Assembly: GCA_025057645.1 (NCBI GenBank)
Contig: JANXBJ010000007.1
Span: 46,664 to 110,663, forward strand
Direction of reading: 5' to 3'
DNA from: Anaerolineales bacterium
GTDB lineage: Bacteria; Chloroflexota; Anaerolineae; Anaerolineales; UBA4823
Length of the DNA stretch: 64,000 nt
Positions 1 to 64,000 of the stretch are shown here, piece by piece. The position numbers were made by a program, and so were the translations under genes. The notes under the pieces are model-generated. The model was given only the letters and a program-made list of their open reading frames with translations, had not been told where the DNA came from and ran no database searches. How positions within the stretch are numbered: position 1 is the stretch's first letter; the number at the start of each line of letters is the position of its first letter.

Positions 1-216
1 CAGATTATCAAGAAATACTCCCACTGGATCACCGATGAGCGCAAGATGGCTTTGGCGAAACCCGACGCCATCTACATGCATCCTTTACCGGCCGATCGCA
101 ATATTGAGGTCACTGACGGGGTGATTGACGGCCCCCAATCGGTAGTTTACGATGAGGCCGAAAATCGCTTACATGTTCAAAAAGCAGTGATGGCTTTGAC
201 CATGGGAGGGATCTAA
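1..216 (+). CDS. Carbamoyltransferase, C-terminal fragment (gene starts upstream of window)
   Basis: Frame 1 is open from the window edge to TAA at 214-216. The translation ...[49 protein letters not shown] carries the HxLP and NRLHxQKA C-terminal signatures of transcarbamylase-fold enzymes. It is paralogous to 42987-43979 (66 of the last 84 nt identical by my count). Confidence 0.8.
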
Positions 217-217
217 A

Positions 218-1177
218 ATGGCCGAGAAGAAAGTTGCTGTAGTTGCAATCGGTGGAAACTCGTTAATCAAGGATGAACAGCGCAAGACTGTCGAGGATCA
301 GTACGAAGCCGCAAAAGAGACAACCTATCATATCGCCGACATGATCGAAGCCGGATGGGACGTGGCTATTGGCCACGGAAACGGGCCCCAAGTGGGCTTT
401 ATCCTGCGTCGGTCGGAGATTGCCGCAAAAGTTGAGGGTATGCACGAGGTGCCTTTGGATGTGTGTGGGGCAGACACGCAAGGCGCCATTGGTTACGCCC
501 TCCAACAAACGCTGCAAAACTGGCTGCACAAGCGCGGCATCAAGAAGCCCGTTGCCACAGTGGTCACTCAGGTCCTGGTGGACAAAGACGATCCTGCCTT
601 TAAGAACCCCACCAAACCCATTGGCAGTTTTATGGATGCCGAGGAAGCCCAACGGCGCGCCCGAGAAATGGGATGGAACGTAGTCGAGGATGCAGGACGG
701 GGTTGGCGACGCGTGGTTGCCTCACCCCTGCCAAAAGAAGTGGTCGAATTTGATGCGGTTAAGATCCTTATTGACGCCGGCGCAGTAGTAATCACCGTGG
801 GCGGCGGCGGCATCCCTGTAATCGATGTAGGTGACCGGGAATACCGCGGTGTGGCGGCAGTGATCGACAAAGACTATGCCAGCAGTTTGCTGGCCCGAAA
901 GCTGAACGCAGACCTCTTCCTGATCTCGACCGCCGTGGAGAAAGTGGCACTGAACTTCGGTAAACCCAATCAACAGTGGGTTGACCGCATGACTCTTTCC
1001 GAGGCAAAGAAATACCTTGACGAAGGCATTCATTTCGCAAAAGGCTCGATGGCGCCAAAGGTTCAGGCGATCATCTGGTATTTAGAGGCCGGCGGCAAGC
1101 ATGCGATCATCACCAATCCAGAAAACATCGGGCGGGCGCTGCGCGGCGAAACCGGCACTCATTTTGTGCCGGACTAG
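218..1177 (+). CDS. arcC: Carbamate kinase
   Basis: 319-aa ORF starting 1 nt after the upstream stop. The AVVAIGGNSL and GHGNGPQVG motifs and the overall length are typical of carbamate kinase (amino-acid kinase fold). Confidence 0.9.
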   Translation: MAEKKVAVVAIGGNSLIKDEQRKTVEDQYEAAKETTYHIADMIEAGWDVAIGHGNGPQVGFILRRSEIAAKVEGMHEVPLDVCGADTQGAIGYALQQTLQNWLHKRGIKKPVATVVTQVLVDKDDPAFKNPTKPIGSFMDAEEAQRRAREMGWNVVEDAGRGWRRVVASPLPKEVVEFDAVKILIDAGAVVITVGGGGIPVIDVGDREYRGVAAVIDKDYASSLLARKLNADLFLISTAVEKVALNFGKPNQQWVDRMTLSEAKKYLDEGIHFAKGSMAPKVQAIIWYLEAGGKHAIITNPENIGRALRGETGTHFVPD

Positions 1178-1441
1178 GGAGGCAGTAACCCAATCGGGAC
1201 CGGGCTTGAGAACAAGCGCTAAGGCTAATCAAGCTGGTTCGGGAACCCCGGTCCTCGTTGCGGGTTGTTGGCTTGGTAAAAAATCAAGTCGCATTAACAT
1301 AGTCTCCATAAAAGCGTTTATAATTTAGGTATGCTGGGAGAAAGGAGGTGCCAAGGCGAGAGAAAAGCAAGCATAGAGACTACTTTTCCCAAACCCTTTC
1401 GCTAGAAGTTCTTAGAGAGACTAGTAAGAGGAGAAGGTAAA

Positions 1442-2755
1442 ATGGCATCGAAAACACTTCTGCGTATCCTTGGTGTCTTTCTTGTGCTGAGCCTGCTTCT
1501 CGTGGCTTGCCAACCCCAAGCTCCTGCTCAGCCCCAGGAGGAGCCCCAACAATCGGAGCAAACTCCACCACCCGGCGCTCAACAAGCAGCCGAACAACCC
1601 CAACAACCCCCTCAACCAGTACAAGTAACTGAACCTGCCAAGAAAATCAAGGCATGCTATATCTACGTTGGCCCGATCGGCGACCTGGGTTGGACTCACG
1701 CTCACGATGTTGGTCGGCGTTATGTGGATGACCGTTACGATTGGCTAGAAACTCTCTACGTTGAGAGCGTTGCCGAAGCCGACTCGGCTCGTTTCATCGA
1801 TCGCTTTGTGGTCGAAGAGAAATGCGATGTCGTTTTCACCACTTCTTTCGGCTACATGGATGATACCCTGAAAGCCGCGCAAAAGTATCCGGACAAGATT
1901 TTCGTGCACGTCTCGGGCTTTAAGCGTGCTCCGAATATGGCTACCATGATGGCCGATTTCTACCAAATTTACTATCTGAATGGCCTCATGGCAGGGGCCC
2001 TAACCAAATCGGGCAAGATCGGTTACGTCGCCGCTCACCCCATCCCAGAGGTGGTGCGCCACATCAATGCGTTCACTCTCGGCGTGCGCGAAGCTAAACC
2101 CGAAGCCACAGTGGAAGTGCGCTGGCTCTACTCATGGTATGACCCGGCGAAAGCTCGAGAAGCCGCAGAATCTCTGATCGCAAACGGAGTGGATATCCTC
2201 GCTTTCACCGAGGATAGCCCCGCGGTCGTTCAGGTCGGCGAAGAATACACCACCCAGAAGAACCAACCCGTTTATACCTTCAGCCACTATAGCCCCATGC
2301 ATGACTACGGTCCGAACTCGGTAATAAGCGGACAGCTCGTTAATTGGGGCCTGATCTACGAAGATATTTTGACCAAAATCTACCTAGGGATCTATAACAA
2401 CACCAATCTAGAGAATGTAGATTACTGGGGGCTCCTCAGCGGTGGTTGGCAACTGGGAGCACCTTCGGCCGTCGAATTGGGCGCCCGTTTCGGAGAGCCG
2501 ATCAACCCCAAGTTCGAATCCGCCCTTAAGGAATACAAGGTCAACGAGAAGTATCTCGGTGAGATCAGCATCTATGACCTCGTCTTTAAGCGCATCGAGC
2601 AAATGCGCGACCCGGCCTTGCTCTTCGATCCGTTCACCGGCCCAATTAACGACCAGACTGGGACACAACGAGTCAAGGATGGACAACGCCTCTCCTACCT
2701 CGAGCTAACCACCATCGATTGGTTTGTCGAGGGCGTGATCGGAGAGCCGAAGTAA
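1442..2755 (+). CDS. BMP-family (PnrA/Med-like) ABC substrate-binding lipoprotein, probable nucleoside binder
   Basis: Signal peptide with lipobox LLVAC, then a Q/P-rich tether, then a BMP-type core (CYIYVGPIGDLGWTHAHD...). SD AGGAGAAGG lies just upstream of the ATG. Confidence 0.85.
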   Translation: MASKTLLRILGVFLVLSLLLVACQPQAPAQPQEEPQQSEQTPPPGAQQAAEQPQQPPQPVQVTEPAKKIKACYIYVGPIGDLGWTHAHDVGRRYVDDRYDWLETLYVESVAEADSARFIDRFVVEEKCDVVFTTSFGYMDDTLKAAQKYPDKIFVHVSGFKRAPNMATMMADFYQIYYLNGLMAGALTKSGKIGYVAAHPIPEVVRHINAFTLGVREAKPEATVEVRWLYSWYDPAKAREAAESLIANGVDILAFTEDSPAVVQVGEEYTTQKNQPVYTFSHYSPMHDYGPNSVISGQLVNWGLIYEDILTKIYLGIYNNTNLENVDYWGLLSGGWQLGAPSAVELGARFGEPINPKFESALKEYKVNEKYLGEISIYDLVFKRIEQMRDPALLFDPFTGPINDQTGTQRVKDGQRLSYLELTTIDWFVEGVIGEPK

Positions 2756-2775
2756 ATCTACAACAAGCGCTATTG

Positions 2776-2802
2776 GAGGGAGGGGAAGTTAGCCCCTCCC
2801 TC
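2776..2802 (+). promoter_or_regulatory. Intercistronic stem-loop after the binding-protein gene
   Basis: gagggagggg (2776-2785) pairs perfectly with cccctccctc (2793-2802) around a 7-nt loop. There is no strong T-tract. It sits between the SBP and ATPase genes. Confidence 0.5.
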
Positions 2803-2829
2803 ATTTCCTGACGCCACCCGGAGGCTTCA

Positions 2830-4359
2830 ATGTCTGAAGTTCCCACTGCAGTCTTGATGAAAGGGATTACCAAGCGCTTTGCTGGGGTTGTAGCGAATTC
2901 AAACATCGACTTTGAAGTGCGAGAGGGCGAGATCCATGCCTTGTTGGGCGAAAACGGAGCAGGGAAGACCACGTTAATGAATATTCTGTACGGCATTTAT
3001 CGTCCGGATGAAGGAGAAATTTATATTTACGGCAAGAAAGCCCACATTCACTCTCCCAAGGATGCAATCGCCCTCGGAATTGGGATGGTTCACCAGCAAT
3101 TTCGCCTTGTTCAAACCCACACGGTGGTTGAGAACATCGTTTTAGGGACCGGCAACGGCCTGAGGTTCGAGGAAGAGGAAGTCCGACAAAAAATCGTCGA
3201 TCTGGCTCAACGATACAGCCTTGCAATTAACCCTGATGCTCGGATTTGGCAGCTCTCTGCCGGCGAGCAGCAGAGGGTAGAAATTCTGAAGGCTCTCTAC
3301 CGGGGAGCAAAGATTCTCATTTTAGACGAGCCGACCTCAATGTTGACCCCGCTGGAAATCAAAGAGCTACTTCAAACTCTGAGACGAATGACCGAGGAGG
3401 GGAACACAATCATCTTTATTACCCACAAACTGGACGAAGTTACCGCGGTCAGCCACCGTGTGACTATCCTTAGACAAGGGAAAGTCACCGCCGTGCTCGA
3501 AACCGCCAAAACCAACAAAGTTCAGCTCGCCAATCTAATGGTAGGGAGGGAGGTGCTGTTCCGCCTAGAAAAGCCCTCTGTCGAGCGCGGTTCTGAGGTG
3601 CTGAGAGTGGAAGGGTTGGAGGCTCTAAGCGATAAAGGGCTCATTGCGGTGAATAATGTCTCTTTCACTGTGCATCGAGGAGAGATTCTGGGCATTGCGG
3701 GCGTAGCCGGAAACGGTCAGCGTGAGTTACTTGAGGTGATTGCGGGCCTGCGTCCCGCAACACGGGGGAAAATCTTTATCAACGGGGTCGAAGCCACTCG
3801 CTCTTCCATCAGGGAACGCATTAACATGGGCATGTCTTATGTCCCCGGTGAACGGATGACGGCTCTTGTCCCCAATATGAGTATCGCCGAAAACATGATC
3901 TTAAAGTCCTATCGCACTGCCCCGATTTCGAAAGGAGCGTTCATCGACCGCCGGGAAATGCTGAATTTAGCCCAGCGCTTAATCCAGGAGTACGAGGTAA
4001 TCACGCCGGGACCGGAAAAGCCGGTCAAGTTACTGTCGGGCGGCAACATTCAACGAGCGCTGATGGCGCGCGAGCTATCCCAGCAAGTGGATATCCTCGT
4101 GGCGGCTTACCCAACCAGTGGTCTCGACGTAGGCGCCATCGAGACGATATGGAGAATTCTGCTCTCGCAACGACCTCTGGGTAAAGCCATTTTGTTGGTT
4201 TCAGACGATCTTGAGGAAATCCTGACCTTGAGCGATCGAGTGGCAGTGATGCATAATGGCGAAATTATGGGCATTGTTGAACCCAAGGAGGAGAATCTGG
4301 AGAAAATTGGCCTCATGATGGCCGGCGCGCTGAAACTAGAGCAGGAGCAATGGGTATGA
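2830..4359 (+). CDS. ABC transporter ATP-binding protein with duplicated ATPase domains (nucleoside/sugar type)
   Basis: Walker A GENGAGKTT, signature LSAGEQQRVEI, Walker B ILILDEPT. The second half has LSGGNIQRALM. 509 aa. Confidence 0.9.
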   Translation: MSEVPTAVLMKGITKRFAGVVANSNIDFEVREGEIHALLGENGAGKTTLMNILYGIYRPDEGEIYIYGKKAHIHSPKDAIALGIGMVHQQFRLVQTHTVVENIVLGTGNGLRFEEEEVRQKIVDLAQRYSLAINPDARIWQLSAGEQQRVEILKALYRGAKILILDEPTSMLTPLEIKELLQTLRRMTEEGNTIIFITHKLDEVTAVSHRVTILRQGKVTAVLETAKTNKVQLANLMVGREVLFRLEKPSVERGSEVLRVEGLEALSDKGLIAVNNVSFTVHRGEILGIAGVAGNGQRELLEVIAGLRPATRGKIFINGVEATRSSIRERINMGMSYVPGERMTALVPNMSIAENMILKSYRTAPISKGAFIDRREMLNLAQRLIQEYEVITPGPEKPVKLLSGGNIQRALMARELSQQVDILVAAYPTSGLDVGAIETIWRILLSQRPLGKAILLVSDDLEEILTLSDRVAVMHNGEIMGIVEPKEENLEKIGLMMAGALKLEQEQWV

Positions 4360-5432
4360 GCGTCAAGGTCCGCATCGAGCGACGACTAGAGGTCTCCCGA
4401 ACGACTCAAATCGGATCCATTCTTCTCTCTCTGCTTCTCTCTTTCGTGGTGATTGCGGTCATTTTTTCTTTCCTTGGGGTAAATCCTCTGAACGCCTACC
4501 GGCGCATCTTGATCGGGGGCTTCGGCTCTCTTTACGGCTTATCCGAGTCGGTTGCCAAGTCCATTCCGCTCCTTCTCGCCGGGGCAGGGTTAGCGCTCTC
4601 CTTTAAGGCGCGGGTTTACAACATCGGAGCGGAGGGCCAAATTTTGCTCGGAGCGATCGTAGGAGGTGGAATTGGGCTGGCCTGGCCAGACCTACCTCGA
4701 GGATTGTTGTTGCCCCTGATGTTTCTCGGAGGTTTTCTTGGCGGAGCCCTCTGGGCGCTAATCCCCGCCCTGCTGAAGACCCGCTTCCGAGTTGATGAAG
4801 TTCTGACCAGCTTGATGTTGGTTTACATCGCTAGCGATCTGGTAAGATACCTCGTCTACGGTCCATGGCGAGGAGCGGAACAACGCGGGTTTCCCTATTC
4901 CTCTCCGTTTTCTCTCTCAGCACAACTTCCCCACTTGGGCACGACGCGAATTCACTACCCCACTCTAATCGTGGCTCTCCTTCTCACCCTGGCAATTTAC
5001 ATTTTGCTCTACTACACCAAGCTAGGCTACGAAATCCGCGTTGTAGGGGAGAACCCCGCTGCAGGACGTTATGCCGGGATGAGCGTAGAAAGAGTGATCC
5101 TCTTCGTGCTTGTGCTTAGCGGAGGCTTGGCCGGCTTAGCGGGAGTGGGTGAGGTTGCGGGTATCCACGCCCGCTTGGGCCCTCCGGAAGGGATTTCGCC
5201 CGGCTATGGCTTTACCGCTATCATCGTTGCGTGGCTCGCACGGCTGAATCCCTTGCTGACCGTACTCACGGCCTTCTTTATGGGAGGACTATTAGTCGGA
5301 GGAGACGCAATTCAGACAGCCTTGAACCTGCCTTCGGCAACCATTTTCATCTTCAATGGGGTTATCCTGTTCTTTATCATTGCTGCCGAATATTTGACCA
5401 ATTACCGCGTCAAAGTGGAGGTGGTCAAGTGA
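4350..5432 (+). CDS. ABC transporter permease (BMP/CUT2-type)
   Basis: 360-aa polytopic hydrophobic ORF. The start overlaps the upstream stop (ATG 4350, or ATGA overlap at 4356). Confidence 0.85.
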   Translation: MGMSVKVRIERRLEVSRTTQIGSILLSLLLSFVVIAVIFSFLGVNPLNAYRRILIGGFGSLYGLSESVAKSIPLLLAGAGLALSFKARVYNIGAEGQILLGAIVGGGIGLAWPDLPRGLLLPLMFLGGFLGGALWALIPALLKTRFRVDEVLTSLMLVYIASDLVRYLVYGPWRGAEQRGFPYSSPFSLSAQLPHLGTTRIHYPTLIVALLLTLAIYILLYYTKLGYEIRVVGENPAAGRYAGMSVERVILFVLVLSGGLAGLAGVGEVAGIHARLGPPEGISPGYGFTAIIVAWLARLNPLLTVLTAFFMGGLLVGGDAIQTALNLPSATIFIFNGVILFFIIAAEYLTNYRVKVEVVK

Positions 5433-6349
5433 TTGATTTTATCGTTTCGGTCTTGACTTTGACCATCCCCGCCGGGACGGCACTGCTGTTAGGTACCCTA
5501 GGAGAGGTCTACGCAGAGCGATCGGGGGTGCTCAACTTAGGTGTGGAAGGAATGATGATCATGGGGGCAGTAACGGGATTCGCCGTCACTTTTGCGACCA
5601 AGAACGTGGTGCTTGGAATCTTGGCAGCCAGCTTAGCTGGCATCCTGATGTCTTTGATCCACGCCTATTTCTCGATCACCTTACGGGTTAATCAGGTTGT
5701 CTCAGGGTTAGCCCTGACCATGCTGGGCTTAGGGATCAGCGGTTTGCTGGGCAAACAGTTCATCGGGATGCCACTTCCGGTGCGTCTTCAGCCGGTTCAC
5801 GTCCCCGTCCTAAGTGATTTGCCCATCCTTGGGGAATTTTTCAGGTTTAACATTTTGGTCTACATCTCTATTCTCCTTGTCCCTCTTCTCTCCTTTTTCC
5901 TCTACAAGACCAACTGGGGCATTGTGCTTCGATCGGTTGGAGAAAACCCAGCCGCAGCAGATGCCATGGGAGTGAATGTCTTCCTCGTCCGTTACCTTGC
6001 GGTGATGTTCGGCGGCCTGATGGCCGGATTGGCCGGGGCTTTCCTTTCTGTGGCTTACGCACCGGCTTGGATCGAGGGGATGACTGCGGGAGCGGGATGG
6101 ATCGTGATCGCTTTGACCATTTTCTCGCTCTACGATCCAACCCGAGCTATGCTCGGCGCTTACCTATTCGGCGGGGTGCGCGTCCTTCAATTTCGCCTCC
6201 AGCCCCTAGGAATCCCGGCGAATCTCTTGAACATGTTACCCTTCTTGGTGACGATTTTGGTTTTGGTCTTGATTTCAGAGCAGGCTTTTCGAAGACGGAT
6301 TGGTGTGCCCGCCGCTCTGATGCAACCCTACTCGCGGGAGGAGAAGTAA
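5429..6349 (+). CDS. ABC transporter permease (second subunit)
   Basis: The track ORF 5231-6349 is trimmed to the in-frame GTG at 5429, which overlaps the upstream TGA by 4 nt. From there the sequence VIDFIVSVLTLTIPAGTALLLG... is a typical permease N-terminus. Confidence 0.8.
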   Translation: MIDFIVSVLTLTIPAGTALLLGTLGEVYAERSGVLNLGVEGMMIMGAVTGFAVTFATKNVVLGILAASLAGILMSLIHAYFSITLRVNQVVSGLALTMLGLGISGLLGKQFIGMPLPVRLQPVHVPVLSDLPILGEFFRFNILVYISILLVPLLSFFLYKTNWGIVLRSVGENPAAADAMGVNVFLVRYLAVMFGGLMAGLAGAFLSVAYAPAWIEGMTAGAGWIVIALTIFSLYDPTRAMLGAYLFGGVRVLQFRLQPLGIPANLLNMLPFLVTILVLVLISEQAFRRRIGVPAALMQPYSREEK

Positions 6350-6352
6350 CCT

Positions 6353-7606
6353 GTGAGTCGCTTTCTCGGCTATCGTTGTTCCCTTTGTCAGCGTGAGTAC
6401 TTAGAAAGCCAAGTTCAGTACACCTGCCCGAAGGATGGTGGGAACTTAGATGTAGCCCTAGATGTAGACCACATTCGGAAGTTTGTCTCACCCGGCCAGA
6501 TCTTTGCCCAAGCTGAGCCTTCGATCTGGCGTTACCTTCCCTTGCTGCCGGTTGACGACCCCGGTTTTGAAGGGACTCCGCTGCATCGTGTTGGCTGGAC
6601 TCCCACCTTTGAAACTCCTCGCTTGGCCGAAGAATTGGGTTTGAAAACCCTGTGGGTCAAAGACGAGAGTCGCAACCCCACCGCCTCCTTTAAGGACCGC
6701 GCCAGCGCAGTCGTTGTCACCCGAGCAAGAGAGATCAAGGCAGAAGTGGTCGTAACTGCGTCTACGGGAAATGCAGGCGCAGCGCTGGCCGGGATGGCCG
6801 CGGCCATCGGGCAAAAAGCGGTCATCTTTGCACCGAGAACCGCTCCCCCTGCCAAAGTGGCTCAACTGCTGGTTTTCGGTGCACAGGTGATCCTAGTGGA
6901 CGGCAATTACGATAGCGCTTTCGATCTGACCATCCAAGCTGCCCGGGAATTCGGTTGGTATTGTCGCAACACCGGCTACAACCCCTTCACCGCCGAAGGA
7001 AAGAAGACCGCAGCCTTTGAAATCTGGGAATGGTGGGAGAAAACGCGTCGCCAACATCCTCAATTTAGCCGCTTGAATGTGTTTGTCTCCGTTGGGGACG
7101 GTAACATCATCTCCGGCCTCCATAAGGGCTTCAAGGACTTGCTCGCTCTAGGGTGGATCGAGCAAATGCCGCGCATCTTTGGCGTCCAGTCCACCGGTTC
7201 TGCGGCGATTTACAATGCCTTCCAAGCCGGCACGGAACAGATCACGCCTGTCATAGCGAACACCCTAGCGGATTCGATCTCGGTCGATCTCCCTCGGGAC
7301 GGAGTGCGCGCCGTGCGCGCAGCGCGAGAAACCGGCGGCCGTTATCTCGCCGTGGAAGACGAAAAAATCCTCGAAGCCATCGCCTCTCTGGGAAAGGTAG
7401 GGATTTTCGCCGAACCGGCCGGAGCCACCTCCTACGCCGGTTTAGTTCAGGCGGTTCAAGCCGGATGGATTGGGGAGGAAGACGCAGTGGTGGTGCTTAA
7501 CACCGGCAGCGGCTTGAAAGACATCAAAGCGGCCATGCAAGCAGTTCCCCAAGCACCCGTTATCGAACCGACTCTCAGCGCATTGACGAAGCATCTTTAT
7601 GGATAG
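6353..7606 (+). CDS. Threonine synthase-like fold-type-II PLP enzyme
   Basis: N-terminal Cys-x2-Cys...Cys-P zinc-ribbon-like segment. PLP-lysine motif TASFKDRAS. 417 aa. GTG start preceded by GGGAGGAG. Confidence 0.75.
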   Translation: MSRFLGYRCSLCQREYLESQVQYTCPKDGGNLDVALDVDHIRKFVSPGQIFAQAEPSIWRYLPLLPVDDPGFEGTPLHRVGWTPTFETPRLAEELGLKTLWVKDESRNPTASFKDRASAVVVTRAREIKAEVVVTASTGNAGAALAGMAAAIGQKAVIFAPRTAPPAKVAQLLVFGAQVILVDGNYDSAFDLTIQAAREFGWYCRNTGYNPFTAEGKKTAAFEIWEWWEKTRRQHPQFSRLNVFVSVGDGNIISGLHKGFKDLLALGWIEQMPRIFGVQSTGSAAIYNAFQAGTEQITPVIANTLADSISVDLPRDGVRAVRAARETGGRYLAVEDEKILEAIASLGKVGIFAEPAGATSYAGLVQAVQAGWIGEEDAVVVLNTGSGLKDIKAAMQAVPQAPVIEPTLSALTKHLYG

Positions 7607-8603
7607 AAGAGCAGAGACGACCCCAGAAATTTCCGTGATTGCACCGGTATATAACGAAGTTCAATCTCTGCCAGAATTCTACCGCAGAGTGCGACAAGTC
7701 CTGGATGGATTGGGCTTGAGCTGGGAGCTGCTTTTGGTCGACGACGGTTCGACTGACGGTTCAACCGAACTGATCCGCCACTTTGCTAAAGAGGATCGCC
7801 GGGTGCGCCCGCTGATCTTTGCTCGCAACTTCGGCCATCAACTAGCAGTGACGGCAGGATTGGATTATTGCCGTGGCCGAGCTGCGATTGTCCTTGACTC
7901 CGATCTGCAGGACCCCCCGGAAGTCATGGCAGAACTAATTGCCAAATGGCGTGAGGGATATGAAGTGGTTTACGCCATCCGCTCTGAACGGGAAGGAGAG
8001 AGCTGGTTTAAGCTGCTCACCGCTTCCCTCTTCTATCGGCTAATCTACCGGATTACGGATGTCAAAATCCCCCTGGACACCGGTGACTTCCGTCTGCTGG
8101 ACCGCCAAGTGGTCAAAGTATTAAGAAGAATGCGCGAGCGGCACCGCTTTCTGCGCGGTATGTCGGCTTGGGTCGGGTTCCGGCAGACTGGCGTCCACTA
8201 CCGCAGGGCAGCTCGATTTGCCGGGCAGACCAAATATCCTCTGCGAAAGATGATTAAATTCGCCAGTGATGCGATCACCAGCTTCTCCTATTTGCCGCTC
8301 CAGCTAGCCACCTACCTAGGATTTGCAGCAGCCGGCCTGAGCATCTTAGCCATCCCCATTGTCGTCATCTTGCGCCAATCGGGGATGCAGGCATTTCTAG
8401 GGCAAGCCACGACTCTGATTGCGGTCTTATTCCTAGGGGGAGTACAGCTTATCTCCCTCGGCATCCTAGGAGAGTACATCGGACGACTCTATGACGAAGC
8501 CAAAGGTCGACCATTGTATATTCTAAGAGAAGCCCCCGAGCAAGACGGGGCAAAAGAGCCTGAAGAGCTTGAAAATGAATTCTCGGCAACCGAGCTCTCT
8601 TGA
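7599..8603 (+). CDS. GT2 glycosyltransferase, polyprenyl-phosphate sugar transferase type
   Basis: ISVIAPVYNE, LVDDGSTDGS and DSDLQD (DxD) motifs, with two C-terminal TM helices. The start overlaps the upstream gene by 8 nt. Confidence 0.85.
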   Translation: MDRRAETTPEISVIAPVYNEVQSLPEFYRRVRQVLDGLGLSWELLLVDDGSTDGSTELIRHFAKEDRRVRPLIFARNFGHQLAVTAGLDYCRGRAAIVLDSDLQDPPEVMAELIAKWREGYEVVYAIRSEREGESWFKLLTASLFYRLIYRITDVKIPLDTGDFRLLDRQVVKVLRRMRERHRFLRGMSAWVGFRQTGVHYRRAARFAGQTKYPLRKMIKFASDAITSFSYLPLQLATYLGFAAAGLSILAIPIVVILRQSGMQAFLGQATTLIAVLFLGGVQLISLGILGEYIGRLYDEAKGRPLYILREAPEQDGAKEPEELENEFSATELS

Positions 8604-8632
8604 AACTCAATCTTGTGCAAAGGAGAAACTCT

Positions 8633-10099
8633 ATGGCGAAGATCGACTTGACGGTAATTCCCGAACGGCGCAAGCGAGCGGTGCAGCGTGTTCGCGAGCG
8701 CAATATTATCATCCCTACCTTTGCTCAAATGAAGGACCCCTCCCTGATCCCGGAAAAAATCAAGAATGAGCTAAAAGAAATTGGGTTATGGGACCTCAAC
8801 CCCCGCAACCTCTTCCGCATCACTTGGAAAAACGAGCCGGTGGAAAAGGGTGGGGGGTTTGGCAAAGTGAATTTCATCGAGCTGCCCTCTTCCCTAACCG
8901 GGGTGCCGGCGCGCATTATCGCTCTCGTAGGCAAATGGTTTCCCACGGGGGCACATAAGGTTGGCGCAGCGTTCGGTTGCCTCGTACCGCGTCTGGTTAC
9001 CGGGCAATTCGACCCCACCACGCAAAAAGCGGTTTGGCCATCCACGGGCAATTATTGTCGCGGCGGTGCCTATGACTCAGCACTTTTAGCTTGCGAGTCG
9101 ATCGCAATCTTGCCCGAGGGGATGAGCCGTGAACGTTTTGAGTGGCTCTCTAGAATCGCCGGTGAAGTCATTGCCACTCCCGGCAGCGAGTCAAATGTAA
9201 AGGAAATCTTCGATAAATGCTGGGAATTGCGCCGCTCTGGCCAAGACCTAATGATCTTCAATCAATTCGAGGAGTTTGGCAATTATCTCTGGCACTATGA
9301 GATCACCGGCCACGCTATGGAAGAGGTTCTCAAAGACACGATGCGCCCGAAAGATCGCTACTTCGGAATGGTCTCCGCTACGGGTTCGGCCGGGACCATT
9401 GCCAGCGGAGATTATATGAAACAGCTCTTCCCGGCAAGCAAGATTTGCGCCAGCGAGGCCCTTCAGTGCCCTACACTCCTCGAGAACGGCTTTGGCGCCC
9501 ACCGCATCGAAGGGATCGGGGATAAACACGTGCCTTGGATTCACAACGTCAAAAACACAGATTTGGTTGTTGCCATTGACGACAACGCAGTAGTCAACCT
9601 AGCCCGACTCTTCAACGAACCAGCAGGACGGGCATACCTTGTGAAAAGGGGTGTTCCGGAGCATATCGTCCAGAATCTGGACCTGCTCGGTTTTTCAGGC
9701 ATTTCGAACATTCTCTCTGCAATTAAGATGGCCAAATACTATGAATTAGGAGAGAACGACATCGTGTTGACTGTGTTGACTGACTCAATGGAGCTATACG
9801 GCAGCCGGCTGAAAGAGATGCGAGAGGAATTCGGCGAGTACACCGAACTCGATGCCGCAGCTCATTTTGCCCAATACTTACTCGGTCAATCCACCGACAA
9901 TATGCTGGAACTTCGTTATGTCGACCGACGACGGGTTCACAACCTCAAGTACTTTACTTGGGTTGAACAACAAGGGAAGACCTACGAGGAGATTCTCGAT
10001 CAGTGGTATCAGCCCACCTACTGGACCGACATTCAAAATCAAGTCGAAGAGATCGACGCTCTGATCGAGGAATTCAACCGAGATGTGGGGCTTATCTAG
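8633..10099 (+). CDS. Fold-type-II PLP-dependent enzyme (TrpB/CysK superfamily), specific function unknown
   Basis: PTGAHKVGAAF lysine motif and the glycine-rich SATGSAGT loop are typical of the tryptophan-synthase-beta/cysteine-synthase fold. The start is moved to ATG 8633, which is preceded by AAGGAG. Confidence 0.65.
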   Translation: MAKIDLTVIPERRKRAVQRVRERNIIIPTFAQMKDPSLIPEKIKNELKEIGLWDLNPRNLFRITWKNEPVEKGGGFGKVNFIELPSSLTGVPARIIALVGKWFPTGAHKVGAAFGCLVPRLVTGQFDPTTQKAVWPSTGNYCRGGAYDSALLACESIAILPEGMSRERFEWLSRIAGEVIATPGSESNVKEIFDKCWELRRSGQDLMIFNQFEEFGNYLWHYEITGHAMEEVLKDTMRPKDRYFGMVSATGSAGTIASGDYMKQLFPASKICASEALQCPTLLENGFGAHRIEGIGDKHVPWIHNVKNTDLVVAIDDNAVVNLARLFNEPAGRAYLVKRGVPEHIVQNLDLLGFSGISNILSAIKMAKYYELGENDIVLTVLTDSMELYGSRLKEMREEFGEYTELDAAAHFAQYLLGQSTDNMLELRYVDRRRVHNLKYFTWVEQQGKTYEEILDQWYQPTYWTDIQNQVEEIDALIEEFNRDVGLI

Positions 10100-10143
10100 G
10101 TAGTCCCTACGCCACCGGCATCGACCGATGCCCTAGGCAGCCC

Positions 10144-10178
10144 AAAGCGTCCGAAAGCTGTGCTTTCGGACGCTTTTT
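10144..10178 (+). terminator. Rho-independent terminator
   Basis: Perfect 14-bp stem aaagcgtccgaaag / ctttcggacgcttt with a 5-nt loop, running into T5. It begins 45 nt after the stop of 8633-10099. Confidence 0.85.
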
Positions 10179-10220
10179 CCTTATGCAGACAATGCCTTAT
10201 CTCCGAGTATAATAAACCCT

Positions 10221-10799
10221 GTGCTAGATCCAAGTGCTTTAATCCTCGTTGCCATTCTAAAATCACCCCGCGACCTAGAAATTGCTCGCGTATTAGGGTG
10301 GTACCGCATTCCGATGCGTTCGGCACCCAAAGTGATCCCGGTGGATTACTTGGCACTATATCAGACCGCTGCCTTCGGGAAGGCTAAGTGGCGCATCGAA
10401 TATATAGCCGAAATTCGCGGGGTAGAACTGACCACCCGAGGCGAGTTGTTGCAAAATGAGTTGGACCACCCCTACGCCAATCAAGAATACTACAAAGTCC
10501 AACTTGGACCGCTAGTTTCCCTTGAAAATCCGCTACCGGTGGGACGATGGAAGCGGATCACCTTCTTCTATACCCTAGGGGAGTACTTCCTGCGCGCAAA
10601 GAGTGTCGATGACCTAATTCTGGCGGAAGGAGACCGCGCCGGTGTATGGCGGGCTCTGCGTGAACGGAATACCCAAGCATACCCCAGTGGAAAGCCAGAG
10701 GAATCAGAAACCGAACTCTCCCCAACGTTACTAGCAGCTCTCCTGGGGATTGCTGGAGCCTGGAAGGTCTATTCCAAAAGTTCAGAGAGAGGTGTGTGA
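10221..10799 (+). CDS. Hypothetical protein (no family recognised)
   Basis: 192-aa ORF with a GTG start. No motif I can assign (…ARVLGWYRIPMRSAP…). Its stop overlaps the start of the hydantoinase gene. Confidence 0.6.
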   Translation: MLDPSALILVAILKSPRDLEIARVLGWYRIPMRSAPKVIPVDYLALYQTAAFGKAKWRIEYIAEIRGVELTTRGELLQNELDHPYANQEYYKVQLGPLVSLENPLPVGRWKRITFFYTLGEYFLRAKSVDDLILAEGDRAGVWRALRERNTQAYPSGKPEESETELSPTLLAALLGIAGAWKVYSKSSERGV

Positions 10800-12226
10800 T
10801 GAACGGTAGTCGACCAATCTTGATTAGGAACGTGGATGTCCTCACTGCGAGCGAAAAATTCCGCGCAGATATCTTGGTTGTAGGCGAGAAAATTCATACC
10901 ATAGGAGTAGACATTCCCACAGAAAATTGCGAAATAATCGATGGCAGTGGTCTCACAGCAATGCCGGGAGGAGTAGACGTACACACTCACTTCGATTTAC
11001 CGATGTTTGGGACGGTATCCAGCGATGATCACTATACCGGCCATAAGGCTGCAGCTTTCGGTGGAACCACCACGGTGATCGACTTCGTTCCCCTAGACAA
11101 GCCCACTCTAGAGGAAAGCATTGCTGCTTGGCGGGAGAAAGCCGACCCCAAAGCCGCCATTGACTTCAGTTTCCACATGAACATCTCCCGCTGGAACGAG
11201 ACTATCGCTAGGGAGATCCCCCGTTTGGTAGATTGGGGAATCCCTTCGATCAAGGTCTTCACGGCATACAACAACCGTTTGCGCATCAGCGATGGCGAAA
11301 TTTTCTCGGCTATGCGCATCGCCAAAGAGTACGGCATCCTAACTATGTTGCATGCCGAGAACGGCGACGTGATCGAAACCCTCGTCCAAGAGGCTTTGTC
11401 CCAAGGCAAAACCACCCCAGAATGGCATGCCCACACTCGACCAAGCTGGGGGGCTGTGGAAGCCACTCTGCGCGGTATTGCCCTAGCAGCGCAAAGCGGT
11501 GCTCCGCTCTATATCGTGCATATGAATGCCGGTGGCGAGGTTGACCAGTTAGCCTACGGACGTGAAAAGGGTGTGCCTGTGATGGGCGAAACTTGCCCTC
11601 AATACCTTTTCTTTACGGTAGAGCACCTGCGACGGCCGGATGGTGCCAAGTGGGTTTGTTCACCCCCGATGCGAACGCCAGAAGACAACGAAAGGCTTTG
11701 GCAGGGCTTAGCTCAGGGAATCTTGCAGACGGTAGGGACCGACCACTGTCCCTTCTTCTACGACGGCACTCGACCGATTCTTTATGAAGGAAAGCCAATC
11801 GCCATCCCTGGCAAGGAGTTAGGCAAGGATGATTTCACCAAGATCCCAAATGGCTTGCCCGGCGTCGGTGATCGCTTGCCCATCCTTTGGACCTACGGCG
11901 TGCGCACCGGAAAAATCTCCGAAAACCAATTTGTAGCCCTCAACTGCACTAACCCGGCGAAAATCTTCGGTCTATATCCTCAAAAAGGAGCTCTTCTTCC
12001 CGGCTCAGATGCCGACATCGTTCTCTGGGATCTCAACAAAAAGCTCACCTATGGGGTAGCGGTGGCACAACACCGCACCGACTACAATTTATACGAAGGA
12101 TGGGAGTTGGTCGGCTACCCCGTCAAGGTGTTCCTCAGAGGACAGTTGATCGTGGATGGCGATCAATGGCTCGGCAAAGCAGGACAAGGCCGCTTCCTTA
12201 AGCGCACACCCGGAACAGTGCTCTAA
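10796..12226 (+). CDS. Dihydropyrimidinase / D-hydantoinase (cyclic amidohydrolase)
   Basis: GGVDVHTHF metal motif, GGTTTVIDF, PSIKVFTAY (carboxylated-Lys region), HAENGD and GTDHCPF. The alternative ATG at 10799 overlaps the upstream TGA. Confidence 0.9.
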   Translation: MMNGSRPILIRNVDVLTASEKFRADILVVGEKIHTIGVDIPTENCEIIDGSGLTAMPGGVDVHTHFDLPMFGTVSSDDHYTGHKAAAFGGTTTVIDFVPLDKPTLEESIAAWREKADPKAAIDFSFHMNISRWNETIAREIPRLVDWGIPSIKVFTAYNNRLRISDGEIFSAMRIAKEYGILTMLHAENGDVIETLVQEALSQGKTTPEWHAHTRPSWGAVEATLRGIALAAQSGAPLYIVHMNAGGEVDQLAYGREKGVPVMGETCPQYLFFTVEHLRRPDGAKWVCSPPMRTPEDNERLWQGLAQGILQTVGTDHCPFFYDGTRPILYEGKPIAIPGKELGKDDFTKIPNGLPGVGDRLPILWTYGVRTGKISENQFVALNCTNPAKIFGLYPQKGALLPGSDADIVLWDLNKKLTYGVAVAQHRTDYNLYEGWELVGYPVKVFLRGQLIVDGDQWLGKAGQGRFLKRTPGTVL

Positions 12227-12236
12227 CTCCAAGTTT

Positions 12237-13784
12237 ATGATCCCCTCTTTCTTCCTAGCAGGCGCGGTTTTCCTGCCATTTCTGGCAGGGGTGGCGGTGA
12301 TGATTTCCCGAGCGAGCAAAGCTAGGCTGGGTTTGCAGTGGATGTTGGCTTTCCTAGGGGTCGCCCTAAGTTGGCTATTCCTATTTGGGTTGCGCTTTTC
12401 CTTGCCACACTCTCTTTCCCTGGCAACTTGGCAGCCTCAAATCCTCTTTCCGCTCTCTCCGGAGTTGCTGGCCGATGGGTTTTCGTGGGCTGTAGCTCTG
12501 GCCTTAGCCACTGCAGGGGGCGCGGTGCTCCTCACCGAAGCAACTAACCCTTCGGGGAGTCTGGTCTTCGGGTGGACCTCTAGCCTCATCTTACTTGGGC
12601 TGGGCTTGTTCGCAGTCTTTGCCGGCAACGAACTCACCCTTCTACTGGCCTGGGCGGCGATCGATCTGGTTGAGCTAGGAATTTGGCTCAGCCGACCTGC
12701 GCAACCGACCTTGCGCGAGCGGGTGATTTTGGCTTTTTCCTCTCGGACATTTGGGGTGATGCTCGCTTTGTGGGGGTTAGGCAGTCCCTGGGCCTACGGG
12801 CTTTCGATCTTGCTGCGTTGGGGAGTGTTTCCTTTTCACCTCCCTTATTTGGAGTCTCAAGAACTCCGCCGCGGCTTGGGCACAATAATCCGCCTCGTTC
12901 CGCCCTTGACAACCATTCCGCTACTTGCCCGCCTCGCAGACTACGCTTATTTCCAAACCCAAGAAGGCATTGGGCTATTGATCAGCCTAATTAGCCTTGC
13001 TGCAACTATCTTGTGGCTTAACAGCACCCAGCCTCTCGAGGGGCGCCCTTTTTGGATTATCGCCACTGCAGCGTTTGCCTTCTATGCTGCAACGATCAAC
13101 CGTCCCGAAGCCGTTATCGCCTGGGGGATGATCCTCGCCTTTTGTGGAGTTTTGTTATTCGTCTTCGAGAGTCGGCCCCGCCTTTGGCCGGTCGGCATTG
13201 GCGCGCAAATGCTTTTGCTGCTTGGTTTACCTTTCACACCGTTTTGGGACATACTCCGAATCTACCGTTCAGAATGGACTCTGCCCGAAGTCCTGCTTTC
13301 CCTTTCCCACCTGTTCCTAGCTGCGGGCTACCTACGATTCCTGCTGCAAAAGCCTGATGTGCCTCTTCCCGGAGAGCCTTGGGGAAAAGCCCTGTACCCG
13401 CTGGCTTTCTACGCTACGCTTGGAGTGTCTGTCGCAATCGGATACGGGGGTTGGAGAAGCACACTCGAAACAGCTCTGGAGAGTCCCTATCTCGTTCTGC
13501 GCACTCCGCTCGACTATCTTCTCGGACTCGGGCTAAGCCTTGCAGGGATCGGATTTGCGTTCGGTGCCAAGCAGCTCCACCTCAAACGGCAGTTTCCCGC
13601 AGCCTGGGTCGATCTCCTCTCCCTCGAGTGGATATACCAAGCCCTACGATGGAGCTTTCATCAACTCGGCACGCTTTACCGCCAAGTTGAAACGATTCTG
13701 GAAGGGAGAGGTGGGCTTTTGTGGGCATGGGTGGTCTTGCTCCTCCTTTTCCGAACTTTCTCCCTGCTGAGTAGAGGGGAATAG
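12237..13784 (+). CDS. Polytopic membrane protein, divergent NuoL/M/N (antiporter-like) fold suspected
   Basis: About 14 hydrophobic segments. GVFPFHLPYL resembles the PFHxWLP segment of proton-conducting subunits, but the usual charged residues are absent. The start at ATG 12237 is uncertain (no SD). Confidence 0.5.
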   Translation: MIPSFFLAGAVFLPFLAGVAVMISRASKARLGLQWMLAFLGVALSWLFLFGLRFSLPHSLSLATWQPQILFPLSPELLADGFSWAVALALATAGGAVLLTEATNPSGSLVFGWTSSLILLGLGLFAVFAGNELTLLLAWAAIDLVELGIWLSRPAQPTLRERVILAFSSRTFGVMLALWGLGSPWAYGLSILLRWGVFPFHLPYLESQELRRGLGTIIRLVPPLTTIPLLARLADYAYFQTQEGIGLLISLISLAATILWLNSTQPLEGRPFWIIATAAFAFYAATINRPEAVIAWGMILAFCGVLLFVFESRPRLWPVGIGAQMLLLLGLPFTPFWDILRIYRSEWTLPEVLLSLSHLFLAAGYLRFLLQKPDVPLPGEPWGKALYPLAFYATLGVSVAIGYGGWRSTLETALESPYLVLRTPLDYLLGLGLSLAGIGFAFGAKQLHLKRQFPAAWVDLLSLEWIYQALRWSFHQLGTLYRQVETILEGRGGLLWAWVVLLLLFRTFSLLSRGE

Positions 13785-13787
13785 GGC

Positions 13788-14414
13788 TTGAGCCAGCAAT
13801 GGGTAAGCTTTCTGGGTGTTCTCCTTGCTGTCGGGGCTGCCCTATATAATCTCATTTCTTCGGACTGGCGTTGGAGAATGCTAGCGCTTGGGGTTCAAGG
13901 GATCGGCTTCTTTCTGCTCTGTTTTCAAAGTCTCTCGCTTGGATTGTCTCTGGTGAAGTTCATCGAGAGTTGGACAGCGGTGGCGATCATCGGCACAGCT
14001 TTGGCGAATACAGCCCGTAATCCTGCCCGGGGAAGATCGGTGGAGAGAGAGACAAGCGGTCCTTTTCATTTTCCGTTTTCTGCGAGGGCATTCCGCCTTG
14101 CAATGGCCGTCCTTATCGGCATAGCGCTTCCCCAAGCAGTCTGGCACTTAATGTCTCTGTTCGGCGGCCTTGGCTTCTTCCATGCTATAGCTGCTCTCGC
14201 ACTCAGTAGCATTTCTCTGCTGATTTTGAGCTTTCGGACCTCCACCCTTTCGATTGCGATTGGACTGCTCACATTTTTCCAAGGTTTCGAAATCCTTTTT
14301 GCTGCGATCGAACCCTCGCTCATGCTTACCGGTCTACTGGCGGCTATCGTCTTGAGCACGGCCTTCCTTTGCGCTTATTTCCTTCGGGTGGAAGAGGAGC
14401 GTCAAGCCCGATGA
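13788..14414 (+). CDS. Small polytopic membrane protein, C-terminal half NuoK/MrpC-like (tentative)
   Basis: 208 aa with a TTG start 4 nt after the upstream stop. The GFEILFAAIE segment resembles the GLEIMINA helix of NuoK. Confidence 0.4.
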   Translation: MSQQWVSFLGVLLAVGAALYNLISSDWRWRMLALGVQGIGFFLLCFQSLSLGLSLVKFIESWTAVAIIGTALANTARNPARGRSVERETSGPFHFPFSARAFRLAMAVLIGIALPQAVWHLMSLFGGLGFFHAIAALALSSISLLILSFRTSTLSIAIGLLTFFQGFEILFAAIEPSLMLTGLLAAIVLSTAFLCAYFLRVEEERQAR

Positions 14415-15820
14415 ATGCCCCTTTAGTGTGGATCGGGCTGCCCACGCTCTTTTCCATCGCTCTGCTTCTCCTCCTCCGTTGGAGAAAGGTCGCCGCCCTA
14501 AGCGGAAGCATTTTCGCGCTCGGCCTGGCCAGCGCAGCTTGGGCGCTACCTGTCGGGGAAAGGGTACAAGTTGGGGTTCTGAGCTTTGAGATCGAGGCAA
14601 GCTGGCTCTTATTTGGAAGAAGCTTCATATTGGAGAGCTCCGACCGACCCTTGGTCATCCTGCTCAACCTCGCTATCGCTCTCTGGTTTGTCGGTACTCT
14701 CAGCAGTGAAGTTCATCCCTTCTTTTTCCCCCTGGGAATGGGCCTGAGCGTAGCTCTGATAGCCGCTGTTCTCATTCAACCCCTTTACTACGGCGCCATT
14801 CTCGTCCAGTTAGCCGCAGTGATTTCGCTCCTTTTGTTCGTCAGTGATTACCCAGAAATTGATCTAGGGATCAAGCGTTTTTGGGTCTTTCAGAGCCTTG
14901 CGATGCCTCCGCTGCTCTTTGCGGGCTGGTTGCTCGAGGGAAACGAAGCGAGTCCAGATGCAATTCCAAGCCTCTCTCTGCTGATTCCCCTTCTGCTCGG
15001 CTACAGCCTATTGCTCAGTGGAGTGCCTTTCCAAAGCTGGCTGCCTGCCGTTGCCCAGCACGCTAACCCCTTCTCCTTCGCCTTTACCCTCTTTGTTGCT
15101 TCCTTTACGACTGTCCTTTTTGCCTTTTCTCTCGTCCGGGAATTTGCTTGGCTGGTCTCCTCACCCTGGATAATCGCCTTTTTCAGCCTCCAAGGTCTGA
15201 TGATGAGCCTTATCGGCGGATTGGGTGCGCTCTATCATCGCCACCTAGGCCGGTTTCTAGGATATATCCTAGTTAAGGAGCTTGGGTTTAATTTTCTGAT
15301 CTTAGGCCTAGGGTTGCTCTCGTCGGAGAAGTCGCCCTTGCTTGCGCTCCTCTTTTTGCAAGCCTTGCCTCGCGGACTTGCGCTAGCTCTATTGACATTT
15401 GCCTCTAATATCTATCGGGACCAAAGGGGGAGTCTATCCATTCAGGACCTGGTTGGAATAGGGAGGCAGTATCCGCTGGCCACCTTCGCATATTTTGTTG
15501 CAGTGTTAACTCTGGCGGGCTTTCCACTGACCGCTGCCTTTCCGACACACCTTCCGATCTGGCAAGGTTGGTTTGAACGCTTCCCGCCAATCGCCATTAG
15601 CGCAGTGTTTGGGAGTATTGGAGTGATGATCGGCGGCTTGCGCACTTTAGCAGCCTTGATCCGCAGCACAGGCGAGCCGGGATGGGTCTCTTCTGAGCTT
15701 CACGGCCAAAGGGTTCTCTTGACCGTTGGAGGGCTTGGGTTGCTCCTAGCCGGCATCTTCCCCCAATGGTTCTTCCCGCTGCTGTTCCAAATGGGTTTGA
15801 CCTTCCTCCAAGGAGGATAA
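14411..15820 (+). CDS. Polytopic membrane protein, divergent NuoL/M/N (antiporter-like) family
   Basis: ATGA overlap with the upstream gene. GVPFQSWLPAVAQHANP, ALYHRHLGRFLGYILVKELGFNFLILG and LTLAGFPLTAAFPTH follow the spacing of conserved PF00361-type blocks, but the Lys/His/Glu positions are substituted. Confidence 0.55.
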   Translation: MNAPLVWIGLPTLFSIALLLLLRWRKVAALSGSIFALGLASAAWALPVGERVQVGVLSFEIEASWLLFGRSFILESSDRPLVILLNLAIALWFVGTLSSEVHPFFFPLGMGLSVALIAAVLIQPLYYGAILVQLAAVISLLLFVSDYPEIDLGIKRFWVFQSLAMPPLLFAGWLLEGNEASPDAIPSLSLLIPLLLGYSLLLSGVPFQSWLPAVAQHANPFSFAFTLFVASFTTVLFAFSLVREFAWLVSSPWIIAFFSLQGLMMSLIGGLGALYHRHLGRFLGYILVKELGFNFLILGLGLLSSEKSPLLALLFLQALPRGLALALLTFASNIYRDQRGSLSIQDLVGIGRQYPLATFAYFVAVLTLAGFPLTAAFPTHLPIWQGWFERFPPIAISAVFGSIGVMIGGLRTLAALIRSTGEPGWVSSELHGQRVLLTVGGLGLLLAGIFPQWFFPLLFQMGLTFLQGG

Positions 15821-15908
15821 GGCGGAGTTAATGGGCAGTCCAGGACTTGGACGATTCCTGTCCACCTCTATTTACCAAAGTCCAAAGGACTCTGAGGGGG
15901 TATGCCCG

Positions 15909-15917
15909 TGCTATAAT
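15909..15917 (+). promoter_or_regulatory. Extended -10 promoter element (TGcTATAAT)
   Basis: tgctataat at 15909-15917, about 40 nt upstream of the AAGGAG-preceded ATG at 15958. Confidence 0.45.
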
Positions 15918-15957
15918 CGACTCAAGAAACCTTCACCGCTTATGCCAAGGAGCCTTG

Positions 15958-17133
15958 ATGCAATCCGAACAAATCCTCAAGCAACTGAATTGGCTGGATG
16001 ACGAACGGCGTAAGGATAAAGCAACCATTGCCTCTCTTGAGGAAAAGGTCAAAGCCCTAGAACAAAGCCTGCAAATCGCCGATCAACAAATCAAAGAATT
16101 ATCCACCGAGTTGAGTCGCCTTAAGTCGTTGGGAGGCCGCGTCGAGCAAATCGACGAAGCTGTCATGAGATTCAGGCTCGAAGTCAAGCAGCAGTTTGAA
16201 GAGTGGGAAAAAGAGACCCAGCGACGCGAGCAGGAAGCGGAGAAGCTTCGCCAAGTCGAAATCAAGGGTCTAGACACCTCGATCCTCGAACTGCGCAAGG
16301 AACTGAGCACCCTCGCCGAGGTCCGCCGCAGCCTACAAACCCGTATTGAAGAAGAAATGCGCCTATCGCGCACAATAGGCCAACTTGAAGAGAAAATCGC
16401 TGAACTTCAACGAACAGAGGAGGAGTATAACCGTCTTCTTCGCCAAGCGGAGGAGAATCGACGTCAGGATGCCCGCAAGATCACCGATCTACAAGGGGAA
16501 GCCATGGCACTTCGCAAACTCTACAACGAGCTCCAAGCGCAGCTTGAATTGGCCAGTGTGGCTGCAAAGCGAATCGAAAATCGAATGGCTGAGCTGGAAA
16601 ACACCTTCGGCGAGCTCAAACAAGCACAGAGCAAGTTCATCGAAGAACAGGCTTTACTCCAACTCGAACGAGAACGACTGTGGAAAGAGTGGCAAGCGAA
16701 GATCGAACAATCGGAACAGATGAATGCCGAGGCGGAGAAGACCATTCAGACCGTAGACTCCACCAGCCGTGCAGTACAGAGGGCACACCAGGCTATTGAG
16801 GAACTGATCCAAAAGGTCGAGCGACGGGTTAGCGAACTCACCGAACTGCAGCGCCTAGGCGAAGAGCGGCTACGTCAAGAATGGGTGACTTTCAAAAGCG
16901 ATGATCAAAAGCGCTGGACGAATTACTCCCTTGTCCAAGAGGAGATCCGCTCCGATCTAGTACGCCAGATCGAAAAAATTACCGGCCAACTCAACGAACA
17001 CGAAGAAGGTCTCCGGACGATTCAGGAGTCGATGGCTCTTTTGAACGAACAACTGGAACGCAACCTGCGCAACATACTCAATGCTATCTATAGTTGGGCT
17101 GCGGAATACGACCGCACTAAACACACTCTTTAG
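15958..17133 (+). CDS. Coiled-coil protein, function unknown
   Basis: 391 aa of almost uninterrupted heptad-like E/K/Q/L/R-rich sequence with no TM segment. The start is trimmed to ATG 15958, which has an AAGGAG SD. Confidence 0.7.
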   Translation: MQSEQILKQLNWLDDERRKDKATIASLEEKVKALEQSLQIADQQIKELSTELSRLKSLGGRVEQIDEAVMRFRLEVKQQFEEWEKETQRREQEAEKLRQVEIKGLDTSILELRKELSTLAEVRRSLQTRIEEEMRLSRTIGQLEEKIAELQRTEEEYNRLLRQAEENRRQDARKITDLQGEAMALRKLYNELQAQLELASVAAKRIENRMAELENTFGELKQAQSKFIEEQALLQLERERLWKEWQAKIEQSEQMNAEAEKTIQTVDSTSRAVQRAHQAIEELIQKVERRVSELTELQRLGEERLRQEWVTFKSDDQKRWTNYSLVQEEIRSDLVRQIEKITGQLNEHEEGLRTIQESMALLNEQLERNLRNILNAIYSWAAEYDRTKHTL

Positions 17134-17142
17134 AGACAACAA

Positions 17143-19068
17143 ATGAAGGTCATCGGCACAGCCGGACACGTCGATCACGGAAAATCTTCATTGGTCGAGG
17201 CATTGAGCGGCATCAACCCGGATCGCCTTGCCGAAGAACAAGCGCGTCAGATGACCATCGATCTCGGGTTTGCTTGGTTCACCCTGCCGAACGGAGAGGA
17301 GATCGGTATTGTGGACGTGCCCGGCCACCGCGATTTTATCGAGAATATGCTAGCGGGGGTTGGAGGGATTGACGCAGTCCTTTTGGTGATCGCCGCTGAC
17401 GAAGGGGTGATGCCCCAAACCAAGGAACACCTGGCTATCCTCAATCTGCTGCAGATCGAGCGTGGCGTTGTCGCCCTAAATAAGATCGATCTCGTTGACG
17501 AGGAGTGGCTAACCTTAGTTGAAGAAGACATTCATCAGCTCCTAAAAAACACCCGTCTCGCCAAAGTGCCAATTGTGCACGTTTCTGCCAAAACTCGTCA
17601 GGGGCTGGATAAACTCGTATTTGCTCTACAAAACGAGCTGAGCAACCTTCCTCAGCGGGTCAACAGCGGCCGTCCCCGTTTGCCTATCGACCGTGTCTTT
17701 AGCTTGAGCGGTTTCGGAACCATCGTCACCGGCACGCTAATCGATGGGAATCTGGAGGTAGGAACCGAGTGCGAGATTCTGCCCAAAGGTCTGAAGACAC
17801 GCATTCGGGGACTGCAAACCCATAAAAGGAAAGAAGAAATCGCCTTTGCCGGAAGCCGCACGGCTGCAAATCTCAGCGGAGTCTCTGTGGATCAGATTCG
17901 ACGCGGAGATGTTCTGGTCGGAACCGGTTCGTTTCGACCCACCCAACGGTTAGATGTACGGTTTCGACTCCTCCCGGACGCCACGAGAAACCTGAAGCAC
18001 AACACCGAAGTAAAACTCTTTCTATACACCAGCGAAGTGCTAGGACGGGTGAGGCTCCTCGGTGCGGAAGAACTCCCTCCGGGGGAAGAGGGCTGGCTTC
18101 AGATCGAGCTGCAGTCCCCCGTTGTGGCTGCGCGGGGCGATCGATTCATCTTGCGCCGTCCTTCCCCTTCGGAGACTCTCGGGGGCGGAGTGGTGCTCGA
18201 TCCTTTCCCGCTCCGCCGCTACAGACGCTTTAGCAACGAATGGCGCGAACGCTTGGAGGCCCTATCGCTAGGCACTCCCAAAGAGGTGATCCTGAACCTC
18301 CTTCAACGCAACGCGTGGATGACCCTCACGCAACTCCTCCAAGAGAGCAACTTTGCCCCAGAGAAGGTTGAACAAGCGATCTCCTCCCTGCTCCAAGAAG
18401 GACTGATCATCGATCCCCAACAAAGGTTCTCTAAAGAAACAAAAGAGAAACTTGAAGCTCCTTTGATCGCTCGCTCAAGGTGGGAGGAATGGCAGAAGAA
18501 GGCCCAAATCCTCTTAGAGGAATACCATCAGTCTTATCCCTTGCGGCGTGGAATGCCGCGGGAAGAACTAAAAGCCCGCCTCAAACTGCCTTCCTCGCTT
18601 TTCCAAACCTTGGTGGAAACGCTGAAGAGCCAAGGGAAAGTAAAAGAAGAAAAGACTGCACTGGCTCTCTCGGAGTTTCAAATCCGGTTATCCCCCGGTC
18701 AACAAGAACAAGTCAACACGCTTTTGCGTTTGTTTGCCCAAGCTCCCTTTTCACCACCGAGCGTCAAGGAGTGCAAGCAAAAACTAGGAGAAGAGCTTTA
18801 CACAGCACTTTTGGAACTGGAAGAACTAATTCAAGTCTCAGAAGAAGTAGTTTTTCGCCGGCAAGATTATCTCAAAGCCAAGGAGACGGTGCGCCAACTG
18901 ATCACTAATCAAGGAGAAATCAGTGCGGCGCAGGTGCGTGACCACCTGCAGACCAGTCGCAAATACGCCTTAGCACTGCTAGAGTACCTCGACCAAATCG
19001 GTTTCACCGAACGGCGGGGTGATGTGCGTATCCTGAAATCAACAGCGCTCCCAGCAAGAGAAAGATAA
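17143..19068 (+). CDS. selB: Selenocysteine-specific translation elongation factor SelB
   Basis: EF-Tu-like GTPase motifs GHVDHGKSSL, DVPGH and NKIDL. The long C-terminal winged-helix region ends ...RKYALALLEYLDQIGFTERRGDVRIL, typical of bacterial SelB. 641 aa. Confidence 0.9.
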   Translation: MKVIGTAGHVDHGKSSLVEALSGINPDRLAEEQARQMTIDLGFAWFTLPNGEEIGIVDVPGHRDFIENMLAGVGGIDAVLLVIAADEGVMPQTKEHLAILNLLQIERGVVALNKIDLVDEEWLTLVEEDIHQLLKNTRLAKVPIVHVSAKTRQGLDKLVFALQNELSNLPQRVNSGRPRLPIDRVFSLSGFGTIVTGTLIDGNLEVGTECEILPKGLKTRIRGLQTHKRKEEIAFAGSRTAANLSGVSVDQIRRGDVLVGTGSFRPTQRLDVRFRLLPDATRNLKHNTEVKLFLYTSEVLGRVRLLGAEELPPGEEGWLQIELQSPVVAARGDRFILRRPSPSETLGGGVVLDPFPLRRYRRFSNEWRERLEALSLGTPKEVILNLLQRNAWMTLTQLLQESNFAPEKVEQAISSLLQEGLIIDPQQRFSKETKEKLEAPLIARSRWEEWQKKAQILLEEYHQSYPLRRGMPREELKARLKLPSSLFQTLVETLKSQGKVKEEKTALALSEFQIRLSPGQQEQVNTLLRLFAQAPFSPPSVKECKQKLGEELYTALLELEELIQVSEEVVFRRQDYLKAKETVRQLITNQGEISAAQVRDHLQTSRKYALALLEYLDQIGFTERRGDVRILKSTALPARER

Positions 19069-19109
19069 GTATAGGCGAAATATCCACCAGCTTATGTAGC
19101 ACACTTACT

Positions 19110-22100
19110 ATGAGAAACCGACTTATACGTCTTACTTTGCCTTTATTATTCGCTTTTGGGGGGATCATAGCGTTGGTAGCTGCGGTGCGCAGCGAGGCTT
19201 GGGCACAACAGGGCGCCCCGTCAACGATGTATCCAGTGCACCAAGGTTCTCTGCGGCCTCAAAGCGGTGGAGGGGACCTATCGATTACTAAAACCCACAC
19301 CACTCCCCTGATCCTAGGACAAGTGACTACCTACACGCTATTTGTCAAAAACGTCGGCGCAGCGATCACCCCCCCCTACCTCGTGAAAATCACCGATACC
19401 CTGCCGATTCCTTCCCTCGCTTATCAAGCCCATCAGGGCACAGGGTGGAACTGCACGGTGATCACCCCCACAATTGGGTGCCAGTATGCACTCACCCAAA
19501 CGCTAAATAGCAATGCTTTTCTCCCGCCGCTAAAAATTATTGTCTCGGTCAAGCAACCAACCCCTTCATCCTTCAACAACGTTGTCATAATCAGCGATAC
19601 CCTGGGCACCAATAATACCTTTACCGATCCAGCGATTATCAGCACCAATCTCTCGATCACCAAATCAGCCTTTCCGGGAGTGATCACACCTACCCGAACC
19701 GTGACTTTCACTCTTCAGGTGAAGAATAACGGGCCCAACGACGCCAGCAGCGTTAGGGTCACGGACACCCTTCCGAGTGTCTTCATCTTTTCCGCAGCTA
19801 AGCCGAGCGGCCAATATAACCCCGCAACCGGATTGTGGTCTGTGGGCAGCCTCGCCAAAAACGAGACGAAAACGCTCGAGATTGCTGCCGTTGTAAGAGA
19901 CCGAATTTGTGGTCAGCTCTATACCAACTCGGTTGAGGGGCTTTCCGCAGATCTAGTCGACCCAATTCTGAGCGATAATACAGCCTCGGCTTCCGTAACC
20001 GTCAGAAACACTTGTGTCGTAGGAAGAGTGGTCCGCTCAGACAACACGAGCATCCCTATTCAGAACGCCAGAGTGAGGATTACCGACAGTGGCAATCGGG
20101 TCTATACTATAACGGTCTCGGCTGATGGTGTGTTTACGTTCACCAACTCGACCACGCAGACGTTGGCTGCCGGCAATGCCACCTTCTTGGCCTCTGCGGT
20201 GGGGTTTCGTCCGAAAAGTGTCTCCAGCTCCCTCGTTGCCGACATCAAGAACGGGCCGATCATTATCCCCCTTGACCCTATTGCCCAACTCGACCTCCGC
20301 AAATCGGACGGCACTCTACACTTCATCCCCGGCGAGACGATCACCTATACCATCCCGATCACCAACCTAGGGGTGCTCAATGCACGCAATTTGGTCATCA
20401 GCGACGTCCTAGATAGTCAACTGATCTTTATTACCTATACGCTCAGAGACAAAAGCGGAAAAATCCCTCACGTTGTTCCCACGCCAGTGAACCGCGTCTA
20501 CACTTGGACGCTCTCCTCAAGCTACATACTAACCGCTACCGAAAAGTTGACCCTCGCCATTCGGGTAAGGGTTGCCGACCCCTTGGCAAGCGGCACAAAC
20601 CAAATCGATAATAAAGTGTCCTTGCGCTACAACGAGGACAACACTAGCCGGGTGAACAAAAGTGCCACCGACATCTCCTACACTCCTAATTTTGAGATCG
20701 TTCAGAACAGCGTCAATCCCACCGAAGCGAGAATCAACGAAAGGTTTACGTTTAGTTTCCGAGTCTATAACCGTCAACCTCAGGTAGCAGCAACAAATGT
20801 CGTCTTCACCAACACCTTTCCCGCTTACCTGAGCTTCTATTCAAGTAGCCCAACCGGGAGTTACAACAATAACAACCGGGTCTTCTCGGTTGATCTTGGG
20901 ACGATACCTCCCAATTCGTTCAAAGACGTCCAAATTGTCATGAGCGTCAGCAATGTGGCTGCTTCTACACAAACGCTCAATAATACGGGAACAGCTCGGT
21001 TTGAGCACGGGGGCAAACGGCAGTGGCGCAGTTCAAACACCGTGCAATACCGTATCTTGGGCACCTCAACCCTGCCGGGGACCGGGTTTGGGCCTCCTGC
21101 AGCAGTCAAGTCAGTGGGCAACCTCTTCGAACCCCAAGAATCGAAAGCCCCCCCTTTCGCCTTTTTGCAACTCTTCCAAGAGGCCAAGGGTAGAAAACCT
21201 CTCACCCACCCCCTCAACTTAACAGAGGGAAGGAATCCATCCCGGGACTCTTTAGCGCTCCCGCTGGCATTCTGGGTGGCTATGGGCATCGGGATTCTCT
21301 TGCTCGGCGGTGGGCTGCTGGGGGTGGCCTATAGCCTGCTCGACCGCAGCTCGGAGTGGTCGAGTTGGGCGAGACAAATGGGATTGGTGGTGATGTTCGC
21401 CAGCTTGTTCTTTTTTGGAGGAGCGTTGTGGCTAAGAAGCATCGCTGCGCCGGTTCAATCAGAAGAATTCATTCGGTCTCCTCAGCCCGTGCCCACGCTG
21501 CTCAGTCAGCTCCCCGAACCCGCTCTCCCTCCGCCCGAATGGTGGGCAGCCCAGCCTGAAAGCTTGCCGGATTATCCCATTCCCACTCCGACCTTAGCCG
21601 CCGACCAAGCAGGCGTAGAAGTGGACGATACCCCACCGGTTCGCCTGCTGATCCCAAAGTTGGGCGTAGATGCCGTAATCAAGTATGTGCCCTTCGATGG
21701 GTTCACTTGGCTGATCTCCGGCCTACAGGATGAGATCGCCTGGATGGGAAGCACCTCTTGGCCGGGGCTAGGGGGGAACACTGGCTTGGCCGGCCACGTC
21801 ACCCTGCGCAATGGCGCCGATGGTCCTTTCCGCTATCTGGACGCTCTACAAAAGGGAGACATTGTCCACCTCTACACCCAAGAAAGACTCTATACCTACC
21901 GCGTCCGAGAAAGCCTGATCGTTAAGGACGACGACTTTTCAGTTGTCCAACCCACTAGTGAGCCCACTCTGACGCTGATCACCTGTACCGGCTGGAATGA
22001 CGACTTCGGGCACTACTTAGAGCGGCTGGTGATACGCGCAACACTGGAGAAGTCCCAGCCTTTGAGCGGCGCAGGTCCGTTAGGATGGCCGATTTGGGGG

Positions 22101-22124
22101 TTTGGATGGTTAGGGGGAAATTAA
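19110..22124 (+). CDS. Surface protein with DUF11-type repeats fused to an LPGTG motif, two TM helices and a C-terminal sortase domain
   Basis: N-terminal signal/TM segment. Four DUF11-like repeats (DLSITK...VKNVG..., NLSITK...VKNNGPNDASSVRVTDTLP...). A CarboxypepD_reg-like beta domain. The remaining elements are listed as separate features below. Confidence 0.8.
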   Translation: MRNRLIRLTLPLLFAFGGIIALVAAVRSEAWAQQGAPSTMYPVHQGSLRPQSGGGDLSITKTHTTPLILGQVTTYTLFVKNVGAAITPPYLVKITDTLPIPSLAYQAHQGTGWNCTVITPTIGCQYALTQTLNSNAFLPPLKIIVSVKQPTPSSFNNVVIISDTLGTNNTFTDPAIISTNLSITKSAFPGVITPTRTVTFTLQVKNNGPNDASSVRVTDTLPSVFIFSAAKPSGQYNPATGLWSVGSLAKNETKTLEIAAVVRDRICGQLYTNSVEGLSADLVDPILSDNTASASVTVRNTCVVGRVVRSDNTSIPIQNARVRITDSGNRVYTITVSADGVFTFTNSTTQTLAAGNATFLASAVGFRPKSVSSSLVADIKNGPIIIPLDPIAQLDLRKSDGTLHFIPGETITYTIPITNLGVLNARNLVISDVLDSQLIFITYTLRDKSGKIPHVVPTPVNRVYTWTLSSSYILTATEKLTLAIRVRVADPLASGTNQIDNKVSLRYNEDNTSRVNKSATDISYTPNFEIVQNSVNPTEARINERFTFSFRVYNRQPQVAATNVVFTNTFPAYLSFYSSSPTGSYNNNNRVFSVDLGTIPPNSFKDVQIVMSVSNVAASTQTLNNTGTARFEHGGKRQWRSSNTVQYRILGTSTLPGTGFGPPAAVKSVGNLFEPQESKAPPFAFLQLFQEAKGRKPLTHPLNLTEGRNPSRDSLALPLAFWVAMGIGILLLGGGLLGVAYSLLDRSSEWSSWARQMGLVVMFASLFFFGGALWLRSIAAPVQSEEFIRSPQPVPTLLSQLPEPALPPPEWWAAQPESLPDYPIPTPTLAADQAGVEVDDTPPVRLLIPKLGVDAVIKYVPFDGFTWLISGLQDEIAWMGSTSWPGLGGNTGLAGHVTLRNGADGPFRYLDALQKGDIVHLYTQERLYTYRVRESLIVKDDDFSVVQPTSEPTLTLITCTGWNDDFGHYLERLVIRATLEKSQPLSGAGPLGWPIWGFGWLGGN
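21072..21086 (+). other. LPGTG sortase-recognition-like motif inside 19110-22124
   Basis: Codons ctg ccg ggg acc ggg read in frame as L-P-G-T-G (context TSTLPGTGFGPP). Confidence 0.6.
21630..22070 (+). other. Sortase catalytic domain of 19110-22124
   Basis: RLLIPKLGVDAVI, His in GLAGHVTL (21795-21797), Cys in TLITCTG (21984-21986) and Arg in LVIRATL (22035-22037). This is the canonical His-Cys-Arg triad order. Confidence 0.8.
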
Positions 22125-22312
22125 AAGGCTAAGCCGTAGCGCTACACCGGCTTGTTCGCCCAAGACGCTGGCCTCTCGGACGTAGGCAATCGAGATCGGC
22201 CGATTCCTCGGGGAGTCTGCAACCGCAGGCGTCAAGCGCAAGAGGTCTCTAAGCAAAGCATCCAACCCTCGGCAGCCTTAAACCACCGAGCCCCTATTCT
22301 ATGGGGGGAAGC

Positions 22313-23935
22313 TCATCCGCTTTGCTTCTCCTGCCATACCCAATTTCCTCCAATCATGGTCGCAACCGGGCTGAGCTCCCTGAGTTCGCTCGGTGGCACC
22401 TTGTAGGGGTCTTGATCCAGGAGGATCAAGTCGGCATAATAGCCGGGGCTGAGCTTACCTAACCGGTCTTCCATAGAAGCCGCAAAGGCAGCGCCGGTTG
22501 TATAGGCACGCAACGCCTCCGAGAGCGTGATTTTTTCCTCTGCTACCCACCCCTCAGGGCCAGGACTGCCATCTGCCCGCTGACGAGTGACGGCGGCATG
22601 GAGACCCCAGAACGGGTTAGGAAACTCGACCGGCGCGTCCGAGCCGAAGGCTAGAATGGCTCCATAGTCTAGTTGGGTTCGCCAAGCATAAGCATAGCGG
22701 ATACGCTCCGGTCCCCAGTAGCGCTCAGCCATCTCCATATCTGAGGTGGCATGAAGGGGTTGCATCGAAGCGATCAACTTGAGTTCCGCTAAACGCCCGA
22801 GGTCGTGAGGATGCAATGCTTGAACGTGCTCAATGCGGTGGCGCAATTGGGGAACTCTGGGATACACACTCTTCTCAAATTGGCGTATGTTTTGGAAAGC
22901 ATCGAGAACTTCCCGATTAGCGCGGTCACCGATGGCATGAACAGCCAGCGACCAGCCACTCCGGGTCGCCTTGACGCCCAACTCGGTTAGCCTTTCGGCA
23001 TCAAGAAGCAAGGAGCCTCGGTTATCAGGCTCGCCGATATAGGGATCAAGCATTGCTGCTGTATGCGGCCCTAAAGCACCGTCAGCAAAAAACTTCAAGC
23101 TGCCTAAGCGCAAACGATCGTCTCCAAAGCCGCTGCGCAGGCCCGAGGCAATCGCTTCCTCCATAAGCTCGGCAGGCAGATTCTTTACCACGCGCAGCTT
23201 CAGTCGTCCTTCGGAGTGCAGCTCCTGCAGGGAAAAGAAGCACTCTCGACCGTCAAAGTCGTGGACACAGGTCACACCGAGCCGAAAGAGCACCTCTTGG
23301 GCTTCCAAGATGGACTGCTTGATTTGGAGCAGAGTGGGCTGCGGGATTACCGCTGCCACCAACCGCATGGCATTTTCCAGAAGAATCCCGCTGGGTTTTC
23401 CATCGGATTGACGCTGAATAATCCCGCCCGGAGGATCGGGGGTGTAAGCGGAGATGCCCGCTTTTTGCAGAGCGAGGGTGTTTACCCATGCAGCATGCAG
23501 CGATTTTGCCGTAAGGTAAACCGGATGGGCAGGAGCAACCCGATCTAAAAGGCTTGCGTCGCCAAAGCCCTCTCTCCATGCATTTTGATTCCAACCGTGT
23601 CCCAAAATCCACTCGCCGGGAGGAAGCTTTTGCGCTCTCTCGGCCACCCGCTGGAGGCACTCTTCGATCGTGGTGGTCTCGCAGTTGATTTTTTGCAAGC
23701 TCGCACTGAAATGCTCCAAATGCAGATGAGCATCGATCAATCCGGGCAGCACGGTTTTCCCTTTCAGGTCAATGAACTCCGCCTCGAAAGGGTAAGCACG
23801 GTATCGAGCTAATAACTCCCGCTCCTCCCCGACCTCAAGGATGCGTTCGCCCAAGATCGCACAAGCAGAGGCTCTCGGTCGAAGATCGTCCAAGGTAATG
23901 AAGTGAGCATGATAAAGAACGAGAATCCGAGCCAA
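22313..23935 (-). CDS. Amidohydrolase-3 family metal hydrolase (YtcJ-like)
   Basis: 540 aa. PGLIDAHLHLEH metal motif and AVHAIGD. Length and architecture are typical of the YtcJ-type subgroup. Confidence 0.8.
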   Translation of the reverse strand: MARILVLYHAHFITLDDLRPRASACAILGERILEVGEERELLARYRAYPFEAEFIDLKGKTVLPGLIDAHLHLEHFSASLQKINCETTTIEECLQRVAERAQKLPPGEWILGHGWNQNAWREGFGDASLLDRVAPAHPVYLTAKSLHAAWVNTLALQKAGISAYTPDPPGGIIQRQSDGKPSGILLENAMRLVAAVIPQPTLLQIKQSILEAQEVLFRLGVTCVHDFDGRECFFSLQELHSEGRLKLRVVKNLPAELMEEAIASGLRSGFGDDRLRLGSLKFFADGALGPHTAAMLDPYIGEPDNRGSLLLDAERLTELGVKATRSGWSLAVHAIGDRANREVLDAFQNIRQFEKSVYPRVPQLRHRIEHVQALHPHDLGRLAELKLIASMQPLHATSDMEMAERYWGPERIRYAYAWRTQLDYGAILAFGSDAPVEFPNPFWGLHAAVTRQRADGSPGPEGWVAEEKITLSEALRAYTTGAAFAASMEDRLGKLSPGYYADLILLDQDPYKVPPSELRELSPVATMIGGNWVWQEKQSG

Positions 23936-23942
23936 GAGAGAC

Positions 23943-24797
23943 CTATCCTTCGTGCGGAAGGAGGCGTTGAATCAGAGCCTCTAGTTCCTCATCCGAGTAG
24001 TAATGGATCACAATTGTGCCGCCGCCCTTCTTGCGCTGCGAAAGCCTCACCTTTGTCCCCAGAGCTTGGGATAGCTGAGTCTCCAGAGAGCGGATCTCGG
24101 GAGCAGTCTCTCTGGGTATGCTCGAGGAGGGCTTTCTGCCCAAGAACTTGCGCACTAGCTCCTCGGTTTGACGTACGCTAAGCTCGTTTTGGAGCACAGT
24201 CTGCAAGGCAGCGAGCTGGGCTTGGGGACTAGGCAGAGCCAGCAAGGCGCGTGCGTGCCCCTCACTAATTCGGCGCTGGCGCAAGGCCTCTTTCACTGCC
24301 TCGGGGAGTTTGAGCAAGCGCAAAGTGTTGGTGATCGCCACCCGGCTTTTCCCCACACGCTCCGAAATCTTTTCATGGGAGAGATGGAAGTGCTCAATCA
24401 ACACTCGATAGGCCTCAGCCGCTTCAAGGGGGTCGAGGTCTTCACGCTGAAGGTTCTCGACCAACGCCAGCTCTAGGCGGGTGCGCTCGTCTACCTGACG
24501 TTGAATTACTGGCACAGCGCTCAACCCGGCTTGTTTGGCCGCCAGCCACCGCCGTTCGCCGGCGATCAAGACGTAGCGCTCCTGTTCCGGGTCGTAGCTG
24601 ACCACCAATGGCTGTAAAATCCCATGCTCCCGGATCGATTGCGCCAATTCCGCCAGTTGCCCGCTTTCAATCTGTGCGCGCGGTTGCAAAGGGTTGGGCA
24701 CGATCCGTTCAATCGGCACAAAACGCACCCCTTGGGAGTCCTCGCCGGCTGGAATGAGTGCATCTAGGCCGCGGCCAAGAACCGTTCGCTTGCTCAT
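23943..24797 (-). CDS. parB: Chromosome partitioning protein ParB
   Basis: LGRGLDALIP N-terminus, ParB box IAGERRWLAAKQAG, HTH region and a C-terminal dimerisation tail. Confidence 0.9.
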   Translation of the reverse strand: MSKRTVLGRGLDALIPAGEDSQGVRFVPIERIVPNPLQPRAQIESGQLAELAQSIREHGILQPLVVSYDPEQERYVLIAGERRWLAAKQAGLSAVPVIQRQVDERTRLELALVENLQREDLDPLEAAEAYRVLIEHFHLSHEKISERVGKSRVAITNTLRLLKLPEAVKEALRQRRISEGHARALLALPSPQAQLAALQTVLQNELSVRQTEELVRKFLGRKPSSSIPRETAPEIRSLETQLSQALGTKVRLSQRKKGGGTIVIHYYSDEELEALIQRLLPHEG

Positions 24798-24805
24798 CTT
24801 ATACC

Positions 24806-25609
24806 TCAGCTCTGCTGAATTGGCGTGGGAATGAACACCCCATCCCCCTGCAGAAGCTCTTGAGTGAAAGCTTCATAGGCAAGCGCTCCACTCGACTGAG
24901 GGGCATAGAGCACAATGGGCTTGCCGAAAGAAGGAGCCTCGGCCAGTCGAACGCTGCGGGGGATGATAGTCTGAAAGACGTTATTGGGAAAGAAGCGCTT
25001 GACTTCTGCCACAACTTCGTTGGAGAGGTTAGTGCGGCTATCGAACATGGTCAAAAGAACCCCGCGAATTGTCAGTTCAGGAAAGAGGGCGCTCCGAACG
25101 CGCCGAATCGTGTCCATAAGGCGTCCCAGCCCTTCAAGCGCAAGATACTCGCACTGGACAGGGATGATCAAGCCATCCTTGGCAGCCACAATTCCGTTGA
25201 GCGTCAGAAGCCCAAGGGAAGGGGGACAGTCGATCAGGATGTAGTCATACTTCTCGATCAAGCTGCGAATAGCAGAGCGCAGTTTGCTTTCGCGTGCGAT
25301 CTCGCTAACCAATTCGATCTCGGCACCAGCAAGCTCGGCGTTCGCTGGCAGAATCGACAACTTAAGCCGAGGATTATATAGAACGAACGCCTCCGGCGGA
25401 GAAGCACCGATCAATACCTGGTAGGTGCCGCCTTGGATAATATGACGATCGATATTTAAGCAGGAAGTGGCATTGGCTTGGGGGTCGAGGTCAATTATCA
25501 GAACCCTCAGACCAAATCTACCAAGATAGGCGGCAAGGTTAATGGCCGAGGTTGTCTTCCCAACTCCTCCCTTCTGGTTGACAAAGGTGTAAATGCGCCC
25601 CATCAGCAC
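24806..25609 (-). CDS. parA: Chromosome partitioning ATPase ParA/Soj
   Basis: Deviant Walker A NQKGGVGKTT. IIDLDPQANAT. 267 aa (the start may be the ATG at 25603). Confidence 0.9.
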   Translation of the reverse strand: MLMGRIYTFVNQKGGVGKTTSAINLAAYLGRFGLRVLIIDLDPQANATSCLNIDRHIIQGGTYQVLIGASPPEAFVLYNPRLKLSILPANAELAGAEIELVSEIARESKLRSAIRSLIEKYDYILIDCPPSLGLLTLNGIVAAKDGLIIPVQCEYLALEGLGRLMDTIRRVRSALFPELTIRGVLLTMFDSRTNLSNEVVAEVKRFFPNNVFQTIIPRSVRLAEAPSFGKPIVLYAPQSSGALAYEAFTQELLQGDGVFIPTPIQQS

Positions 25610-26457
25610 ACCTCAACCAAGCATTGCTCGATCTCCCTCTGCGTCGGGATGCTCTCTAAACCGGCCCGGGTGACAGAAAAGGAGGCTAACTGAGTAGCAA
25701 ACCGACCTGCCTCCCATGGATCGCGCGTCTCATAAAGGCGGATGAAGAAAGCAGCTGCGTAGATGTCCCCTGCACCTACCGGATCGACCTCAAGGATATT
25801 AGGCGGAGGACGAAAGCAGCGCACCTCTCCATTCCAAAAGACACGCGAACCCCCTGCGCCCTCTGTAACAGCCAGGATATGACACGAGGCCGCAAACTCG
25901 TTAATCATGTCTTCGCTACCTGCCACATCTTCGACACTGATCACAGTGGCATCCACATGGGGCAGCACAAAGGTAGATTCCGGCCACTCGGTCGGATAGA
26001 CGTTGCCTTCCGCATCCCAAGCGCGCAGCCAGCCCTGAGGGGTAACCCCGATAAACGAGTGCGCAAAGTGACGCACGAAGTCCGGGCTTACCTCTTGGGC
26101 GACCGGCGCAAGATGAACAATAAGCGGACGGCGCCAAATTTCCGGCACGAGATAATATTCTAGGGTTTCAGCGCAGTGGAAGATCCTTTGCACCCGTCCC
26201 TTAGGTGTTTCGTGATTGGAAAATGTGGTGCTGGCTAGCGCAGGGAGATGCACCACCGGAATCGAACCGAGTGGATCTAAGGATAAGTCATCCCCAAATG
26301 AGGAGATAATCCCTACACGCATGCCCAATGCTTGCGCCGTCAGGCCAGCATAGGCCACACTGCCCCCTAGCCGGACGCCGCCCTCAACTAAGTCTAGTGT
26401 GAGATGACCTACTAAAAGATAATCAATCGGTTTTAGATGCTCTAAGGAGTAAATCAT
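25603..26457 (-). CDS. PfkB-family carbohydrate/nucleoside kinase
   Basis: C-terminal DPVGAGD motif and a ribokinase-like layout. The stop overlaps the parA start. Confidence 0.8.
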   Translation of the reverse strand: MIYSLEHLKPIDYLLVGHLTLDLVEGGVRLGGSVAYAGLTAQALGMRVGIISSFGDDLSLDPLGSIPVVHLPALASTTFSNHETPKGRVQRIFHCAETLEYYLVPEIWRRPLIVHLAPVAQEVSPDFVRHFAHSFIGVTPQGWLRAWDAEGNVYPTEWPESTFVLPHVDATVISVEDVAGSEDMINEFAASCHILAVTEGAGGSRVFWNGEVRCFRPPPNILEVDPVGAGDIYAAAFFIRLYETRDPWEAGRFATQLASFSVTRAGLESIPTQREIEQCLVEVC

Positions 26458-26560
26458 ACCTGCATTATATCGAAAAACCCAAGACCGTGGGGCGTTAAGG
26501 CCGACCGAGAGACAGGGCTGAACGAAGGAAAATCATTACTTAACCTGTGTAAATCATCAC

Positions 26561-26588
26561 TTGAAAAATCTTTAAATTATGTTACACT
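26561..26588 (+). promoter_or_regulatory. Sigma-70-like promoter (TTGAAA-16-TGtTACACT)
   Basis: ttgaaa at 26561-26566, a 16-nt spacer containing TG, and tacact at 26583-26588. It lies about 115 nt upstream of ATG 26702. Confidence 0.45.
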
Positions 26589-26701
26589 AGGTTAAGTCAA
26601 GTCCCCAAGTCGGGTGGGTTCTCACCTATAGGTCGTCACGTGTAAGCCTTGGGTTCTCTCGAAACCTAAGAATTCAGGCAATTACTACGCAGCAAAGAAA
26701 G

Positions 26702-27454
26702 ATGGACATCCAGGGTAAGACAGCCCTCATCACAGGCGGAGCCCAGCGAGTGGGCAGAGCCCTTACTCTGGCCCTCGCCCGCGCAGGGGCCAACGTTGTG
26801 ATCAACTACCATAACTCAAAGGAAGCAGCTCTAGCAACTGCTCAAGAGGCCTCCACATTCGGAGTGCAGACGCTTGCCATTGGTGCGGATATCTCGGACC
26901 ACCGACAAGTGCTGCGCATGGCCGAAGAGGTGTCCGAACGCTTCGGCGGGGTCGAAGTTCTTGTGAACAGCGCTTCGATCTTCAAAGCCACCCCCTTCCC
27001 CAATCCCGACATTACTGATTGGTTGCGAGTCACCGGAGTCCTGATCAACGGCGCTTATTATTGTGCCAACGCTTTTGCGCCCTATATGCTCCAAAAAGGA
27101 GAGGGGGTGATTATCAACATTGTGGATCTGTCCGCTTGGGAGCCTTGGCCCGACTTTTCTGCCCACAGCGTAGGAAAAGCAGCGCTCTTGGCCTTGACAC
27201 GGCAGCTTGCCTTGGAGTTGGCTCCTAAGGTGCGGGTCAACGCCATTGCCCCGGGGCCGGTACTGCCGCCTTTGAATTATTCTCCAGAACGAATTGCCCG
27301 CACGGCCGAGAAGACGCTCCTCGGTCGTTGGGGCAGTCCCGAAGATGTGTGCAAGGCGTTGCTTTTCCTGATAGAATCAGACTACATTACCGGTCAGGCC
27401 ATCATCGTAGATGGCGGTGAGTTCTACGGTCATCGCAAACTTGAACCCGCCTAG
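26702..27454 (+). CDS. SDR oxidoreductase, FolM/PTR1 (pteridine reductase)-like
   Basis: ITGGAQRVGRA cofactor loop, NIVD (Asp at the usual Ser position, as in PTR1/FolM), VRVNAIAPG. His replaces Tyr in the YxxxK position (HSVGK). Confidence 0.65.
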   Translation: MDIQGKTALITGGAQRVGRALTLALARAGANVVINYHNSKEAALATAQEASTFGVQTLAIGADISDHRQVLRMAEEVSERFGGVEVLVNSASIFKATPFPNPDITDWLRVTGVLINGAYYCANAFAPYMLQKGEGVIINIVDLSAWEPWPDFSAHSVGKAALLALTRQLALELAPKVRVNAIAPGPVLPPLNYSPERIARTAEKTLLGRWGSPEDVCKALLFLIESDYITGQAIIVDGGEFYGHRKLEPA

Positions 27455-27463
27455 GAGCAAAGA

Positions 27464-28252
27464 ATGACCCTTGAAAGAAGACTCAGCCGAATTTTCCGCC
27501 AAGATGGCCGAGCTCTGATCGTAGCAATTGACCACGGCCTGATTGACGGTCCCACCAAGGGTTTAGAACAACCCGCCGAAACCATCCGCAAAATTATCGC
27601 TGGAGGAGCCGATGCGGTACTGACCTCCTATGGCTTGGCGCGGCGTTTCGCCAGAGAACTGGGCCCACTTGGGCTGATACTGCGCGCTGACGGGGCTGCG
27701 ACCAAACTAGGTGATAAAGAGCAGCCTACACCGCTCTTCTTTAATGTCGAAGAGGCACTGCGTCTTGGCGCTGACGCAATCGCTGTTTCGGGCTATCCCG
27801 GCTCACAGCGCGAAATTTCTTCTCTTGAGAACATTGCTCGAGCCGTCCAGAAGGCTCACGCCTGGGGAGTAGCGGTTCTTGCCGAGATGGTACCGGGAGG
27901 GTTTGACAGCGGGCCAGAGTTCCGCACCACCGAAAACATCGCCTTGGCAGCTCGCTTGGGAGCCGAACTCGGCGCCGACTTCATCAAGACCCCCTATGCC
28001 GAGAATTTCTCTCAGGTAACCCAGTCAGTTTTTGTTCCGGTTGTCATTCTGGGCGGAGCAAAGCGCGGCAAGGAACAGGAGATGCTTTCCGAGATTAAGC
28101 AAGCTGTCGATTGCGGCGCAGCAGGCGTGGCTATCGGGCGCAACATCTTTCAGGCTGAGGATCCGCGCGCCATGACCGCCGCTATCGCGGCCATCCTGCA
28201 CACGGGAGCCAGCGTAGAAGAGGCCTTGCACATTCTCCAAGGCGCAAAATGA
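27464..28252 (+). CDS. DhnA/LsrF-type class I aldolase family protein
   Basis: 262 aa. The IVAIDHG N-terminal strand and the GADFIKTPY Schiff-base lysine region are typical of DhnA-type aldolases. Confidence 0.75.
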
Positions 28253-28260
28253 GGTAAGTC

Positions 28261-28288
28261 CTGACCGCTTCGGGAGGGAAGTGGTCAG
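28261..28288 (+). terminator. Stem-loop after the aldolase gene (possible terminator or attenuator)
   Basis: ctgaccgcttc pairs with gaagtggtcag (11 bp, one G-U) around a 6-nt loop. A moderately T-rich tract follows after a few nt. Confidence 0.4.
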
Positions 28289-28409
28289 AGCGAGATCTTC
28301 TTGTAAGGAGGTGGTGGACAAGAGAAAGAAATGGAGAAAATAGCTGCGTCTCTTTTCAAAACTCCGTCTCTGTTGGAAGCCAATCCCGTGAATAGAAAGG
28401 AGAGGTAAC

Positions 28410-29549
28410 ATGAAACCGCGCTTTCTGATCGTCCTGCTTTCCGCAATCGCCCTTCTACTGCTCGTCCTGTCCGCCTGCCAGCAGCCACCGGCTACTCCGG
28501 AGAAGGTCATCGAGACCGTCACGGTGGTCGAAACAGTGATGGTTGAACCCGAAAAAGTGGTCGAGACGGTGGTGGTTGAAAAGCCGGCCGAGGACCCCTT
28601 AGCTGCGGCCCGAGAGTTTTTGAAAGGCAAGAAAATCTGCGCCGTCCTACCGGGGCCGGTGAATGACGCAGGCTGGACGACAACGGCTTACAATGCCCTA
28701 GTCAATCTGCGCGACAACTGGGGCATGGAGATCGCCTACCGCGAGGAGACCAAGGTTGAAGAAGCCGAAGCGGTTCTGCGGGAATTTGCTGAGGCAGGCT
28801 GTCATATTGTCTATGCCCATGGCTTTGAATACTTCGATGCCATCAACGCCGTTGCGAAAGAGTATCCGGAGATTCAGTTCCTACAAACCAGCCGCTGCAC
28901 CGGGCAAGAGCCTAATGTGGTCGGGGTTTGCTTTTCCACCGGCGAAGGTGGCTATTTTGTCGGGCTCAAAATGGCGGCTCTGACCAAAACCGGCAAGACG
29001 GCTTTCGTGGTCGGTCAGTCCTTCCCGCAAATCGAATGGTCGGTAGAAATGGCCCGTCAAGCTTTCAAGGATTCAGGCAAGGAAGGACAGGTCGATCTGG
29101 TTGCTGTCGGCTCCTGGAATGATCCAGCCAAGGCGAAGGAACTGACCAAGGCCCTAGTCGAACAGGGGTACGACGTGTTTGTTCTGCTGGCCGATGCCGG
29201 CGACATTGGAACAGTTGAGGCTCTGAAAGAAGCCCGCGAAGCAGGCAAAGAAGTGTGGGGCATCTCCTGGGTGAAGGACAAGAACTACCTCGCACCGAGT
29301 ATCGTGCTTGGCGGTTGGGAGGAAAGAGTCTGGAAACAAATTGAGAATGCCGCCGTTGCCTATGCTCAAAACGGCAAACCCCTGGGCAAAGGTATGCCTC
29401 AGGGTGTGGTAGATGAGGTCGTAACCTTGAATCCTTCTTATGGCCTCTTGCCGGAAGATGTCGAGAAACAAATCTTTGACCTATTCAATCGTTACAAGCA
29501 AGAAGGCCAGAAGGTAATCCCCAATTTGGTGGTTCGCACCGATCTCTAA
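28410..29549 (+). CDS. BMP-family ABC substrate-binding lipoprotein (second copy)
   Basis: Lipobox LVLSAC, a V/E/T-rich repeat tether, then a BMP core (ICAVLPGPVNDAGWTTTAY...). Confidence 0.85.
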   Translation: MKPRFLIVLLSAIALLLLVLSACQQPPATPEKVIETVTVVETVMVEPEKVVETVVVEKPAEDPLAAAREFLKGKKICAVLPGPVNDAGWTTTAYNALVNLRDNWGMEIAYREETKVEEAEAVLREFAEAGCHIVYAHGFEYFDAINAVAKEYPEIQFLQTSRCTGQEPNVVGVCFSTGEGGYFVGLKMAALTKTGKTAFVVGQSFPQIEWSVEMARQAFKDSGKEGQVDLVAVGSWNDPAKAKELTKALVEQGYDVFVLLADAGDIGTVEALKEAREAGKEVWGISWVKDKNYLAPSIVLGGWEERVWKQIENAAVAYAQNGKPLGKGMPQGVVDEVVTLNPSYGLLPEDVEKQIFDLFNRYKQEGQKVIPNLVVRTDL

Positions 29550-29567
29550 ACACAACCCTTCGACAAA

Positions 29568-29604
29568 AGTCAGGTGTTCCCTTGCTTACAGGGAACACCT
29601 GACT
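29568..29604 (+). promoter_or_regulatory. Intercistronic 15-bp perfect stem-loop after the binding-protein gene
   Basis: agtcaggtgttccct / agggaacacctgact with the 7-nt loop tgcttac. It is followed by ctcttcc (weak U tract). Confidence 0.6.
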
Positions 29605-29647
29605 CTCTTCCCTAATTACAAGAGAATACGTTGTCCTCGGAGACCAA

Positions 29648-31219
29648 ATGAGTGAACTGTTACGCCTTGAAAAGATGCGCAAGACCTTCCCGGGGGTATT
29701 GGCGAATGATGATATTGATCTCAGCATTGAACAGGGAGAAATCCATGCGCTGCTGGGAGAAAACGGCGCCGGCAAAACGACCTTGATGAACTGTGTATAC
29801 GGGGTCTACCGCCCCGACCGAGGCAGGATTTTTTGGAAAGGGAAGGAAGTGACGATTCACCAAGCGCGAGATGCGATCGCCCTGGGCATTGGGATGGTTC
29901 ATCAACATTTTATGCTCGTCCCTCCCCTAACTGTCGCTGAGAATGTGATCTTGGGCTTGCCTTCCCCGCGCGAACCCCTGTTGGACATAAAGGCAGTTGA
30001 GAAGGAAGTCGAGGAACTCAGTCAGAGATATGGCTTAGCCGTCAACCCAAGCGCACAAATTTGGCAGTTGCCTGTCGGCGTACAGCAACGAGTGGAAATC
30101 CTCAAGGCTTTGTACCGCAAGGCCGAATTGCTGATCCTGGACGAGCCCACCGCCGTTCTCACGCCGATCGAGGTCGACGAACTCTTTGCAGTGCTCAAAT
30201 CCCTTAAGGAAAAAGGGATTTCGGTGATCTTTATCTCCCATAAGCTGGAAGAGGTGATGAAGATCTGTGACCGAATTACCGTACTTAGAGACGGGCGCAA
30301 AATCGCAACTCTTAAGACCACCGAAACCACTCCGCGCGAGCTGGCAAAGATGATGGTGGGACGAGAGGTGTTTCTCAAAATCGACAAACCGCCCCTGAAG
30401 CCCGGCGAGATCGTCCTAAAAGTCGAAGCGCTCTCGGCAAAAGACAACCGCGGGTTACCGGCGGTGCGCAACGTAAGCTTCGAGGTGAGGCGCTATGAAA
30501 TCCTCGGCATCGCCGGAGTGGACGGCAACGGACAGGCGGAATTAGCCGATGTTTTATCCGGCATGCGTAGAGCCTCGAGCGGCAGAGTGGAAATTCTGGG
30601 CAAGGACGTGACTGACTGCACTCCCCTAGAGATCATCAATCACGGGGTAGCCTATATTCCCCCAGACCGCCAGCATACAGGACTTATTCTGGATTTCACC
30701 GTAGCAGAGAACTTAGTCGGAAAATCCTTTTTCAAATCGCCGCTTTCCAAATGGGGAATCCTACGCCGAGAGAGCATTGAGGAATTTGCTCAGCAAGCGA
30801 TTCAGGAATATGGAATCCGCACACCCGGTGCTCAGGTCAAAGCTAAGCTCCTTTCGGGAGGCAACCAGCAAAAGGTCGTTTTGGCACGCGAGCTAAGCGG
30901 AAATCCCGATCTGATTATCGCTTCTCAACCTACGCGCGGCTTGGACGTGGGAGCAACCGAGTACGTGCGAACAAAGATGGTAGAAGCACGTAACCGAGGC
31001 GCAGCCATTCTGCTCATTTCCACCGAACTCGAAGAAGTCTTGACTCTCTCCGATCGCATCGCCGTTATGTACGGAGGAGAAATTGTCGGAATTGTCCCTG
31101 CTGATCAAGCGGACATCCATGAAATCGGCGAGATGATGGCCGGGACGAAAAGGTTGGTTGACGGTACCCTCACTCTTAAAATCCAAGAGACCGAGAAAGC
31201 CTATGAATCGTCCGATTAG
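29648..31219 (+). CDS. ABC transporter ATP-binding protein with duplicated ATPase domains
   Basis: GENGAGKTT, LPVGVQQRVEI, LLILDEPT, and a second signature LSGGNQQKVVL. It is a paralogue of 2830-4359. Confidence 0.9.
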   Translation: MSELLRLEKMRKTFPGVLANDDIDLSIEQGEIHALLGENGAGKTTLMNCVYGVYRPDRGRIFWKGKEVTIHQARDAIALGIGMVHQHFMLVPPLTVAENVILGLPSPREPLLDIKAVEKEVEELSQRYGLAVNPSAQIWQLPVGVQQRVEILKALYRKAELLILDEPTAVLTPIEVDELFAVLKSLKEKGISVIFISHKLEEVMKICDRITVLRDGRKIATLKTTETTPRELAKMMVGREVFLKIDKPPLKPGEIVLKVEALSAKDNRGLPAVRNVSFEVRRYEILGIAGVDGNGQAELADVLSGMRRASSGRVEILGKDVTDCTPLEIINHGVAYIPPDRQHTGLILDFTVAENLVGKSFFKSPLSKWGILRRESIEEFAQQAIQEYGIRTPGAQVKAKLLSGGNQQKVVLARELSGNPDLIIASQPTRGLDVGATEYVRTKMVEARNRGAAILLISTELEEVLTLSDRIAVMYGGEIVGIVPADQADIHEIGEMMAGTKRLVDGTLTLKIQETEKAYESSD

Positions 31220-32471
31220 GTTGAAGTTCTTCTGGCAAGAGTACCTAGAGCGCTCTTTTAGCCTTACCATCCCTCTTGCGGCTATTTTGGCAGCGTTCGC
31301 CCTCAGCGGCCTCCTGATTTTAGCTTGGGGCAGCAGTCCACTCGAGGCTTATGTTGCTCTCTTTAGTGGCGCCTTTGGCAGTCCGAGTGCAATTGCGACC
31401 ACGCTACAACGCTTGACCCCTTTGGTTTTTACAGGGCTTGCCGTTACATATGGGTATCGCGGTGGGTTTTTCAACATCGGCGCCGAAGGCCAACTTTACA
31501 TGGGGGCCATAGCCGCAGTTTGGGTTGCAATCACCTTCCCCGATTGGCCGAGCTGGTTGTTAGTGCCCTCTTGTATCCTCGCCTCAGCGCTGATGGGAAT
31601 GGTCTGGGTTATCCTTCCAGCACTGCTCAAAGCGCGCCGAGGAATCAACGAAGTCTTATCTACCCTGCTGATGAACTATATCGCCATTCAATACTTCGAG
31701 TGGGTCATCCGGGTCGACCACGCTATGAGAGATTTTACGCCGCCCGGTGGCCTAGGATGGGCTTTCTACAACTGGCTAGGTCTCAAAGACCCCACCCAAC
31801 CCCATCCAAAGTCCCCCTTTCTGGTGGAAGCAGCGCACCTGCCTACTCTCAAATCGATTCTAGAGACTCCCTTGCTGCAAGGATGGCTCGGAGGAAGCGA
31901 GTGGTATCAACAACTTCTGAGCGTGACTGCACTGGGGCGCATCTCTCTGGCGCCCTTCCTAGGTTTGTTTGCCGCCCTGTTTATCTATTTCCTCATGTTC
32001 CGCACCGTTACAGGGTATCGGGCTCGAGCGGTTGGCATCAACCCTGAGGCAGCCAAGTTTATGGGGATCAATGTCCCACGGACACTGTTCACCACAGCGT
32101 TGGTCAGCGGCGCCCTGGCGGGGCTTGCTGGCGGGATGGAAGTGCTGGGCACCCAACATCGCGTGATCCCAAACTTTCTGGTCAACGCCGGCTTTGACGG
32201 AATACCAGTGGCCCTGATCGGACAACTCAACCCCCTGGCTGTGCTGCTAAGCGCCACTTTCTTTGGAGCCCTGCGCGCCGGAGCAAACAAAATGCAGGTT
32301 GTCTCTTCCGTTCCTGTTGCTGTGGTTTATGTCATCCAAGCCCTTGCTATTATGTTTGCAATCGCAGGGACGACAATCGATATCGGGTTGGCTCTCCGCA
32401 AGCGCCGAGTTGCCCAAATGCGCCGCGAACAAGAAACCCTCGAAGTGGAAAGCGAGGCCGCCAATGCTTGA
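31203..32471 (+). CDS. ABC transporter permease
   Basis: Polytopic ORF. The start is trimmed to ATG 31203, which overlaps the end of the ATPase gene. Confidence 0.8.
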   Translation: MNRPIRLKFFWQEYLERSFSLTIPLAAILAAFALSGLLILAWGSSPLEAYVALFSGAFGSPSAIATTLQRLTPLVFTGLAVTYGYRGGFFNIGAEGQLYMGAIAAVWVAITFPDWPSWLLVPSCILASALMGMVWVILPALLKARRGINEVLSTLLMNYIAIQYFEWVIRVDHAMRDFTPPGGLGWAFYNWLGLKDPTQPHPKSPFLVEAAHLPTLKSILETPLLQGWLGGSEWYQQLLSVTALGRISLAPFLGLFAALFIYFLMFRTVTGYRARAVGINPEAAKFMGINVPRTLFTTALVSGALAGLAGGMEVLGTQHRVIPNFLVNAGFDGIPVALIGQLNPLAVLLSATFFGALRAGANKMQVVSSVPVAVVYVIQALAIMFAIAGTTIDIGLALRKRRVAQMRREQETLEVESEAANA

Positions 32472-33420
32472 CCAACTTCTGTCGATTTTTGCGAATGTCG
32501 AATTCTATGCCGCCATCATACGAATGACTACCCCCTTGCTGCTCGCCGCAATGGGAAGCCTGCTCGCCGAGAAGGCCGGCGTGGTTACCTTCAGCATGGA
32601 AGGAATGATGCTAATGGGGGCGGTCGGGGGAATCATCGGTAGCGGTGTGACCGGGAATGTATGGATGGGCGTTCTGTTGGCGATCCTTTTCGGCATATCT
32701 GTAGGGTTGATCTACGCCATTATGGCCGTCTCTGTTGGTGCTCATCAGATTGTCACCAGCGTTGGCTTGAATCTCGGCGCCCTAGGACTTTCCGCCGTCC
32801 TCTACCCCTTAGTCTTCAAACGGGGTGAGGAGGTCATTCAAACGGTCATTCGAGTGCCCTCTATGCCCCTCCTCAAGATCCCCATCTTGGGGGATATCCC
32901 GTTTGTCGGGAACGTCTTTTTCAACCATCTCCCGCCCGTATACATCGGCTATCTTCTCGCCCCGGTAGTGTGGTTTATCCTCTACCGCACTTCTTGGGGT
33001 CTGAAAGTTCGCGCTGTGGGTGAACATCCCCATGCCGCCGACACAGTCGGGATCAGTGTGGCCAAAGTACGCTACGCAACGATCTTGTTTGCCGGAGCCT
33101 GCAGCGGCTTAGCCGGGGCCTTTTTATCCATCGGCTTGCTCGGCTCATACATGGAAAACATGACCGCTGGGCGGGGCTTTATCGCTTACACCGCAATTGT
33201 CTTTGGGAAGTGGGAACCAACCGGAGTGCTCCTAGGCACCTTGTTGTTCGGCATGGCAGACGCCTTGCAGTTACGCATTCAAGCCCTGGGTATCGGCATT
33301 CCCTATCAATTCCTCGTTATGTTTCCCTATGTAGTCACCATGATTGCTTTGATCTCCTTGGTAGGAAAGGCCAGTTGGCCGGCCTCTTATGGAAGTCCTT
33401 TTCGCCGAGAGGCTGGATAG
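32464..33420 (+). CDS. ABC transporter permease (second subunit)
   Basis: The start is trimmed to ATG 32464, which overlaps the upstream TGA (32469-32471). MLDQLLSIFANVEFYAAIIRMTTPLL is a typical permease N-terminus. Confidence 0.8.
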   Translation: MLDQLLSIFANVEFYAAIIRMTTPLLLAAMGSLLAEKAGVVTFSMEGMMLMGAVGGIIGSGVTGNVWMGVLLAILFGISVGLIYAIMAVSVGAHQIVTSVGLNLGALGLSAVLYPLVFKRGEEVIQTVIRVPSMPLLKIPILGDIPFVGNVFFNHLPPVYIGYLLAPVVWFILYRTSWGLKVRAVGEHPHAADTVGISVAKVRYATILFAGACSGLAGAFLSIGLLGSYMENMTAGRGFIAYTAIVFGKWEPTGVLLGTLLFGMADALQLRIQALGIGIPYQFLVMFPYVVTMIALISLVGKASWPASYGSPFRREAG

Positions 33421-33455
33421 AGCTTGTTTTCAATGCATTACTCGGAGGCATTGCA

Positions 33456-34241
33456 ATGGAACTAAAACGATTCACTGGCCAAGTGGCGGTAGTTACGGGA
33501 GCAGCTAAAGGAATAGGAAAAGCAGCCGCTATTCGCTTCGCCGAAGAAGGAGCGAATGTGGCCTGCTTGGACGTTGACGATCCGGCCAACGAAGATACAG
33601 CAGCTTCGCTGCGCCAGTACGGTATAGAGTCAATTGCCGTTCACTGCAATGTAGCCGATCCGGAGAACGTCTCGACAGCTATCTGCTTGGTTGTGGAAAA
33701 GTGGGGACGAATCGATATTTTAGTTGCGGCTGCGGGAATCTACACCGGGGCCCCGCTCAACGAAGTAACTCTGCAACAGTGGCAGCGCACGATTGACATC
33801 AACCTCACCGGCGTCTTTCTTTGCAATCAGGCCGTAGCTCCGATCATGATTCAACAACGCTCCGGGAGCATCATCAACATCTCCTCCATGGCCGGCAAAA
33901 CAAGCTGGCCTGGAACCATGGAATATTCTGCATCCAAAAGCGGGGTGATCGGACTGACGCGCTCGGTTGCCATGGAGTTAGCTCCCTATGGCATCACCGT
34001 GAACGCAGTTTGCCCAGGCAATACTCTCACCGAAATGGTGCGGGGAGTTGCGGAAAAGGTCGGCCCTCGGGAGGGAATGACGCCTGAGGAATGGTTAAGA
34101 AAGCGCGCCGAAGACTGTCCGATGAAACGTATCGCTGAACCTTGGGAAATCGCCGGCGTGATCGCCTTCCTAGCTTCAAAAGACTCTCGCTATATCACCG
34201 GGCAAGCCATCGAGGTGGACGGCGGAATGGTGCTTTGTTGA
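33456..34241 (+). CDS. Classical SDR oxidoreductase (3-oxoacyl-ACP reductase-like)
   Basis: TGAAKGIGKA, NISS and YSASKSG (YxxxK) motifs. The start is trimmed to ATG 33456, preceded by GGAGG. Confidence 0.85.
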   Translation: MELKRFTGQVAVVTGAAKGIGKAAAIRFAEEGANVACLDVDDPANEDTAASLRQYGIESIAVHCNVADPENVSTAICLVVEKWGRIDILVAAAGIYTGAPLNEVTLQQWQRTIDINLTGVFLCNQAVAPIMIQQRSGSIINISSMAGKTSWPGTMEYSASKSGVIGLTRSVAMELAPYGITVNAVCPGNTLTEMVRGVAEKVGPREGMTPEEWLRKRAEDCPMKRIAEPWEIAGVIAFLASKDSRYITGQAIEVDGGMVLC

Positions 34242-34263
34242 ACATAAACATAAACATAAAAGG

Positions 34264-35310
34264 TTGGATCTTATGCAGACACACACCGTAATCATCCCCG
34301 AACCGCGCAAAGTTGAAATTCGCAAAGTGGAACTCCCCCCTTTGGAGCCTCGTCAGGTTCTGGTCAAAGTCAAGAGCTGCGCCCTGTGCACTTGGGAGCA
34401 GCGCTTTTACCTAGGCGCATCACCACAATCCTATCCTTTTCGTGGAGGCCACGAAGTCTCCGGTGAAGTGGTGGAAATCGGCCGGGAGGCGGTACCCACA
34501 GCCCAGGTAGGGGATCGAGTGGCGCTGGCGATCATGACGCGCTGCGGCGCCTGCGAGAGTTGCCGTCGTGGTATGGACAATTTTTGCGAAATGGACTCTC
34601 ATGGGAACGAGCCCGGACAACCATGGGGACCTGGGGGCTTGAGTGAGTATGTGATCCTCGAAGATTATCAGGTGTACAAAGCCCATTCCCAAGCAGACCT
34701 CAATCACCTGGCTTTGTCCGAGCCCGTTGCCTGTGTGATCCGCAGTGTGTCTCTACCCCCTCTCGAGGGAGGGGATGCGGTGCTCGTGCAGGGGGCAGGA
34801 CTAATGGGGCTTATCCACGTGCTCCTTCTCAAGCGGCGCGGGATGAAAGTGATGGTAACCGAGCCGGATGAAAGGCGTCGTCAAAGGGCTGCGGAGCTCG
34901 GAGCGGATTTAGCCATAGACCCCAACGATCTCGCGTTCGGGGAAAGGATCGCCAGCTTTTGCGAAAAGGGCAAGTTCCGCGCAGTCTTTTTCACTGCAGG
35001 CGGTATCCCGGCAATCCGCCAGGCTCTCTCATTGCTGGACAAGGGAGCGTGGCTCTGTCTTTACGGCTCGGTGCACCCAAAGGGAACGCTAGAAATCGAC
35101 CCCAACGAGATTCACTACAACGAATGGGTGTTGACGGGCACTTATTCCCACACTAAGAAAAGCTTCCGTCAAGCCGTAGCGATGATCTCCGAAGGGTTGA
35201 TCGATCTGTCGCCTTTTATCAGTGAGCGAGTGGAGTTTCCGAAGGTGGACTACGCCTTCGAACGAGCCATCAGCCCCGATACCTACCGGGTAGTGGTCAC
35301 CTTTCCCTAG
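34264..35310 (+). CDS. Zinc-dependent medium-chain alcohol/polyol dehydrogenase
   Basis: GHEVSGEVVEIG catalytic-Zn motif, CGACESCRRGMDNFC structural-Zn motif and a GAGLMGL Rossmann loop. The alternative start is ATG 34273. Confidence 0.85.
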   Translation: MDLMQTHTVIIPEPRKVEIRKVELPPLEPRQVLVKVKSCALCTWEQRFYLGASPQSYPFRGGHEVSGEVVEIGREAVPTAQVGDRVALAIMTRCGACESCRRGMDNFCEMDSHGNEPGQPWGPGGLSEYVILEDYQVYKAHSQADLNHLALSEPVACVIRSVSLPPLEGGDAVLVQGAGLMGLIHVLLLKRRGMKVMVTEPDERRRQRAAELGADLAIDPNDLAFGERIASFCEKGKFRAVFFTAGGIPAIRQALSLLDKGAWLCLYGSVHPKGTLEIDPNEIHYNEWVLTGTYSHTKKSFRQAVAMISEGLIDLSPFISERVEFPKVDYAFERAISPDTYRVVVTFP

Positions 35311-35442
35311 GCGGCACAAGTTCGGGTTCAGTTCACCTCGGTAACGAGCGCTCTCCAACGCAAAGCGGACTCTTTTCAAGCCCGACTTAACTCAGAGAAA
35401 TTTTCTACCTTTCATTTGACTTGGCGAAGAAGGTGTATTTCG

Positions 35443-36951
35443 GTGACATCGAGGTTGCTCCTCGGACTGGATTTAGGCACTCAAGCAGTTAAGGGAGTTT
35501 TGGTAGACCTGAAGGGCAGGGTGGTGAGCGAAGCGCGCCACAACCGCCAGCCGCGCCATCCCCAACCCCATTGGGCAGAGATGGACCCCGAGCGAGATTG
35601 GTGGCTAGCCTCGGTCCATGTGATTCGCGAACTGCTCTCGAAAGCCAACCCGAGCCAATCTATCGAAGGGATTGGTGTCACTGCCCTTGCAAGTTGTTTG
35701 TGCCCCCTCGACTCAGAAGGCCGTCCGTTGCGGGCAGCTATCCTTTACTCGGACAACCGCGCTGTAGCAGAATTAGAGTGGGTCAACCGGCAACTGGGCA
35801 CAAAGCTGAGCGCCGAAGCCGTGGTGCCCAAATTGCTTTGGTTGAAGCATCATGAGCCCCAAGTGTTTGAGCGCACTGCCGTAAGCCTCACAGCGAACGG
35901 CTATGTGATCTATAAGCTAACCCGCATTCTCTCCATGGATTACGATAACGCTTCCATCATGGGGGGCGTCTTCGACCCCCACAGGCTGGTCTGGGATCAA
36001 GAGGCGCTGAGAGCGGTGGGGTTGCCTCCTTCTATTTTCCCCCAGCCCTTCCCGGCAACTGCAGTGGTCGGAAAAGTCACCAAAGAGGCAGCGGAGATGA
36101 CCGGCCTGCCGAGCGGCATTCCGGTCATTGCCGGCACCGGAGACACCTTTCCCACTATTGTCGGATGTGGAGCCATTCACCCTGGAGATGCGATGATCTC
36201 CTATGGGACGACCGGGTTACTCACCCTCACCGCCCGCCCACTGGTGGAGGTTGTCGCCGGCCCCCATTTTCAGGATGATGTTTCCGGCGGAGCCGTGCGT
36301 TGGGGGGCGAACGTACTCACCGCCGGGCGCCTCGCCCAATGGTTCCGAGACCAATTTGCCCAAGCGGAACTCTCCGTGGCACAAAGGCTAAAGTGCAGCG
36401 AGTTCGTGCTTTTGGAAGGAGAAGCGAAGGAGATTCCCCCGGGCGCCAATGGCTTGATCGCCCTACCGCATTTCTCGGGAAGAAGGACGCCCACTCCCAA
36501 TCCTTACTTACGAGGGGCGATCCTCGGCTTGACGCCTGCGCATACCCCCGCCCATGTCTATCGCAGCCTACTCGAGTCCTTCGCTTTCAATATTCGTCAA
36601 GGCTACGAGCCGTTGAGAGAGCAAATCCGCCGCCTGATTGCCACTGGCGGCGGCGCCTCCAGCGAGCTATGGCGCCAGATTATGGCAGACGTGCTAAATA
36701 CCCAGTTGATTTACTACCCGAAAGCCAGCGGCGCCTTGGGCATCGCCTATCTATGCGGATACGCTCTTGGGCTCATCCCGGACTTTGAGACCATTCAACA
36801 CGAGTGGCTCGCCGAAGCGAGTCTCACCCAACCAGACCCTCAGCAGGTTGGGCTTTACCAGCGGCTCTTTGAATATTACTGCAGGCTTGACCGAACCCTA
36901 GAAGGATTCTTCACCCAGATCGGTCAAGAACCGCATGGGATAACCTGCTAG
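35443..36951 (+). CDS. FGGY-family carbohydrate kinase (xylulokinase-like)
   Basis: LGLDLGTQAVKGVLVD N-terminal phosphate loop and GTGDTF. About 500 aa. The start is uncertain (GTG 35443 or TTG 35416). Confidence 0.8.
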   Translation: MTSRLLLGLDLGTQAVKGVLVDLKGRVVSEARHNRQPRHPQPHWAEMDPERDWWLASVHVIRELLSKANPSQSIEGIGVTALASCLCPLDSEGRPLRAAILYSDNRAVAELEWVNRQLGTKLSAEAVVPKLLWLKHHEPQVFERTAVSLTANGYVIYKLTRILSMDYDNASIMGGVFDPHRLVWDQEALRAVGLPPSIFPQPFPATAVVGKVTKEAAEMTGLPSGIPVIAGTGDTFPTIVGCGAIHPGDAMISYGTTGLLTLTARPLVEVVAGPHFQDDVSGGAVRWGANVLTAGRLAQWFRDQFAQAELSVAQRLKCSEFVLLEGEAKEIPPGANGLIALPHFSGRRTPTPNPYLRGAILGLTPAHTPAHVYRSLLESFAFNIRQGYEPLREQIRRLIATGGGASSELWRQIMADVLNTQLIYYPKASGALGIAYLCGYALGLIPDFETIQHEWLAEASLTQPDPQQVGLYQRLFEYYCRLDRTLEGFFTQIGQEPHGITC

Positions 36952-38330
36952 AACCAGTTTTGTGAACGCCAAGAACGAAATCCGGCGCGCTCCGCCATCC
37001 GTTCAGCCGCCCTCTGACAATCGGCAATCAGGCGTTCCTCATTGACCGTAAGCAACCTGCCTTGACGGACAACGATTTTGCCACCGACAATCACGGTATC
37101 CACATCGTTGCCGTTGGCATTGTAAACCAGAGCGGAAACGGGCGAATGCACCGGGGAGATGTGCGGCCGTTGCAGATTGACCAAAACAAGGTCGGCATAG
37201 GCTCCGGGAGCTAAACGGCCAATTTTATCGGACAAGCGCATCGCTCGAGCACCACCCTGGTAAACCATCTCGACAACTTGTTCCGGCGAAAGCACCGTAG
37301 CATCCAAGGTAGCCACTTTCTGCAAGCAAGCGGTGAACTTAAGCACTTCTAACAAGTCCTGAGAATTATTCGAGCCCGGTCCATCTGTAGCCAGGGCGAC
37401 AGGGATGTTCCGCTTGCGCCACTCAACCACCTTTGGGATGCCGGAGGCCAAATACATATTGCTTATCGGATTGTGAACGATTGTGGCTCCACTGCTTGCA
37501 ATCAAGTCCATTTCTTCTTCACTGACCCACACGCAGTGCACAAGCTGCCAACGTTCGTTCAACACCCCTAACTCATGCAGCCAACGCACTGGCGGCACGC
37601 CGTATTCATCTAAGCTCATCTGGACCTCAGGCTGAGTCTCGCTAACGTGAATATGGATTCCAACATCCCATTCCTTGGCAAGCTCATTAGCCTTGCGCAG
37701 CGTTTCCGCATGACATCCCCAGGGGATGAGAGGCCCAAATTCAACCCGAATTCGTCCATCCTCACGTTGGTTCCAAGTCTTGACAAGGCGCTCTGTTTCC
37801 TGAATAACAACATCAGCCGACTCTTGAAAGCGTGGATTATAGGGATCGCGCTCTGCATACCCTCTAGCTAACAAGGCACGCACACCAATTTCGTGAGCCG
37901 CATCGGCAACACGGTCCATATTCCTCTTCGAGACTTGGACATAATCCTGACTGAGCACCGAGGTGGCGCCACATTTCAGGTTTTCTGCAAAGCCGATCAA
38001 GGCAGAAAGGTAAATATCTTCTTCGGTCATTGCCAGAGCCCCCGGCCAGATGGCGCAGGCGAGCCATTCTAGAAGCGGCTTATCATCGGCTAAGCCACGC
38101 AAAAACGTTTGAAAGAGATGGGTATGGGCATTGATCAAGCCGGGAATGACCAAAAACCCCTTAGCCGAGATCAGCTCATCACACTCGTTCAAGAAGCGTT
38201 CCGGCGGCTCCCCCGCACCTACTGCTGCAATAGTTTCCCCCTGCACGTATACATATCCCGGGGTGAGAATCTCCTTATAACCTTGTTCGCCGGTCAAAAC
38301 TGCACCATCTCGAATCAGGATCTTTGACAT
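36948..38330 (-). CDS. COG0402-type amidohydrolase (nucleobase/nucleoside deaminase family, MtaD/GuaD-like)
   Basis: PGLINAHTHLFQTFLRGLADDKPLLEWL, HVSE and ATDGPGSNN metal and substrate motifs. 460 aa. Confidence 0.8.
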   Translation of the reverse strand: MSKILIRDGAVLTGEQGYKEILTPGYVYVQGETIAAVGAGEPPERFLNECDELISAKGFLVIPGLINAHTHLFQTFLRGLADDKPLLEWLACAIWPGALAMTEEDIYLSALIGFAENLKCGATSVLSQDYVQVSKRNMDRVADAAHEIGVRALLARGYAERDPYNPRFQESADVVIQETERLVKTWNQREDGRIRVEFGPLIPWGCHAETLRKANELAKEWDVGIHIHVSETQPEVQMSLDEYGVPPVRWLHELGVLNERWQLVHCVWVSEEEMDLIASSGATIVHNPISNMYLASGIPKVVEWRKRNIPVALATDGPGSNNSQDLLEVLKFTACLQKVATLDATVLSPEQVVEMVYQGGARAMRLSDKIGRLAPGAYADLVLVNLQRPHISPVHSPVSALVYNANGNDVDTVIVGGKIVVRQGRLLTVNEERLIADCQRAAERMAERAGFRSWRSQNWF

Positions 38331-38333
38331 GGA

Positions 38334-40793
38334 TCACCTCATTTCAGAATAAACTCCGCTGAAGTGCCAGCTCTCCCCGCGTGGAGCACCAAAACGGATA
38401 AACTTTCCTTCTCTCTGGTAAGAGATCGACTCCCCGTTGAGGGTAAGCAAACTCGGCGGTCCACCCAACCAATGAACTGCCACCGGGGCCCAGGCGTTCT
38501 CGACATAGAGGTCGAATCGCTCCGGGGAAACCCGATAGCGCACGAGAGATTCATGACCCTCGGGTGAGAGAAAAGTACGTAGCAGCTCCCCCTCTGCGGG
38601 ATAAACCTCTAGGGTCAGCGGATCGCAAGGTTTTTCCCCCACAAAGTTCATTTCCGGCCCGTAAGGAATTGCACTCCCGGCGCGCACATACAAGGGCAGG
38701 ATATCCAACGCAGCCTCAATATCCAGCCACGCTGGTCCAGCGAATTCCTCTTTTGTCCAGTAGTCCACCCACCGGCCTGGCGGCAAATACACCCTGCGCC
38801 TGTTCGTCTCATCTAAAATCGGAGCAACCAAAAAGCTGCTGCCGAAGAGGTATTCATCCTCAATGAAGGGAGCAACTGGGTCTTGCTGAAACTCAAGGAT
38901 CAGGGCACGCAAGAACGGTAAGCTGTTTTCGACACACTCTTTAGCTTCACTAAGGATATAAGGCAGCAATCGATAGCGCAACTTCATGTACTTGCGGAAG
39001 ATTTGTTCCGTCTGCTCCCCGTACTCCCAAGGTTCGCGCGGCGGCTGACCATGACAACGCACATGAGAGGTAAAGGCCCCAAGCTGAATCCATCGCGCAT
39101 AGAGTTCGGGGCTGGGCAAGCCACTGAATCCCCCGACATCGTGGCTGTAAAACACAAAACCGCTTAGGCCAAAATTTAAGGCCGACCGCACAACGCAGGC
39201 GAGGTCCTCGAACCGGGCAATTCCATCCCCCGACCAGTGCACTGGATATCGCTGGCAACCCGCCCACGCAGAGCGAGCCCAGATCACTGCATTCCCCTTA
39301 CCAAAAAACTCTTCGGTAGCCTCAAAAATCGCTTGATTATAGAGGAGGGGGAAGAGGTTGTGCACAGACGAGGCAGAAGCGCTGTGATAAACCGCTTCTG
39401 GTGGTGCCCCTTCGCCGAAATCCGCTTTGATCGCTGCTACGCCCAAGGCAAACAAATCCCGAAGTTTCTGTTTGATCCACTCGACCATCTGAGGGTTTGA
39501 GTAATCGAGCAAAGCAGCATCGCTGAGAAAGCCGCTGAAGAGATAAGGGGTGCCCACCGGCCGCTTGGCGAAAAAGCCCTTTTCGGCGGCTTCGGGGAAC
39601 AGCGGCGACTCGACAAGAATATTTGGCAACTGCCAAAGAGAAACGCGAAATCCCTTTTCTTTGAGCCTTTGGAGCATACCTTGCGGGTCGGGGAAATTCT
39701 GTTTACCGAACTTCAAATCACAGACCCACTCACGCTCATACCATCCTGTGTCAATATGGATCACGTCGCATGGGATGTCATGTTGGCGAAGTCGATCGGC
39801 CACTTCTTCCACTTGCTGCTGATTGGAATAAGTGACTCGCGACATCCACAGTCCGAAACTCCATGGGGGAGGGAGAGCAGGTCTGCCTGTGATGTCGGTA
39901 TACCCTTTTAGAATCTCCTTCAGAGTCTCGCCCACAATCACGAACAAGTCCATCCATTCGGCATCTTCCACCAACACAGACACAGCGGTGTGATCGCGGC
40001 AGCCAATATCAAAGCGAACGGCATTCGAGGTGTGAACGAAAAGGCCGTAACCGCGAGTGCTCATGTAAAACGGCGTCTGTTTATAGGCTGCCGGCGAAGC
40101 ATTACCGAAACACTCCTGAACCCACAAGCGGCGCTCGATATTACGCTTATCGAGGCGGCCAAAATCCTCTCCCAACCCGTAAACATGCTCGTCATAATGA
40201 AGCTGAAATGAGCCGAACACAGCAGAAGGCTTTTCTGCGGTTACGCCACAAGGGTAAGCATACCGGTGCAGAAACAGCCACCGTTCCTGAGGTGGACTCC
40301 ACTGATATGCTGGGCGACGCAGTGGCTCGATATCTACAGGGCGCGTTGCCCAAACCACGTTGCCTTTTCGGTCTTGGAGCAGTAGTTGCCAAGGCTCGCG
40401 AAGAACTTTGAGGGAAATGGCCGAGGTAGAGATAGTCAGCCCGTCCTCGCTCTCTTCAAGTTGAAACTCAACCGACTGCTCGAAATTTCCGACCACCATC
40501 GGCGAGTGGAACTCAGGAATCCTTTCCCCCCTCCCCCAGCAAACACGCAAGATCGAGGGGGTACAAAAATGAAGGAGGACTCTAAGATCAGCCGTCTCCT
40601 CGGGAGGGGCAAACGTAGTCTCACAGCGGGTACCGTAAAAGTTGTATACCACGGGATGGTAGCGTCCCGCTTTACAAGTCAACTCGATCCGATTGCCCTG
40701 CCGCTGATAGGTTTTGAGCTCTCGAACTAAGTCCACATCGCGGCTCACGCCAAGAAAGGGAGATAACTCATAGGTCGATGCCATAGGACTCAT
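38334..40793 (-). CDS. Glycoside hydrolase family 31 (alpha-xylosidase/alpha-glucosidase, YicI-like)
   Basis: 819 aa. The IKADFGE nucleophile motif matches the KTDFGE of YicI, and HWSGD lies downstream. A strong AAGGAG SD sits inside the 3' end of the AOR gene. Confidence 0.85.
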   Translation of the reverse strand: MSPMASTYELSPFLGVSRDVDLVRELKTYQRQGNRIELTCKAGRYHPVVYNFYGTRCETTFAPPEETADLRVLLHFCTPSILRVCWGRGERIPEFHSPMVVGNFEQSVEFQLEESEDGLTISTSAISLKVLREPWQLLLQDRKGNVVWATRPVDIEPLRRPAYQWSPPQERWLFLHRYAYPCGVTAEKPSAVFGSFQLHYDEHVYGLGEDFGRLDKRNIERRLWVQECFGNASPAAYKQTPFYMSTRGYGLFVHTSNAVRFDIGCRDHTAVSVLVEDAEWMDLFVIVGETLKEILKGYTDITGRPALPPPWSFGLWMSRVTYSNQQQVEEVADRLRQHDIPCDVIHIDTGWYEREWVCDLKFGKQNFPDPQGMLQRLKEKGFRVSLWQLPNILVESPLFPEAAEKGFFAKRPVGTPYLFSGFLSDAALLDYSNPQMVEWIKQKLRDLFALGVAAIKADFGEGAPPEAVYHSASASSVHNLFPLLYNQAIFEATEEFFGKGNAVIWARSAWAGCQRYPVHWSGDGIARFEDLACVVRSALNFGLSGFVFYSHDVGGFSGLPSPELYARWIQLGAFTSHVRCHGQPPREPWEYGEQTEQIFRKYMKLRYRLLPYILSEAKECVENSLPFLRALILEFQQDPVAPFIEDEYLFGSSFLVAPILDETNRRRVYLPPGRWVDYWTKEEFAGPAWLDIEAALDILPLYVRAGSAIPYGPEMNFVGEKPCDPLTLEVYPAEGELLRTFLSPEGHESLVRYRVSPERFDLYVENAWAPVAVHWLGGPPSLLTLNGESISYQREGKFIRFGAPRGESWHFSGVYSEMR

Positions 40794-40794
40794 C

Positions 40795-42717
40795 CTAATT
40801 CTCCTTCATATAGTCTAAGAGTTCGAGCTGCTCAACCGCTTGACGAGAAGGTATGCCCTGCTCATCCCAGCCCATGCGACGGTAGTATACGCCCAGCCAG
40901 TAGCGCATTTCCTCCGGGGTTAGAGCTCGGTTGGCGATCGGACCTTCTGAGAGCTTATAAAAAGCGCGGGCACTCAAGCGATCATCCTGAGCAGTAAAGC
41001 CTTCCCGCAACAAGTAGAGACGGCCCAGTGTGATCGCCCGAAGGCCGATGCGATTGATTTCATCTAGGGTGACATCCCACCCAGAAGCAGCGCTGAGGGC
41101 TTCCACCATATGTTGGTACAAATAAGGGTAGAAATGGCAGATCACTGCGCAGTCATAAAAGTTCTTGAAAGCGGTCTCATAGTAAAAAGCCTCGATCTTG
41201 AGTTCCGAAATCCCCCAAAGAGGCATCGGAACCGGAAGACCAACTTCCTTCAAGCGTGAGCAAATATCGCCCTCTTCAGCCGTGGCAAAGCTGTCATTAT
41301 AGTTATGCATGTGATCTGCCCCAGTGGCAGAGAGGGCATATCCCATGGCCATCGTTTGTTTCAGACGCGGATCGTGCATGGGCAACTCTTGCCCTCGACC
41401 GGTTGCTAACCACTCATGTGCCCTACCTCCAAGCCGATCCGCCAGTCTCTGGCTTCCCTCGGCCATCCAATCGCCTGGGCCCTCTCGATGAGCAATCTGA
41501 TGGATAGCCCTAATCAAGGACTCGCCATCCCCAAAGCGGGGTGCTATCTCCCGCCATTCGAGCGGCAATGCGCCCTGCTCAAGGGCTTCCATAGCAAAAG
41601 CAATGGTGCCGCCAGTCGAAATGCTATCCAATCCATAGGCGTTGCACAGCTCATTCGCCTTAGCGATGACCACCGGATCGGAAATATCACAAAGAGGACC
41701 CAGCGAGGCAATCGATTCGTATTCCAACCCGCCGTAGCGGGTATCGATTGGGGTTTCTTCGTCCTCGTATCCGACGACCAACTTGCAACGGACCGGGCAC
41801 TTGTTACAGGTATCTCGGTCTCTCACCAAGAGTCGAAAGAGCTGTTCTGGCTCTAATTGGTCAGCTCCGCTCAAAAGACCTCGAGTATAGTTTCGGATCG
41901 CCGTGGCGCCAGTAAGCACATTCCCCAACGCCGAGCCAGCCGTGCCATATTGGATCGCCCAAGCCATATCAGTCTTGTAGTGCACATTAATCCATTTCTG
42001 GACCGTCTGCATAAGGCTTTTGTTCTCCAATCCTACAGGGAGCGAGCCGCGCACAGCGACAGCCTTGAGATTTTTGCTCCCCATAACGGCACCGATCCCC
42101 GACCGCCCCGCTGCGCGGCTCACATCGTGCATCACGCTAGCATAGCGCACAAGATTCTCCCCGGCCGGCCCAATACAAGCCACACGCAGCTTCTCATCAC
42201 CTACTGCCTCTCGGAGCGCATCCTGCGTATCGGCGGTGGTTTTGCCCCAAAGGTGTTTGGCCGAGTGGAGCTCTACTTCCCGGTCGCGAATCAATAGATA
42301 GACGGGTTCTGCAGCCCTACCGTGAATCACCACCGCGTCATACCCAGCGCGCTTTAGCTCGCTCCCCCACCACCCTCCGGCCTCGCTCGAGGCCAACGCT
42401 CCGGTGAGCGGAGATTTAGCGCCGATGGCATGTCTCCCCGTTCCGGGGAGCACCGTCCCGCTCAGGACTCCGGCAGCAAAGATGAGCAAATTCTGCGGGC
42501 CTAGGGGATCAATTCTTGGGGGAGTTTGCGTCAGCAGATAGTGCAAAATAAAATTTCTGCCCCCCACAAAACGGCGATAAAATGCCTCGGGTGGAGATTC
42601 CACCCAACAACGGGGGGTGGTAAGATCCACATGCAACACCAAACCCGTATAAGCACTCTGCCCGTTTAGAAACTCCGCTCTTGGCAAGGGTAACGTATCA
42701 GCCTTGTAGACCAGCAT
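40795..42717 (-). CDS. Aldehyde:ferredoxin oxidoreductase family (tungstopterin/4Fe-4S)
   Basis: 640 aa. The N-terminal AOR_N-like region and the CNKCPVRC (CxxCxxxC) cluster motif are typical of AOR-family enzymes. Confidence 0.85.
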   Translation of the reverse strand: MLVYKADTLPLPRAEFLNGQSAYTGLVLHVDLTTPRCWVESPPEAFYRRFVGGRNFILHYLLTQTPPRIDPLGPQNLLIFAAGVLSGTVLPGTGRHAIGAKSPLTGALASSEAGGWWGSELKRAGYDAVVIHGRAAEPVYLLIRDREVELHSAKHLWGKTTADTQDALREAVGDEKLRVACIGPAGENLVRYASVMHDVSRAAGRSGIGAVMGSKNLKAVAVRGSLPVGLENKSLMQTVQKWINVHYKTDMAWAIQYGTAGSALGNVLTGATAIRNYTRGLLSGADQLEPEQLFRLLVRDRDTCNKCPVRCKLVVGYEDEETPIDTRYGGLEYESIASLGPLCDISDPVVIAKANELCNAYGLDSISTGGTIAFAMEALEQGALPLEWREIAPRFGDGESLIRAIHQIAHREGPGDWMAEGSQRLADRLGGRAHEWLATGRGQELPMHDPRLKQTMAMGYALSATGADHMHNYNDSFATAEEGDICSRLKEVGLPVPMPLWGISELKIEAFYYETAFKNFYDCAVICHFYPYLYQHMVEALSAASGWDVTLDEINRIGLRAITLGRLYLLREGFTAQDDRLSARAFYKLSEGPIANRALTPEEMRYWLGVYYRRMGWDEQGIPSRQAVEQLELLDYMKEN

Positions 42718-42720
42718 AGC

Positions 42721-42984
42721 CTACCCTCCGCTAATTTGTACAACTAGGCGGACCTCGTCGCCTGAGTGCAAAATGTAGGATAAGTCCTGCGTAATGCCGT
42801 TGACAACCGGCGTGAGGGCGTTGGGCAGGCGCACCCCCAATAGCTGCAAAGCTTCGCAGATCGAGATACCGGCAGGGACGGGCACCCGACAAGGAGCCTC
42901 CGCACATCCGGCGGGTTTTGCAGTGAGCAGGGAGTGAAGACGTTTATCTATAATAACGAACGCCTGTCCTTCGCCCATTTGCAT
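42721..42984 (-). CDS. MoaD/ThiS-like ubiquitin-fold protein ending in Gly-Gly
   Basis: 87 aa with C-terminus ...GDEVRLVVQISGG followed directly by TAG. It lies 3 nt upstream of the AOR start. Confidence 0.7.
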   Translation of the reverse strand: MQMGEGQAFVIIDKRLHSLLTAKPAGCAEAPCRVPVPAGISICEALQLLGVRLPNALTPVVNGITQDLSYILHSGDEVRLVVQISGG

Positions 42985-42986
42985 CC

Positions 42987-43979
42987 CTAAATCCTTCCAC
43001 CCATGGTCAAGGCCATTAAGGCCTTCTGAACATGAAGACGGTTTTCAGCCTCATCGTAAATCACCGATTGAGGTCCATCGACAACCGCATCGGTTGCCTC
43101 ATACCCGCGATCGATCGGCATACAATGCATGTAAATGGCCTGTTTTTTAGCCAAACCCATGCGCCGTTCATCACAGATCCAGTCCTTATGCTGGTCGCAC
43201 ATCGCCTGTACTTCCTTCGGATCCTCAGTGACCATAATCGGCCCCCAAGACTTGGCGTAAACGATGTCAGCGCCTTCACAGGCGGCATCCATCGAATCAA
43301 CGACTTCAAATTTAGTGCCATTCTCTGCAGCGTGGCGTCGAGCTGCCTCCAGACACTTTGGCATCAGCTCAAACCCTTTGGGATGCGCAAGGGTAACGTC
43401 CATCCCGAACCGAGTCATCAACATAATGAGCGCTTGGGGCACCGACAGCGGGCGGACATATTTCGGCGCATAAGTCCACGAGATCACGAACTTTAAACCG
43501 CGCAGGTTGTGGCCGAATTTCTCGCAGATGGTCATCAGATCAGCCATGGACTGACAAGGATGGTCGACATCGTCCTGCATCGAGATTACCGGGATATTCA
43601 CATATTTTGCCAGCTCATACATATAGGCCTGGCCGATATTGGTGCGACAATCGCGCACTGCGATTCCGTGACCGTAACGCTCCAAGACCATCCCAGTGTC
43701 TTTGGCGTTCTCGCCATGGCCTACTTGGGTAGCGCTAGGCGTCAGATAAATTGCATGGCCGCCTAGTTGAGTAATTCCCGACTCGAAGCTGTTGCGTGTA
43801 CGAGTCGACTCCTCAAAGAACAGCATGAATAGAGTCTTCGCCCGTAGAATATGGTCGTGGGGCTCACCACACGCAAAGCGGCGTTTTAGGTCCGCTGCCA
43901 TTTCGAGCATCGAGTTGAGCTCTTCGATACTCCAATCCTCTGTGGTAATGAAATCCTTACCGTAGAGATTCGTGAGCAT
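42987..43979 (-). CDS. YgeW-like carbamoyltransferase
   Basis: ESTRTRNSFE carbamoyl-phosphate motif, HPCQSMADL, PLSVPQALIMLMTRFGMDVTLAHP and YMHCMP. These blocks resemble E. coli YgeW as I recall it, rather than classical OTC/ATC. 330 aa. Confidence 0.75.
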   Translation of the reverse strand: MLTNLYGKDFITTEDWSIEELNSMLEMAADLKRRFACGEPHDHILRAKTLFMLFFEESTRTRNSFESGITQLGGHAIYLTPSATQVGHGENAKDTGMVLERYGHGIAVRDCRTNIGQAYMYELAKYVNIPVISMQDDVDHPCQSMADLMTICEKFGHNLRGLKFVISWTYAPKYVRPLSVPQALIMLMTRFGMDVTLAHPKGFELMPKCLEAARRHAAENGTKFEVVDSMDAACEGADIVYAKSWGPIMVTEDPKEVQAMCDQHKDWICDERRMGLAKKQAIYMHCMPIDRGYEATDAVVDGPQSVIYDEAENRLHVQKALMALTMGGRI

Positions 43980-43984
43980 AGCCT

Positions 43985-45205
43985 CTAAACCTCCTTTTGA
44001 TCAAAAATTTCGGCGTATACAAAAGGAAACAGAGCATAGAATAGCGCTGCTTCTTTCACTTTACGCAAGTTAACTTGGTCCTCGGGAGTATGCACGTATT
44101 GCTCCTCTTGAGGACCGAAACCCAAAGTGGGGATCCCAGCCCGGCCGGCAGAGTAGGTGCCATCGGTGCTAAAGCGCCAAATCCGAACCGGGGCTGCTCT
44201 TCCCCACAGAAGTTCGTAGGTGCGGCGCCCGGCTTGGACGAGCGGATGGCTTTCTTCGATCGTCCACCCCGGGAAGAAGGCCAAATCGTCTAGGCGCAAG
44301 CCGGTATGAGTGCGCACAGGTTGCACAGGAAGGCTCACTTTCGCTCCAAGTGGAGCGAGGGCTTCCTCATACTGTCTAAACAAGCCTTCGACAGTTTCAC
44401 CGGCCACTAGGCGGCGATCGATGGTGATCTCACACCATTCCGGGACGCTGTTAGGCGTATTGGGACTTCGAATTTGGGTGATTACTTGAGTACCTTGGCC
44501 AAGCAGCGGGTCAGAGGGCAAGTTTTGACCCATGGCCTCGACCCGCTCTATCACAGGGATCATTTTGAGAATAGCATTTTCTCCCTGCTCGGGCACGGAG
44601 GCATGAGCTGCTCTTCCCTTCGTAGTAATGCGAATCTCACATCGCCCGCGATGGCCGATACGGAGGGTGAGATCACTGGCTTCGGCAATGAGCACTGCGT
44701 CTGGCCGCAGTCCATCTCGCTCCACCAGCGAACGAAGCGCAAAACCCTCTGCCTCTTCTTCTAGGGTTGCGCCCATCGCAACCACCGTGCAAGGAGGCCT
44801 CAGATTCAAATGCCCAAGAATAGCCAAACCATAGACGATCGCAGCCACCCCGCCTTTGCAATCGGAGGCACCCAGACCATAAAGCGTCTCCCCCACTACT
44901 TGTCCTTCCAACGGAGGGAACGGATAGCTGCTTTCATCGCTAATTTCATTGGTATCTAGGTGGGCATCGTAAAGCAATAAAGGCCTGCCTTCCCCGATCT
45001 GACCGAGAGCATTGCCTGCTGTATCCATCCAGACTTTCTCGCAACCAATATGTCGCAGCTCTGTAAGGGTGCGCTCAACAGCCTCCGCCTCCTCGCCGGT
45101 ATAGGAACGAATGCGAATCAGGTCAACCAGAAAATTGACCATTTGCGGGTAAAGCTCCTCAGCAGCCCGTCTCAATTCATCCACGTAAGGATAACTACTC
45201 CCCAT
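43985..45205 (-). CDS. M20-family metallohydrolase, YgeY-like
   Basis: AHLDT, the GASDCKGG metal-binding block, the EEEAEG acid pair and IGHRG. 406 aa. It sits next to the YgeW-like gene, as ygeY does in E. coli. Confidence 0.75.
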   Translation of the reverse strand: MGSSYPYVDELRRAAEELYPQMVNFLVDLIRIRSYTGEEAEAVERTLTELRHIGCEKVWMDTAGNALGQIGEGRPLLLYDAHLDTNEISDESSYPFPPLEGQVVGETLYGLGASDCKGGVAAIVYGLAILGHLNLRPPCTVVAMGATLEEEAEGFALRSLVERDGLRPDAVLIAEASDLTLRIGHRGRCEIRITTKGRAAHASVPEQGENAILKMIPVIERVEAMGQNLPSDPLLGQGTQVITQIRSPNTPNSVPEWCEITIDRRLVAGETVEGLFRQYEEALAPLGAKVSLPVQPVRTHTGLRLDDLAFFPGWTIEESHPLVQAGRRTYELLWGRAAPVRIWRFSTDGTYSAGRAGIPTLGFGPQEEQYVHTPEDQVNLRKVKEAALFYALFPFVYAEIFDQKEV

Positions 45206-45208
45206 TTC

Positions 45209-46231
45209 TTAAGGCTCCCAATCGGCAAAGGCATCGACTACCGCTTTGATGTCGTCCATCATAGGGTACAAGATAGGACAGGTCACCCCGGCCTCAATAT
45301 ATTCCTTGACCTTGGCGCGGCATTCTTCAGTTGTCCCGACAGCCATCAGGTTGCGCACCACCTCATCCGGGATCACTGCGCTGGCGCGAATGTAGTCCTC
45401 CTCAGTAGCCGGCCAGCTCATCAAAGCTTGCACCTTTTCGAGCAATTCTTCGCTGACGCCCGAAGCCTTCATGATGTGAGGCTCGGTGGCTAGGTAGTAG
45501 GCCACTAATTTTTTGCCTTCAGCCATCGCTGCTGCCGGGTCTTCATCCGATAAAGAACACACCAACAACTCCGGGCGGTCGATGTCCTCCAACTTACGTC
45601 CGGCTCTTTCGGCACCCGCCTTAACCCGCTCTACTGCGCGACGGATATAGTCGGTTGAGACCACATAATTCAACACCACTCCATCGGCAATTTCACCAGC
45701 TAATTCAAGCATTTGATCTCCAGTAGCCCCAATATAGATGGGAATATCTCTAGGCGAGCGATCTCCAAAGGCCACATCTAAACGCACTCGATCGAGATGA
45801 ACAAACTCACCCTGATAGGTGACCTCTTCCATCGTAAACAATTGTCGTATAGCTTCGACATACTCGCGCATTGCTCTAAGCGGCTTAGTGCGCTTGACCC
45901 CCACGCGACTCGCAATCGGTTCCCACCACGCTCCCAGCCCGAGCATAACGCGGCTGCGCCCGTCCGCTTTTCCGGCCAACTCCCACATCGTGCTCCAAGT
46001 AGCCGCAATCACCGCTGGGTTACGCGTCCAAATCGGCAGCACTCCCGAGCCAATACGCAAGCGCTTCGTGCGCGCCAACAGAGCGCTCATCATGACAACA
46101 CAATCGCGCGCCAAACGGGTATCTGCTTGCCAGATCTCGCTAAATCCCCGTTCTTCCGCATATTGGGCCATTTCGAGTTCATATGAGATGTTATGCTTGT
46201 CCTGAAAATAGAGTGCCATCCGCTGTGCCAT
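45209..46231 (-). CDS. Luciferase-like (LLM) flavin- or F420-dependent oxidoreductase
   Basis: TIM-barrel LLM pattern (FSEIWQADT..., [14 protein letters not shown]). The start is set at ATG 46231, which has a GGAAGGA SD; the GTG at 46246 is the alternative. Confidence 0.75.
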
Positions 46232-46242
46232 ACTTTCCTTCC

Positions 46243-47616
46243 TCACAAATAGAGATTCAGGTCAACGACAGGGTATGCTACCCGTTGACCATATGCACGA
46301 ATTTCCGGTTTATACGTAGCGTCGATGATCACCTTAGTGTGCACGCCACGTTCGTTTGCGGTCGGATCCATCTCATGGCCCTGCGCGCCCTGAATGCGTA
46401 CAACATCTCTCCCCCAGTCCACTCGGTTGGTCAATGCCCAGTGGAGATCAGCCGGATCGTAAATATTGACATCCGGGTCGACAACAATCACCTTGGCGAT
46501 ATTGACATGGGCTGTAAAGGCTGCTAAGGCGACGTTTTTGGGTTCTCCGGGGTTGCTCTTTTCGAGCTGAATAACCGCCAAGAAGCCATTCCCATACGGA
46601 GGGATGTGCAAAGCGCGCACGTTTGGACTCACATGGCGAACAAAGCGCAGCAACAGCGGTTCACGCGGGAGAACGTTCCCGATATAGATATGCTCGTCCC
46701 AACCGGGCACGATCGTCTGATAAATAGGCCGATTGCGAAAACACACGGCGGTCACTTCAAAAACGGGTGAATCCCAAATTTCTCCATAGTAACCGTGAAA
46801 CTCGGCTAAAGGCCCTTCCGGGTGGCGTTTATGAGGAGGCAAATAACCCTCAATGACAATTTCCGCGTGATAGGGGATCAAAAGGTCAACCGTAACCCCC
46901 TTAGTGACCAGCACCCCTTCCCCACGCAGTGCTCCGGCGATGGCTAGCTCGTCTCCCTCGTATCGGGCCGCAGCGGCGATCATAATTGCCGGGTCGAGGC
47001 CGATGGCAACTGCAATGGGCAGCGGCTGATTCTGAGCTTGCTGGTGCTTATAGAACTGCATTACATGCCGCCACTCATTGACATTGAAGCCAAAAGTCCG
47101 CCGATCCAAAACTTGCATCCGATTGTAAGAAAGATTTCCCCGGCCGCTGACAGGGTCTCGGCTCACGGTTACCCCGCCTGTAATGAAGGCGCCTCCGTCA
47201 TATTGCCCGTGGATTGGGATAGGCAAATCGTAGAGATTGATTTGCTCTCCTGTCAATACGTTAGCTTGCCAAGGAGGAGCTTGTTCAGTTACCCTGGGCG
47301 CTATCCCTTGCGCCGGATCCAGAGCTCTGCCCATGCGCGCAGAAAGATCCTCAACTGAACACTCCAAAGCCAGTGCAGCCAAGCTCGGATTGACCAGTGC
47401 GTTCGTAAAAACGCCCCAAGGGTACAACTGCCCTTGCTGTGAGGGCGGACTGTCTCGTTTGATTTTCTCAAAGAAAATTGCATTGCCAAGGCGACGCGCC
47501 ACTGTTGCGGCGAGGTTCGCCAGTTCGTAATCCAGGTCGACATCTTTCCGGATGTGCAAGAGCCTCTGATTTTGTTCCAAGGTCTCAAGATAGCTTCGTA
47601 GATCGTATATTCCCAT
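46243..47616 (-). CDS. UbiD-family (prFMN-dependent) decarboxylase
   Basis: The start is trimmed to ATG 47616 ([33 protein letters not shown]...), a typical UbiD N-terminus. About 457 aa. Confidence 0.8.
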
Positions 47617-47648
47617 TGTTCTCGACCTCACACCTGAACATCTTGCGT

Positions 47649-48959
47649 TCAGTCCTCTAGACCGGCCTTCTGACGCAGCCACTTGAGCAACGCCGAGCCC
47701 TCTTTGATTAGGGTCTCCTCGTCAATGGTGAGGATTTTTCCGTCTCGGAGCACCCAGTCTCCTTCGATAAGCAAGCTTTCGACATTGCTGGCGCGTGCCG
47801 AAAGCACCAGTGCCGAGTCCAGATCATGAACAGGCGCTGTCCAGACCGTATCTAGGCGAAGAATAGCCAGATCGGCCGCCTCACCGCGCCTAAGACCGGG
47901 TTTCCCCCAGGCCACCTCCAATGCTAGACGAGGAGGAATCAAACTCGGTTTACAGTTAGCCGCCCGAGCCAGACAAAGCGCAAACTTCATAGTTTCAAAG
48001 CAATCCTGAACATCGTTGGAGGCCGGCCCGTCAGTCCCCAAACGCACCCGAATTCCCCGCTCGATAAAGTCGCCTAGCGGGGCTATCCCTGAACCTAGCA
48101 CCGCATTGCTAACCGGACAATGCACTACAAGCGCTTTTCGTTCGGCCAACAACTGAAGCTCAGGCTCTTGAACCCAAACCCCGTGGACAATTTGGATGTG
48201 CTCACCTAATATCCCCAAACTCTCAAGCCATTCGACCGGATGCTTCCGGTATTCATCCCAGGTGAGCTTTACTTCCTCTTGGGTTTCGCTAACATGGATA
48301 TGCGTAAAGGCTCCATACTGCAGCGCAAGCTGATGGGTGGCTTGGAGGGTCTCGGCAGAACAACGCCAGGGCGCCAACGGCCCGTTGGCAAACTTGACCC
48401 GCTGGTTCGCCTTGTTGTTGCTCAGCCATCGCTCGAGCTCTTCCATAACAGCCTTCGGGTTCTCGGCCCCGCTCCCCCGATCGGACCAAGCGCGGGCAAT
48501 CCAAACCCTCAAGCCACTCTGTTGCGCCGCTTTATAGACCTTTTCAGTAAAGGAGACATCGTGAGTGATCTTTTGGTGATCGACAACCAGTCCCGCTCCG
48601 CTACGAATGTTCTCCGCCAGCCCGAGCAGGGCAGCTACCTCGAGCACCTCCGGACTGAAGGCCTGTTGGAGCGGCCAAATGGCCTCTCTAAGCCAGCGCA
48701 GCAAAGGGCGATCCCCGACAAGCCCTCGCAAGAAGGTCTGGGAAAGATGCGTATGTCCGTTGATCCAGACAGGCGTAACTGCTCGGCTAGAGAGGTCAAG
48801 CACCTCAGCTCCATCCACTCTCTGCGGGGACAATGGGGAAGGGGAAATCTCCTCAATCACCCCTCCCTCGATCAGGAGGAAGGCTTCCTTCAGCCAGCCG
48901 GATGGCTCCATAGCAGGCTCAACGGCGATGGTAGCATGGATCAGGTATAGCTTTTCCAT
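47649..48959 (-). CDS. COG0402-type amidohydrolase (deaminase/chlorohydrolase family)
   Basis: The start is trimmed to ATG 48959. INGHTHLSQTFLRGLVGDRPLLRWL, HVSE and GTDGPASND motifs. It is a paralogue of 36948-38330. Confidence 0.8.
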   Translation of the reverse strand: MEKLYLIHATIAVEPAMEPSGWLKEAFLLIEGGVIEEISPSPLSPQRVDGAEVLDLSSRAVTPVWINGHTHLSQTFLRGLVGDRPLLRWLREAIWPLQQAFSPEVLEVAALLGLAENIRSGAGLVVDHQKITHDVSFTEKVYKAAQQSGLRVWIARAWSDRGSGAENPKAVMEELERWLSNNKANQRVKFANGPLAPWRCSAETLQATHQLALQYGAFTHIHVSETQEEVKLTWDEYRKHPVEWLESLGILGEHIQIVHGVWVQEPELQLLAERKALVVHCPVSNAVLGSGIAPLGDFIERGIRVRLGTDGPASNDVQDCFETMKFALCLARAANCKPSLIPPRLALEVAWGKPGLRRGEAADLAILRLDTVWTAPVHDLDSALVLSARASNVESLLIEGDWVLRDGKILTIDEETLIKEGSALLKWLRQKAGLED

Positions 48960-48987
48960 CCAAGACTGCTCTCTCAGCAAAGGAGCT

Positions 48988-51762
48988 TTATTCGAGACGT
49001 AATGGGAATCGAGTGAGGCGCCGGCCTGTGGCTTGGAAAACTGCATTGGCAATGGCAGGAGCAGTTGCCACGATAGGAGGCTCGGCCAAACCCTTTGCGC
49101 CAAAAGGCCCCTCGGGCTGAATGGTCGATAATAAATGCACCTCGATCTCTGGCACTTGGGTCGCCCGCGGAATCGTGTATTTGTTCAACTCCGGCTTCTC
49201 AGGATACCCATTCTTATACGTGAAGCCCTCGGTCAGGGCATAGCCCAGTCCCTGGACAATTGCACCGATCATTTGCCCCTTTGCGCCCTCGGGGTAGACG
49301 ATCATCCCCGCATCATGAGCTGCCCAAATATGGAGCACACGGATCTCCTTGGCCTTGAGGTTAACTTCTACTTCCGCCACCTGGGCACCATAGCAATAGG
49401 TGAAGTAGGGCTCCCCTTGTCCTTTTTCAAAATCCCAGTGGATTTGAGGGATTTGCCAATAACCCTCAACTGCCAGTTGGAAGCCCATCTTCAGGGCATG
49501 GGCTACAACCTCATCAAAAGTGGCTATTTCCTCGGTTCGAGGGTTCAAGAAGCGCTCGTCCAGACGTTGAACTTGCTCAGGCAAACAACCTAAGAGGTCA
49601 GCTGCTGCCAGATTGAGCAGATTGACCAATTTTTGGGCAGCAACTCGAACTGCATTGCCTCCCACGATGGTCGCACGCGAAGCCACAGTTGGGCCGGGCT
49701 CCGCTGCAGTCTGGGTATCTGGGCGCGGCATTCGGATGCGTTCTGGGCTAACTTGTAAAACCTCCGCTGCCAGCAAGGTAAAAACTGTGCGACTCCCTTG
49801 ACCATAGTCGGTCAAGCCGTGATTGATCACAATCGTGTGATCGGATTCGATGTGAATGCGCGCTGAAGCATAGTCCTTACCTTCGCCTCCTAAACCTGTG
49901 CCATGGAAGTAGCAAGCGACCCCGATCCCTCGCCGAATAAATTGGTCGGAGGGTTGCCGAGCATACTCCGCTCGCTTCGCATTCCAATCGCTCCTCTCCC
50001 GAACCCACCGGAGGCACTCCGCAATGTGGACGGGATGTCGAAGAATGTTTCCCGTAAACGCAGGCTTGCCTTGAACGATTAGGTTGCGCAAACGATACTC
50101 GATCGGATCCTCCCCGAAGCGATGGGCAAGATCGTCAATGAGAATTTCGCTCGCAGCACAAGCTTGCGGATTGCCAAATCCTCGAAAAGCCCCCGCATAG
50201 CCGTTGTTTGTATAGACGACATAGGTGTCTACTTTTGCTGCTTCATAGAGGTAACAACCTGCAACGTGCATTGTCGCCCGCCAAGAGGAGAGCGGGGTCA
50301 TCGAGGCATAAGCCCCACTATCCGCCCAAATTTGGGCTTGGGCCGCTCTCAGCCTCCCTTTCGCGTCCGTCCCCACTTTGAGATGGATCTCCATTCCTTC
50401 CCGCTTGTAGGAAGCCAACAGTGACTCTTTGCGGCTCAAAACGATACGCACAGGACGGCCGGTAATCAGAGCCAGCTTAGCGGCCTGAGCTGAAAGCTGA
50501 TACCCAATGTCGTCCTTCCCTCCAAACGAGCCTCCAACTGGGGGTTGAATCACCCGCACCAAGTTTGAGGGCAATCCCAGCACAGCAGCTGTATTCTCCC
50601 GGTTGATAAAGGGACTTTGATCGTTGGCATAAATTGTCACACCGCCGTCGGGCTCCGGGATAGCCAGTGCTCCCTCCGTCTCAAGATAAACGTGTTCCTG
50701 AGGGGCAAATTCAAAGCGGTGTTCAACAACATGAGCGCATTCACTCAGGATCGCCTCGGCATCTCCATTGCGCACGATATGGGTAACGCAAAGATTACTT
50801 CCCTTGCCGGCATTCTCTGGGATGATGACCGTCTCGGGTTTGAGCGCCTGGTGAACATCGGTCACCACTTCCAAAGGCTCAAACTCTACCTCGATTGCCT
50901 CAACCCCTTTTTTTGCAGCTTCCTCGGTTTCAGCAGCTACAGCCGCAATCGGATCCCCCACATAGCGCACCTTTTGATAAGCCAAGATGAAGGCATCTCG
51001 CACCGGCCACCCAAATTGGCCATTATCCACAAAGTCCTTGCTCGTGATCACCGCCTTTACCCCTTCAACTTCCAGAGCTGGTGCGGGGTTAAGGCGCACG
51101 ATGCGTGCATGGGGAAGGGGGCTTAAGAGCAGACGTGCATAGAGCATTCCCGGAACTCGTAAGTCCCCTACATAGCGAGCCCTTCCGGTGACCTTCTCGT
51201 AGCCATCAACGGGTTTGGCATCCAATTGATGGATATACCGATAGGGGGATTGGGGGCTCGGTTCGATGACCGGGGAGGGAGGTAGCCAGGGCAGGTTCTG
51301 GCGACGGTAGGCGGTCTCCTCGATGGCATCCACAATCTGCTGATAGCCCGTACAGCGACACAAAACCGAATTGATAGCCTTGCGGATCTCGTGACGAGTA
51401 GGCAAAGGCTTCTCGCGCAAGAGAGCCTCACCAGCCATGATCATTGCCGGAATACAGTAGCCGCACTGAACCGCACCGTGACGCACGAAAGCTTCTTGCA
51501 AGTCGGTCAAGCGCCCATCCTCAGCCAAACCTTCAATAGTCGTCACGGATGCGCCGTCAACTTCAACCGCCTTCGTCTGGCAGGACTTAACCAGTTGGTT
51601 ATCGACCCAAACCGAACACGTGCCGCAGGTGCCACTGCCACATCCCTCTTTGGTGCCGGTGAGACCGAACGTGTTTCGCAAAAGATGAAGCAAAGTGGTC
51701 TCGGGCTTGACCTCGCATTTCACTGGCTTTCCGTTTAGGGTAAACCCAACCGAGGGACTCAT
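48988..51762 (-). CDS. Fused [2Fe-2S] plus molybdopterin hydroxylase (XdhD / Mop-type xanthine dehydrogenase family)
   Basis: N-terminal CGSGTCGTC and CGYC...CRCTGY double [2Fe-2S] motifs, followed by an approximately 760-aa molybdopterin-binding portion. 924 aa. No FAD-subunit gene is adjacent. Confidence 0.85.
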   Translation of the reverse strand: MSPSVGFTLNGKPVKCEVKPETTLLHLLRNTFGLTGTKEGCGSGTCGTCSVWVDNQLVKSCQTKAVEVDGASVTTIEGLAEDGRLTDLQEAFVRHGAVQCGYCIPAMIMAGEALLREKPLPTRHEIRKAINSVLCRCTGYQQIVDAIEETAYRRQNLPWLPPSPVIEPSPQSPYRYIHQLDAKPVDGYEKVTGRARYVGDLRVPGMLYARLLLSPLPHARIVRLNPAPALEVEGVKAVITSKDFVDNGQFGWPVRDAFILAYQKVRYVGDPIAAVAAETEEAAKKGVEAIEVEFEPLEVVTDVHQALKPETVIIPENAGKGSNLCVTHIVRNGDAEAILSECAHVVEHRFEFAPQEHVYLETEGALAIPEPDGGVTIYANDQSPFINRENTAAVLGLPSNLVRVIQPPVGGSFGGKDDIGYQLSAQAAKLALITGRPVRIVLSRKESLLASYKREGMEIHLKVGTDAKGRLRAAQAQIWADSGAYASMTPLSSWRATMHVAGCYLYEAAKVDTYVVYTNNGYAGAFRGFGNPQACAASEILIDDLAHRFGEDPIEYRLRNLIVQGKPAFTGNILRHPVHIAECLRWVRERSDWNAKRAEYARQPSDQFIRRGIGVACYFHGTGLGGEGKDYASARIHIESDHTIVINHGLTDYGQGSRTVFTLLAAEVLQVSPERIRMPRPDTQTAAEPGPTVASRATIVGGNAVRVAAQKLVNLLNLAAADLLGCLPEQVQRLDERFLNPRTEEIATFDEVVAHALKMGFQLAVEGYWQIPQIHWDFEKGQGEPYFTYCYGAQVAEVEVNLKAKEIRVLHIWAAHDAGMIVYPEGAKGQMIGAIVQGLGYALTEGFTYKNGYPEKPELNKYTIPRATQVPEIEVHLLSTIQPEGPFGAKGLAEPPIVATAPAIANAVFQATGRRLTRFPLRLE

Positions 51763-51793
51763 AGCACTCTCAGCCTCCTCCTCAAGTTACGCT

Positions 51794-52534
51794 TTAGACT
51801 GCACTTCGGCCACCATCGATAAAGTACACCGCACCAGTAGCAAACTCATTTTCAATGAGAAAAGCAGCCAGCTGAGCCACATCGCTCGGCGAACCGATGC
51901 GCTTTAGCAGTGAGTTCTCAATCGCCCAACGTTTCTTCTCCTCGGTTGCGTTAGGGGGCAGCAGAACTGTGCCGGGTGCAATAGCATTGACCCGCACGTG
52001 AGGGGCAAGCTCTGCTGCCATTACTTTCGTCAGGGCAACCAAGCCCGCTTTGGAGGCGGAGTGATGAGCATACTCTCGCCATACTTGGAACGCCGAGAGA
52101 TCAGTGATATTCAAGATCACCCCTCTCTGCGCCTTGAGCATGTGAGGCGCAACGGCCTGAGAGCAGAGAAAGGGGCCCTTGAGGTTAACCTCTAACGCCA
52201 AGTCCCAGTCTTCTTCCGAGATCTCAAGAAACGGCGCCCGCAGCCATACCGAAGCGTTGTTGATCAAAACGTCAATCCTCGAAAAATGTTCGACACACTT
52301 TTGGATTGTTGTCCGCACCTGCGCTGCATCCCGCACCTCCAAGGGAAGAGCCAAGCAGCGAACTCCACACTGCTCGATTTCCGCTTTTGTCTCCTGCCAG
52401 GGCTCTTCGGCGAGATAATATGTGAAGGCAATGTGGGCTCCCTTTCTCGCCAAGTACAAAGCCACCTCGCGGCCAACTCGCGTAGCAGCCCCGGTGATCA
52501 AAACAACCGCCTCTTTGATCTCCATCTTCGCCAC
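51794..52534 (-). CDS. SDR oxidoreductase, FolM/PTR1-like (second copy)
   Basis: ITGAATRVGRE loop, NITD, HSASK in place of YxxxK, and VRVNAIAPG. It is a paralogue of 26702-27454. Confidence 0.65.
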   Translation of the reverse strand: MAKMEIKEAVVLITGAATRVGREVALYLARKGAHIAFTYYLAEEPWQETKAEIEQCGVRCLALPLEVRDAAQVRTTIQKCVEHFSRIDVLINNASVWLRAPFLEISEEDWDLALEVNLKGPFLCSQAVAPHMLKAQRGVILNITDLSAFQVWREYAHHSASKAGLVALTKVMAAELAPHVRVNAIAPGTVLLPPNATEEKKRWAIENSLLKRIGSPSDVAQLAAFLIENEFATGAVYFIDGGRSAV

Positions 52535-52575
52535 TTCCTCGTGCAGACGTTTTAGTTTTTCTCCCTAGTGCGTAC

Positions 52576-53925
52576 TCACCAGGCAAGCACAAACGGATTC
52601 TCGACCAACTGTTTGATACGCTGCAAGAAACGAGCAGCCGGAGCGCCATCTACCAAGCGATGGTCAAAAGAGAGACTCAAAGTAACTTGCTCGCGCAAAA
52701 CAAGCTGGCCCTCGCGAGCGACAGGCTTAGGGCGGATCTTGCCCACCCCGAGGATCGCCGTCTGAGGAGGATTGAGCAAAGGAGTAAAGCCATCAATATC
52801 ATAAGCACCCAAGTTAGTGATGGTAAATGTCCCTCCTTCAAGGTCCTCGGGCGTGCTACGATTGTTCAGGGCACGCTCAACCTTTTCAAGAAGCTCATAG
52901 TGGATTTGGCGCAAGCTTTTTCGCTGCACTTGGTGAATGACGGGGACGGTCAACCCCCGTTCGGTGTCAACTGCCAGGGCGATATTAATATCCTCAGGGT
53001 AAAGGATTTTATCCCCTTCGAGGTATGCGTTTAGCGCAGGATGTTCGACTAGGGCGATGGCACAGAGTTTGATCAACAAGGCATTATAGGAGACTTTCTG
53101 CCCCTCATTGCTCAAGACCTGATTGATCTGCTGCCGCGCCTGAACTAGATTGACCGCATCGACCTCGGTAAAGAGCGTGACTTGGGGGCGCTCCCGCCAA
53201 CTCTGAGCCAAGCGCTCAGCAATGACCGCTCGAAAACCACTCAGCGGCTGCTGTCTGATCGGTTTCGCCTCCGCCACAGCAACCCGGCGTTCGGCCAAAG
53301 CTCTCTCAACATCCTGACGTGTCACCCGCCCTTGGAGGCCGCTTCCCTTAACCAACGAAAGGTCGAGCCCGGCCTCTGCAGCCACCCGCTCAGCTACAGG
53401 CGTTGCGCGTCTCTTCAAGGTCGTGGCCTCCCGTTGCACGTCCCTTGCGATTATCATCCCTCGAATGCCGCTCCCCCTAACACTGCTTAGTTCCACCCCA
53501 AGCTCACGCGCCAGCCGCCGCGCTTTCGGGGTTGCAGCAATTCTTCCCCGCTCAACCGAAAACTTCGATTCGACAGATAGAGGAACTCCCTCACTGCGCT
53601 TTCCGTCTTCGCCCTCCGCAACCACAGCAATGCCCTGTGCTGGCGCGGCCGAAGGAGGGCTGGCCGCAATCGGCTTCGGAGAAAGTTCCCCAATCACGGT
53701 GAGCACAGGAAGGGTAACGCCTGTCGGTGCAAGGATATGCAAATAACCCGAGGCCGGGGATTCGATGTCGACCACCGACTTCTCGTTCTCCAGAGCAAAA
53801 AGTGGCTCCCCCTTGTTGACCCAATCGCCTTCCTTGAAGTACCACTCCACTATTCTCGCTTCAACCATTGTCAATCCTAAACGTGGGATGACAATCGGGT
53901 AAGCCTCCTCGGTTGAGTTAGTCAT
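52576..53925 (-). CDS. Dihydrolipoamide acyltransferase (E2) of a 2-oxoacid dehydrogenase complex
   Basis: The start is trimmed to ATG 53925. Lipoyl domain (LENEKSVVDIESPASG), a peripheral-subunit-binding domain, and the catalytic SLSFDHRLVDG motif. Confidence 0.85.
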   Translation of the reverse strand: MTNSTEEAYPIVIPRLGLTMVEARIVEWYFKEGDWVNKGEPLFALENEKSVVDIESPASGYLHILAPTGVTLPVLTVIGELSPKPIAASPPSAAPAQGIAVVAEGEDGKRSEGVPLSVESKFSVERGRIAATPKARRLARELGVELSSVRGSGIRGMIIARDVQREATTLKRRATPVAERVAAEAGLDLSLVKGSGLQGRVTRQDVERALAERRVAVAEAKPIRQQPLSGFRAVIAERLAQSWRERPQVTLFTEVDAVNLVQARQQINQVLSNEGQKVSYNALLIKLCAIALVEHPALNAYLEGDKILYPEDINIALAVDTERGLTVPVIHQVQRKSLRQIHYELLEKVERALNNRSTPEDLEGGTFTITNLGAYDIDGFTPLLNPPQTAILGVGKIRPKPVAREGQLVLREQVTLSLSFDHRLVDGAPAARFLQRIKQLVENPFVLAW

Positions 53926-54748
53926 CACTCGCCGCTCCCTTCGTGGAATAGTATTCGGAAAAAAGCTGTTGTACCTTTGCCCAAGCTTCTGCCTCAGTGG
54001 TAGAGGGGTAAAATTCCATCCCAACGAGCCCATCAAACCCAAGCTCGGCCAATTTACGAACTAAGTTGGGGAAGTTGATCTCCCCCGTTCCCGGCTCCTG
54101 CCGGGTTGGAACATCGCCGATGTGAAAAGTCGGGTATAGGCCGTAGCACTTCTCCAAATAGTAAGTCAGGTTTCCTCCACTACGCTGCTGATGGTAGCAA
54201 TCGAAAGCAAGGCGAAATTGGGGATGGTCCATGCGACGCACCCAATCCGCAGCCAATTCCAAGTCATGGACAAGCAAGTCTCCCTGGATGTGGTACTGGT
54301 TGAGCCCTTCCACCCAAATTTGAACCGAGGTTTGTTCAACCAATTTTAGAATCCGCTCCGTCTGCTCAAGAAGATTGGCATATTGCTCTGCGGCGCTAAT
54401 ATTGCGCGACAAGCGGCGCGTCCACTCCTTCCCATTGACGATCTCAACCTGATTCGAAAAGATAAATAAGTGGGGAATCTCGTATCGGCTGGCCATTTCC
54501 AAGCTTTCTTGCCAACTGCGGTAAGTCAGCTCATTGTCGGCTGGATCGGCCAACGAGCCCATCTGATCGTCAAAGGTCGAGTTAATGATCGCTCCACAGG
54601 CCTTGCATTCCCTGTATAGCTGTTCCATGGGGACTTGACGCCAACACCAAACATCGAAGCGACGGATCCCTAACTCAACAAAAGGGTGAACCCGCTCAAC
54701 GAAGGGACGGTCACGAAACCAGAAATCCAGATAGCCGCTAAACTCCAT
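53918..54748 (-). CDS. Xylose-isomerase-like TIM-barrel protein (hydroxypyruvate isomerase-like)
   Basis: 276 aa. The pattern of conserved acidic/His residues (…WVEGLN…, HIGD…) resembles Hyi/AP-endonuclease-2 fold proteins. It overlaps the E2 start by 8 nt. Confidence 0.6.
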   Translation of the reverse strand: MEFSGYLDFWFRDRPFVERVHPFVELGIRRFDVWCWRQVPMEQLYRECKACGAIINSTFDDQMGSLADPADNELTYRSWQESLEMASRYEIPHLFIFSNQVEIVNGKEWTRRLSRNISAAEQYANLLEQTERILKLVEQTSVQIWVEGLNQYHIQGDLLVHDLELAADWVRRMDHPQFRLAFDCYHQQRSGGNLTYYLEKCYGLYPTFHIGDVPTRQEPGTGEINFPNLVRKLAELGFDGLVGMEFYPSTTEAEAWAKVQQLFSEYYSTKGAASDD

Positions 54749-54793
54749 CTCGTGCTCCTTAGTGAAGTATCCGTATGCCCTGTGCCGTTTTTC

Positions 54794-55795
54794 TTACAGG
54801 GGTTCAGCGACCTTCACCCCTCTCATCAACTCATGGGCTGCTCTCAAGATATCCTCCTCCTGAGGCAGAACAGTTTGTTCAAGCGAAGGACTATAAGGAA
54901 TTGGCACATTCTTGGCTGCCACACGAAGGATCGGCGCGTCAAGATACTCCACCGCTTGCTCGGCTAGGATTGCCGCAATTTCGGCCCCGGGACCCGACCT
55001 TCGATGAGCTTCGTGGACGATCATGACCCTGCCTGTCTTGGCTACCGATTCAAGAAGAGTCGGCACATCCAGAGGCACCAGCGTCCTGGGATCGATCACT
55101 TCTGCTTGAATCCCCTCCTGGGCAAGCTTTTCCGCCGCCTGAAGGGCTTTGGGCACCATCCCACCGATGGCGATGATGGTTAAGTCATCGCCACTGCGAC
55201 GGATCGCCGCTTCGCCGAAGGGAACAGTGAAATTTTCATCTTCCGGCACCGGACCGCGCAAGGCATATAACATCTTATGCTCAAAGAACAACACTGGATC
55301 CCTGCCGCGCAAGGCGGTTTTCAACAGTCCTTTGGCATCTGCAGGTGTTGCGGGCACTGCGATCTTGAGGCCAGGCACATTCATAAACCAAGACTCGGCG
55401 CTTTGGGAATGCTGCGCTGCAGCGGAACCCGGTGCGCCGGTCGTTACTCGAATGACTAAGGGGACATCCGCTTTCCCGCCGCTCATATAACGCGCCTTCG
55501 CCACCTGATTGACAATCTGATCCCCGGCGCACATCAAGAAGTCGGCAAACATAATCTCAACAATGGGGCGCATTCCGCACAAAGCCGCTCCCAGCCCCAT
55601 CCCAACAATTGCGGTTTCCGAGATTGCGGTATCGCGCACGCGCTCTTCACCAAACTCTTGCAGCATTCCCGCAGAGACTCCCCAAACTCCGCCGAACACT
55701 CCTACATCCTCACCCATCAAGAACACCCGCGGATCGCGGCGCATCTCCTCGCTCATCGCTTCACGAATGGCTTCAGAGTAGGTGATCTCCCTCAT
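54794..55795 (-). CDS. 2-oxoacid dehydrogenase E1 component, beta subunit
   Basis: MREITYSEAIREAM... and VFLMGEDVG are typical of PdhB/AcoB-type transketolase-like beta subunits. 333 aa. Confidence 0.9.
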   Translation of the reverse strand: MREITYSEAIREAMSEEMRRDPRVFLMGEDVGVFGGVWGVSAGMLQEFGEERVRDTAISETAIVGMGLGAALCGMRPIVEIMFADFLMCAGDQIVNQVAKARYMSGGKADVPLVIRVTTGAPGSAAAQHSQSAESWFMNVPGLKIAVPATPADAKGLLKTALRGRDPVLFFEHKMLYALRGPVPEDENFTVPFGEAAIRRSGDDLTIIAIGGMVPKALQAAEKLAQEGIQAEVIDPRTLVPLDVPTLLESVAKTGRVMIVHEAHRRSGPGAEIAAILAEQAVEYLDAPILRVAAKNVPIPYSPSLEQTVLPQEEDILRAAHELMRGVKVAEPL

Positions 55796-55807
55796 AGTGC
55801 CTTTCTC

Positions 55808-56812
55808 CTAGAAAACTAAACCGTTGTGTATGTCAGCGTAGACGCCATAAAGGGCATCCTCCGACTGTGGTTGCGAAGCCTGCTTTGCGAACAAAACTGC
55901 CTCGTCAAGTTGAGCCATGATCTCGCCTTGAATCTCCTCCAAAGTCGACTCATCGACAAGTTGTTCCTGAAGTAACCGAGCACGAAAGCGCGGGATGGGG
56001 TCGCGCCGTTTCCACTCCTCGACCTCTTGAGGAGTTCGATATACTTGAGGATCCCCTTCGTAATGGCCACGCAAGCGATAGGTCTTGGCCTCGATGAGCG
56101 TTGGCCCTTCACCATTTCTGGCTCGCTCCGCCGCCTGTCGCACCGCCTCATACACCGCCACAACATCGTTACCATCGACAATCACGCCGGGGAACCCATA
56201 AGCCACGGCGCGGTCGGCTAAGTTCTGGATAGCTGTCGAGCGATGCATTGCTGTGCCTTCTCCATAGAGGTTGTTCTCACAGAAGAAAATCACCGGCAAT
56301 TTCCAGACCGCAGACTGATTGGCTGCTTCGTGAAAGGCCCCTTCATTTGCGGCGCCATCTCCGAAGAAAGCTAAGGCCACTCTCCTTTCCCCGCGCATCT
56401 TAAAAGCTAATGCAGCCCCGGCAGCGATGGGAATCCCGCCACCAACAATGCCGTTCGCCCCCAGAATCCCCAAATTGAAGTCGCTTATATGGAGAGAACC
56501 CCCTCGTCCGAGACAGTACCCGGGCTGCCTGCCCGCCAACTCGGCCATCATATATCGCGCTTCTCCCCCTTTGGCGATCAAGTGACCGTGCCCGCGATGG
56601 GTGCTGGTGATCACATCATCCGGGTTCAAGGCAAGGCAAGCCCCCACTGCCGTGGCCTCCTGACCCACGCAGGAATGGATAAAACCAGGGATAAGCCCCC
56701 GATGGCGTTCTTCGATAGCCCGTAGCTCAAACTCGCGAATTAGAGTCATCCTGCGAAACATCTCCAGCAGCAAAGAAGTTGGGTAACTCGAGAGACTCTT
56801 TGTTGCATCCAT
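55808..56812 (-). CDS. 2-oxoacid dehydrogenase E1 component, alpha subunit (TPP-binding)
   Basis: The start is trimmed to ATG 56812, which has a GGAGGG SD. The TPP motif is GDGAANEGAFHEAANQSAVWKLPVIFFCENN. Confidence 0.9.
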   Translation of the reverse strand: MDATKSLSSYPTSLLLEMFRRMTLIREFELRAIEERHRGLIPGFIHSCVGQEATAVGACLALNPDDVITSTHRGHGHLIAKGGEARYMMAELAGRQPGYCLGRGGSLHISDFNLGILGANGIVGGGIPIAAGAALAFKMRGERRVALAFFGDGAANEGAFHEAANQSAVWKLPVIFFCENNLYGEGTAMHRSTAIQNLADRAVAYGFPGVIVDGNDVVAVYEAVRQAAERARNGEGPTLIEAKTYRLRGHYEGDPQVYRTPQEVEEWKRRDPIPRFRARLLQEQLVDESTLEEIQGEIMAQLDEAVLFAKQASQPQSEDALYGVYADIHNGLVF

Positions 56813-56831
56813 GGTTCCCTCCACACACAAG

Positions 56832-58172
56832 TTAAGAAGAATGGTGCACCTTCTGCCAAAGCTCCAGGGCAGCTTGATGAGCTCTCTGGGTGAGCGACTC
56901 CGCATCTCCCTTCAGGTAGAACCCATCTCTCATCAGCCACTCACCCCCGACCATTACACTGCGAACCTGGGAGCTATTCACGTAAAGTAAAGTCTGCTCA
57001 TAGAGATTATGCTCCTCGAGAGGAGTTGGCAGGTTGACCTGAAAGAGCTGTAAATCCGCATACCACCCTGGAGCCAATCTTCCGACGCCTTCGAGGTTCA
57101 GAGCGCGAGCGCCACCCTCGGTAGCCAAATACCACACTTGCCAAGCCGGCATTACTTGAGGATTTTGTTTTGCCGCCTTATGGATCAGAAACGCCCCGCG
57201 CATGACCTCAAAAAAGTCCGTAATATATCCGTCGCTCCCCAAGCCTACCTGCACCCCAGCGGCGACTAAATCCGGAATCGGAGCGATCCCCCCTCCCACC
57301 TCACAATTGGAGAGAGGCATGTGAGTGACCTTCACACCCGCCTTTGCCAATCGTTCAATTTCTGCCGTATCAAGTTGGACGCACTGAGAAGCGAGCATCC
57401 TATCGCCGAGCACGCCTAGTTTTTCATAGTAAAAGACAGGCCGCATCCCAAAATGCTCGAGACAATACTCAGGCTCAAACGTTCCTTCAGAGAGATGGCA
57501 GTGGGTTAGGACACCATAGCGCTCCGCCAAATCAAAAGCCTGACGGATAAAGGCTTCGCTACAGGTGAAGGTGGTGTGGAAGCACATTAAGCCCCTCAAG
57601 CGCTCCGAGGATGCACAGGCTTCGATGCACGCAACATTCTCCCGTAACCCCAGCTGACCGTTCTCTGGAGAAACGCGCTCGGTGGCTTCAAAAGAGAGGA
57701 CACCGCGCATTCCACTCTGCGCAACCACTTCGGCTTGCGCTCGGAGCACTCCTGGGAGAGCAAATGGAGCTTCGGTGCAGTCATAAAAACAGGTGATGCC
57801 CGAGCGCGCCATGCGGTACATTTGCACCGCAGTCGCTGCGCAAATCATCTCCCGCGTCAGTTGATCTTCAACCTTCGGCCACCAGAAATCGACCAAAAAA
57901 GACCAAAAGCCGCTCGGGGCATTCTCCAAGGGAATCCCATGAGCTAAAACCCCGTAAAGGTGAGTATGGGCATCGACAAACCCTGGAGCACACACCTGCC
58001 CTTTCGCTTGCACAATTTCGGCGCTAGGGTAACGTTCAAGCAGGACTTCGTGGGTTGCAATCTCTTTGACTTTCCCCTGTTCAACGCACACCCCATACCC
58101 GCGGTAAGGAGGCTCTAGGGGGGTGGAGATCAACCAATCGGGCAAGATTAGCATCAAGTCAGATTGACTCAC
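56832..58172 (-). CDS. SsnA-like amidohydrolase (COG0402 family)
   Basis: PGFVDAHTHLYGVLAHG..., followed by FLVDFWWPKVEDQL. This parallels the HxHxY...LWWRLD arrangement I recall for E. coli SsnA. 446 aa. Confidence 0.7.
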   Translation of the reverse strand: MSQSDLMLILPDWLISTPLEPPYRGYGVCVEQGKVKEIATHEVLLERYPSAEIVQAKGQVCAPGFVDAHTHLYGVLAHGIPLENAPSGFWSFLVDFWWPKVEDQLTREMICAATAVQMYRMARSGITCFYDCTEAPFALPGVLRAQAEVVAQSGMRGVLSFEATERVSPENGQLGLRENVACIEACASSERLRGLMCFHTTFTCSEAFIRQAFDLAERYGVLTHCHLSEGTFEPEYCLEHFGMRPVFYYEKLGVLGDRMLASQCVQLDTAEIERLAKAGVKVTHMPLSNCEVGGGIAPIPDLVAAGVQVGLGSDGYITDFFEVMRGAFLIHKAAKQNPQVMPAWQVWYLATEGGARALNLEGVGRLAPGWYADLQLFQVNLPTPLEEHNLYEQTLLYVNSSQVRSVMVGGEWLMRDGFYLKGDAESLTQRAHQAALELWQKVHHSS

Positions 58173-58189
58173 AGCACTACTCTCCTTGC

Positions 58190-59017
58190 CTATCCCTTTA
58201 CCGCACCTTCAATCATCCCTTGGAGGAAATAATCCCGCAAACGCAAGAACAGAACTAGAGCCGGAACCATAATAACCACGCAGGCAGCTGCCAACAGCTC
58301 GTCTTGATTGCCTTCCAAAACATGCTGGAAGTCAAATAGACCTACGGTAGCCATTTTCATACTGGTCTTGTTGATCAAGATCAAGGGAGTGAGAAAATTG
58401 TTCCAGTTATACACAAAGTTGATCAGCAGAGTGGCAATTAGGCCAGGCGTAGTGATTGGCAAGACAACGCGGAGAAAGGTCTGCACAGGCGTTGCCCCGT
58501 CAATCGCTGCTGCCTCTTCAAGAACTCGGGGGATGCTCTCAAAGAACCCCTTCATAATCCAAATGCTTAAAGGAACGCCGTAGGCCCCAAAAACCAAGAT
58601 CATTAAGGTATACGTATTCAACAAGCCCAAATCGCTTGCAATTTTCAGGATAGGGATCAGATTGGTCAGACCCGGTAACATCATCATGCCGAGGATAAAG
58701 GCCTCAATGGCTCCCTTGCCTTTGAAATCAAACCGCGCCAAAGCGTATGCCGTCAACGTGGCGGCAATCGTAGTAACAACCGCCCCACCCACTCCATTGA
58801 TAATGCTATTCAAAATATAGCGCGGAAACTGCCCATAGCGGAACAGGCGAGCGTAATTCTCAAGTGTCCACCGTTGAGGCAAGATGCTCAAGAAGGCCGT
58901 TTTTGGCTCATGGAAAGAAACCAAGAACGAATAGACCACGGGAAAAAGAATAATCAGACAAAACAGCAGAAGGAAGGCATTAATCAACACAGATTCAACC
59001 AGTTTTCTCCGACTCAT
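58190..59017 (-). CDS. Carbohydrate ABC transporter permease (CUT1, MalG-like)
   Basis: 275 aa with six TM segments and the EAA-type loop EAAAIDGATPVQTFLRVVLP. Confidence 0.9.
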   Translation of the reverse strand: MSRRKLVESVLINAFLLLFCLIILFPVVYSFLVSFHEPKTAFLSILPQRWTLENYARLFRYGQFPRYILNSIINGVGGAVVTTIAATLTAYALARFDFKGKGAIEAFILGMMMLPGLTNLIPILKIASDLGLLNTYTLMILVFGAYGVPLSIWIMKGFFESIPRVLEEAAAIDGATPVQTFLRVVLPITTPGLIATLLINFVYNWNNFLTPLILINKTSMKMATVGLFDFQHVLEGNQDELLAAACVVIMVPALVLFLRLRDYFLQGMIEGAVKG

Positions 59018-59026
59018 CTTGCACCC

Positions 59027-59893
59027 CTATGCTGCTAAGGCGCTTTCCTGACGTAAAGCCCGGAGGTAGAAAGCTGCCAGAATTGCATTAATGATCAGCA
59101 GGAGGACAGCAATAGCCGCTGCATAGCCGAAGTTATAGTATTGAACCGCTTGGCGATACATCATGATCCCTAGCACCTCGGTGGCTCTCCCTGGTCCCCC
59201 CTCTGTTATGGACAGAATCATGCCCACACCGTTAATGCCCTGAATGAGGATAAACACAGCCGTAACCACAACAGTAGGTAACATCAGGGGCCAAGTGATG
59301 TAGCGAAACACACCGAAGCCGCTTGCCCCATCGATCTGGGCTGCCTCGGTGATTTCGGTGGGAATGGTTTGCAAGCCGGCAAGGAGAAGAAGCATCGCAA
59401 AGCTGATTGAACGCCACACCGTGGCAGCAATCACAATAATCATTGCCCCCCACGGGCGGGTGATAAGGGCAATGTTATTGATCAAGGGCGCAATTAAGTT
59501 CTGAATAATCCCTTCCTTGGGGTAAAACATCCAACGCCAAACAACACCGGTGGTGATCTCCGAAAGCACCCACGGGAGAAAAATAATGGTCATATAGAAG
59601 CCCGTAAGTCGAAGGCCGCGATTCAACATCAAAGCAATTGCGTATGCGATCGTAATCGTGAACAATACATAGAAAGCAGTGAAGATCAACGTTGCTTGCA
59701 GACTCTGGTAGAAATCTGTGGTATTCAGAATCCGGCGAAAATTGTCCAGACCGACAAACTCCGTCACGCCATGTTTGGAACGAGTGAGCGACATGTAAAT
59801 ACTGTAGAGAGAGGGATAAAGAGTCACTGCAAAGATTAAGAGAAGGGAAGGAAGAGTCAAAAGATAGGGGTAGATACCACCGCGGCTTTTCAT
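59027..59893 (-). CDS. Carbohydrate ABC transporter permease (CUT1, MalF-like)
   Basis: EAA loop EAAQIDGASGFGVFRYITWP. The start is trimmed to ATG 59893, which has a GGAG SD. Confidence 0.9.
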   Translation of the reverse strand: MKSRGGIYPYLLTLPSLLLIFAVTLYPSLYSIYMSLTRSKHGVTEFVGLDNFRRILNTTDFYQSLQATLIFTAFYVLFTITIAYAIALMLNRGLRLTGFYMTIIFLPWVLSEITTGVVWRWMFYPKEGIIQNLIAPLINNIALITRPWGAMIIVIAATVWRSISFAMLLLLAGLQTIPTEITEAAQIDGASGFGVFRYITWPLMLPTVVVTAVFILIQGINGVGMILSITEGGPGRATEVLGIMMYRQAVQYYNFGYAAAIAVLLLIINAILAAFYLRALRQESALAA

Positions 59894-59971
59894 TCTTGTC
59901 TCCAGATGCACACAAAAACAGGCCTGTGGGGCAATCCTTCTGCCCCACAGGCTCCTTTATGCTTTGAGCTC

Positions 59972-61324
59972 TCACTTGAAGTATTGATTGAGCAGTTGCT
60001 CCTGAAGCTTGCTCATCTCTTGCAAGATATCGAGATCAGGATTGAGCATTAGCTCCTGCACCTTGGCCGAGAGCGCATCCATGGTCTCGTTGTAGTAAGG
60101 GCTAACCTCAGTCGGGTGGGCATTGCGGGTCAGGTTATCCAGCGAGTCCTTGTAGAATTGGGAAGCAAAGATCGGGTTGTCCATTGCGCTCTTGGTAGGT
60201 GGGACTCCGTAGTTCGCATCAGCCCAAGGCGCTAGAACCGCTGGAGTAAAGAAGAAGTTAATGAATTTGATAGCGTTCTCCACATTCTTTGCGCCGGCAG
60301 TGACCGCCCAGTTATCCGAGCCCATAAACACATACCCTTGCTTTCCACCGCTTAGCGCAGGCGGATTCCCGATCTTGACCGTGCCGGCCTCAAAGCGCTC
60401 CTTCAGCCCGGGGATGTAGATATACGACCAAGTTCCACCCCGCACCGCCCCGGCGGTTCTCTCGATGAAGGGACCCTCGGTAGCGGTCCAGTCGCCCGTG
60501 AAGGCGATCTCAGGAACGCACTTTTTCTCTAGCAGAGTGCGCCAGAAGGTCAAGGCCTTGACCATTTCCTCTGAGGCAAAATTCGGTTCGCCCTTCTCAT
60601 TGAAGATAGTACCTCCGAGCGACCACACAAGAGGTGCTAGCCCTTGAGCCATTGCAGCGGGATGTCGGCCGGCAAAGAAGGTGGCAACATATTTCCCTTG
60701 AGGCGCCAGTTTCTCGCAGGCACTGAACCAGCCTTCTTCGGTATCCGGGAAGCCCTCCGGGTAGAATTCGGTATCGTAATACCACTGACCGCCATTAATG
60801 AAGGTGCTGACGGCAAAGCGGTCGCCGGTCTTCTCGTTCAGTTTCTTTTCGAATTCGTTCAAGTCGTTATAGAAAGGAGTCCCCTCAATCTCTTTCTTAA
60901 TGCTGCGTAGAGCTCCAGCGTTAATCAGGCCATCCAAGTACTCTGCCCCAATGAGGATCAAATCGGGCAGATCCCCCCCGGCTTGATGGGCAAAGGCTAC
61001 CTTGGTTGCCATCTGATCCCAGGCCACTTGCTCATACTCGACTTTCACACCAGTTGTAGCCTGGAACGCCTCGATAATTTGCTTCAATTGCACAGGTCGG
61101 CGATCCTGTGTATCTGTCAGGTCAAAGAATGCCCACATACGTAACGAGCCGGGCTCTGCAGGGACCTCGACCTGCACCTCCTTGGTTACCTGAACCTCGA
61201 CAGTTTTGACCACTTCCTTCGGGACTTCGACCGTCTGCACGACAGTCTGAGGGGCACACGCAGCCAGTAGCAAGCTAAATAAGACGGCAAAAGCGAGTAG
61301 CTTCGAAAAAACTCTCCGTAACAT
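59972..61324 (-). CDS. Extracellular solute-binding lipoprotein, family 1 (sugar/oligosaccharide)
   Basis: Lipobox LLLAAC, a V/E/T/K-rich tether, then a typical SBP_bac_1 body. GGAGGAG SD. Confidence 0.85.
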   Translation of the reverse strand: MLRRVFSKLLAFAVLFSLLLAACAPQTVVQTVEVPKEVVKTVEVQVTKEVQVEVPAEPGSLRMWAFFDLTDTQDRRPVQLKQIIEAFQATTGVKVEYEQVAWDQMATKVAFAHQAGGDLPDLILIGAEYLDGLINAGALRSIKKEIEGTPFYNDLNEFEKKLNEKTGDRFAVSTFINGGQWYYDTEFYPEGFPDTEEGWFSACEKLAPQGKYVATFFAGRHPAAMAQGLAPLVWSLGGTIFNEKGEPNFASEEMVKALTFWRTLLEKKCVPEIAFTGDWTATEGPFIERTAGAVRGGTWSYIYIPGLKERFEAGTVKIGNPPALSGGKQGYVFMGSDNWAVTAGAKNVENAIKFINFFFTPAVLAPWADANYGVPPTKSAMDNPIFASQFYKDSLDNLTRNAHPTEVSPYYNETMDALSAKVQELMLNPDLDILQEMSKLQEQLLNQYFK

Positions 61325-61427
61325 GGTTCCTCACTCCTCCAAAAAAGTTTAGGGTTTTTGTTTTAGATCAATGTGCACCTAGCGCCAGACTCCCTCGCCC
61401 AATGGCTTTTTACAACTCCCCTCCTTT

Positions 61428-62837
61428 CTATCCCACAAAGGGGCTACGGGGTAAAAACTTTCCCCATGCTTCGCTCACGATGGGTTGACCTTCCATGACC
61501 ACCAGATGTCCTCGCAGGAAGACCATTTTGGGCCAACCCTGAATCTCCCACCCCTCGTAGGGGGTGTAATCCACCGCCTCGTGCAATCGGTAATCCCCCG
61601 GCTGCGCTTCTCTCTGAGTAAGGCGCACCATCCAATTGGGATCAAAGATTACCACATCTGCGTCGCTTCCCGGCTCAAGCGTTCCTTTGCGGGGATACAA
61701 TCCCATAATACGCGCGGGTTGCGTACAACAGATTTCCACCCAGCGCGAAAGAGAAATTTTATTCCTCCCAACTCCAAATGTGTGAATTAGGCTAAGCCTA
61801 GGCTCTAACCCGGGCAATCCTGGTGGGCACCGCCTGAAATCTTCTTCTCCACGGCTTTTTTGGGTTTTAAGATTGAACGCACAGTGATCGCTGCCGATGG
61901 AGTGAATCACACCCCTAGCGAGATCATTCCAGAGTTTTGCCTGCTCCCCTTTTGGTCGCAGAGGCGGGGCACAGACAAAACCCACCCCACCGCCGTAATG
62001 ATTCGCGCTAAAAACCGAATCGTCCAAGAGCAGATATTGAGGGCAGGTCTCCGCAAAAACCTGCCACCCAAGCTGCCGAGCCCGCTCGACTGCCCGCACA
62101 GAGGCCTCATGGGTTAGGTGAACCAGATAGAGCGGAACCTGAGCGATGTGCGCCAGATGAAGAACACGCTGGACTGCTTCGGCTTCGGCCTCCATTGGAC
62201 GGCTCAGAGGGTAGTGCTGGACGGAAAGTTGCTTTCTCTCAACCAATCGGTTTTGAGACCAACGAATAATGGCATCGTTTTCAGCATGTACGAGCACCAG
62301 CCCACCCGACTCCCGGACAGCCGCAAAGGCCTTCAGGAGTTCTTCATCGGACAAACCGAAACCCACATAGGTGGTGTAAAGCTTGAAGGAGGGGATTCCT
62401 CGTGCAACGACCTGCGGGATCTGCTCAAGACACTCTGGGACAGCCGAAATCAGGGTCATGTGGAAACTAAAATCCACATAGGCCTGCTTCTCTACCAGAG
62501 AGAGCCTCTCCTCAAGAGCTTGGATCAGGGGTTGGTCAGGGGCTGGCTCGACAAAGTCAATAATCGTGGTCGTGCCCCCGCAGGCCGCAGCTCGGCTGGC
62601 AGAGAACCAGTCATCGCTGGTGTATTCCCCGTTATAGGGCATTTGAGGGTGCACGTGAACATCCACTCCCCCGGGCAGGACATAGCATCCGCGAACATCC
62701 CACTCTTGGGGAGCTCTCAGATCCTTGCCGATCGCAACGATCTGCTCACCCCGGATGGCTAGATCCGCCTCAACAGTGGATTCACTTGTGATGAGCAGCC
62801 CGTTCCTGATAACGATGTCCGCCTCTACTGCTGCCAT
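61428..62837 (-). CDS. Dihydropyrimidinase / D-hydantoinase (second copy, HyuA-like)
   Basis: GGVDVHVHP, GGTTTIIDF, PSFKLYTTY, HAENDA and GSDHCAF. It is a paralogue of 10796-12226. Confidence 0.9.
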   Translation of the reverse strand: MAAVEADIVIRNGLLITSESTVEADLAIRGEQIVAIGKDLRAPQEWDVRGCYVLPGGVDVHVHPQMPYNGEYTSDDWFSASRAAACGGTTTIIDFVEPAPDQPLIQALEERLSLVEKQAYVDFSFHMTLISAVPECLEQIPQVVARGIPSFKLYTTYVGFGLSDEELLKAFAAVRESGGLVLVHAENDAIIRWSQNRLVERKQLSVQHYPLSRPMEAEAEAVQRVLHLAHIAQVPLYLVHLTHEASVRAVERARQLGWQVFAETCPQYLLLDDSVFSANHYGGGVGFVCAPPLRPKGEQAKLWNDLARGVIHSIGSDHCAFNLKTQKSRGEEDFRRCPPGLPGLEPRLSLIHTFGVGRNKISLSRWVEICCTQPARIMGLYPRKGTLEPGSDADVVIFDPNWMVRLTQREAQPGDYRLHEAVDYTPYEGWEIQGWPKMVFLRGHLVVMEGQPIVSEAWGKFLPRSPFVG

Positions 62838-62852
62838 CTGTTTCTCTCCTCG

Positions 62853-63407
62853 CTAGAAAACGGGCGGCGTGATTACGGAAATCCAGCGCACCGTGCCTTG
62901 ACAATTGTTTGAGATATGAGTTAGCTGGCTGCCGTTGAAGTAAATTGCATCTCCCGCATATAAATCGTAATAGGTAGCTCCTAGGCCTACCTTCAAGGAG
63001 CCCTCAAGGACAAAGATCCACTCTTCGGTCTCCACTGGCAAGCGTCTCGCAATGTTTTCTCCACAAGCTTCCTTAATCTCGCCGATGAAGGCCTCCATTT
63101 TACGGTTGATATCGGGAGTGAGAAGCTGGTATCTCACCCGATGATCGTCGAATTCCAAAAGAGAGCGATTTTGAGCCCTCACCACGGGGGACTGAGCTGG
63201 CGCCTCACTGAGAAAGTACATAATCGGAATACACAGGGCATCGGCAATACGTTGCAAGGACTTGAGTGAAGGTTCCGACTTATTATTCTCTAGTTGGCTA
63301 AGAAAAGCAGCCGTCAGGTCGGTCTTTTTAGCCAAATCTCGTAGGGTAAAATTCAGTTCTTTGCGTCGCTTTCTAAGCTTCTCTCCGAGAGTTTGTGGAG
63401 AATTCAT
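62853..63407 (-). CDS. XRE-family HTH transcriptional regulator with C-terminal cupin domain
   Basis: HTH_3 region LRDLAKKTDLTAAFLSQLENNKSEPSLKSLQRIADAL. Cupin-like C-terminus ...GDAIYFNGSQLTHISNN. It ends 15 nt upstream of the hydantoinase gene. Confidence 0.85.
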   Translation of the reverse strand: MNSPQTLGEKLRKRRKELNFTLRDLAKKTDLTAAFLSQLENNKSEPSLKSLQRIADALCIPIMYFLSEAPAQSPVVRAQNRSLLEFDDHRVRYQLLTPDINRKMEAFIGEIKEACGENIARRLPVETEEWIFVLEGSLKVGLGATYYDLYAGDAIYFNGSQLTHISNNCQGTVRWISVITPPVF

Positions 63408-63441
63408 CCCTTTGACCCACTCGCTCCCATGGTTGAGAGCA

Positions 63442-63470
63442 TTGACTTCTTAACTTTTGTTAGGTATATT
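63442..63470 (+). promoter_or_regulatory. Sigma-70-like promoter facing xylA (TTGACT-17-TATATT)
   Basis: ttgact at 63442-63447, a 17-nt spacer, and tatatt at 63465-63470. Confidence 0.55.
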
Positions 63471-63477
63471 TTAACTT

Positions 63478-63505
63478 AGTATAACTCAGATTGACATTTT
63501 GTCAA
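63478..63505 (-). promoter_or_regulatory. Sigma-70-like promoter facing the XRE-led array (TTGACA-16-TATACT on the minus strand)
   Basis: The reverse complement of 63500-63505 is TTGACA and that of 63478-63483 is TATACT, with a 16-nt spacer. Confidence 0.5.
63491..63505. promoter_or_regulatory. Perfect palindrome TTGACAtttTGTCAA, candidate operator
   Basis: 6-bp arms with a 3-nt spacer. It overlaps the -35 of the minus-strand promoter and lies in the predicted xylA leader. Confidence 0.45.
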
Positions 63506-63543
63506 TGGGTTTTTGCCCAATCTTCCTGAAAGAGAGGGAAAAA

Positions 63544-64000
63544 ATGGCTGAATATACCCCTAAACCGGAACACAAATTCACCTTTGGACTCTGGACCGTG
63601 GGCTCGAGAGGGGCGGATCCCTTCGGGCAACCAGTGCGTCCTACTAGAAGCCCAGCCGAACTGGTTTACCTCCTTGGAGAAGTGGGCGCCTACGGAGTCA
63701 ACTTCCACGATAACGACTTGATCCCCATCGATGCAACACCCGCTGAAGCCGAAGCGATTAAGAAAGCATTCCGCAAAGCCCTCCAAGATACGGGTTTGGT
63801 CGTGCCGATGGCAACAACCAATTTGTTTAGCGACCCAATCTTCAAGGATGGCGCTTTCACAAGCAACAACCCCAAAGTGCGCGCCTACGCCTTACAGAAG
63901 ACAATGAAAGCCATTGATCTAGGGGTGGAGTTTGGCGCAAAAATCTATGTGTTCTGGGGAGGTCGGGAAGGTACTGAAACCGACTCCAGTAAAAGCGCAG
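63544..64000 (+). CDS. xylA: Xylose isomerase, class I (N-terminal part; gene continues beyond window)
   Basis: ATG 63544 preceded by [40 protein letters not shown]...NFHDNDLIP...FTSNNP...VFWGGREG matches the actinobacterial/Thermus-type XylA N-terminus. The frame is open to the window edge. Confidence 0.9.

Follow-up and report, generated by a model that had tools for sequence, protein, structure and literature searches.

The first 12 kb of the DNA analysed here, a window of 64,000 nucleotides from an Anaerolineales bacterium, is most of a purine-breakdown cluster that is common to hundreds of Anaerolineae species. By comparison of gene order with relatives, positions 1-10099 make up the last two-thirds of an operon whose conservation extends over the class Anaerolineae. 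On balance, we consider it probable that this locus encodes the lower, ATP-conserving half of reductive purine breakdown and that pyridoxal phosphate (PLP) enzymes replace YgeX in it. An earlier sequence-only reading had described the locus as a second, split copy of the ends of a pathway encoded by a large array at 36.9-63.4 kb. All the genes it listed were recovered in their places by profile matches and translation, and its proposals of an ATP-conserving step and of a YgeX substitute gained support, but the emphasis on a split copy was wrong, the locus being a class-wide core matched in at least 530 species genomes and not a duplicate of the array; a nucleoside ligand and the placement of the hydantoinase were not supported either.

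Results

Our census covered the loci of 80 Anaerolineae species. In these relatives the order runs from an 8-oxoguanine-deaminase-like gene through adenine deaminase, a regulator of the GntR/UTRA type, YgeY, which is found upstream only sometimes, and a first carbamoyltransferase (CT1) to a second (CT2) and carbamate kinase. CT2 is followed by carbamate kinase in 73 of 75 loci and CT1 lies 5′ of this pair in 67 of 74, while the GntR gene (50 of 53), the 8-oxoguanine-deaminase-like gene (39 of 53; NF006055 scores of 687-698 against a cut-off of 532) and adenine deaminase (34 of 53) are found upstream. Judging from these relatives, the operon presumably continues beyond the start of the window, and CT1 would lie there in the source genome. 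The syntenic block is long, with FolD at one end and a coiled-coil protein and SelB at the other, so part of the adjacency may reflect common ancestry rather than common function.

In the type-B loci L169 and L074, a single strand carries XDH, GntR, YgeY, CT1, CT2, carbamate kinase, a ThrC-like enzyme, a second PLP enzyme (PLP2), an alpha/beta hydrolase, YgfK and SsnA. The YgeY (449, cut-off 321), YgfK (TIGR03315, 898, cut-off 835) and SsnA (NF005540, 460, cut-off 444) of these loci all score as true members of their families, and a true YgfK is carried by L053 as well. YgfK and SsnA are markers of the reductive (2,8-dioxopurine) urate pathway. In L169, the carbamoyltransferase/kinase core and both PLP orthologues form a same-strand run between YgeY and YgfK/SsnA. 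The compact type-B clusters are wholly without a hydantoinase. YgeX was found in none of the 80 loci and, as the sequence-only reading had noted, no YgeX orthologue occurs within the 64-kb window. YgfK is absent from the window too, and the SsnA relatives there are distant (24-25% identity). The array at 36.9-63.4 kb contains a luciferase-like reductase, YgeY, a carbamoyltransferase, SsnA-like proteins and XDH; no intergenic motif common to it and the first locus was found.

The genes and sites described below for positions 1-12226 are on the plus strand. The window opens with the 3′ end of CT2 (1-216; 71 codons and a stop in frame 1; Pfam OTCace, E 7e-23), which ends in TMGGI with a TAA at 214-216 and is separated by 1 nt from the ATG of carbamate kinase at 218, as had been read earlier. 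CT2 has KSWG where ornithine carbamoyltransferase (OTC) has DxxxSMG, and HPLP where OTC has HCLP; among 120 homologues, KSWG is present in all and HPLP in 119. The KSW motif and a WAYxxSYxKP insertion are common to CT2 and YgeW. A full-length CT2 orthologue falls below both OTC cut-offs (256 against 281 and 259 against 306), and in a neighbour-joining tree CT2 clusters with E. coli YgeW and not with ArgI. We therefore rejected the assignment of CT2 as an ornithine carbamoyltransferase. The sequence-only reading had asked whether the gene was a standard OTC of an arginine deiminase operon, and the absence of ornithine motifs together with the failure to find arcA near the locus in any relative examined answers this in the negative. 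By its motifs and its place in the tree, CT2 is YgeW-like and not an ornithine enzyme, and the substrate given to it in our model is putative. The YgeW family model scores CT2 at about 183 against a cut-off of 500, identity to YgeW is 34-36%, and CT2 is 330 aa long compared with 396 aa for YgeW. Full-length orthologues are 85-93% identical across Anaerolineae, and the best solved-structure match is the Pyrococcus furiosus OTC. Paralogy with the array, also proposed earlier, was borne out: the CT2 fragment and the C-terminal end of the carbamoyltransferase encoded in the array (42987-43979) share 68% identity (52% for a full-length orthologue), and the two hydantoinases are 37% identical.

CT1 of the relatives is a pseudo-aspartate carbamoyltransferase. 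It passes the TIGR00670 aspartate carbamoyltransferase cut-off, keeps STRT, HPTQ and Arg167, and has HSLP. Arg229 and Gln231 (the RxQ motif), which in ATCase we take to bind the beta-carboxylate of aspartate, are lost and are replaced by PVV, or by VEP if the alignment is shifted by two. Both residues belong to an ATCase-specific motif (PMC4016543).

Carbamate kinase (218-1177) exceeds the cut-offs of TIGR00746 (382.5 against 358.25) and NF009007 (420.8 against 266), and is 53% identical to E. coli YqeA. A search of the whole window found no second carbamate kinase, in agreement with the sequence-only reading. The 264-nt spacer that follows (1178-1441) possibly holds an internal promoter; it gave no Rfam match at E <= 1 and no strong promoter or terminator call.

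The importer (1442-6349) consists of a binding protein, a double ATPase and two permeases. The substrate-binding protein (1442-2755; Pfam Bmp, E 8e-38) is a Bmp-family lipoprotein with the lipobox LLLVAC, followed by a long Gln/Pro-rich linker, and with a C-terminal extension of about 100 aa. Its nearest solved structures, with about 270 residues aligned, are AtzT (6pi5, E 6e-61) and a Brucella protein (3s99, E 1.5e-59). AtzT binds guanine with a KD of 110 nM and uracil or thymine about 5000-fold more weakly, and adenine was modelled in 3s99 (PMC6834077). By this resemblance the window protein is of the purine-base-binding type, a putative ligand class that takes the place of the purine nucleosides expected earlier. 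The ATPase (2830-4359) has two fused ATP-binding domains (Pfam ABC_tran twice, E 5e-51), and its best NCBIfam match is a Bmp-type importer ATPase, at 491 bits, below the cut-off. Permease 1 (4350-5432; Pfam BPD_transp_2, E 2e-43) is overlapped at its stop by the GTG start of permease 2 (GTGA; 5429-6349; Pfam BPD_transp_2), for which the same gene call was made in L001. The cassette is not orthologous across the Anaerolineae loci, and in most of them the binding proteins are only 20-30% identical. Another Bmp importer lies at 28410-33420.

The ThrC-like protein (6353-7606; PALP, E 5e-78) is a fold-type-II PLP enzyme with a Cys-rich N-terminal extension and is a candidate pathway lyase. It passes TIGR00260 (185, cut-off 167) and falls short of NF006050 (262, cut-off 303), the 'threonine synthase' model whose cut-off is passed by the type-B orthologue situated between carbamate kinase and YgfK/SsnA. 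At three positions where four solved threonine synthases do not vary, the protein is altered (STGNT to STGNAG, NPxRxEG to NPFTAEG and VGNAGN to VGDGN), and these changes are fixed in 120 of 120 homologues; conservation among relatives is 72-87%. A GT2 polyprenyl-phosphate glycosyltransferase (GtrB/ArnC/PgfS-like; 7599-8603; Pfam Glycos_transf_2, E 7e-30) with two predicted C-terminal membrane helices follows, scoring below the cut-offs of PgfS (264 bits) and the ArnC type (184 bits). Type-A loci always have it between the ThrC-like gene and PLP2, and type-B loci lack it; a glycosyltransferase in mid-operon is without a place in a purine model. PLP2 (8633-10099; 488 aa; PALP, E 2e-10) is also of fold type II; its profile matches are CysK/CBS-like, and its lysine motif, GAHK, is TrpB-like. 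It scores 86 bits on TIGR01139 against a CysK cut-off of 351, and its best solved matches, cysteine synthases, reach only E 1e-15. The reading frame is open from 8600; ATG 8633, with AAGGAG 7 nt before it and homologues aligning from residue 12, is the probable start. In type B and C loci PLP2 either comes next after carbamate kinase or is separated from it by the ThrC-like gene, and in L101 and L126 it adjoins XDH operons. Of 17 metagenome loci with full flank, only 6 had CT2 or carbamate kinase within 10 kb upstream of PLP2. Both PLP orthologues stay with carbamate kinase where the importer and GT2 are missing.

The PLP2 transcription unit ends at the top-ranked terminator-like site, an intrinsic-terminator hairpin at 10144-10176 (AAAGCGTCCGAAAGC-TGT-GCTTTCGGACGCTTT-TTCC) with a perfect 15-bp stem, a 3-nt loop and a T-rich tail. 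The second unit lies 3′ of it and comprises u192 and a hydantoinase together with three membrane proteins. The promoter-like site at 10186-10213 (CAGACA, 16 nt, TATAAT), the best match in positions 1-17500 with 10 of 12 consensus positions, lies 8 nt upstream of u192; its assignment is by consensus match only. u192 (10221-10799) is a 192-aa protein without family: neither Pfam nor NCBIfam gave a match, even at E <= 1, and its single-sequence AlphaFold model was unusable (pLDDT 35); it is a syntenic partner of PLP2 and the hydantoinase, and is found 3′ of PLP2 in 42 of 64 metagenome loci. HYD1 (10796-12226) is a D-hydantoinase/dihydropyrimidinase (TIGR02033, 517, cut-off 393); of the 41 loci whose flank was long enough, 19 have it 3′ of PLP2. 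It is 39% identical to E. coli HyuA and 37% to the array hydantoinase at 61428-62837, and its nearest solved structures are Bacillus-type D-hydantoinases (E 1e-131). HYD1 is possibly a HyuA equivalent. Because the strong terminator puts it in a separate transcription unit, and since it is nearer to generic D-hydantoinases than to HyuA, its earlier inclusion in the same locus was overstated. The terminator, the promoter-like site and u192, as well as GT2 and the importer at 28410-33420, had been missed in the sequence-only reading.

Discussion

The pathway is known to proceed in the order XdhD, YgfK and SsnA, then HyuA and YgeW, and lastly YgeY and YgeX (PMC12507026, PMC12990295), with YgeW and YqeA producing ATP from 2,3-diureidopropanoate (bioRxiv 10.1101/2025.04.24.650524). 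In our model, which starts from the gene identities, motifs and order observed here and from the relatives in which these genes sit amid true YgfK, SsnA and YgeY, the importer would take up purine bases, and deaminases and molybdenum hydroxylases would channel them to urate or 2,8-dioxopurine. Ring reduction and opening would be encoded elsewhere, partly in the array, after which hydantoinase would give 2,3-diureidopropionate. CT2 would then phosphorolyse a ureido group in the manner of YgeW to carbamoyl phosphate, from which carbamate kinase would form ATP, CO2 and NH3; being the only one in the window, this kinase would also serve the array carbamoyltransferase. Lastly, one or both PLP enzymes would act in YgeX's stead on the diamino or ureido amino acid that is left, giving pyruvate and ammonia. 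In this way the locus and the array would cooperate. The proposal that carbamoyltransferase and carbamate kinase form an ATP-conserving purine step fits the context in relatives (adenine deaminase, the 8-oxoguanine-deaminase-like protein, GntR, YgeY, XDH, YgfK and SsnA), and the idea of a YgeX substitute gains real support from the company that the PLP orthologues keep with carbamate kinase, from their placement in L169 and from the lack of YgeX in 80 loci.

The urate cluster of E. coli and Clostridium sporogenes is xdhD-ygfK-ssnA-hyuA-ygeW-ygeY-ygeX-yqeA (PMC12507026; bioRxiv 10.1101/2025.04.24.650524). As in that cluster, a YgeW-clade carbamoyltransferase adjoins a YqeA-like carbamate kinase, a hydantoinase related to HyuA is present, the relatives' genes are contiguous with true YgfK, SsnA, YgeY and XDH, and the expected output is substrate-level ATP from a ureido intermediate. 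In contrast, ThrC-like and CysK/TrpB-like PLP enzymes stand in the place of YgeX, relatives have a tandem second, ATC-like carbamoyltransferase, an ABC purine-base importer is found instead of UacT/XanQ-type permeases, GT2 is embedded in the operon, CT2 is shorter than YgeW and far below its cut-off, and the window has neither YgfK nor a close SsnA. Li et al. (2025) described SsnA neighbourhoods in Chloroflexota, the same phylum, in which a luciferase-like F420 reductase replaces YgfK/UacX, and the array has exactly that make-up. Their description covers the upper pathway only and makes no mention of the locus with tandem carbamoyltransferase and carbamate kinase, of the lack of YgeX or of the PLP enzymes; unlike it, L169, L074 and L053 have a true YgfK.

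CT1, which lies outside the window, resembles the pseudo-ATCases of Barba et al. (2013, PMC4016543) in its HSLP, its lack of RxQ and its neighbours, a YgeW-like gene and carbamate kinase among purine genes. Subgroup 1 of these is the Rubrobacter ureidoglycine carbamoyltransferase, which is beside carbamate kinase, and subgroup 2, in Nocardioides JS614, is beside a ygeW homologue, xdhABC and hyuA; subgroups 2 and 3 have no known activity. The RxQ replacement of CT1 fits the motifs of subgroup 3, while its gene context fits subgroup 2. The arginine deiminase pathway (ArcA, catabolic OTC, ArcC) similarly has a carbamoyltransferase followed by carbamate kinase and gains ATP from carbamoyl phosphate; the present locus differs from it in having no arginine deiminase, no arginine/ornithine antiporter, no ornithine motifs and a purine-gene context. 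The binding protein, for its part, is set apart from AtzT and 3s99 by its linker and C-terminal extension, although these are its best solved matches (E about 1e-60).

An unlikely alternative is that the locus runs a separate pathway that yields ATP from a different ureido compound and does not depend on the large array, which would not be needed since the locus has carbamoyltransferases, an importer and a regulator of its own. The route could be reductive pyrimidine or hydantoin breakdown, in which dihydropyrimidinase would give an N-carbamoyl amino acid, the carbamoyltransferase carbamoyl phosphate and carbamate kinase ATP, or else allantoate or ureidoglycine phosphorolysis. The match of HYD1 to the dihydropyrimidinase model and its closeness to Bacillus-type D-hydantoinases are in keeping with this alternative; catabolic aspartate or beta-alanine transcarbamylases have been proposed, though never demonstrated (PMC4581275), and the Rubrobacter pseudo-ATCase, of another subgroup, uses allantoate or ureidoglycine (PMC4016543). 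However, no dihydropyrimidine dehydrogenase, allantoinase or uricase was found in those loci of relatives for which we read the gene calls, the two deaminase-type proteins encoded upstream are purine-acting, type-B loci embed the same genes among YgfK, SsnA, YgeY and XDH, and the binding protein resembles purine binders, of which AtzT strongly disfavours uracil and thymine.

We regard it as improbable that only the carbamoyltransferase, carbamate kinase and importer serve purine breakdown. On this view two further sets, one made up of the ThrC-like gene, GT2 and PLP2 and the other of u192 and the hydantoinase, would be unrelated housekeeping or envelope genes that have stayed in place because the region rearranges slowly in Anaerolineae. 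Synteny does reach the unrelated FolD upstream and the coiled-coil protein and SelB downstream, a glycosyltransferase separates the PLP genes, the hydantoinase is set apart by the terminator, in 11 of 17 metagenome loci PLP2 lies at a distance from CT2 and carbamate kinase, and the ThrC-like protein, besides passing TIGR00260, shows the conservation of a core enzyme. Yet in the rearranged loci of types B and C, carbamate kinase is still followed directly by the ThrC-like gene and/or PLP2 when the importer and GT2 are gone, the PLP genes of L169 lie within the run from YgeY to YgfK/SsnA, PLP2 adjoins XDH operons in L101 and L126, and the ThrC-like protein is altered at positions invariant in solved threonine synthases; moreover, with no YgeX in the loci examined, the YgeX step would otherwise be unfilled.

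That the locus is an anabolic block, in which carbamate kinase would feed carbamoyl phosphate to ornithine and aspartate carbamoyltransferases beside threonine and cysteine synthases, is very improbable, for although a carbamate-kinase-like synthetase of Pyrococcus has reportedly been proposed to supply carbamoyl phosphate anabolically, the best solved match of CT2 is a P. furiosus OTC, CT1 passes the aspartate carbamoyltransferase cut-off and CT2 is as conserved as a core enzyme, CT2 is without DxxxSMG and HCLP and under the OTC cut-offs, CT1 is without Arg229 and Gln231 and has the HSLP of published 'pseudo-ATCases', PLP2 is far below the CysK cut-off, and the neighbours are GntR/UTRA, deaminase, XDH, YgfK and SsnA genes and not arg, pyr or thr genes.

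The lower half of reductive purine breakdown thus remains our preferred assignment for this class-wide locus. The ThrC-like enzyme, PLP2 or both seem, from their gene neighbourhoods, to take the place of YgeX. With two unusual PLP (vitamin B6) enzymes at the point where gut bacteria use YgeX, the Anaerolineae would have a variation on a pathway published in 2025, and not a system of a new kind.

Gene content of locus 1

Locus 1 (window 1-12226) is probably a variant of a known pathway, the reductive urate pathway, and not a new kind of system. In frame 1 it begins with the final 71 codons of a YgeW-like carbamoyltransferase, here called CT2 (1-216, + strand, stop codon 214-216; Pfam OTCace, E 7e-23), and the start codon of a carbamate kinase gene (+) can be read in the sequence at 218, 1 nt past that stop. 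The kinase scores above its curated cut-offs (TIGR00746, 382.5 against 358.25; NF009007, 420.8 against 266), is 53% identical to YqeA and is identical to the one in GCA_025057515.1. Beyond a 264-nt spacer, profile searches identified a Bmp lipoprotein that is the binding protein of an importer (1442-2755, +), a double ABC ATPase (2830-4359, +), two permeases (4350-5432 and 5429-6349, both +), a ThrC-like PLP protein (6353-7606, +) and a GT2 polyprenyl-phosphate glycosyltransferase (7599-8603, +) whose C-terminal part has two membrane helices. A second fold-type-II PLP protein, PLP2, follows at 8633-10099 (+); its reading frame is open from 8600, and a Shine-Dalgarno sequence together with homologue alignments points to the ATG at 8633 as the probable start. 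A perfect 15-bp terminator hairpin (10144-10176) and a promoter-like site (10186-10213) separate PLP2 from u192, a 192-aa ORF (10221-10799, +), and from the D-hydantoinase HYD1 (10796-12226, +; TIGR02033, 517 against 393.25). The u192 product falls into no family, since neither Pfam nor NCBIfam gives a match at E <= 1, and its single-sequence AlphaFold model, with a pLDDT of 35, is too poor to use. No known RNA or riboswitch was found in window 1-23000 (no Rfam match at E <= 1).

The gene list that the sequence-only reading gave for this region is correct, although it overlooked the glycosyltransferase, the 192-aa ORF and the terminator. Its statement that carbamate kinase occurs only here agrees with our finding no second copy within the window, and the paralogies it proposed with the large minus-strand array are borne out by identities of 68% between the CT2 fragment and the array copy at 42987-43979 and of 37% between the two window hydantoinases. 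E. coli YgeX is, as had been stated, without an orthologue in the window.

A conserved operon of the Anaerolineae

The same reading described locus 1 as a second, split copy of the pathway ends, a label that misreads a class-wide core operon reaching beyond the window. Nearly all homologues, whether of the ThrC-like protein (72-87% identical) or of the carbamoyltransferase (85-93%), belong to Anaerolineae, phylum Chloroflexota. A scan for close CT2 relatives, restricted to one genome per species, matched at least 530 genomes, from which 80 loci were kept and the reference proteins mapped onto them. The usual order in this census is FolD, an 8-oxoguanine-deaminase-like amidohydrolase (NF006055, 687-698 against a cut-off of 532), adenine deaminase (TIGR01178, 509 against 472), a GntR/UTRA regulator, at times YgeY, then an aspartate-carbamoyltransferase-like protein (CT1), CT2 and carbamate kinase. 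Carbamate kinase comes after CT2 in 73 of 75 loci, CT1 before CT2 in 67 of 74, and GntR lies upstream in 50 of 53; the window therefore begins midway in a larger conserved operon. We infer from the relatives that CT1 and GntR lie upstream of the window edge in the window's own genome as well, because the only exact-match contig, GCA_025057515.1, starts later than the window; none of the fetched loci is a near-identical relative at the nucleotide level. Several relatives also encode, between CT1 and CT2 or after carbamate kinase, a protein of 656-678 aa with no Pfam or NCBIfam match (L005, 12150-14186; L006, 7930-9900; also L030, L039, L040 and L043), which is absent from the window. No description of the Anaerolineae arrangement of locus 1 was found in the searchable literature.

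Identity of the carbamoyltransferases

The sequence-only reading had allowed that the enzyme at the window edge might be a standard ornithine carbamoyltransferase (OTC) of an arginine deiminase operon, an identity that can be rejected on motifs, profile cut-offs and gene context. A full-length CT2 orthologue, from L002, falls below both OTC cut-offs (TIGR00658, 256.4 against 280.85; NF001986, 259.3 against 306). The best solved match of CT2 is the Pyrococcus OTC, and in the alignment DVWASMG has become YAKSWGA and HCLP has become HPLP, so that the ornithine-site motifs DxxxSMG and HCLP are missing. The KSWG change is present in 120 of 120 CT2 homologues and HPLP in 119 of 120, and the window fragment also reads HPLP. 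Neither arcA nor arcD occurs in the gene calls of six relatives' loci, and the neighbouring genes that could be identified in the 80-locus census relate to purines.

CT2 and its array paralogue share with E. coli YgeW the KSW motif and a WAYxxSYxKP(L/M)SVPQ insertion, both of which ArgI lacks, and the two proteins fall in the YgeW clade of a neighbour-joining distance tree built with few references, including E. coli ArgI, PyrB and YgeW. The identity of CT2 is 36% to YgeW versus 32% to ArgI. We nevertheless file both proteins as YgeW-like, not as YgeW, because their scores are far below the family cut-off (CT2 orthologue: TIGR03316, 182.6 against 500, and NF005538, 190.8 against 453; array paralogue: 213 against 500).

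CT1, which is known from the relatives alone, keeps STRTR, Arg105, HPTQ and Arg167, has HSLP, and has Arg229 and Gln231 replaced by Pro and Val. These features match the 'pseudo-ATCases' of Barba et al. (PMC4016543), of which one subgroup adjoins a ygeW homologue, xdhABC and hyuA in Nocardioides and another is the ureidoglycine carbamoyltransferase of Rubrobacter. In two relatives' loci, L078 and L084 (the latter only 5.7 kb, with little context), CT1 is absent and YgeY stands between GntR and CT2, in the usual place of CT1. This order hints that the YgeY hydrolase and the ATC-like CT1 can replace each other, and it fits CT1 being a phosphorolytic alternative to YgeY; several loci, however, carry both.

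Probable link to the reductive urate pathway

The reductive urate pathway published in 2025 runs from XdhD through YgfK, SsnA, HyuA and YgeW to YgeY and YgeX (PMC12507026, PMC12990295), and in it YgeW and the carbamate kinase YqeA yield ATP from 2,3-diureidopropanoate (bioRxiv 10.1101/2025.04.24.650524). When this gene set was looked for across locus 1 and the array, the two loci together were found to hold an XDH-like protein, a luciferase-like reductase, three distant SsnA-like proteins, two hydantoinases, both about 39% identical to HyuA, two YgeW-like genes, YgeY and carbamate kinase, whereas neither YgfK nor YgeX occurs in the window.

In one Anaerolineae lineage the loci, here called type B, lack the importer and the glycosyltransferase and run CT1, CT2, carbamate kinase, ThrC-like protein, PLP2 (L018, L019, L027, L035, L044, L053, L054, L057, L074 and L077). 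The relative L169 carries, on one strand at 788-21242 of a 439-kb contig, GntR, XDH in three subunits, GntR, YgeY (449 against a cut-off of 321), CT1, CT2, carbamate kinase, ThrC-like protein, PLP2, an alpha/beta hydrolase, YgfK (TIGR03315, 898 against 835), SsnA (NF005540, 460 against 444) and a second XDH, and the loci L074 and L053 resemble this cluster. The L169 cluster, compact as it is, includes neither hydantoinase nor YgeX, so its alpha/beta hydrolase may take the ring-opening or the ureido-cleaving step.

From the type-B and L169 context and the lack of YgeX, which is our strongest evidence, CT2 and carbamate kinase would be predicted to act as YgeW and YqeA, and the two PLP enzymes to be pathway members in the position of YgeX. 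The sequence-only reading had proposed that locus 1 supplies the ATP-conserving step and perhaps a YgeX substitute; the former gains comparative support from the gene context of the relatives, and the latter from the presence of the PLP genes within L169-type clusters and of YgeX in none of the 80 loci.

The two PLP enzymes

An alternative for 6353-7606 is a housekeeping threonine synthase. The protein passes one threonine synthase cut-off (TIGR00260, 185.2 against 167.1) and falls short of another (NF006050, 261.9 against 303) that its type-B orthologue exceeds (314.7); the two orthologues are 52% identical, each is more than 80% conserved inside its own lineage, and both can be aligned well to four solved threonine synthases, with the PLP lysine (SFKDR) retained. 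This alternative keeps some probability through the cut-offs that are passed, but it is weakened by changes at three positions that are invariant in the four solved enzymes, changes that are fixed in 120 of 120 homologues: STGNT has become STGNAG (T to A), NPxRxEG has become NPFTxEG, or NPYMSEG in type B (R to T or M), and VGNAGN has become VGDGN (N to D). These positions probably correspond to Thr88, Arg160 and Asn188 of the Thermus enzyme, residues that line the substrate-phosphate site of class-I enzymes. Their loss, together with the new Asp, would fit a substrate that bears an amino or ureido group and not a phosphate.

Neither protein is YgeX itself. The ThrC-like protein lies far below the YgeX cut-offs (TIGR03528, 57 against 532; NF006058, 69 against 276), the sole tblastn match of YgeX on the window is 31% over 140 residues, and PLP2 has no YgeX match. 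PLP2 is remotely CysK/CBS-like, with best solved matches, cysteine synthases, reaching only E 1e-15 and a score below the CysK cut-off (TIGR01139, 85.8 against 350.95). Its lysine motif, GAHK, is TrpB-like, and the chain is extended by about 90 aa at each terminus. PLP2 comes after carbamate kinase in type-B and type-C loci and adjoins XDH operons in L101 and L126.

Importer, glycosyltransferase and hydantoinase

The binding protein scores 130.6 for PF02608 against a gathering score of 24.1, with the double ATPase and two BPD_transp_2 permeases adjacent. Among solved structures it comes closest to AtzT and Brucella 3s99 (E ~1e-60 for each). Guanine is bound by AtzT at 110 nM and adenine at 2.5 uM, while the 3s99 structure contains a modelled adenine (PMC6834077); since the nearest structures bind guanine or adenine, a purine base is likelier than a nucleoside as the predicted ligand. 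The importer binding proteins are only 20-30% identical in most loci, and this poor conservation of the cassette makes it a replaceable module. A second Bmp-type ABC importer lies inside 26702-36951 (+), with a binding protein (28410-29549) that is 26% identical to the first, in a cluster that looks sugar- or polyol-like (two SDRs, a DeoC aldolase, a zinc alcohol dehydrogenase and an FGGY kinase); the Bmp importers of this genome are therefore not all for purines.

The gene of the GtrB/ArnC-like glycosyltransferase sits between the PLP genes, and its first 8 nt overlap the end of the ThrC-like gene. It is present in every Anaerolineae locus of type A, those with the importer, is missing from the type-B loci, and has no obvious role in purine breakdown.

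HYD1 has 3sfw as its best solved match (E 3e-131) and is closer to generic D-hydantoinases than to HyuA. Metagenome loci anchored on PLP2 show a long block of ThrC-like protein, GT2, PLP2, u192, hydantoinase, three membrane proteins, a coiled-coil protein and SelB, with u192 after PLP2 in 42 of 64 and the hydantoinase in 19 of 41; the compact type-B clusters have no hydantoinase of any kind. Given the terminator in front of it, its similarity to generic D-hydantoinases and the type-B clusters that do without one, a role for HYD1 as the HyuA equivalent is plausible but unproven. In the window, 12237-19068 (+) encodes three multi-helix membrane proteins, two without a family (515 aa and 208 aa) and one of 483 aa with a weak NuoN/MrpD-type Proton_antipo_M match, then a 428-aa coiled-coil protein and SelB; the synteny of these genes with u192 and the hydantoinase recurs in many Anaerolineae (L089, L130, L145, L158 and L166). 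At 19110-22124 (+) a single chain of 1004 aa combines three DUF11 repeats and a CarboxypepD_reg domain with a sortase domain at its C-terminus.

Locus 1 and the large array

The array (36948-63407, -) holds three SsnA-like amidohydrolases, the carbamoyltransferase paralogue adjoining YgeY, a luciferase-like F420 reductase, UbiD, an XDH-like protein, the second hydantoinase and a PuuR-like regulator, a make-up that corresponds to the Chloroflexota variant of Li et al., with a luciferase-like reductase replacing YgfK. Genes outside the published pathway are also present: the UbiD decarboxylase, an aldehyde:ferredoxin oxidoreductase, a GH31 glycosidase, a pyruvate-dehydrogenase-like E1/E2 set and a sugar-type ABC importer. 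The array has neither a carbamate kinase nor a YgeX-like gene, and sharing of the locus 1 kinase and PLP enzymes is therefore reasonable; in C. sporogenes and Collinsella, too, carbamate kinase is encoded away from the cluster (bioRxiv 10.1101/2025.04.24.650524). We accordingly infer that the two loci may cooperate, although a shared operator did not emerge, no 11-mer being common to their intergenic regions. Between the two loci, 22313-23935 (-) encodes a 540-aa Amidohydro_3 protein (PF07969, E 5e-106) that shares its Pfam family with C. difficile UacY, the hydrolytic alternative to YgeW (Li et al. 2025).

A possible second ATP, and significance

A bolder scheme, which we offer tentatively and regard as rather unlikely, is that Anaerolineae run a 'two-ATP' reductive purine fermentation with two regiospecific carbamoyltransferases, one carbamate kinase and a PLP lyase other than YgeX. 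Both ureido groups of 2,3-diureidopropionate would be phosphorolysed, the alpha (2-) group by the ATC-like CT1, in which the Arg/Gln pair belonging to the ATCase-specific motif is gone, and the side-chain (3-) group by the YgeW-like CT2, with the single carbamate kinase harvesting both carbamoyl phosphates. The 2,3-diaminopropionate would then be broken down by the repurposed threonine-synthase-family enzyme, the CysK/TrpB-like enzyme or both, in place of YgeX, and YgeY, which stands in place of CT1 in L078 and L084, would serve as a hydrolytic bypass. If true, this would mean new PLP activities for one or both of these enzymes.

The tandem of OTC-like and ATC-like enzymes suggests a division of labour and so offers a candidate answer to the question of which ureido group a YgeW-type enzyme attacks, and the PLP proteins are candidates for the replacement of YgeX where it is missing from the reductive urate pathway. 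The ThrC-like family is labelled 'threonine synthase' in public records; if its members are catabolic lyases, that annotation is wrong for hundreds of recovered Anaerolineae sequences. Anaerolineae are abundant fermenters of sediments, digesters and soils, and a class-wide conserved operon for gaining ATP from purine bases through substrate-level phosphorylation would help to explain how they live on cell debris.

Follow-up and report, generated by a model that had tools for sequence, protein, structure and literature searches.

Gene Organisation of the Locus

The 64-kb window (the whole stretch of DNA that was analysed) carries three consecutive genes for membrane proteins, here called P1, P2 and P3, preceded by a hydantoinase gene and followed by genes for a coiled-coil protein and SelB (Table 1). 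The tight packing described in an earlier note on this DNA is present at every junction. The hydantoinase stop codon (TAA, nt 12224–12226) lies 10 nt before the ATG of P1, P1 is separated from the TTG start of P2 by 3 nt, and P2 overlaps the ATG of P3 in an ATGA sequence. The same tightness of P1-P2-P3 is seen in all annotated relatives. A longer P1 reading frame is possible from nt 12156, but the start at nt 12237 is favoured because homologues are 515–518 aa long and an identical 515-aa database protein begins there. The motifs quoted in the earlier note were all present at the positions checked: AWAAID (138–143) and VFPFHLP (197–203) in P1, GFEILFAA (166–173) in P2, and VPFQSWLP (205–212), ALYHRHLGRFLGYILVKELGF (272–293) and LTLAGFPLTAAFPTH (366–380) in P3.

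Upstream of these genes, a strong hairpin (15-bp stem with 8 GC pairs) is followed by a promoter-like site that matches 10 of 12 positions, and this element is probably the start of the local transcription unit. No terminator-like site was found in the 10-nt gap between the hydantoinase gene and P1, and the two are probably co-transcribed in this genome. The 192-aa protein encoded before the hydantoinase returned no Pfam, NCBIfam or PADLOC match, and its gene lies directly 5' of P1 in a few genomes (L042, L064 and L069).

Table 1. Features of the P1-P2-P3 locus (positions within the window).
Feature	Position (nt)	Strand	Description
Terminator-like hairpin and promoter-like site	10144..10213	+	Hairpin 10144–10176; promoter-like site 10186–10213
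192-aa protein	10221..10799	+	Unknown family; precedes hydantoinase
D-hydantoinase/dihydropyrimidinase	10796..12226	+	TIGR02033; lineage-specific upstream neighbour
P1, 515 aa	12237..13784	+	Predicted 16-helix antiporter-like subunit, NuoL/MrpA type
P2, 208 aa	13788..14414	+	7-helix membrane protein, family unrecognised
P3, 469 aa	14411..15820	+	PF00361 antiporter-like subunit, NuoN/MrpD type; TM7 and TM8 lysines missing
Coiled-coil protein, about 390 aa (391)	15958..17133	+	Unnamed conserved family; most constant neighbour of the trio
SelB, selenocysteine-specific elongation factor	17143..19068	+	Co-conserved 3' of the coiled-coil gene; SelB domain set in homologues

P1 and P3 Are Divergent Antiporter-Like Subunits

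Its family matches make P3 a genuine, though divergent, member of the PF00361 antiporter-like subunits, of NuoN/MrpD type; the earlier note had proposed the PF00361 assignment. It matched PF00361 above the cut-off (E 2e-11, 44 bits against 21.5), its top NCBIfam models were MrpD and NuoN, and a profile of its family retrieved solved NuoN, NuoM, MbsH' and MrpD chains from the PDB (E 7e-30 to 1e-10). Profile-profile comparison (hhalign) gave 98% with E. coli NuoN over the full length, 99.5% with an N/D-class profile and 98.8% with an MrpD profile. The full-length NuoN alignment and the invariant P206 and P372 suggest that P3 too has the 14-TM fold of the superfamily, built on two inverted 5-TM repeats, with breaks in TM7 and TM12; R411 is also invariant.

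P1 returned no Pfam or NCBIfam match and fails both the PF00361 and PF00662 models, and none of 36 family members (0/36) matches Pfam. Its AlphaFold (AF2) model (pLDDT 84.5) nevertheless matched NuoL, ND5 and MrpA (Foldseek E 3e-12, TMq about 0.7), the top 50 matches being NuoL, ND5, MrpA or NdhF without exception, and hhalign against a 16-sequence canonical profile gave 96.3% (E 1.8e-9). Local motifs are also common to P1 and NuoL (DGxS in TM3, AFxxxRxG in TM6), and the LEWIY motif of P1 aligns with FDWLY of NuoL. Predicted fold and profile comparison thus bear out the proposal that P1 is antiporter-like, and on this basis it is assigned to the same superfamily as P3 despite failing Pfam. The model shows a core of 14 TM helices with two inverted 5-TM repeats, in which TM7 and TM12 are broken, and a beta-hairpin, followed by the C-terminal extension of NuoL/MrpA-type proteins, namely TM15, then an amphipathic lateral helix, then TM16. 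The C-terminal helices are predicted at 424–446, 455–489 and 494–512, with the lateral helix at 464–489 (muH 1.78, versus 0.4–0.7 for TM helices) and TM16 at 494–512.

In the account of the family given in PMC4938563, NuoL E144 (TM5) and K229 (TM7) are called universally conserved, a helix VIII motif (H254/T257/M258/V259) marks NuoL/MrpA, and MrpA-type and MrpD-type subunits form two separate classes that function together as a pair. The TM7 Lys position is R194 in P1, with Arg in 36/36 members. The TM5 Glu position is A140 (Ala 26, Thr 6, Ser 2 of 36); D143 (36/36) and E146 (33/36) follow on the same helix at distances of one and two turns. R219 (Arg in 33/36) adjoins the TM8 position, the TM12 relay position is uncharged, and the helix VIII motif is missing, the corresponding stretch being GLGTIIRLVPPLTT. 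P1 is depleted in lysine (5 K versus 27 R), and D80, D143 and R194 are invariant in its family. In P3 the TM5 acid is Glu in 21/36 members and Gln in the window protein, the TM7 Lys position is Leu, nothing is conserved at the TM8 position, and the TM12 position holds Arg, His or Lys (R22/H8/K3). The conserved TM7 Lys, TM8 Lys/His and TM12 Lys/Glu are missing as a set from both proteins, and the alignments agree with the earlier note that the Lys, Glu and His positions of the proton path are replaced. A chain of conserved, buried charges is present (D143, E146, R170, R194 and R219 in P1; E168 in P2; E/D290, R321 and R/H/K380 in P3), and these and the helix-breaking prolines are kept down to about 25–30% identity.

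The Middle Protein

P2 has the gene position of mrpB/mrpC or hyfE, and the earlier note had read it as NuoK-like from the GFEILFAA helix. That assignment gained no statistical support from Pfam, PDB profile, Foldseek or hhalign searches. None of 35 family members matched PF00420 at E<=10 (0/35), a model that HyfE, as positive control, matches at E 8e-18. A PDB profile search found nothing for P2, the best whole-chain Foldseek match of its AF2 model (pLDDT 89.9) was not significant (E 0.47), and hhalign gave 0.3–1.5% with NuoK or HyfE taken singly, against 6.1% (E 0.006) with an 8-sequence NuoK/MrpC/HyfE profile. Neither by fold nor by sequence did P2 match NuoK, MrpC, HyfE, NuoJ or MrpB significantly. 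PF00420 proteins are marked by a three-helix unit with a membrane Glu in TM2 and in TM3. Within the last three helices of P2 (130–207), E168 lies inside a helix and E175 at the end of that helix, and in no alignment do their positions coincide with E36 and E72 of NuoK. R28 and E168 are invariant across the family alignment, and K57, R103 and E175 nearly so. The family is large, with 905 cluster representatives (50% identity) at E<=1e-3.

Distribution and Conserved Neighbourhood

The trio is present in hundreds of Anaerolineae species and is limited to Chloroflexota of the Anaerolineales type, all named matches being from Chloroflexota. The P1-P2-P3 order is contiguous in 98/99 and 63/64 species loci. 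Upstream neighbours are variable and the downstream one is constant: a coiled-coil gene lies directly 3' of P3 in 64/69 and 71/72 species loci, beyond a spacer of 46–140 nt that itself holds a possible promoter. SelB comes next after the coiled-coil gene in 67/69 loci, and in 36/43 it is located no more than 2.5 kb downstream of P3. Neither conserved neighbour was mentioned in the earlier note. The coiled-coil protein returned only generic coiled-coil matches; it forms a specific conserved family with conserved motifs and is not low-complexity noise. The most divergent loci (L006 and L007) have the trio without the coiled-coil gene and without SelB.

The constancy of the coiled-coil gene, and the loss of both universally conserved NuoL positions, would suit a degenerate, non-conducting scaffold that anchors this specific protein in the membrane, for example for envelope or filament organisation in these filamentous bacteria. 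We consider this unlikely, though it is the most probable of the alternatives. A scaffold would be expected to shed its buried charges and helix breaks, yet these are invariant in all three proteins (D80, D143 and R194 in P1, with R219 almost so; E168 in P2; P206, P372 and R411 in P3). The two most divergent loci keep the trio with no coiled-coil gene beside it, and the supposed interaction is suggested by gene order.

The position of SelB could be taken to make the five genes from P1 to SelB a selenium unit, in which Arg-lined membrane proteins would deal with hydrogen selenide or a selenium oxyanion. The flanks outside this block vary, and conserved buried arginines would suit anion binding. 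The basis is purely positional, however: no selA, selD or tRNA-Sec was found nearby, the trio persists in L006 and L007 where SelB is missing, and antiporter-like proteins are not known to carry anions. We regard a selenium function as the least credible of the readings weighed here. The retention of the coiled-coil gene and SelB beside the trio could reflect history rather than function.

The Trio Is Largely Not Tied to the Hydantoinase

The hydantoinase identification made in the earlier note was confirmed, the protein matching TIGR02033 at E 5e-155, above the cut-off, with residues 8–470 of 476 covering the full 454-position model. The note had further suggested that the three membrane proteins may make up a transporter or energy-coupling device linked to this enzyme, a pairing that would resemble that of DabB with DabA. 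Besides the 10-nt gap without a terminator, this idea draws on a hydantoinase gene directly upstream of P1 in 38/62 species loci of a sample weighted towards close relatives, and in some distant ones (L004, L008). In a broader, P2-anchored sample, by contrast, 18/54 species loci have it directly upstream and 34/54 have none upstream. A 501-aa lipoprotein gene separates the pair in about 17 relatives, and in L003, L006 and 16 further loci the trio stands first in a divergently transcribed unit of its own. The enzyme is of standard length and carries no extra membrane-docking segment comparable to the helical finger that DabA (PF10070) inserts into its DabB partner (bioRxiv 10.64898/2026.03.13.711513). 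DabB retains its proton-path residues, which P1 and P3 do not. Functional coupling to the hydantoinase is thus largely not upheld, and such a device is very improbable; the trio is largely not tied to this neighbour.

A Proposed Stand-Alone Membrane Complex

No E. coli Nuo or Hyf subunit (all were searched with phmmer) matched any six-frame ORF of the 64-kb window. The Mrp E/F/G Pfam families, which are represented in all reference mrp operons, were not found among the neighbours within 10 kb either side in six related loci, and PF10070 (DabA) was absent from every neighbourhood examined. In these stretches neither a redox module nor MrpE, F or G accompanies the trio. The earlier reading is supported as regards a stand-alone trio with antiporter-like P1 and P3, gains no statistical support as regards a NuoK-like P2, and is largely not supported as regards hydantoinase coupling.

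The trio could instead be an accessory module that docks on a complex encoded elsewhere (complex I, Mrp or a group-4 hydrogenase), adding or regulating antiporter units. Its order matches mrpA-(B)-C-D, and its order and size pattern match hyfD-hyfE-hyfF, the add-on module of E. coli hydrogenase 4. Against this, the searches just described revealed no partner genes, P1 carries its own lateral helix and TM16, which normally close the distal end of such arms, and loss of the relay lysines would break the proton-coupling chain with a canonical partner. We judge docking of this kind improbable.

The explanation we prefer, if tentatively and at somewhat less than an even chance, is that P1-P2-P3 form one autonomous membrane complex with an MrpA-(B/C)-MrpD-like core, which probably still handles ions but is not a canonical proton pump. 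It would descend from the antiporter module common to Mrp antiporters, hydrogenase-4 and respiratory complex I, and would have been inherited vertically in Anaerolineales-type Chloroflexota, independently of the hydantoinase. P1 would be the MrpA/NuoL-type and P3 the MrpD/NuoN-type subunit, with P2 as a 7-helix connector bearing a buried invariant Glu. Subunit contacts are drawn by analogy, on which the short lateral helix and TM16 of P1 probably clamp the neighbouring subunit. An ion-handling role without Grotthuss-type lysine pumping is suggested because the broken helices and buried charges are kept and the TM5 Glu, TM7 Lys and TM8/TM12 Lys relay is replaced, mostly by Arg but also by Ala, Leu and similar residues. 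Arginine cannot shuttle protons, and loss of the relay could therefore equally mean no conduction at all. Such a complex may still bind or move ions, or relay conformational changes of an electrostatic kind. It would do so as a secondary device, powered by an ion gradient or the membrane potential, through carboxylates with fixed Arg counter-charges, and its output may connect to the co-conserved cytoplasmic coiled-coil protein. Isolated antiporter modules are described as able to conduct protons by themselves (PMC11496545).

A bolder version, which we hold to be distinctly unlikely, makes the trio a membrane machine of a class not described before. The MrpA/MrpD-derived pair and the novel 7-TM subunit would have an arginine/carboxylate network in place of the lysine proton wire. 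They would act not as an antiporter but as a conformational transducer, driven by ions or membrane potential and coupled to a dedicated cytoplasmic coiled-coil protein, with a possible part in organising the filaments or the cell envelope of Anaerolineae.

Protons are pumped in complex I, Mrp and group-4 hydrogenases by antiporter-like subunits, whose lysine/glutamate relay mechanism is still debated. The trio offers a natural, widely conserved, minimal stand-alone pair of L-type and N-type subunits in which arginines have taken the place of the TM5 Glu, the TM7 Lys and most other lysines, with fold, broken helices and buried charges retained. Should this pair still move ions, it would represent another chemistry for the antiporter fold; if it moves none, it would be a clear case of that fold put to a different use. 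P1 and P2 escape Pfam, and with a P2 family of this size many Chloroflexota genome annotations would gain from a description. The gene block has cultured carriers (Leptolinea sp. HRD-7, Thermanaerothrix daxensis and T. solaris), and the question is therefore testable.

Comparison with Known Systems

The core of Mrp (CPA3) antiporters resembles the trio in gene order (large L-type, small subunit(s), large D/N-type), in the MrpD similarity of P3, in the lateral helix and TM16 that P1 shares with MrpA, and in having no redox module; among Mrp profiles P1 scored best with the MrpA N-domain (36% against 13%). The trio differs in lacking MrpE, F and G as well as the C-terminal (DUF4040/NuoJ-like) domain of MrpA, in a P2 that is not recognisable as MrpB or MrpC, in the replaced relay, and in a P1 that fails the Pfam models.

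HyfD-HyfE-HyfF of E. coli hydrogenase 4 are similar in size as well as order (479, 216 and 526 aa, versus 515, 208 and 469 aa). HyfE, like P2, has about 7 helices and a conserved acidic helix in the C-terminal third, which is also where HyfE carries PF00420, a model that P2 does not match. Unlike that system, the trio has no hydrogenase (NiFe, NuoB/D/H/I-like) subunits nearby, and P1 bears a NuoL-type C-terminal extension.

With complex I the trio shares the NuoL fold of P1, the full-length alignment of P3 with NuoN, the breaks in TM7 and TM12, the beta-hairpin and the DGxS motif of TM3, but not the Q-module, the N-module, NuoH, A or J. The lateral segment of P1 is 47–66 aa, enough to span about one subunit, and, in contrast to NuoL, P1 conserves neither E144 nor K229 and has no helix VIII motif.

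DabB is likewise a NuoL-like protein of PF00361 lineage whose lateral helix is short and which has been co-opted for a role outside respiration (bioRxiv 10.64898/2026.03.13.711513). It is a single membrane subunit that works with DabA and keeps the NuoL path residues, whereas the trio comprises two antiporter-like subunits and a 7-TM protein, has no DabA, and has replaced those residues.

Gene organisation and putative transcription signals

The three membrane protein genes, coding for P1 (515 aa, antiporter-like, NuoL/MrpA type), P2 (208 aa) and P3 (469 aa, NuoN/MrpD type), lie downstream of a hydantoinase gene on the same strand (see table). The layout of the three ORFs and every motif quoted in the earlier note were confirmed by ORF and sequence inspection. 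An alternative in-frame start of P1 at nt 12156 is unlikely, since the homologues measure 515–518 aa and the database contains a 515-aa protein of identical sequence. Tight junctions (gaps of 0–6 nt or 4-nt overlaps) also occur in annotated relatives, as expected for subunits of one complex.

Features of the trio and its surroundings (window positions)
Feature	Position	Strand	Remark
PLP-dependent (PALP) enzyme gene	6353–7606	+	
PLP-dependent (PALP) enzyme gene	8600–10099	+	
Terminator-like hairpin	10144–10176	+	strong, 15-bp stem; precedes 192-aa gene, directly before promoter-like site
Promoter-like site	10186–10213	+	between hairpin and 192-aa gene
192-aa protein gene	10221–10799	+	
Hydantoinase stop codon (TAA)	12224–12226	+	
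P1	12237–13784	+	ATG start; ORF reading
P2	13788–14414	+	TTG start; ORF reading
P3	14411–15820	+	ATG start within ATGA overlap; ORF reading
Coiled-coil protein gene (391 aa)	15958–17133	+	
selB	17143–19068	+	starts 9 nt past coiled-coil gene
1004-aa surface protein gene	19110–22124	+	

The region nt 10144–10213 is a likely operon boundary between the gene of a 499-aa PLP enzyme and that of the 192-aa protein. No convincing terminator was found between the hydantoinase gene and P1 in the window, so their co-transcription here is plausible. TGCTATAAT lies in the 137 nt that separate P3 from the coiled-coil gene, which may therefore have its own promoter. Along the membrane gene trio (nt 12001–16000) the AT skew falls to between -0.24 and -0.26, which fits T-rich hydrophobic codons but no replication feature.

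Among the other genes, the 192-aa protein has no family match and is conserved upstream of the hydantoinase; in three related loci (L042, L064 and L069) its gene directly precedes P1, and the hydantoinase is missing. The two PALP genes flank a GT2 glycosyltransferase gene downstream of a Bmp-type ABC transporter, an order retained in L001, L008 and L009, and the 499-aa PLP enzyme resembles cysteine synthase and has a long extension at either terminus. In the 1004-aa surface protein, CARDB/CLIPPER-type domains recur and a sortase domain lies at the C terminus, as assigned by Pfam in the L001 homologue. The window returned no Rfam family, no tRNA (ARAGORN) and no defence system (PADLOC; generic coiled-coil noise only).

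Identity of the three proteins

P3 is matched by PF00361 (E = 2e-11; score 44 bits, cut-off 21.5) over residues 186–401 only, and among NCBIfam models MrpD and NuoN score best, both far under their equivalog cut-offs. A 36-member P3 profile matched solved chains of MbsH', NuoN, NdhB, MbhH, MrpD and HycC (E = 7e-30 to 1e-10) and aligned over its full length to Escherichia coli NuoN (98%), NuoM (97%) and NuoL (94%). Its agreement with MrpD/NuoM/N-type profiles was slightly better than with L-type profiles. The proposal that P3 belongs to the antiporter-like family is thus borne out, and the same is true of P1, where the evidence comes from the fold and from multi-sequence profiles. Neither P1 nor any of 36 members of its family matched Pfam or NCBIfam, and a P1 profile found nothing among PDB sequences. 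The AlphaFold model of P1 (pLDDT 84.5, pTM 0.86) returned NuoL, ND5, NdhF and MrpA in Foldseek searches (E = 3e-12 to 1e-9, TM about 0.7), and all 50 top matches were of this kind. For P1, this search rules out a GT-C or O-antigen-polymerase type of fold; an unrelated fold, with the O-antigen polymerase type as its example, was an outcome that the earlier note had said would speak against its assignment. The model displays the hallmarks of the family, a beta-hairpin between TM2 and TM3 and broken helices TM7 (184–195/208–) and TM12 (317–329/335–342). TM14 is followed by a 15th helix, an amphipathic helix (464–489; hydrophobic moment 1.78, compared with 0.4–0.7 in the TM helices) and a last hydrophobic helix (494–512). 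In the model these C-terminal helices correspond to a clamp of the NuoL/MrpA type, and the linker of 47–66 aa would be long enough to span about one neighbouring subunit. Sequence support for P1 arises only with multi-sequence canonical profiles: hhalign comparisons with single E. coli sequences and with the P3 family (3%) were not significant, while a profile of six E. coli proteins gave 75.5%, and one of 16 canonical sequences (NuoL/M/N, HyfB/D/F, MrpA and MrpD) gave 96.3% (E = 1.8e-9, 406 columns). P1 scored better against the N-domain of MrpA than against MrpD.

P2, with seven predicted helices (model pLDDT 89.9), had been described as NuoK-like, and this stays unproven. At E ≤ 1e-3 its family numbers 905 representatives, almost all between 190 and 225 aa long, and when the profile was searched against 1.84 billion representatives the best 150 matches all belonged to P2's own family, with no bridge to a known one. 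PF00420 matched none of 35 family members, the profile found no match among PDB sequences, and the best Foldseek E-value was 0.47. Using hhalign, P2 reached at most 1.5% with NuoK or HyfE singly and 6% (E = 0.006) with a profile built from eight NuoK, MrpC and HyfE sequences. In this weak alignment, which runs collinear with MrpC, the "R..IG" and "LxAIV" stretches are paired, so the C-terminal third of P2 may be distantly MrpC/NuoK-like. Comparisons with NuoJ, MrpB, the MrpA C-terminal domain plus MrpB, and portions of P1 or P3 gave no significant match, and neither did a comparison for internal duplication (N-terminal versus C-terminal helices).

Proton-path residues

The residues of the canonical proton path were compared by aligning the proteins with NuoL, NuoM and NuoN of E. 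coli and by counting residues in the family columns. Two of these, NuoL E144 and K229, are termed universally conserved in one report (PMC4938563).

Residues of the P1 and P3 families at canonical proton-path positions
Position	P1 family	P3 family
TM5 Glu (NuoL E144)	Ala/Thr/Ser	Glu 21/36; Gln in the window's P3
TM7 Lys (NuoL K229)	Arg 36/36 (R194)	Leu
TM8 Lys/His	R219 adjoins position	nothing conserved
TM10 His		Glu/Asp 32/36
TM11 His		Arg 32/36
TM12 Lys/Glu	no charge	Arg 22, His 8, Lys 3

In the P1 family, D143 (invariant) and E146 (33/36) lie one and two turns past the TM5 Glu position. The trio proteins are strongly lysine-poor; P1 has 5 Lys and 27 Arg (family means 5.0 and 27.2), compared with 23 and 24 in the neighbouring hydantoinase and 15 and 16 in E. 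coli NuoL. Helix-breaking prolines and buried charges are retained down to 25–30% identity, which argues that these are functional genes under selection and not decaying copies. Some long-read MAGs have trio genes broken up into several ORFs (L009, nt 12324–13719; L028, L043, L055 and L122), probably through frameshifts in the assembly and not because they are pseudogenes.

Distribution and gene neighbourhood

The named homologues are all from Anaerolineales, Anaerolineae or Chloroflexota. A degenerate DNA pattern on a P2 motif retrieved at least 120 species-representative loci, and all those listed are Chloroflexota. Among the matches listed, the order P1-P2-P3 is kept in 98 of 99 loci with all three genes; a coiled-coil gene lies directly downstream of P3 in 64/69, SelB lies within 2.5 kb downstream of P3 in 36/43, and 18 of the 54 loci that could be assessed have a hydantoinase no more than 1 kb upstream. 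A reciprocal sample anchored on the coiled-coil protein (the best 80 of at least 543 loci, biased to the window's relatives) includes Leptolinea sp. HRD-7, Thermanaerothrix daxensis and T. solaris. Within these best 80, P3 is directly upstream of the coiled-coil gene in 71/72, all three trio genes are found in 63/64, SelB directly follows the coiled-coil gene in 67/69, and a hydantoinase adjoins the trio in 38/62. Counts from both samples define a conserved block, [P1 P2 P3][coiled-coil SelB], with variable flanks; in the two most divergent loci (L006 and L007) the trio alone is kept.

The coiled-coil protein belongs to an unnamed, well-conserved family that has no Pfam entry, carries the motifs LEWLDEERRKDK and RLRQEWVTFKSDDQKRWTNY, occurs in at least 543 species-level genomes and, in the best 80 of these loci, is almost always encoded between P3 and selB. 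With such a constant neighbour, the trio might be a non-conducting scaffold for the coiled-coil protein, the main alternative considered here but an unlikely one. A selenium-related role would draw on the adjacent gene for SelB, a selenocysteine elongation factor; no tRNA-Sec, selA or selD was found in the window, and this reading is highly improbable.

The hydantoinase is a clade-specific neighbour of the trio. About 17 further loci possess it with a gene between it and P1, which codes for a 501-aa secreted lipoprotein with PD40/TolB-like repeats and is seen in many Anaerolineaceae (L151, nt 1702–3207, and about 16 other loci). Where the hydantoinase is missing, the commonest upstream gene (16/34) is that of a divergently transcribed DUF3048-type lipoprotein, with the trio at the head of a separate transcription unit. 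Given these adjacency counts, inserts and divergent units, the coupling to the hydantoinase that had been proposed appears to be mostly a synteny accident of one clade, and a functional link is very improbable.

Proposed function and comparison with known systems

If the trio is arranged like complex I, where the TM12 residue of a subunit lies opposite the TM5 acid of its next neighbour, the most conserved such pair would be R/H/K380 of P3 with D143/E146 of P1, which would place P3 beneath the lateral helix of P1, as NuoM relative to NuoL. P2, with E168, would lie on the opposite face of P3, as NuoK beside NuoN. Such a complex would keep a continuous line of buried charges without the lysine wire, which favours, tentatively and at somewhat under even chances, an autonomous ion-handling or electrostatically switching device rather than a canonical proton pump.

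Searches of the window and of the neighbourhoods of six relatives found none of the hallmark partners of Mrp (E/F/G), DAB (DabA), complex I or hydrogenase 4, which upholds the description of a stand-alone module at the loci examined; that the trio instead docks onto a complex encoded elsewhere is improbable. No description of the module was found in the literature searched, which is no proof of absence. Isolated antiporter modules can conduct protons, according to one source (PMC11496545), and MrpA/NuoL and MrpD/NuoN are presented as functionally distinct classes and a proposed pair in another (PMC4938563). DabB, which is NuoL-like and has a short lateral helix, works outside respiration, but unlike the trio it keeps the proton-path residues, and it needs DabA (bioRxiv 10.64898/2026.03.13.711513). 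As a natural lysine-free antiporter-like pair, P1 and P3 should be of interest to the complex I and Mrp field. The order and sizes of the trio match mrpA-(mrpB)-mrpC-mrpD and, strikingly, hyfD-hyfE-hyfF of E. coli hydrogenase 4 (479, 216 and 526 aa), in which HyfE is a protein of about seven helices with PF00420 as its C-terminal third.

Follow-up and report, generated by a model that had tools for sequence, protein, structure and literature searches.

A gene of the window, as the whole stretch of 64,000 nucleotides analysed is called here, encodes, in the reading towards which we lean, a self-contained 'auto-anchoring' surface protein, which would process itself either in cis or between copies, with its stalk passing to the wall and a sortase with two transmembrane (TM) segments being left. 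The gene is an open reading frame (ORF) of 1004 codons with an ATG start and without any internal stop, present in the program-made ORF list, and its product is built, in this order, of a signal peptide, four DUF11/CLIPPER repeats together with a CarboxypepD_reg-like sandwich, the LPGTG motif, a spacer of 55 residues, a pair of TM helices, a linker rich in Pro and, finally, a sortase domain. The features are as follows, all on the forward (+) strand.

19110..22124, +: whole gene; its 1004-aa precursor comprises the signal peptide, the DUF11/CLIPPER stalk, the sorting signal with LPGTG, the TM hairpin and the sortase (ORF list, Pfam and matching records)
19110..19202, +: predicted Sec signal peptide, aa 1-31, with basic MRNRLIR, hydrophobic core and a cleavage site between AWA and QQ (hydropathy and sequence reading)
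19275..19619, +: DUF11/CLIPPER repeat 1, aa 56-170 (Pfam PF01345, 26.2 bits on the fragment)
19650..19997, +: DUF11/CLIPPER repeat 2, aa 181-296 (Pfam PF01345, E 4e-29)
20016..20231, +: CarboxypepD_reg-like beta-sandwich, aa 303-374 (Pfam match to PF13620 at aa 303-373; 35.0 bits for the fragment, where the cut-off is 32.3, and 31.7 bits for the full protein)
20322..20666, +: DUF11/CLIPPER repeat 3, aa 405-519 (Pfam PF01345, E 2e-11; best TIGR01451 stretch, aa 405-446)
20700..20996, +: DUF11/CLIPPER repeat 4, aa 531-629 (Pfam PF01345, E 4e-12)
21072..21086, +: LPGTG sorting motif, aa 655-659, predicted scissile bond between T658 and G659 (family-wide conservation)
21087..21251, +: 55-residue spacer, aa 660-714, unconserved and clade-specific (pLDDT <50)
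21252..21341, +: TM1, aa 715-744, hydrophobic part of the sorting signal, predicted out-to-in (hydropathy; AlphaFold2 helix aa 719-744, pLDDT >90)
21342..21374, +: cytoplasmic loop DRSSEWSSWAR, aa 745-755, with the family motif EWxxW, its W positions conserved
21378..21437, +: TM2, aa 757-776, sortase membrane anchor, predicted in-to-out (hydropathy; AlphaFold2 helix aa 751-779)
21438..21647, +: Pro-rich linker, aa 777-846, holding LPDYPIPTP (about 24% Pro over aa 780-846, by sequence reading)
21648..22046, +: sortase catalytic domain, aa 847-979 (Pfam PF04203, E 8e-24, 84 bits against a cut-off of 26.6)
21795-21797, 21984-21986 and 22023-22025, +: catalytic triad H896, C959 (in TLITC) and R972, invariant in 86 sequences
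22047..22121, +: Trp/Gly-rich C-terminal tail, aa 980-1004, unconserved in the alignment (pLDDT <50)

The continuity of this frame, already noted in the preliminary description, was borne out by independent data. In fact, the Logan assembly of SRR15826899 encodes a 1004-aa product identical to that of the ORF, and the same protein is recorded at NCBI as MCS7248137.1 and MDW8161949.1, where a second 1004-aa member of the same cluster is also found (MCS6908861.1, MDW8448274.1). At the N-terminus, the n-h-c layout of a signal peptide and its AXA site can be read from the sequence, and relatives share this layout. PF01345 was matched in four stretches (E 1.4e-53 overall), so that the product combines, as expected of a DUF11/CLIPPER surface protein, these domains with a signal-peptide-like N-terminus. 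DUF11/CLIPPER domains adopt a CnaA-like Ig fold, as is typical of pilins and of the stalks of adhesins, and a subset of them forms an intramolecular isopeptide bond (PMC12617251). The N-terminal regions of the family are highly variable in length and composition. The fourth repeat adjoins the LPGTG motif in all relatives, with the consensus ...V.YR....STLPGTG.

Since shuffling the 1004-aa protein yields LP.TG in about 5% of cases, the motif alone is weak evidence; its position and its conservation throughout the family are what make, at the level of sequence, a decisive case beyond chance. Across the alignment of 86 relatives used to assess conservation, T and G of LPxTG never vary, a degree of conservation equal to that of the catalytic triad, and L and P are kept in at least 90%, while the flanking residues vary. 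Furthermore, [LI][PA]xTG was present in 72 of 72 additional cluster representatives, these being fused members obtained by a profile search of 1.84 billion representatives, whose matches, DUF11 columns being part of the profile, consisted largely of giant DUF11 proteins. The concern raised in the preliminary description, that the motif might not be conserved among relatives, is thus answered by a conservation as strong as that of the triad.

The distance between the motif and the first TM helix had been regarded as atypical and as a weakness of the case. The gap is indeed 55 residues in the window protein, and 34-77 in its close relatives (loci L001, L002 and L004), but the objection does not hold for the family, whose median is about 12 residues; by this comparison, the long spacer is an insertion specific to the clade of the window protein. 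An origin as a repeat or mobile-element insertion, like those of L002 and L004, was considered and rejected, as no repeats were found within the spacer of the window protein and the window holds no matching elements. After TM1, loops in the family are 13 aa long in the median, and 95% of them carry a net positive charge, whereas that of the window protein, with two Arg against Asp and Glu, has a net charge of 0. Judged by its layout, the family's arrangement of LPxTG, some 12 residues, hydrophobic helix and basic loop is a full tripartite sorting signal. The window protein's own version is, by the same reading, less canonical, owing to the 55-residue spacer and to a loop without net positive charge, and no match to the Pfam model Gram_pos_anchor was found in the window protein. 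Moreover, the signal is internal, since the loop is followed by approximately 250 residues, which make up TM2, the linker, the sortase domain and the tail, and it stands at the extreme C-terminus in the split lineage described below only. Both hydrophobic segments were modelled by AlphaFold2 as helices with pLDDT >90 and, from the signal peptide and the two TM segments, the LPGTG motif and the sortase domain are predicted to lie on the same, outer side of the membrane.

TM2 precedes the predicted extracytoplasmic catalytic domain, as in a membrane-anchored sortase. The His at 21795 and the Cys of TLITC at 21984 had been correctly assigned in the preliminary description and do not vary among the 86 relatives. 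The catalytic Arg, by contrast, had been placed at R976 (22035), which is not conserved; the invariant Arg is R972, 13 residues after Cys959. In the Pro-rich linker, the L and P of LPDYPIPTP (aa 819-827, nt 21564-21590) are likewise invariant in 86 sequences, and this segment probably packs on the sortase domain, given that it was modelled at a pLDDT of about 85. Sequence matches of the domain in the PDB were 4d70, 2kw8 and 5cuw; by structure, Foldseek matched class A, D and E sortases at target TM-scores of 0.6-0.8, with 5hu4, 4d70 and 5cuw at 0.68-0.78. The score for TIGR01076 was 39.4 against a cut-off of 39.35, and the NCBIfam class models all scored below their cut-offs (in bits: class E, the best match, 54/160, D 48/165, F 47/166, C 31/160 and GN, TIGR03784, 31/158). 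On these scores, the sortase of the window is not assignable to any described class (A-F, GN) and, since it fits no curated class, specificity is not transferable to it from the characterised enzymes.

Whether homologues occur as fused or as separate genes was addressed with a set of 80 loci, each from a different GTDB species of Chloroflexota and nearly all from Anaerolineae. The substrate-sortase module was present in 80 out of 80, and in about 65 of them a single unbroken ORF, 525-1246 aa long and with 1-6 DUF11 repeats, encodes all of it. Where a sortase alone seemed to be called, an LPxTG could in most cases still be read a short way upstream in a different frame, and for one such call there is a sibling, at least 90% identical, in which the two parts are fused. 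The gene also keeps its position beside selB and parAB: among the loci with sufficient flank, an amidohydrolase was found in 64 of 70, ParA in 63 of 70 and ParB in 62 of 70, with SelB in 35 of 61. This conserved synteny indicates, as far as gene order can tell, an old and vertically inherited gene and not a sporadic fusion. In Anaerolineae, to judge from these loci, the fusion is the normal state of one conserved gene. The joining of substrate-like and enzyme parts proposed in the preliminary description therefore stands as the conserved state, and separate genes occur in one lineage (L080 and L083). Tandem paralogues exist in some genomes (L022, L031, L036 and L060), while most loci hold a single gene without a pilus cluster of minor pilins. 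Neither classical C-terminal LPXTG substrates nor a second sortase were found in the window and about 0.9 Mb of locus flanks, all of one genomic region. No classical substrate encoded on its own emerged either from a protein search with the last DUF11 repeat, LPGTG and the spacer, an outcome probably due to its word prefilter. A search for a cultured carrier with the module from a metagenome-assembled genome labelled 'Anaerolinea thermophila' returned no protein of a named isolate.

In the split lineage, a 400-aa CLIPPER protein ends in LPGTG, 14 aa, a hydrophobic stretch, GR[RH]WSSSPQP and a stop, and its TGA overlaps the ATG (as ATGA) of a gene for a 254-aa sortase with its own anchor. A sequencing error in the C6 homopolymer was considered as the cause of the split in L080 and rejected, since L083, on an independent JGI contig with 89% nucleotide identity to L080, agrees with it in both the frames and the ATGA overlap. 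This pair ties the two halves together, independently of the fused members, as substrate and enzyme.

Taking these elements together, the self-processing that we favour would proceed as follows. The precursor would be exported by means of its N-terminal signal peptide, as predicted from the sequence. Outside the cell, it would display the DUF11/CLIPPER stalk and the LPGTG motif, with TM1 and the loop serving as the hydrophobic and charged parts of the sorting signal, and the chain would be returned outwards by TM2, the anchor of a sortase domain that has its full catalytic triad and is carried by a flexible Pro-rich linker of about 70 residues. Cys959 would then attack the bond between T658 and G659, either in the same chain or in an adjacent copy, forming a thioester with the stalk. 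An acceptor amine, most probably on a peptidoglycan precursor, would take the stalk over. The products would be a covalently wall-linked stalk and a residual membrane sortase with two TM segments, which may process more molecules. Self-cleavage within one chain is feasible, because engineered SrtA-LPXTG fusions cleave themselves (PMC2901362), and the invariant T and G, with the hydrophobic-plus-basic signal, are as selection for cleavage predicts.

A stricter version of this self-processing, to which we attach a clearly lower probability and which we put forward tentatively, is that the family is an obligate auto-sortase. The enzyme would act in cis and in a single turnover, cutting its own internal LPXTG and attaching its own DUF11/CLIPPER passenger to the wall, and the freed two-TM sortase would either be spent or be the housekeeping sortase of the lineage, self-cleavage then doubling as zymogen activation.

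It seems unlikely, though it is the strongest of the competing readings, that the protein does not process its own motif at all, being either an intact membrane adhesin-plus-sortase whose LPGTG would act as a pseudo-substrate or regulatory element, or a DUF11 pro-region attached to a sortase for the housekeeping sorting of other LPXTG proteins. AlphaFold2 did not dock the motif: in both models (the C-terminal 365 residues and the short-spacer homologue P0005), the LPGTG segment has a pLDDT of about 50-58, with no confident active-site placement, and the second invariant LP segment, LPDYPIPTP, could be a lid on the domain on which it probably packs. A conserved syntenic core gene is also what would be expected of a housekeeping sortase. 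Nevertheless, the invariance of T and G and the completeness of the signal fit cleavage, and in the split lineage the first half persists as a classical substrate in its own right, which ends directly after the signal; moreover, the housekeeping role is compatible with self-cleavage and not opposed to it.

Less likely still would be the assembly of a fibre or pilus, in which the enzyme would link the Thr of LPGTG with a second stalk, through a Lys or the newly formed N-terminus of the latter, giving covalent, class C-like polymers of DUF11/CLIPPER. The pilin-typical fold of the CLIPPER domains (PMC12617251), the tandem paralogues and an enzyme-to-subunit ratio of 1:1, which would suit polymerisation, speak for it. 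However, neither a conserved N-terminal domain nor a pilin-like Lys motif is present within such variable N-terminal regions, the class C model has the worst score among the classes (31 bits), and one gene per locus is the rule instead of a pilus cluster with minor pilins. Finally, the joining of two neighbouring genes by a sequencing or assembly error, which the two-gene state of one related lineage and the unconserved spacer after LPGTG might have suggested and which the preliminary description had named as fatal to its proposal, is effectively refuted by the identical ORF in independent assemblies, by the fused ORF in about 65 other species and by the in-frame TM1 and TM2 between LPGTG and sortase, homologous to those of relatives.

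With the canonical sortase/LPXTG systems of monoderms (S. aureus SrtA and protein A; classes A-F), the enzyme half shares the sortase fold, the His-Cys-Arg triad, TLxTC and an N-in/C-out anchor, and the substrate half the signal peptide, the Ig-like stalk and, at the level of the family, the LPXTG followed by a hydrophobic and then a basic segment. Here, however, a TM hairpin connects enzyme and substrate within one polypeptide, the sorting signal lies inside the chain instead of at the C-terminus, the enzyme lies under every NCBIfam class cut-off and the host belongs to Chloroflexota. Dedicated single-target pairs, such as SrtB-IsdC or the 'marine/GN' sortase of Proteobacteria (TIGR03784) and the target next to it, follow the same one-enzyme, one-substrate logic, and the split lineage, where stop and start codons overlap, is a pair of precisely this kind. 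In the window protein and nearly all its relatives, by contrast, the two partners are covalently fused, and TIGR03784 reaches only 31 bits against 158. Autotransporters (type V secretion) and Hedgehog-type autoprocessing also use one precursor comprising a passenger and the machinery to place or attach it; this is an analogy only, the folds and chemistry being unrelated, and no homology is claimed. Engineered sortase fusions for tag removal (Mao's method; BISOP) cleave their own chain at LPXTG (PMC2901362). As here, sortase and site lie within one chain, although those constructs are soluble products of engineering in which the sortase precedes the motif, while the present protein has the reverse order and is membrane-embedded, natural and conserved.

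Sortases are textbook trans-acting enzymes. The preliminary description knew of no self-loading arrangement of this kind, and our literature search, which covered freely accessible work, likewise brought up no account of a sortase naturally fused to its substrate. If self-processing is true, it would represent a new mode of surface display, both stoichiometric and self-loading, and would provide a genetically defined, built-in enzyme-substrate pair for a sortase clade outside classes A-F. Protein tools that cleave or ligate themselves could also be modelled on it, as a template taken from nature. The obligate auto-sortase, were it true, would be the monoderm counterpart of the autotransporters. 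For Anaerolineae themselves, self-processing would be evidence of covalent wall anchoring, in a phylum, Chloroflexota, whose cell envelope is poorly understood.

The fused gene joins a DUF11 stalk, an LPGTG motif, two hydrophobic segments and a sortase domain in one product, its features lying on the forward strand as follows:

19110-22124, + strand: fused gene, a single open reading frame (ORF) of 1004 codons with an ATG start
aa 56-170, 181-296, 405-519 and 531-629, +: four DUF11 repeats (Pfam scan of fragments)
aa 303-374, +: CarboxypepD_reg-like sandwich (Pfam scan of fragments)
aa 655-659, nt 21072-21086, +: LPGTG
between LPGTG and hydrophobic segment 1, +: spacer of 55 residues
aa 715-744, +: hydrophobic segment 1 (TM1)
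aa 745-755, 21342-21374, +: loop DRSSEWSSWAR between TM1 and TM2, predicted to be cytoplasmic
aa 757-776, +: hydrophobic segment 2 (TM2)
between TM2 and the sortase domain, +: linker, about 24% Pro

With Pfam, DUF11 (PF01345, now named CLIPPER) was matched in four stretches (E 1.4e-53) and the Sortase domain (PF04203) at aa 847-979 (E 8e-24), together with the CarboxypepD_reg-like sandwich. The N-terminus can be read as a cleavable signal peptide, with a basic n-region, then a hydrophobic stretch and the cleavage-site pattern AWA|QQ. His896 and Cys959 (TLITC) had been placed correctly in the preliminary description; the Arg proposed there, R976, is not conserved, and the catalytic residue is R972 (22023-22025), 13 residues C-terminal of the Cys and invariant among relatives. 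In the predicted topology the stalk and LPGTG lie outside, TM1 runs out-to-in, a short cytoplasmic loop follows, TM2 runs in-to-out and the sortase is again outside, which corresponds exactly to the C-terminal sorting signal of a substrate fused head-to-tail with the N-terminal anchor of a sortase. The last residues (22047-22121, aa 980-1004) form a tail rich in Trp and Gly (GAGPLGWPIWGFGWLGGN) that is not conserved among relatives.

The frame is uninterrupted, as first described, since an identical 1004-aa product is encoded on a 32-kb contig of the independent Logan assembly of SRR15826899, with matching neighbours (SelB upstream, amidohydrolase and ParB downstream). This protein has the accessions MCS7248137.1 and MDW8161949.1, under the name 'sortase [Anaerolineales bacterium]', and a second 1004-aa protein with two further accessions belongs to the same 90% cluster. 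The fused ORF is no artefact. Nor is the fusion an assembly error confined to one genome. A search with aa 640-1004 gave 439 relatives, many of 500-640 aa and bearing both PF01345 and PF04203, and in nearly all of those LP[GP]TG stands just upstream of two hydrophobic segments and of TLxTC. When one genome per GTDB species was scanned, 80 loci were obtained, all in Chloroflexota MAGs; nearly all bear the label Anaerolineae or Anaerolineales, and one that of Ca. Aquidulcis (class Limnocylindria). About 65 of them carry one intact ORF of 525-1246 aa, which runs from a signal peptide through a variable region (1-6 DUF11 repeats) and LPxTG to two TM segments and then the sortase. Most re-examined 'sortase-only' ORFs, mostly from long-read MAGs, have LPxTG directly upstream in another reading frame, and for one short form there is a fused sibling of 568 aa with at least 90% identity. 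Furthermore, when 1.84 billion representatives were searched with a profile, the best 150 matches included 72 additional proteins with the sortase signature of the family, all 72 with [LI][PA]xTG upstream. The fusion is a family trait. Database entries simply name such proteins 'sortase' or 'sortase domain-containing protein'. Some genomes (loci L022, L031, L036, L060 and L010) hold two copies of the gene as tandem duplicates. Towards the N-terminus the proteins vary greatly: there are runs rich in Thr and Pro, the number of repeats differs and a conserved distal domain is lacking. Such variability is typical of a fast-evolving exposed stalk on a conserved processing module.

One lineage has the gene in two parts. 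At L080 (4577-6543), a 400-aa CLIPPER protein ending in LPGTG, 14 residues, AVLLLLPFVLLLPLVIL, GRRWSSSPQP and a stop is followed by a 254-aa sortase gene with its own N-terminal anchor and a lipobox-like LLASC, the TGA stop of the former overlapping the ATG of the latter (ATGA). An error in a C6 homopolymer was rejected as the cause, since an independent JGI metagenome contig (L083, 1-930), at only 89% nucleotide identity, repeats the frames, the stop and the ATGA overlap. This lineage, whose split locus adjoins selB as does the upstream side of the fused gene in the window, has a classical substrate and an adjacent sortase gene with overlapping start. The split is evidence of the Rosetta-stone kind for the N-terminal half serving as substrate to the C-terminal half. 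It shows, too, that the protein can do without the link between TM1 and TM2, as would be the case were the chain cut at LPXTG anyway.

In an alignment of 86 sequences, LPxTG has an invariant T and G, and its L and P are conserved to at least 90%; comparable conservation is confined to the catalytic triad (H896, C959 and R972), the sortase core and the LPDYPIPTP linker segment, while motif-flanking residues, spacer and linkers are variable. Of 153 family members, 103 have LPGTG and 35 have LPPTG; LPSTG, LPNTG, LACTG and IPATG are rare. Across these 153, a charge-free hydrophobic segment begins a median of 12 residues past the motif, and the TM1-TM2 loop (median 13 residues, 3 K/R vs 1 D/E) is net positive in 95%, so that all three parts of a sorting signal are present in the family. 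In the window protein, the spacer of 55 residues and the neutral loop are traits of its own clade, the closest relatives (L001, L002 and L004) having spacers of 34-77 residues. The long distance from LPGTG to TM1, the main reservation raised initially, is thereby removed. In the spacers of L002 (1119-1378) and L004 (6061-6320) there are GC-rich hairpin elements that keep the frame (CCCCTCTCC...GGAGAGGGG, then GGGGTGAGGGA) and are translated as PSPLGRGERGEG-like peptides. They look like small palindromic repeat insertions and show that the spacer tolerates insertions; no element of this type was found in the window. Within the window spacer itself (21142-21168, + strand) lies a hairpin of terminator type (CGAAAG-CCCCCC-CTTTCG) with a T-run behind it; terminator-like sites in the region do not exceed shuffled expectation (6 vs 3.6 +/- 2.3). 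The cytoplasmic loop bears a family-conserved EWxxW motif (21342-21374, aa 745-755); positive charge is all that an ordinary sorting signal requires at this place, which does not account for the conserved Trp residues. The invariant LPDYPIPTP (21564-21590, aa 819-827; pLDDT about 85), in the linker ahead of the sortase domain, is modelled as if packed on that domain and could be a lid or pseudo-substrate.

The surroundings (14369-26457) are conserved in dozens of Anaerolineae species:

upstream of the gene: NuoN-like membrane protein, coiled-coil protein, SelB
downstream of the gene: amidohydrolase, ParB, ParA, PfkB-type kinase (opposite strand)

Among the 70 loci with enough downstream sequence, amidohydrolase is found in 64, ParA in 63, ParB in 62 and the kinase, on the opposite strand, in 54; SelB and the coiled-coil protein each occur in 35 of the 61 with enough upstream sequence. 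Such conservation points to one old orthologous gene in a core, vertically inherited locus adjoining parAB. The window and the locus flanks, which sample a single genomic region, showed neither a classical LPXTG substrate nor a second sortase. A second LPGTG, at residue 91 of a 640-aa ORF (40795-42717, - strand) with no hydrophobic segment past it, is most likely a chance occurrence. Across the whole window (1-64000), neither tRNA genes nor Rfam families reaching the gathering score are present.

The sortase domain matches 4d70 (class D), 2kw8 (SrtA) and 5cuw (SrtE1) by PDB sequence, and by Foldseek it matches class A, D and E sortases (target TM-score 0.6-0.8); it has the sortase fold. No NCBIfam class cut-off is reached, class E being best (54 bits vs 160). 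The domain forms a separate clade, so motif preference is not transferable from characterised enzymes. AlphaFold2 gives confident TM helices and sortase domain for the window protein, and the motif lies at pLDDT about 50-58 there and in a short-spacer homologue. Sequence and comparison establish the architecture, the predicted topology, the co-conservation of motif and triad, the canonical family signal and the split variant; as the key step we infer cleavage at LPGTG. Cys959 would cut between T658 and G659, either in its own chain or in that of a sibling, the stalk would be moved onto a wall acceptor and the 2-TM sortase would stay behind in the membrane. That such chemistry is feasible follows from engineered SrtA-LPXTG fusions, which cut themselves (PMC2901362).

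The components, namely sortase, LPXTG signal and CLIPPER stalk (PMC12617251), are standard, and the closest known arrangement is the dedicated sortase-target gene pair. No description of a natural sortase-substrate fusion was found in full-text searches of the openly accessible literature. The novelty lies in a covalent fusion by way of a TM hairpin with an internal sorting signal, an enzyme outside the described classes and the conservation of the whole arrangement across Anaerolineae. The fusion is real, conserved and surprising for the field.
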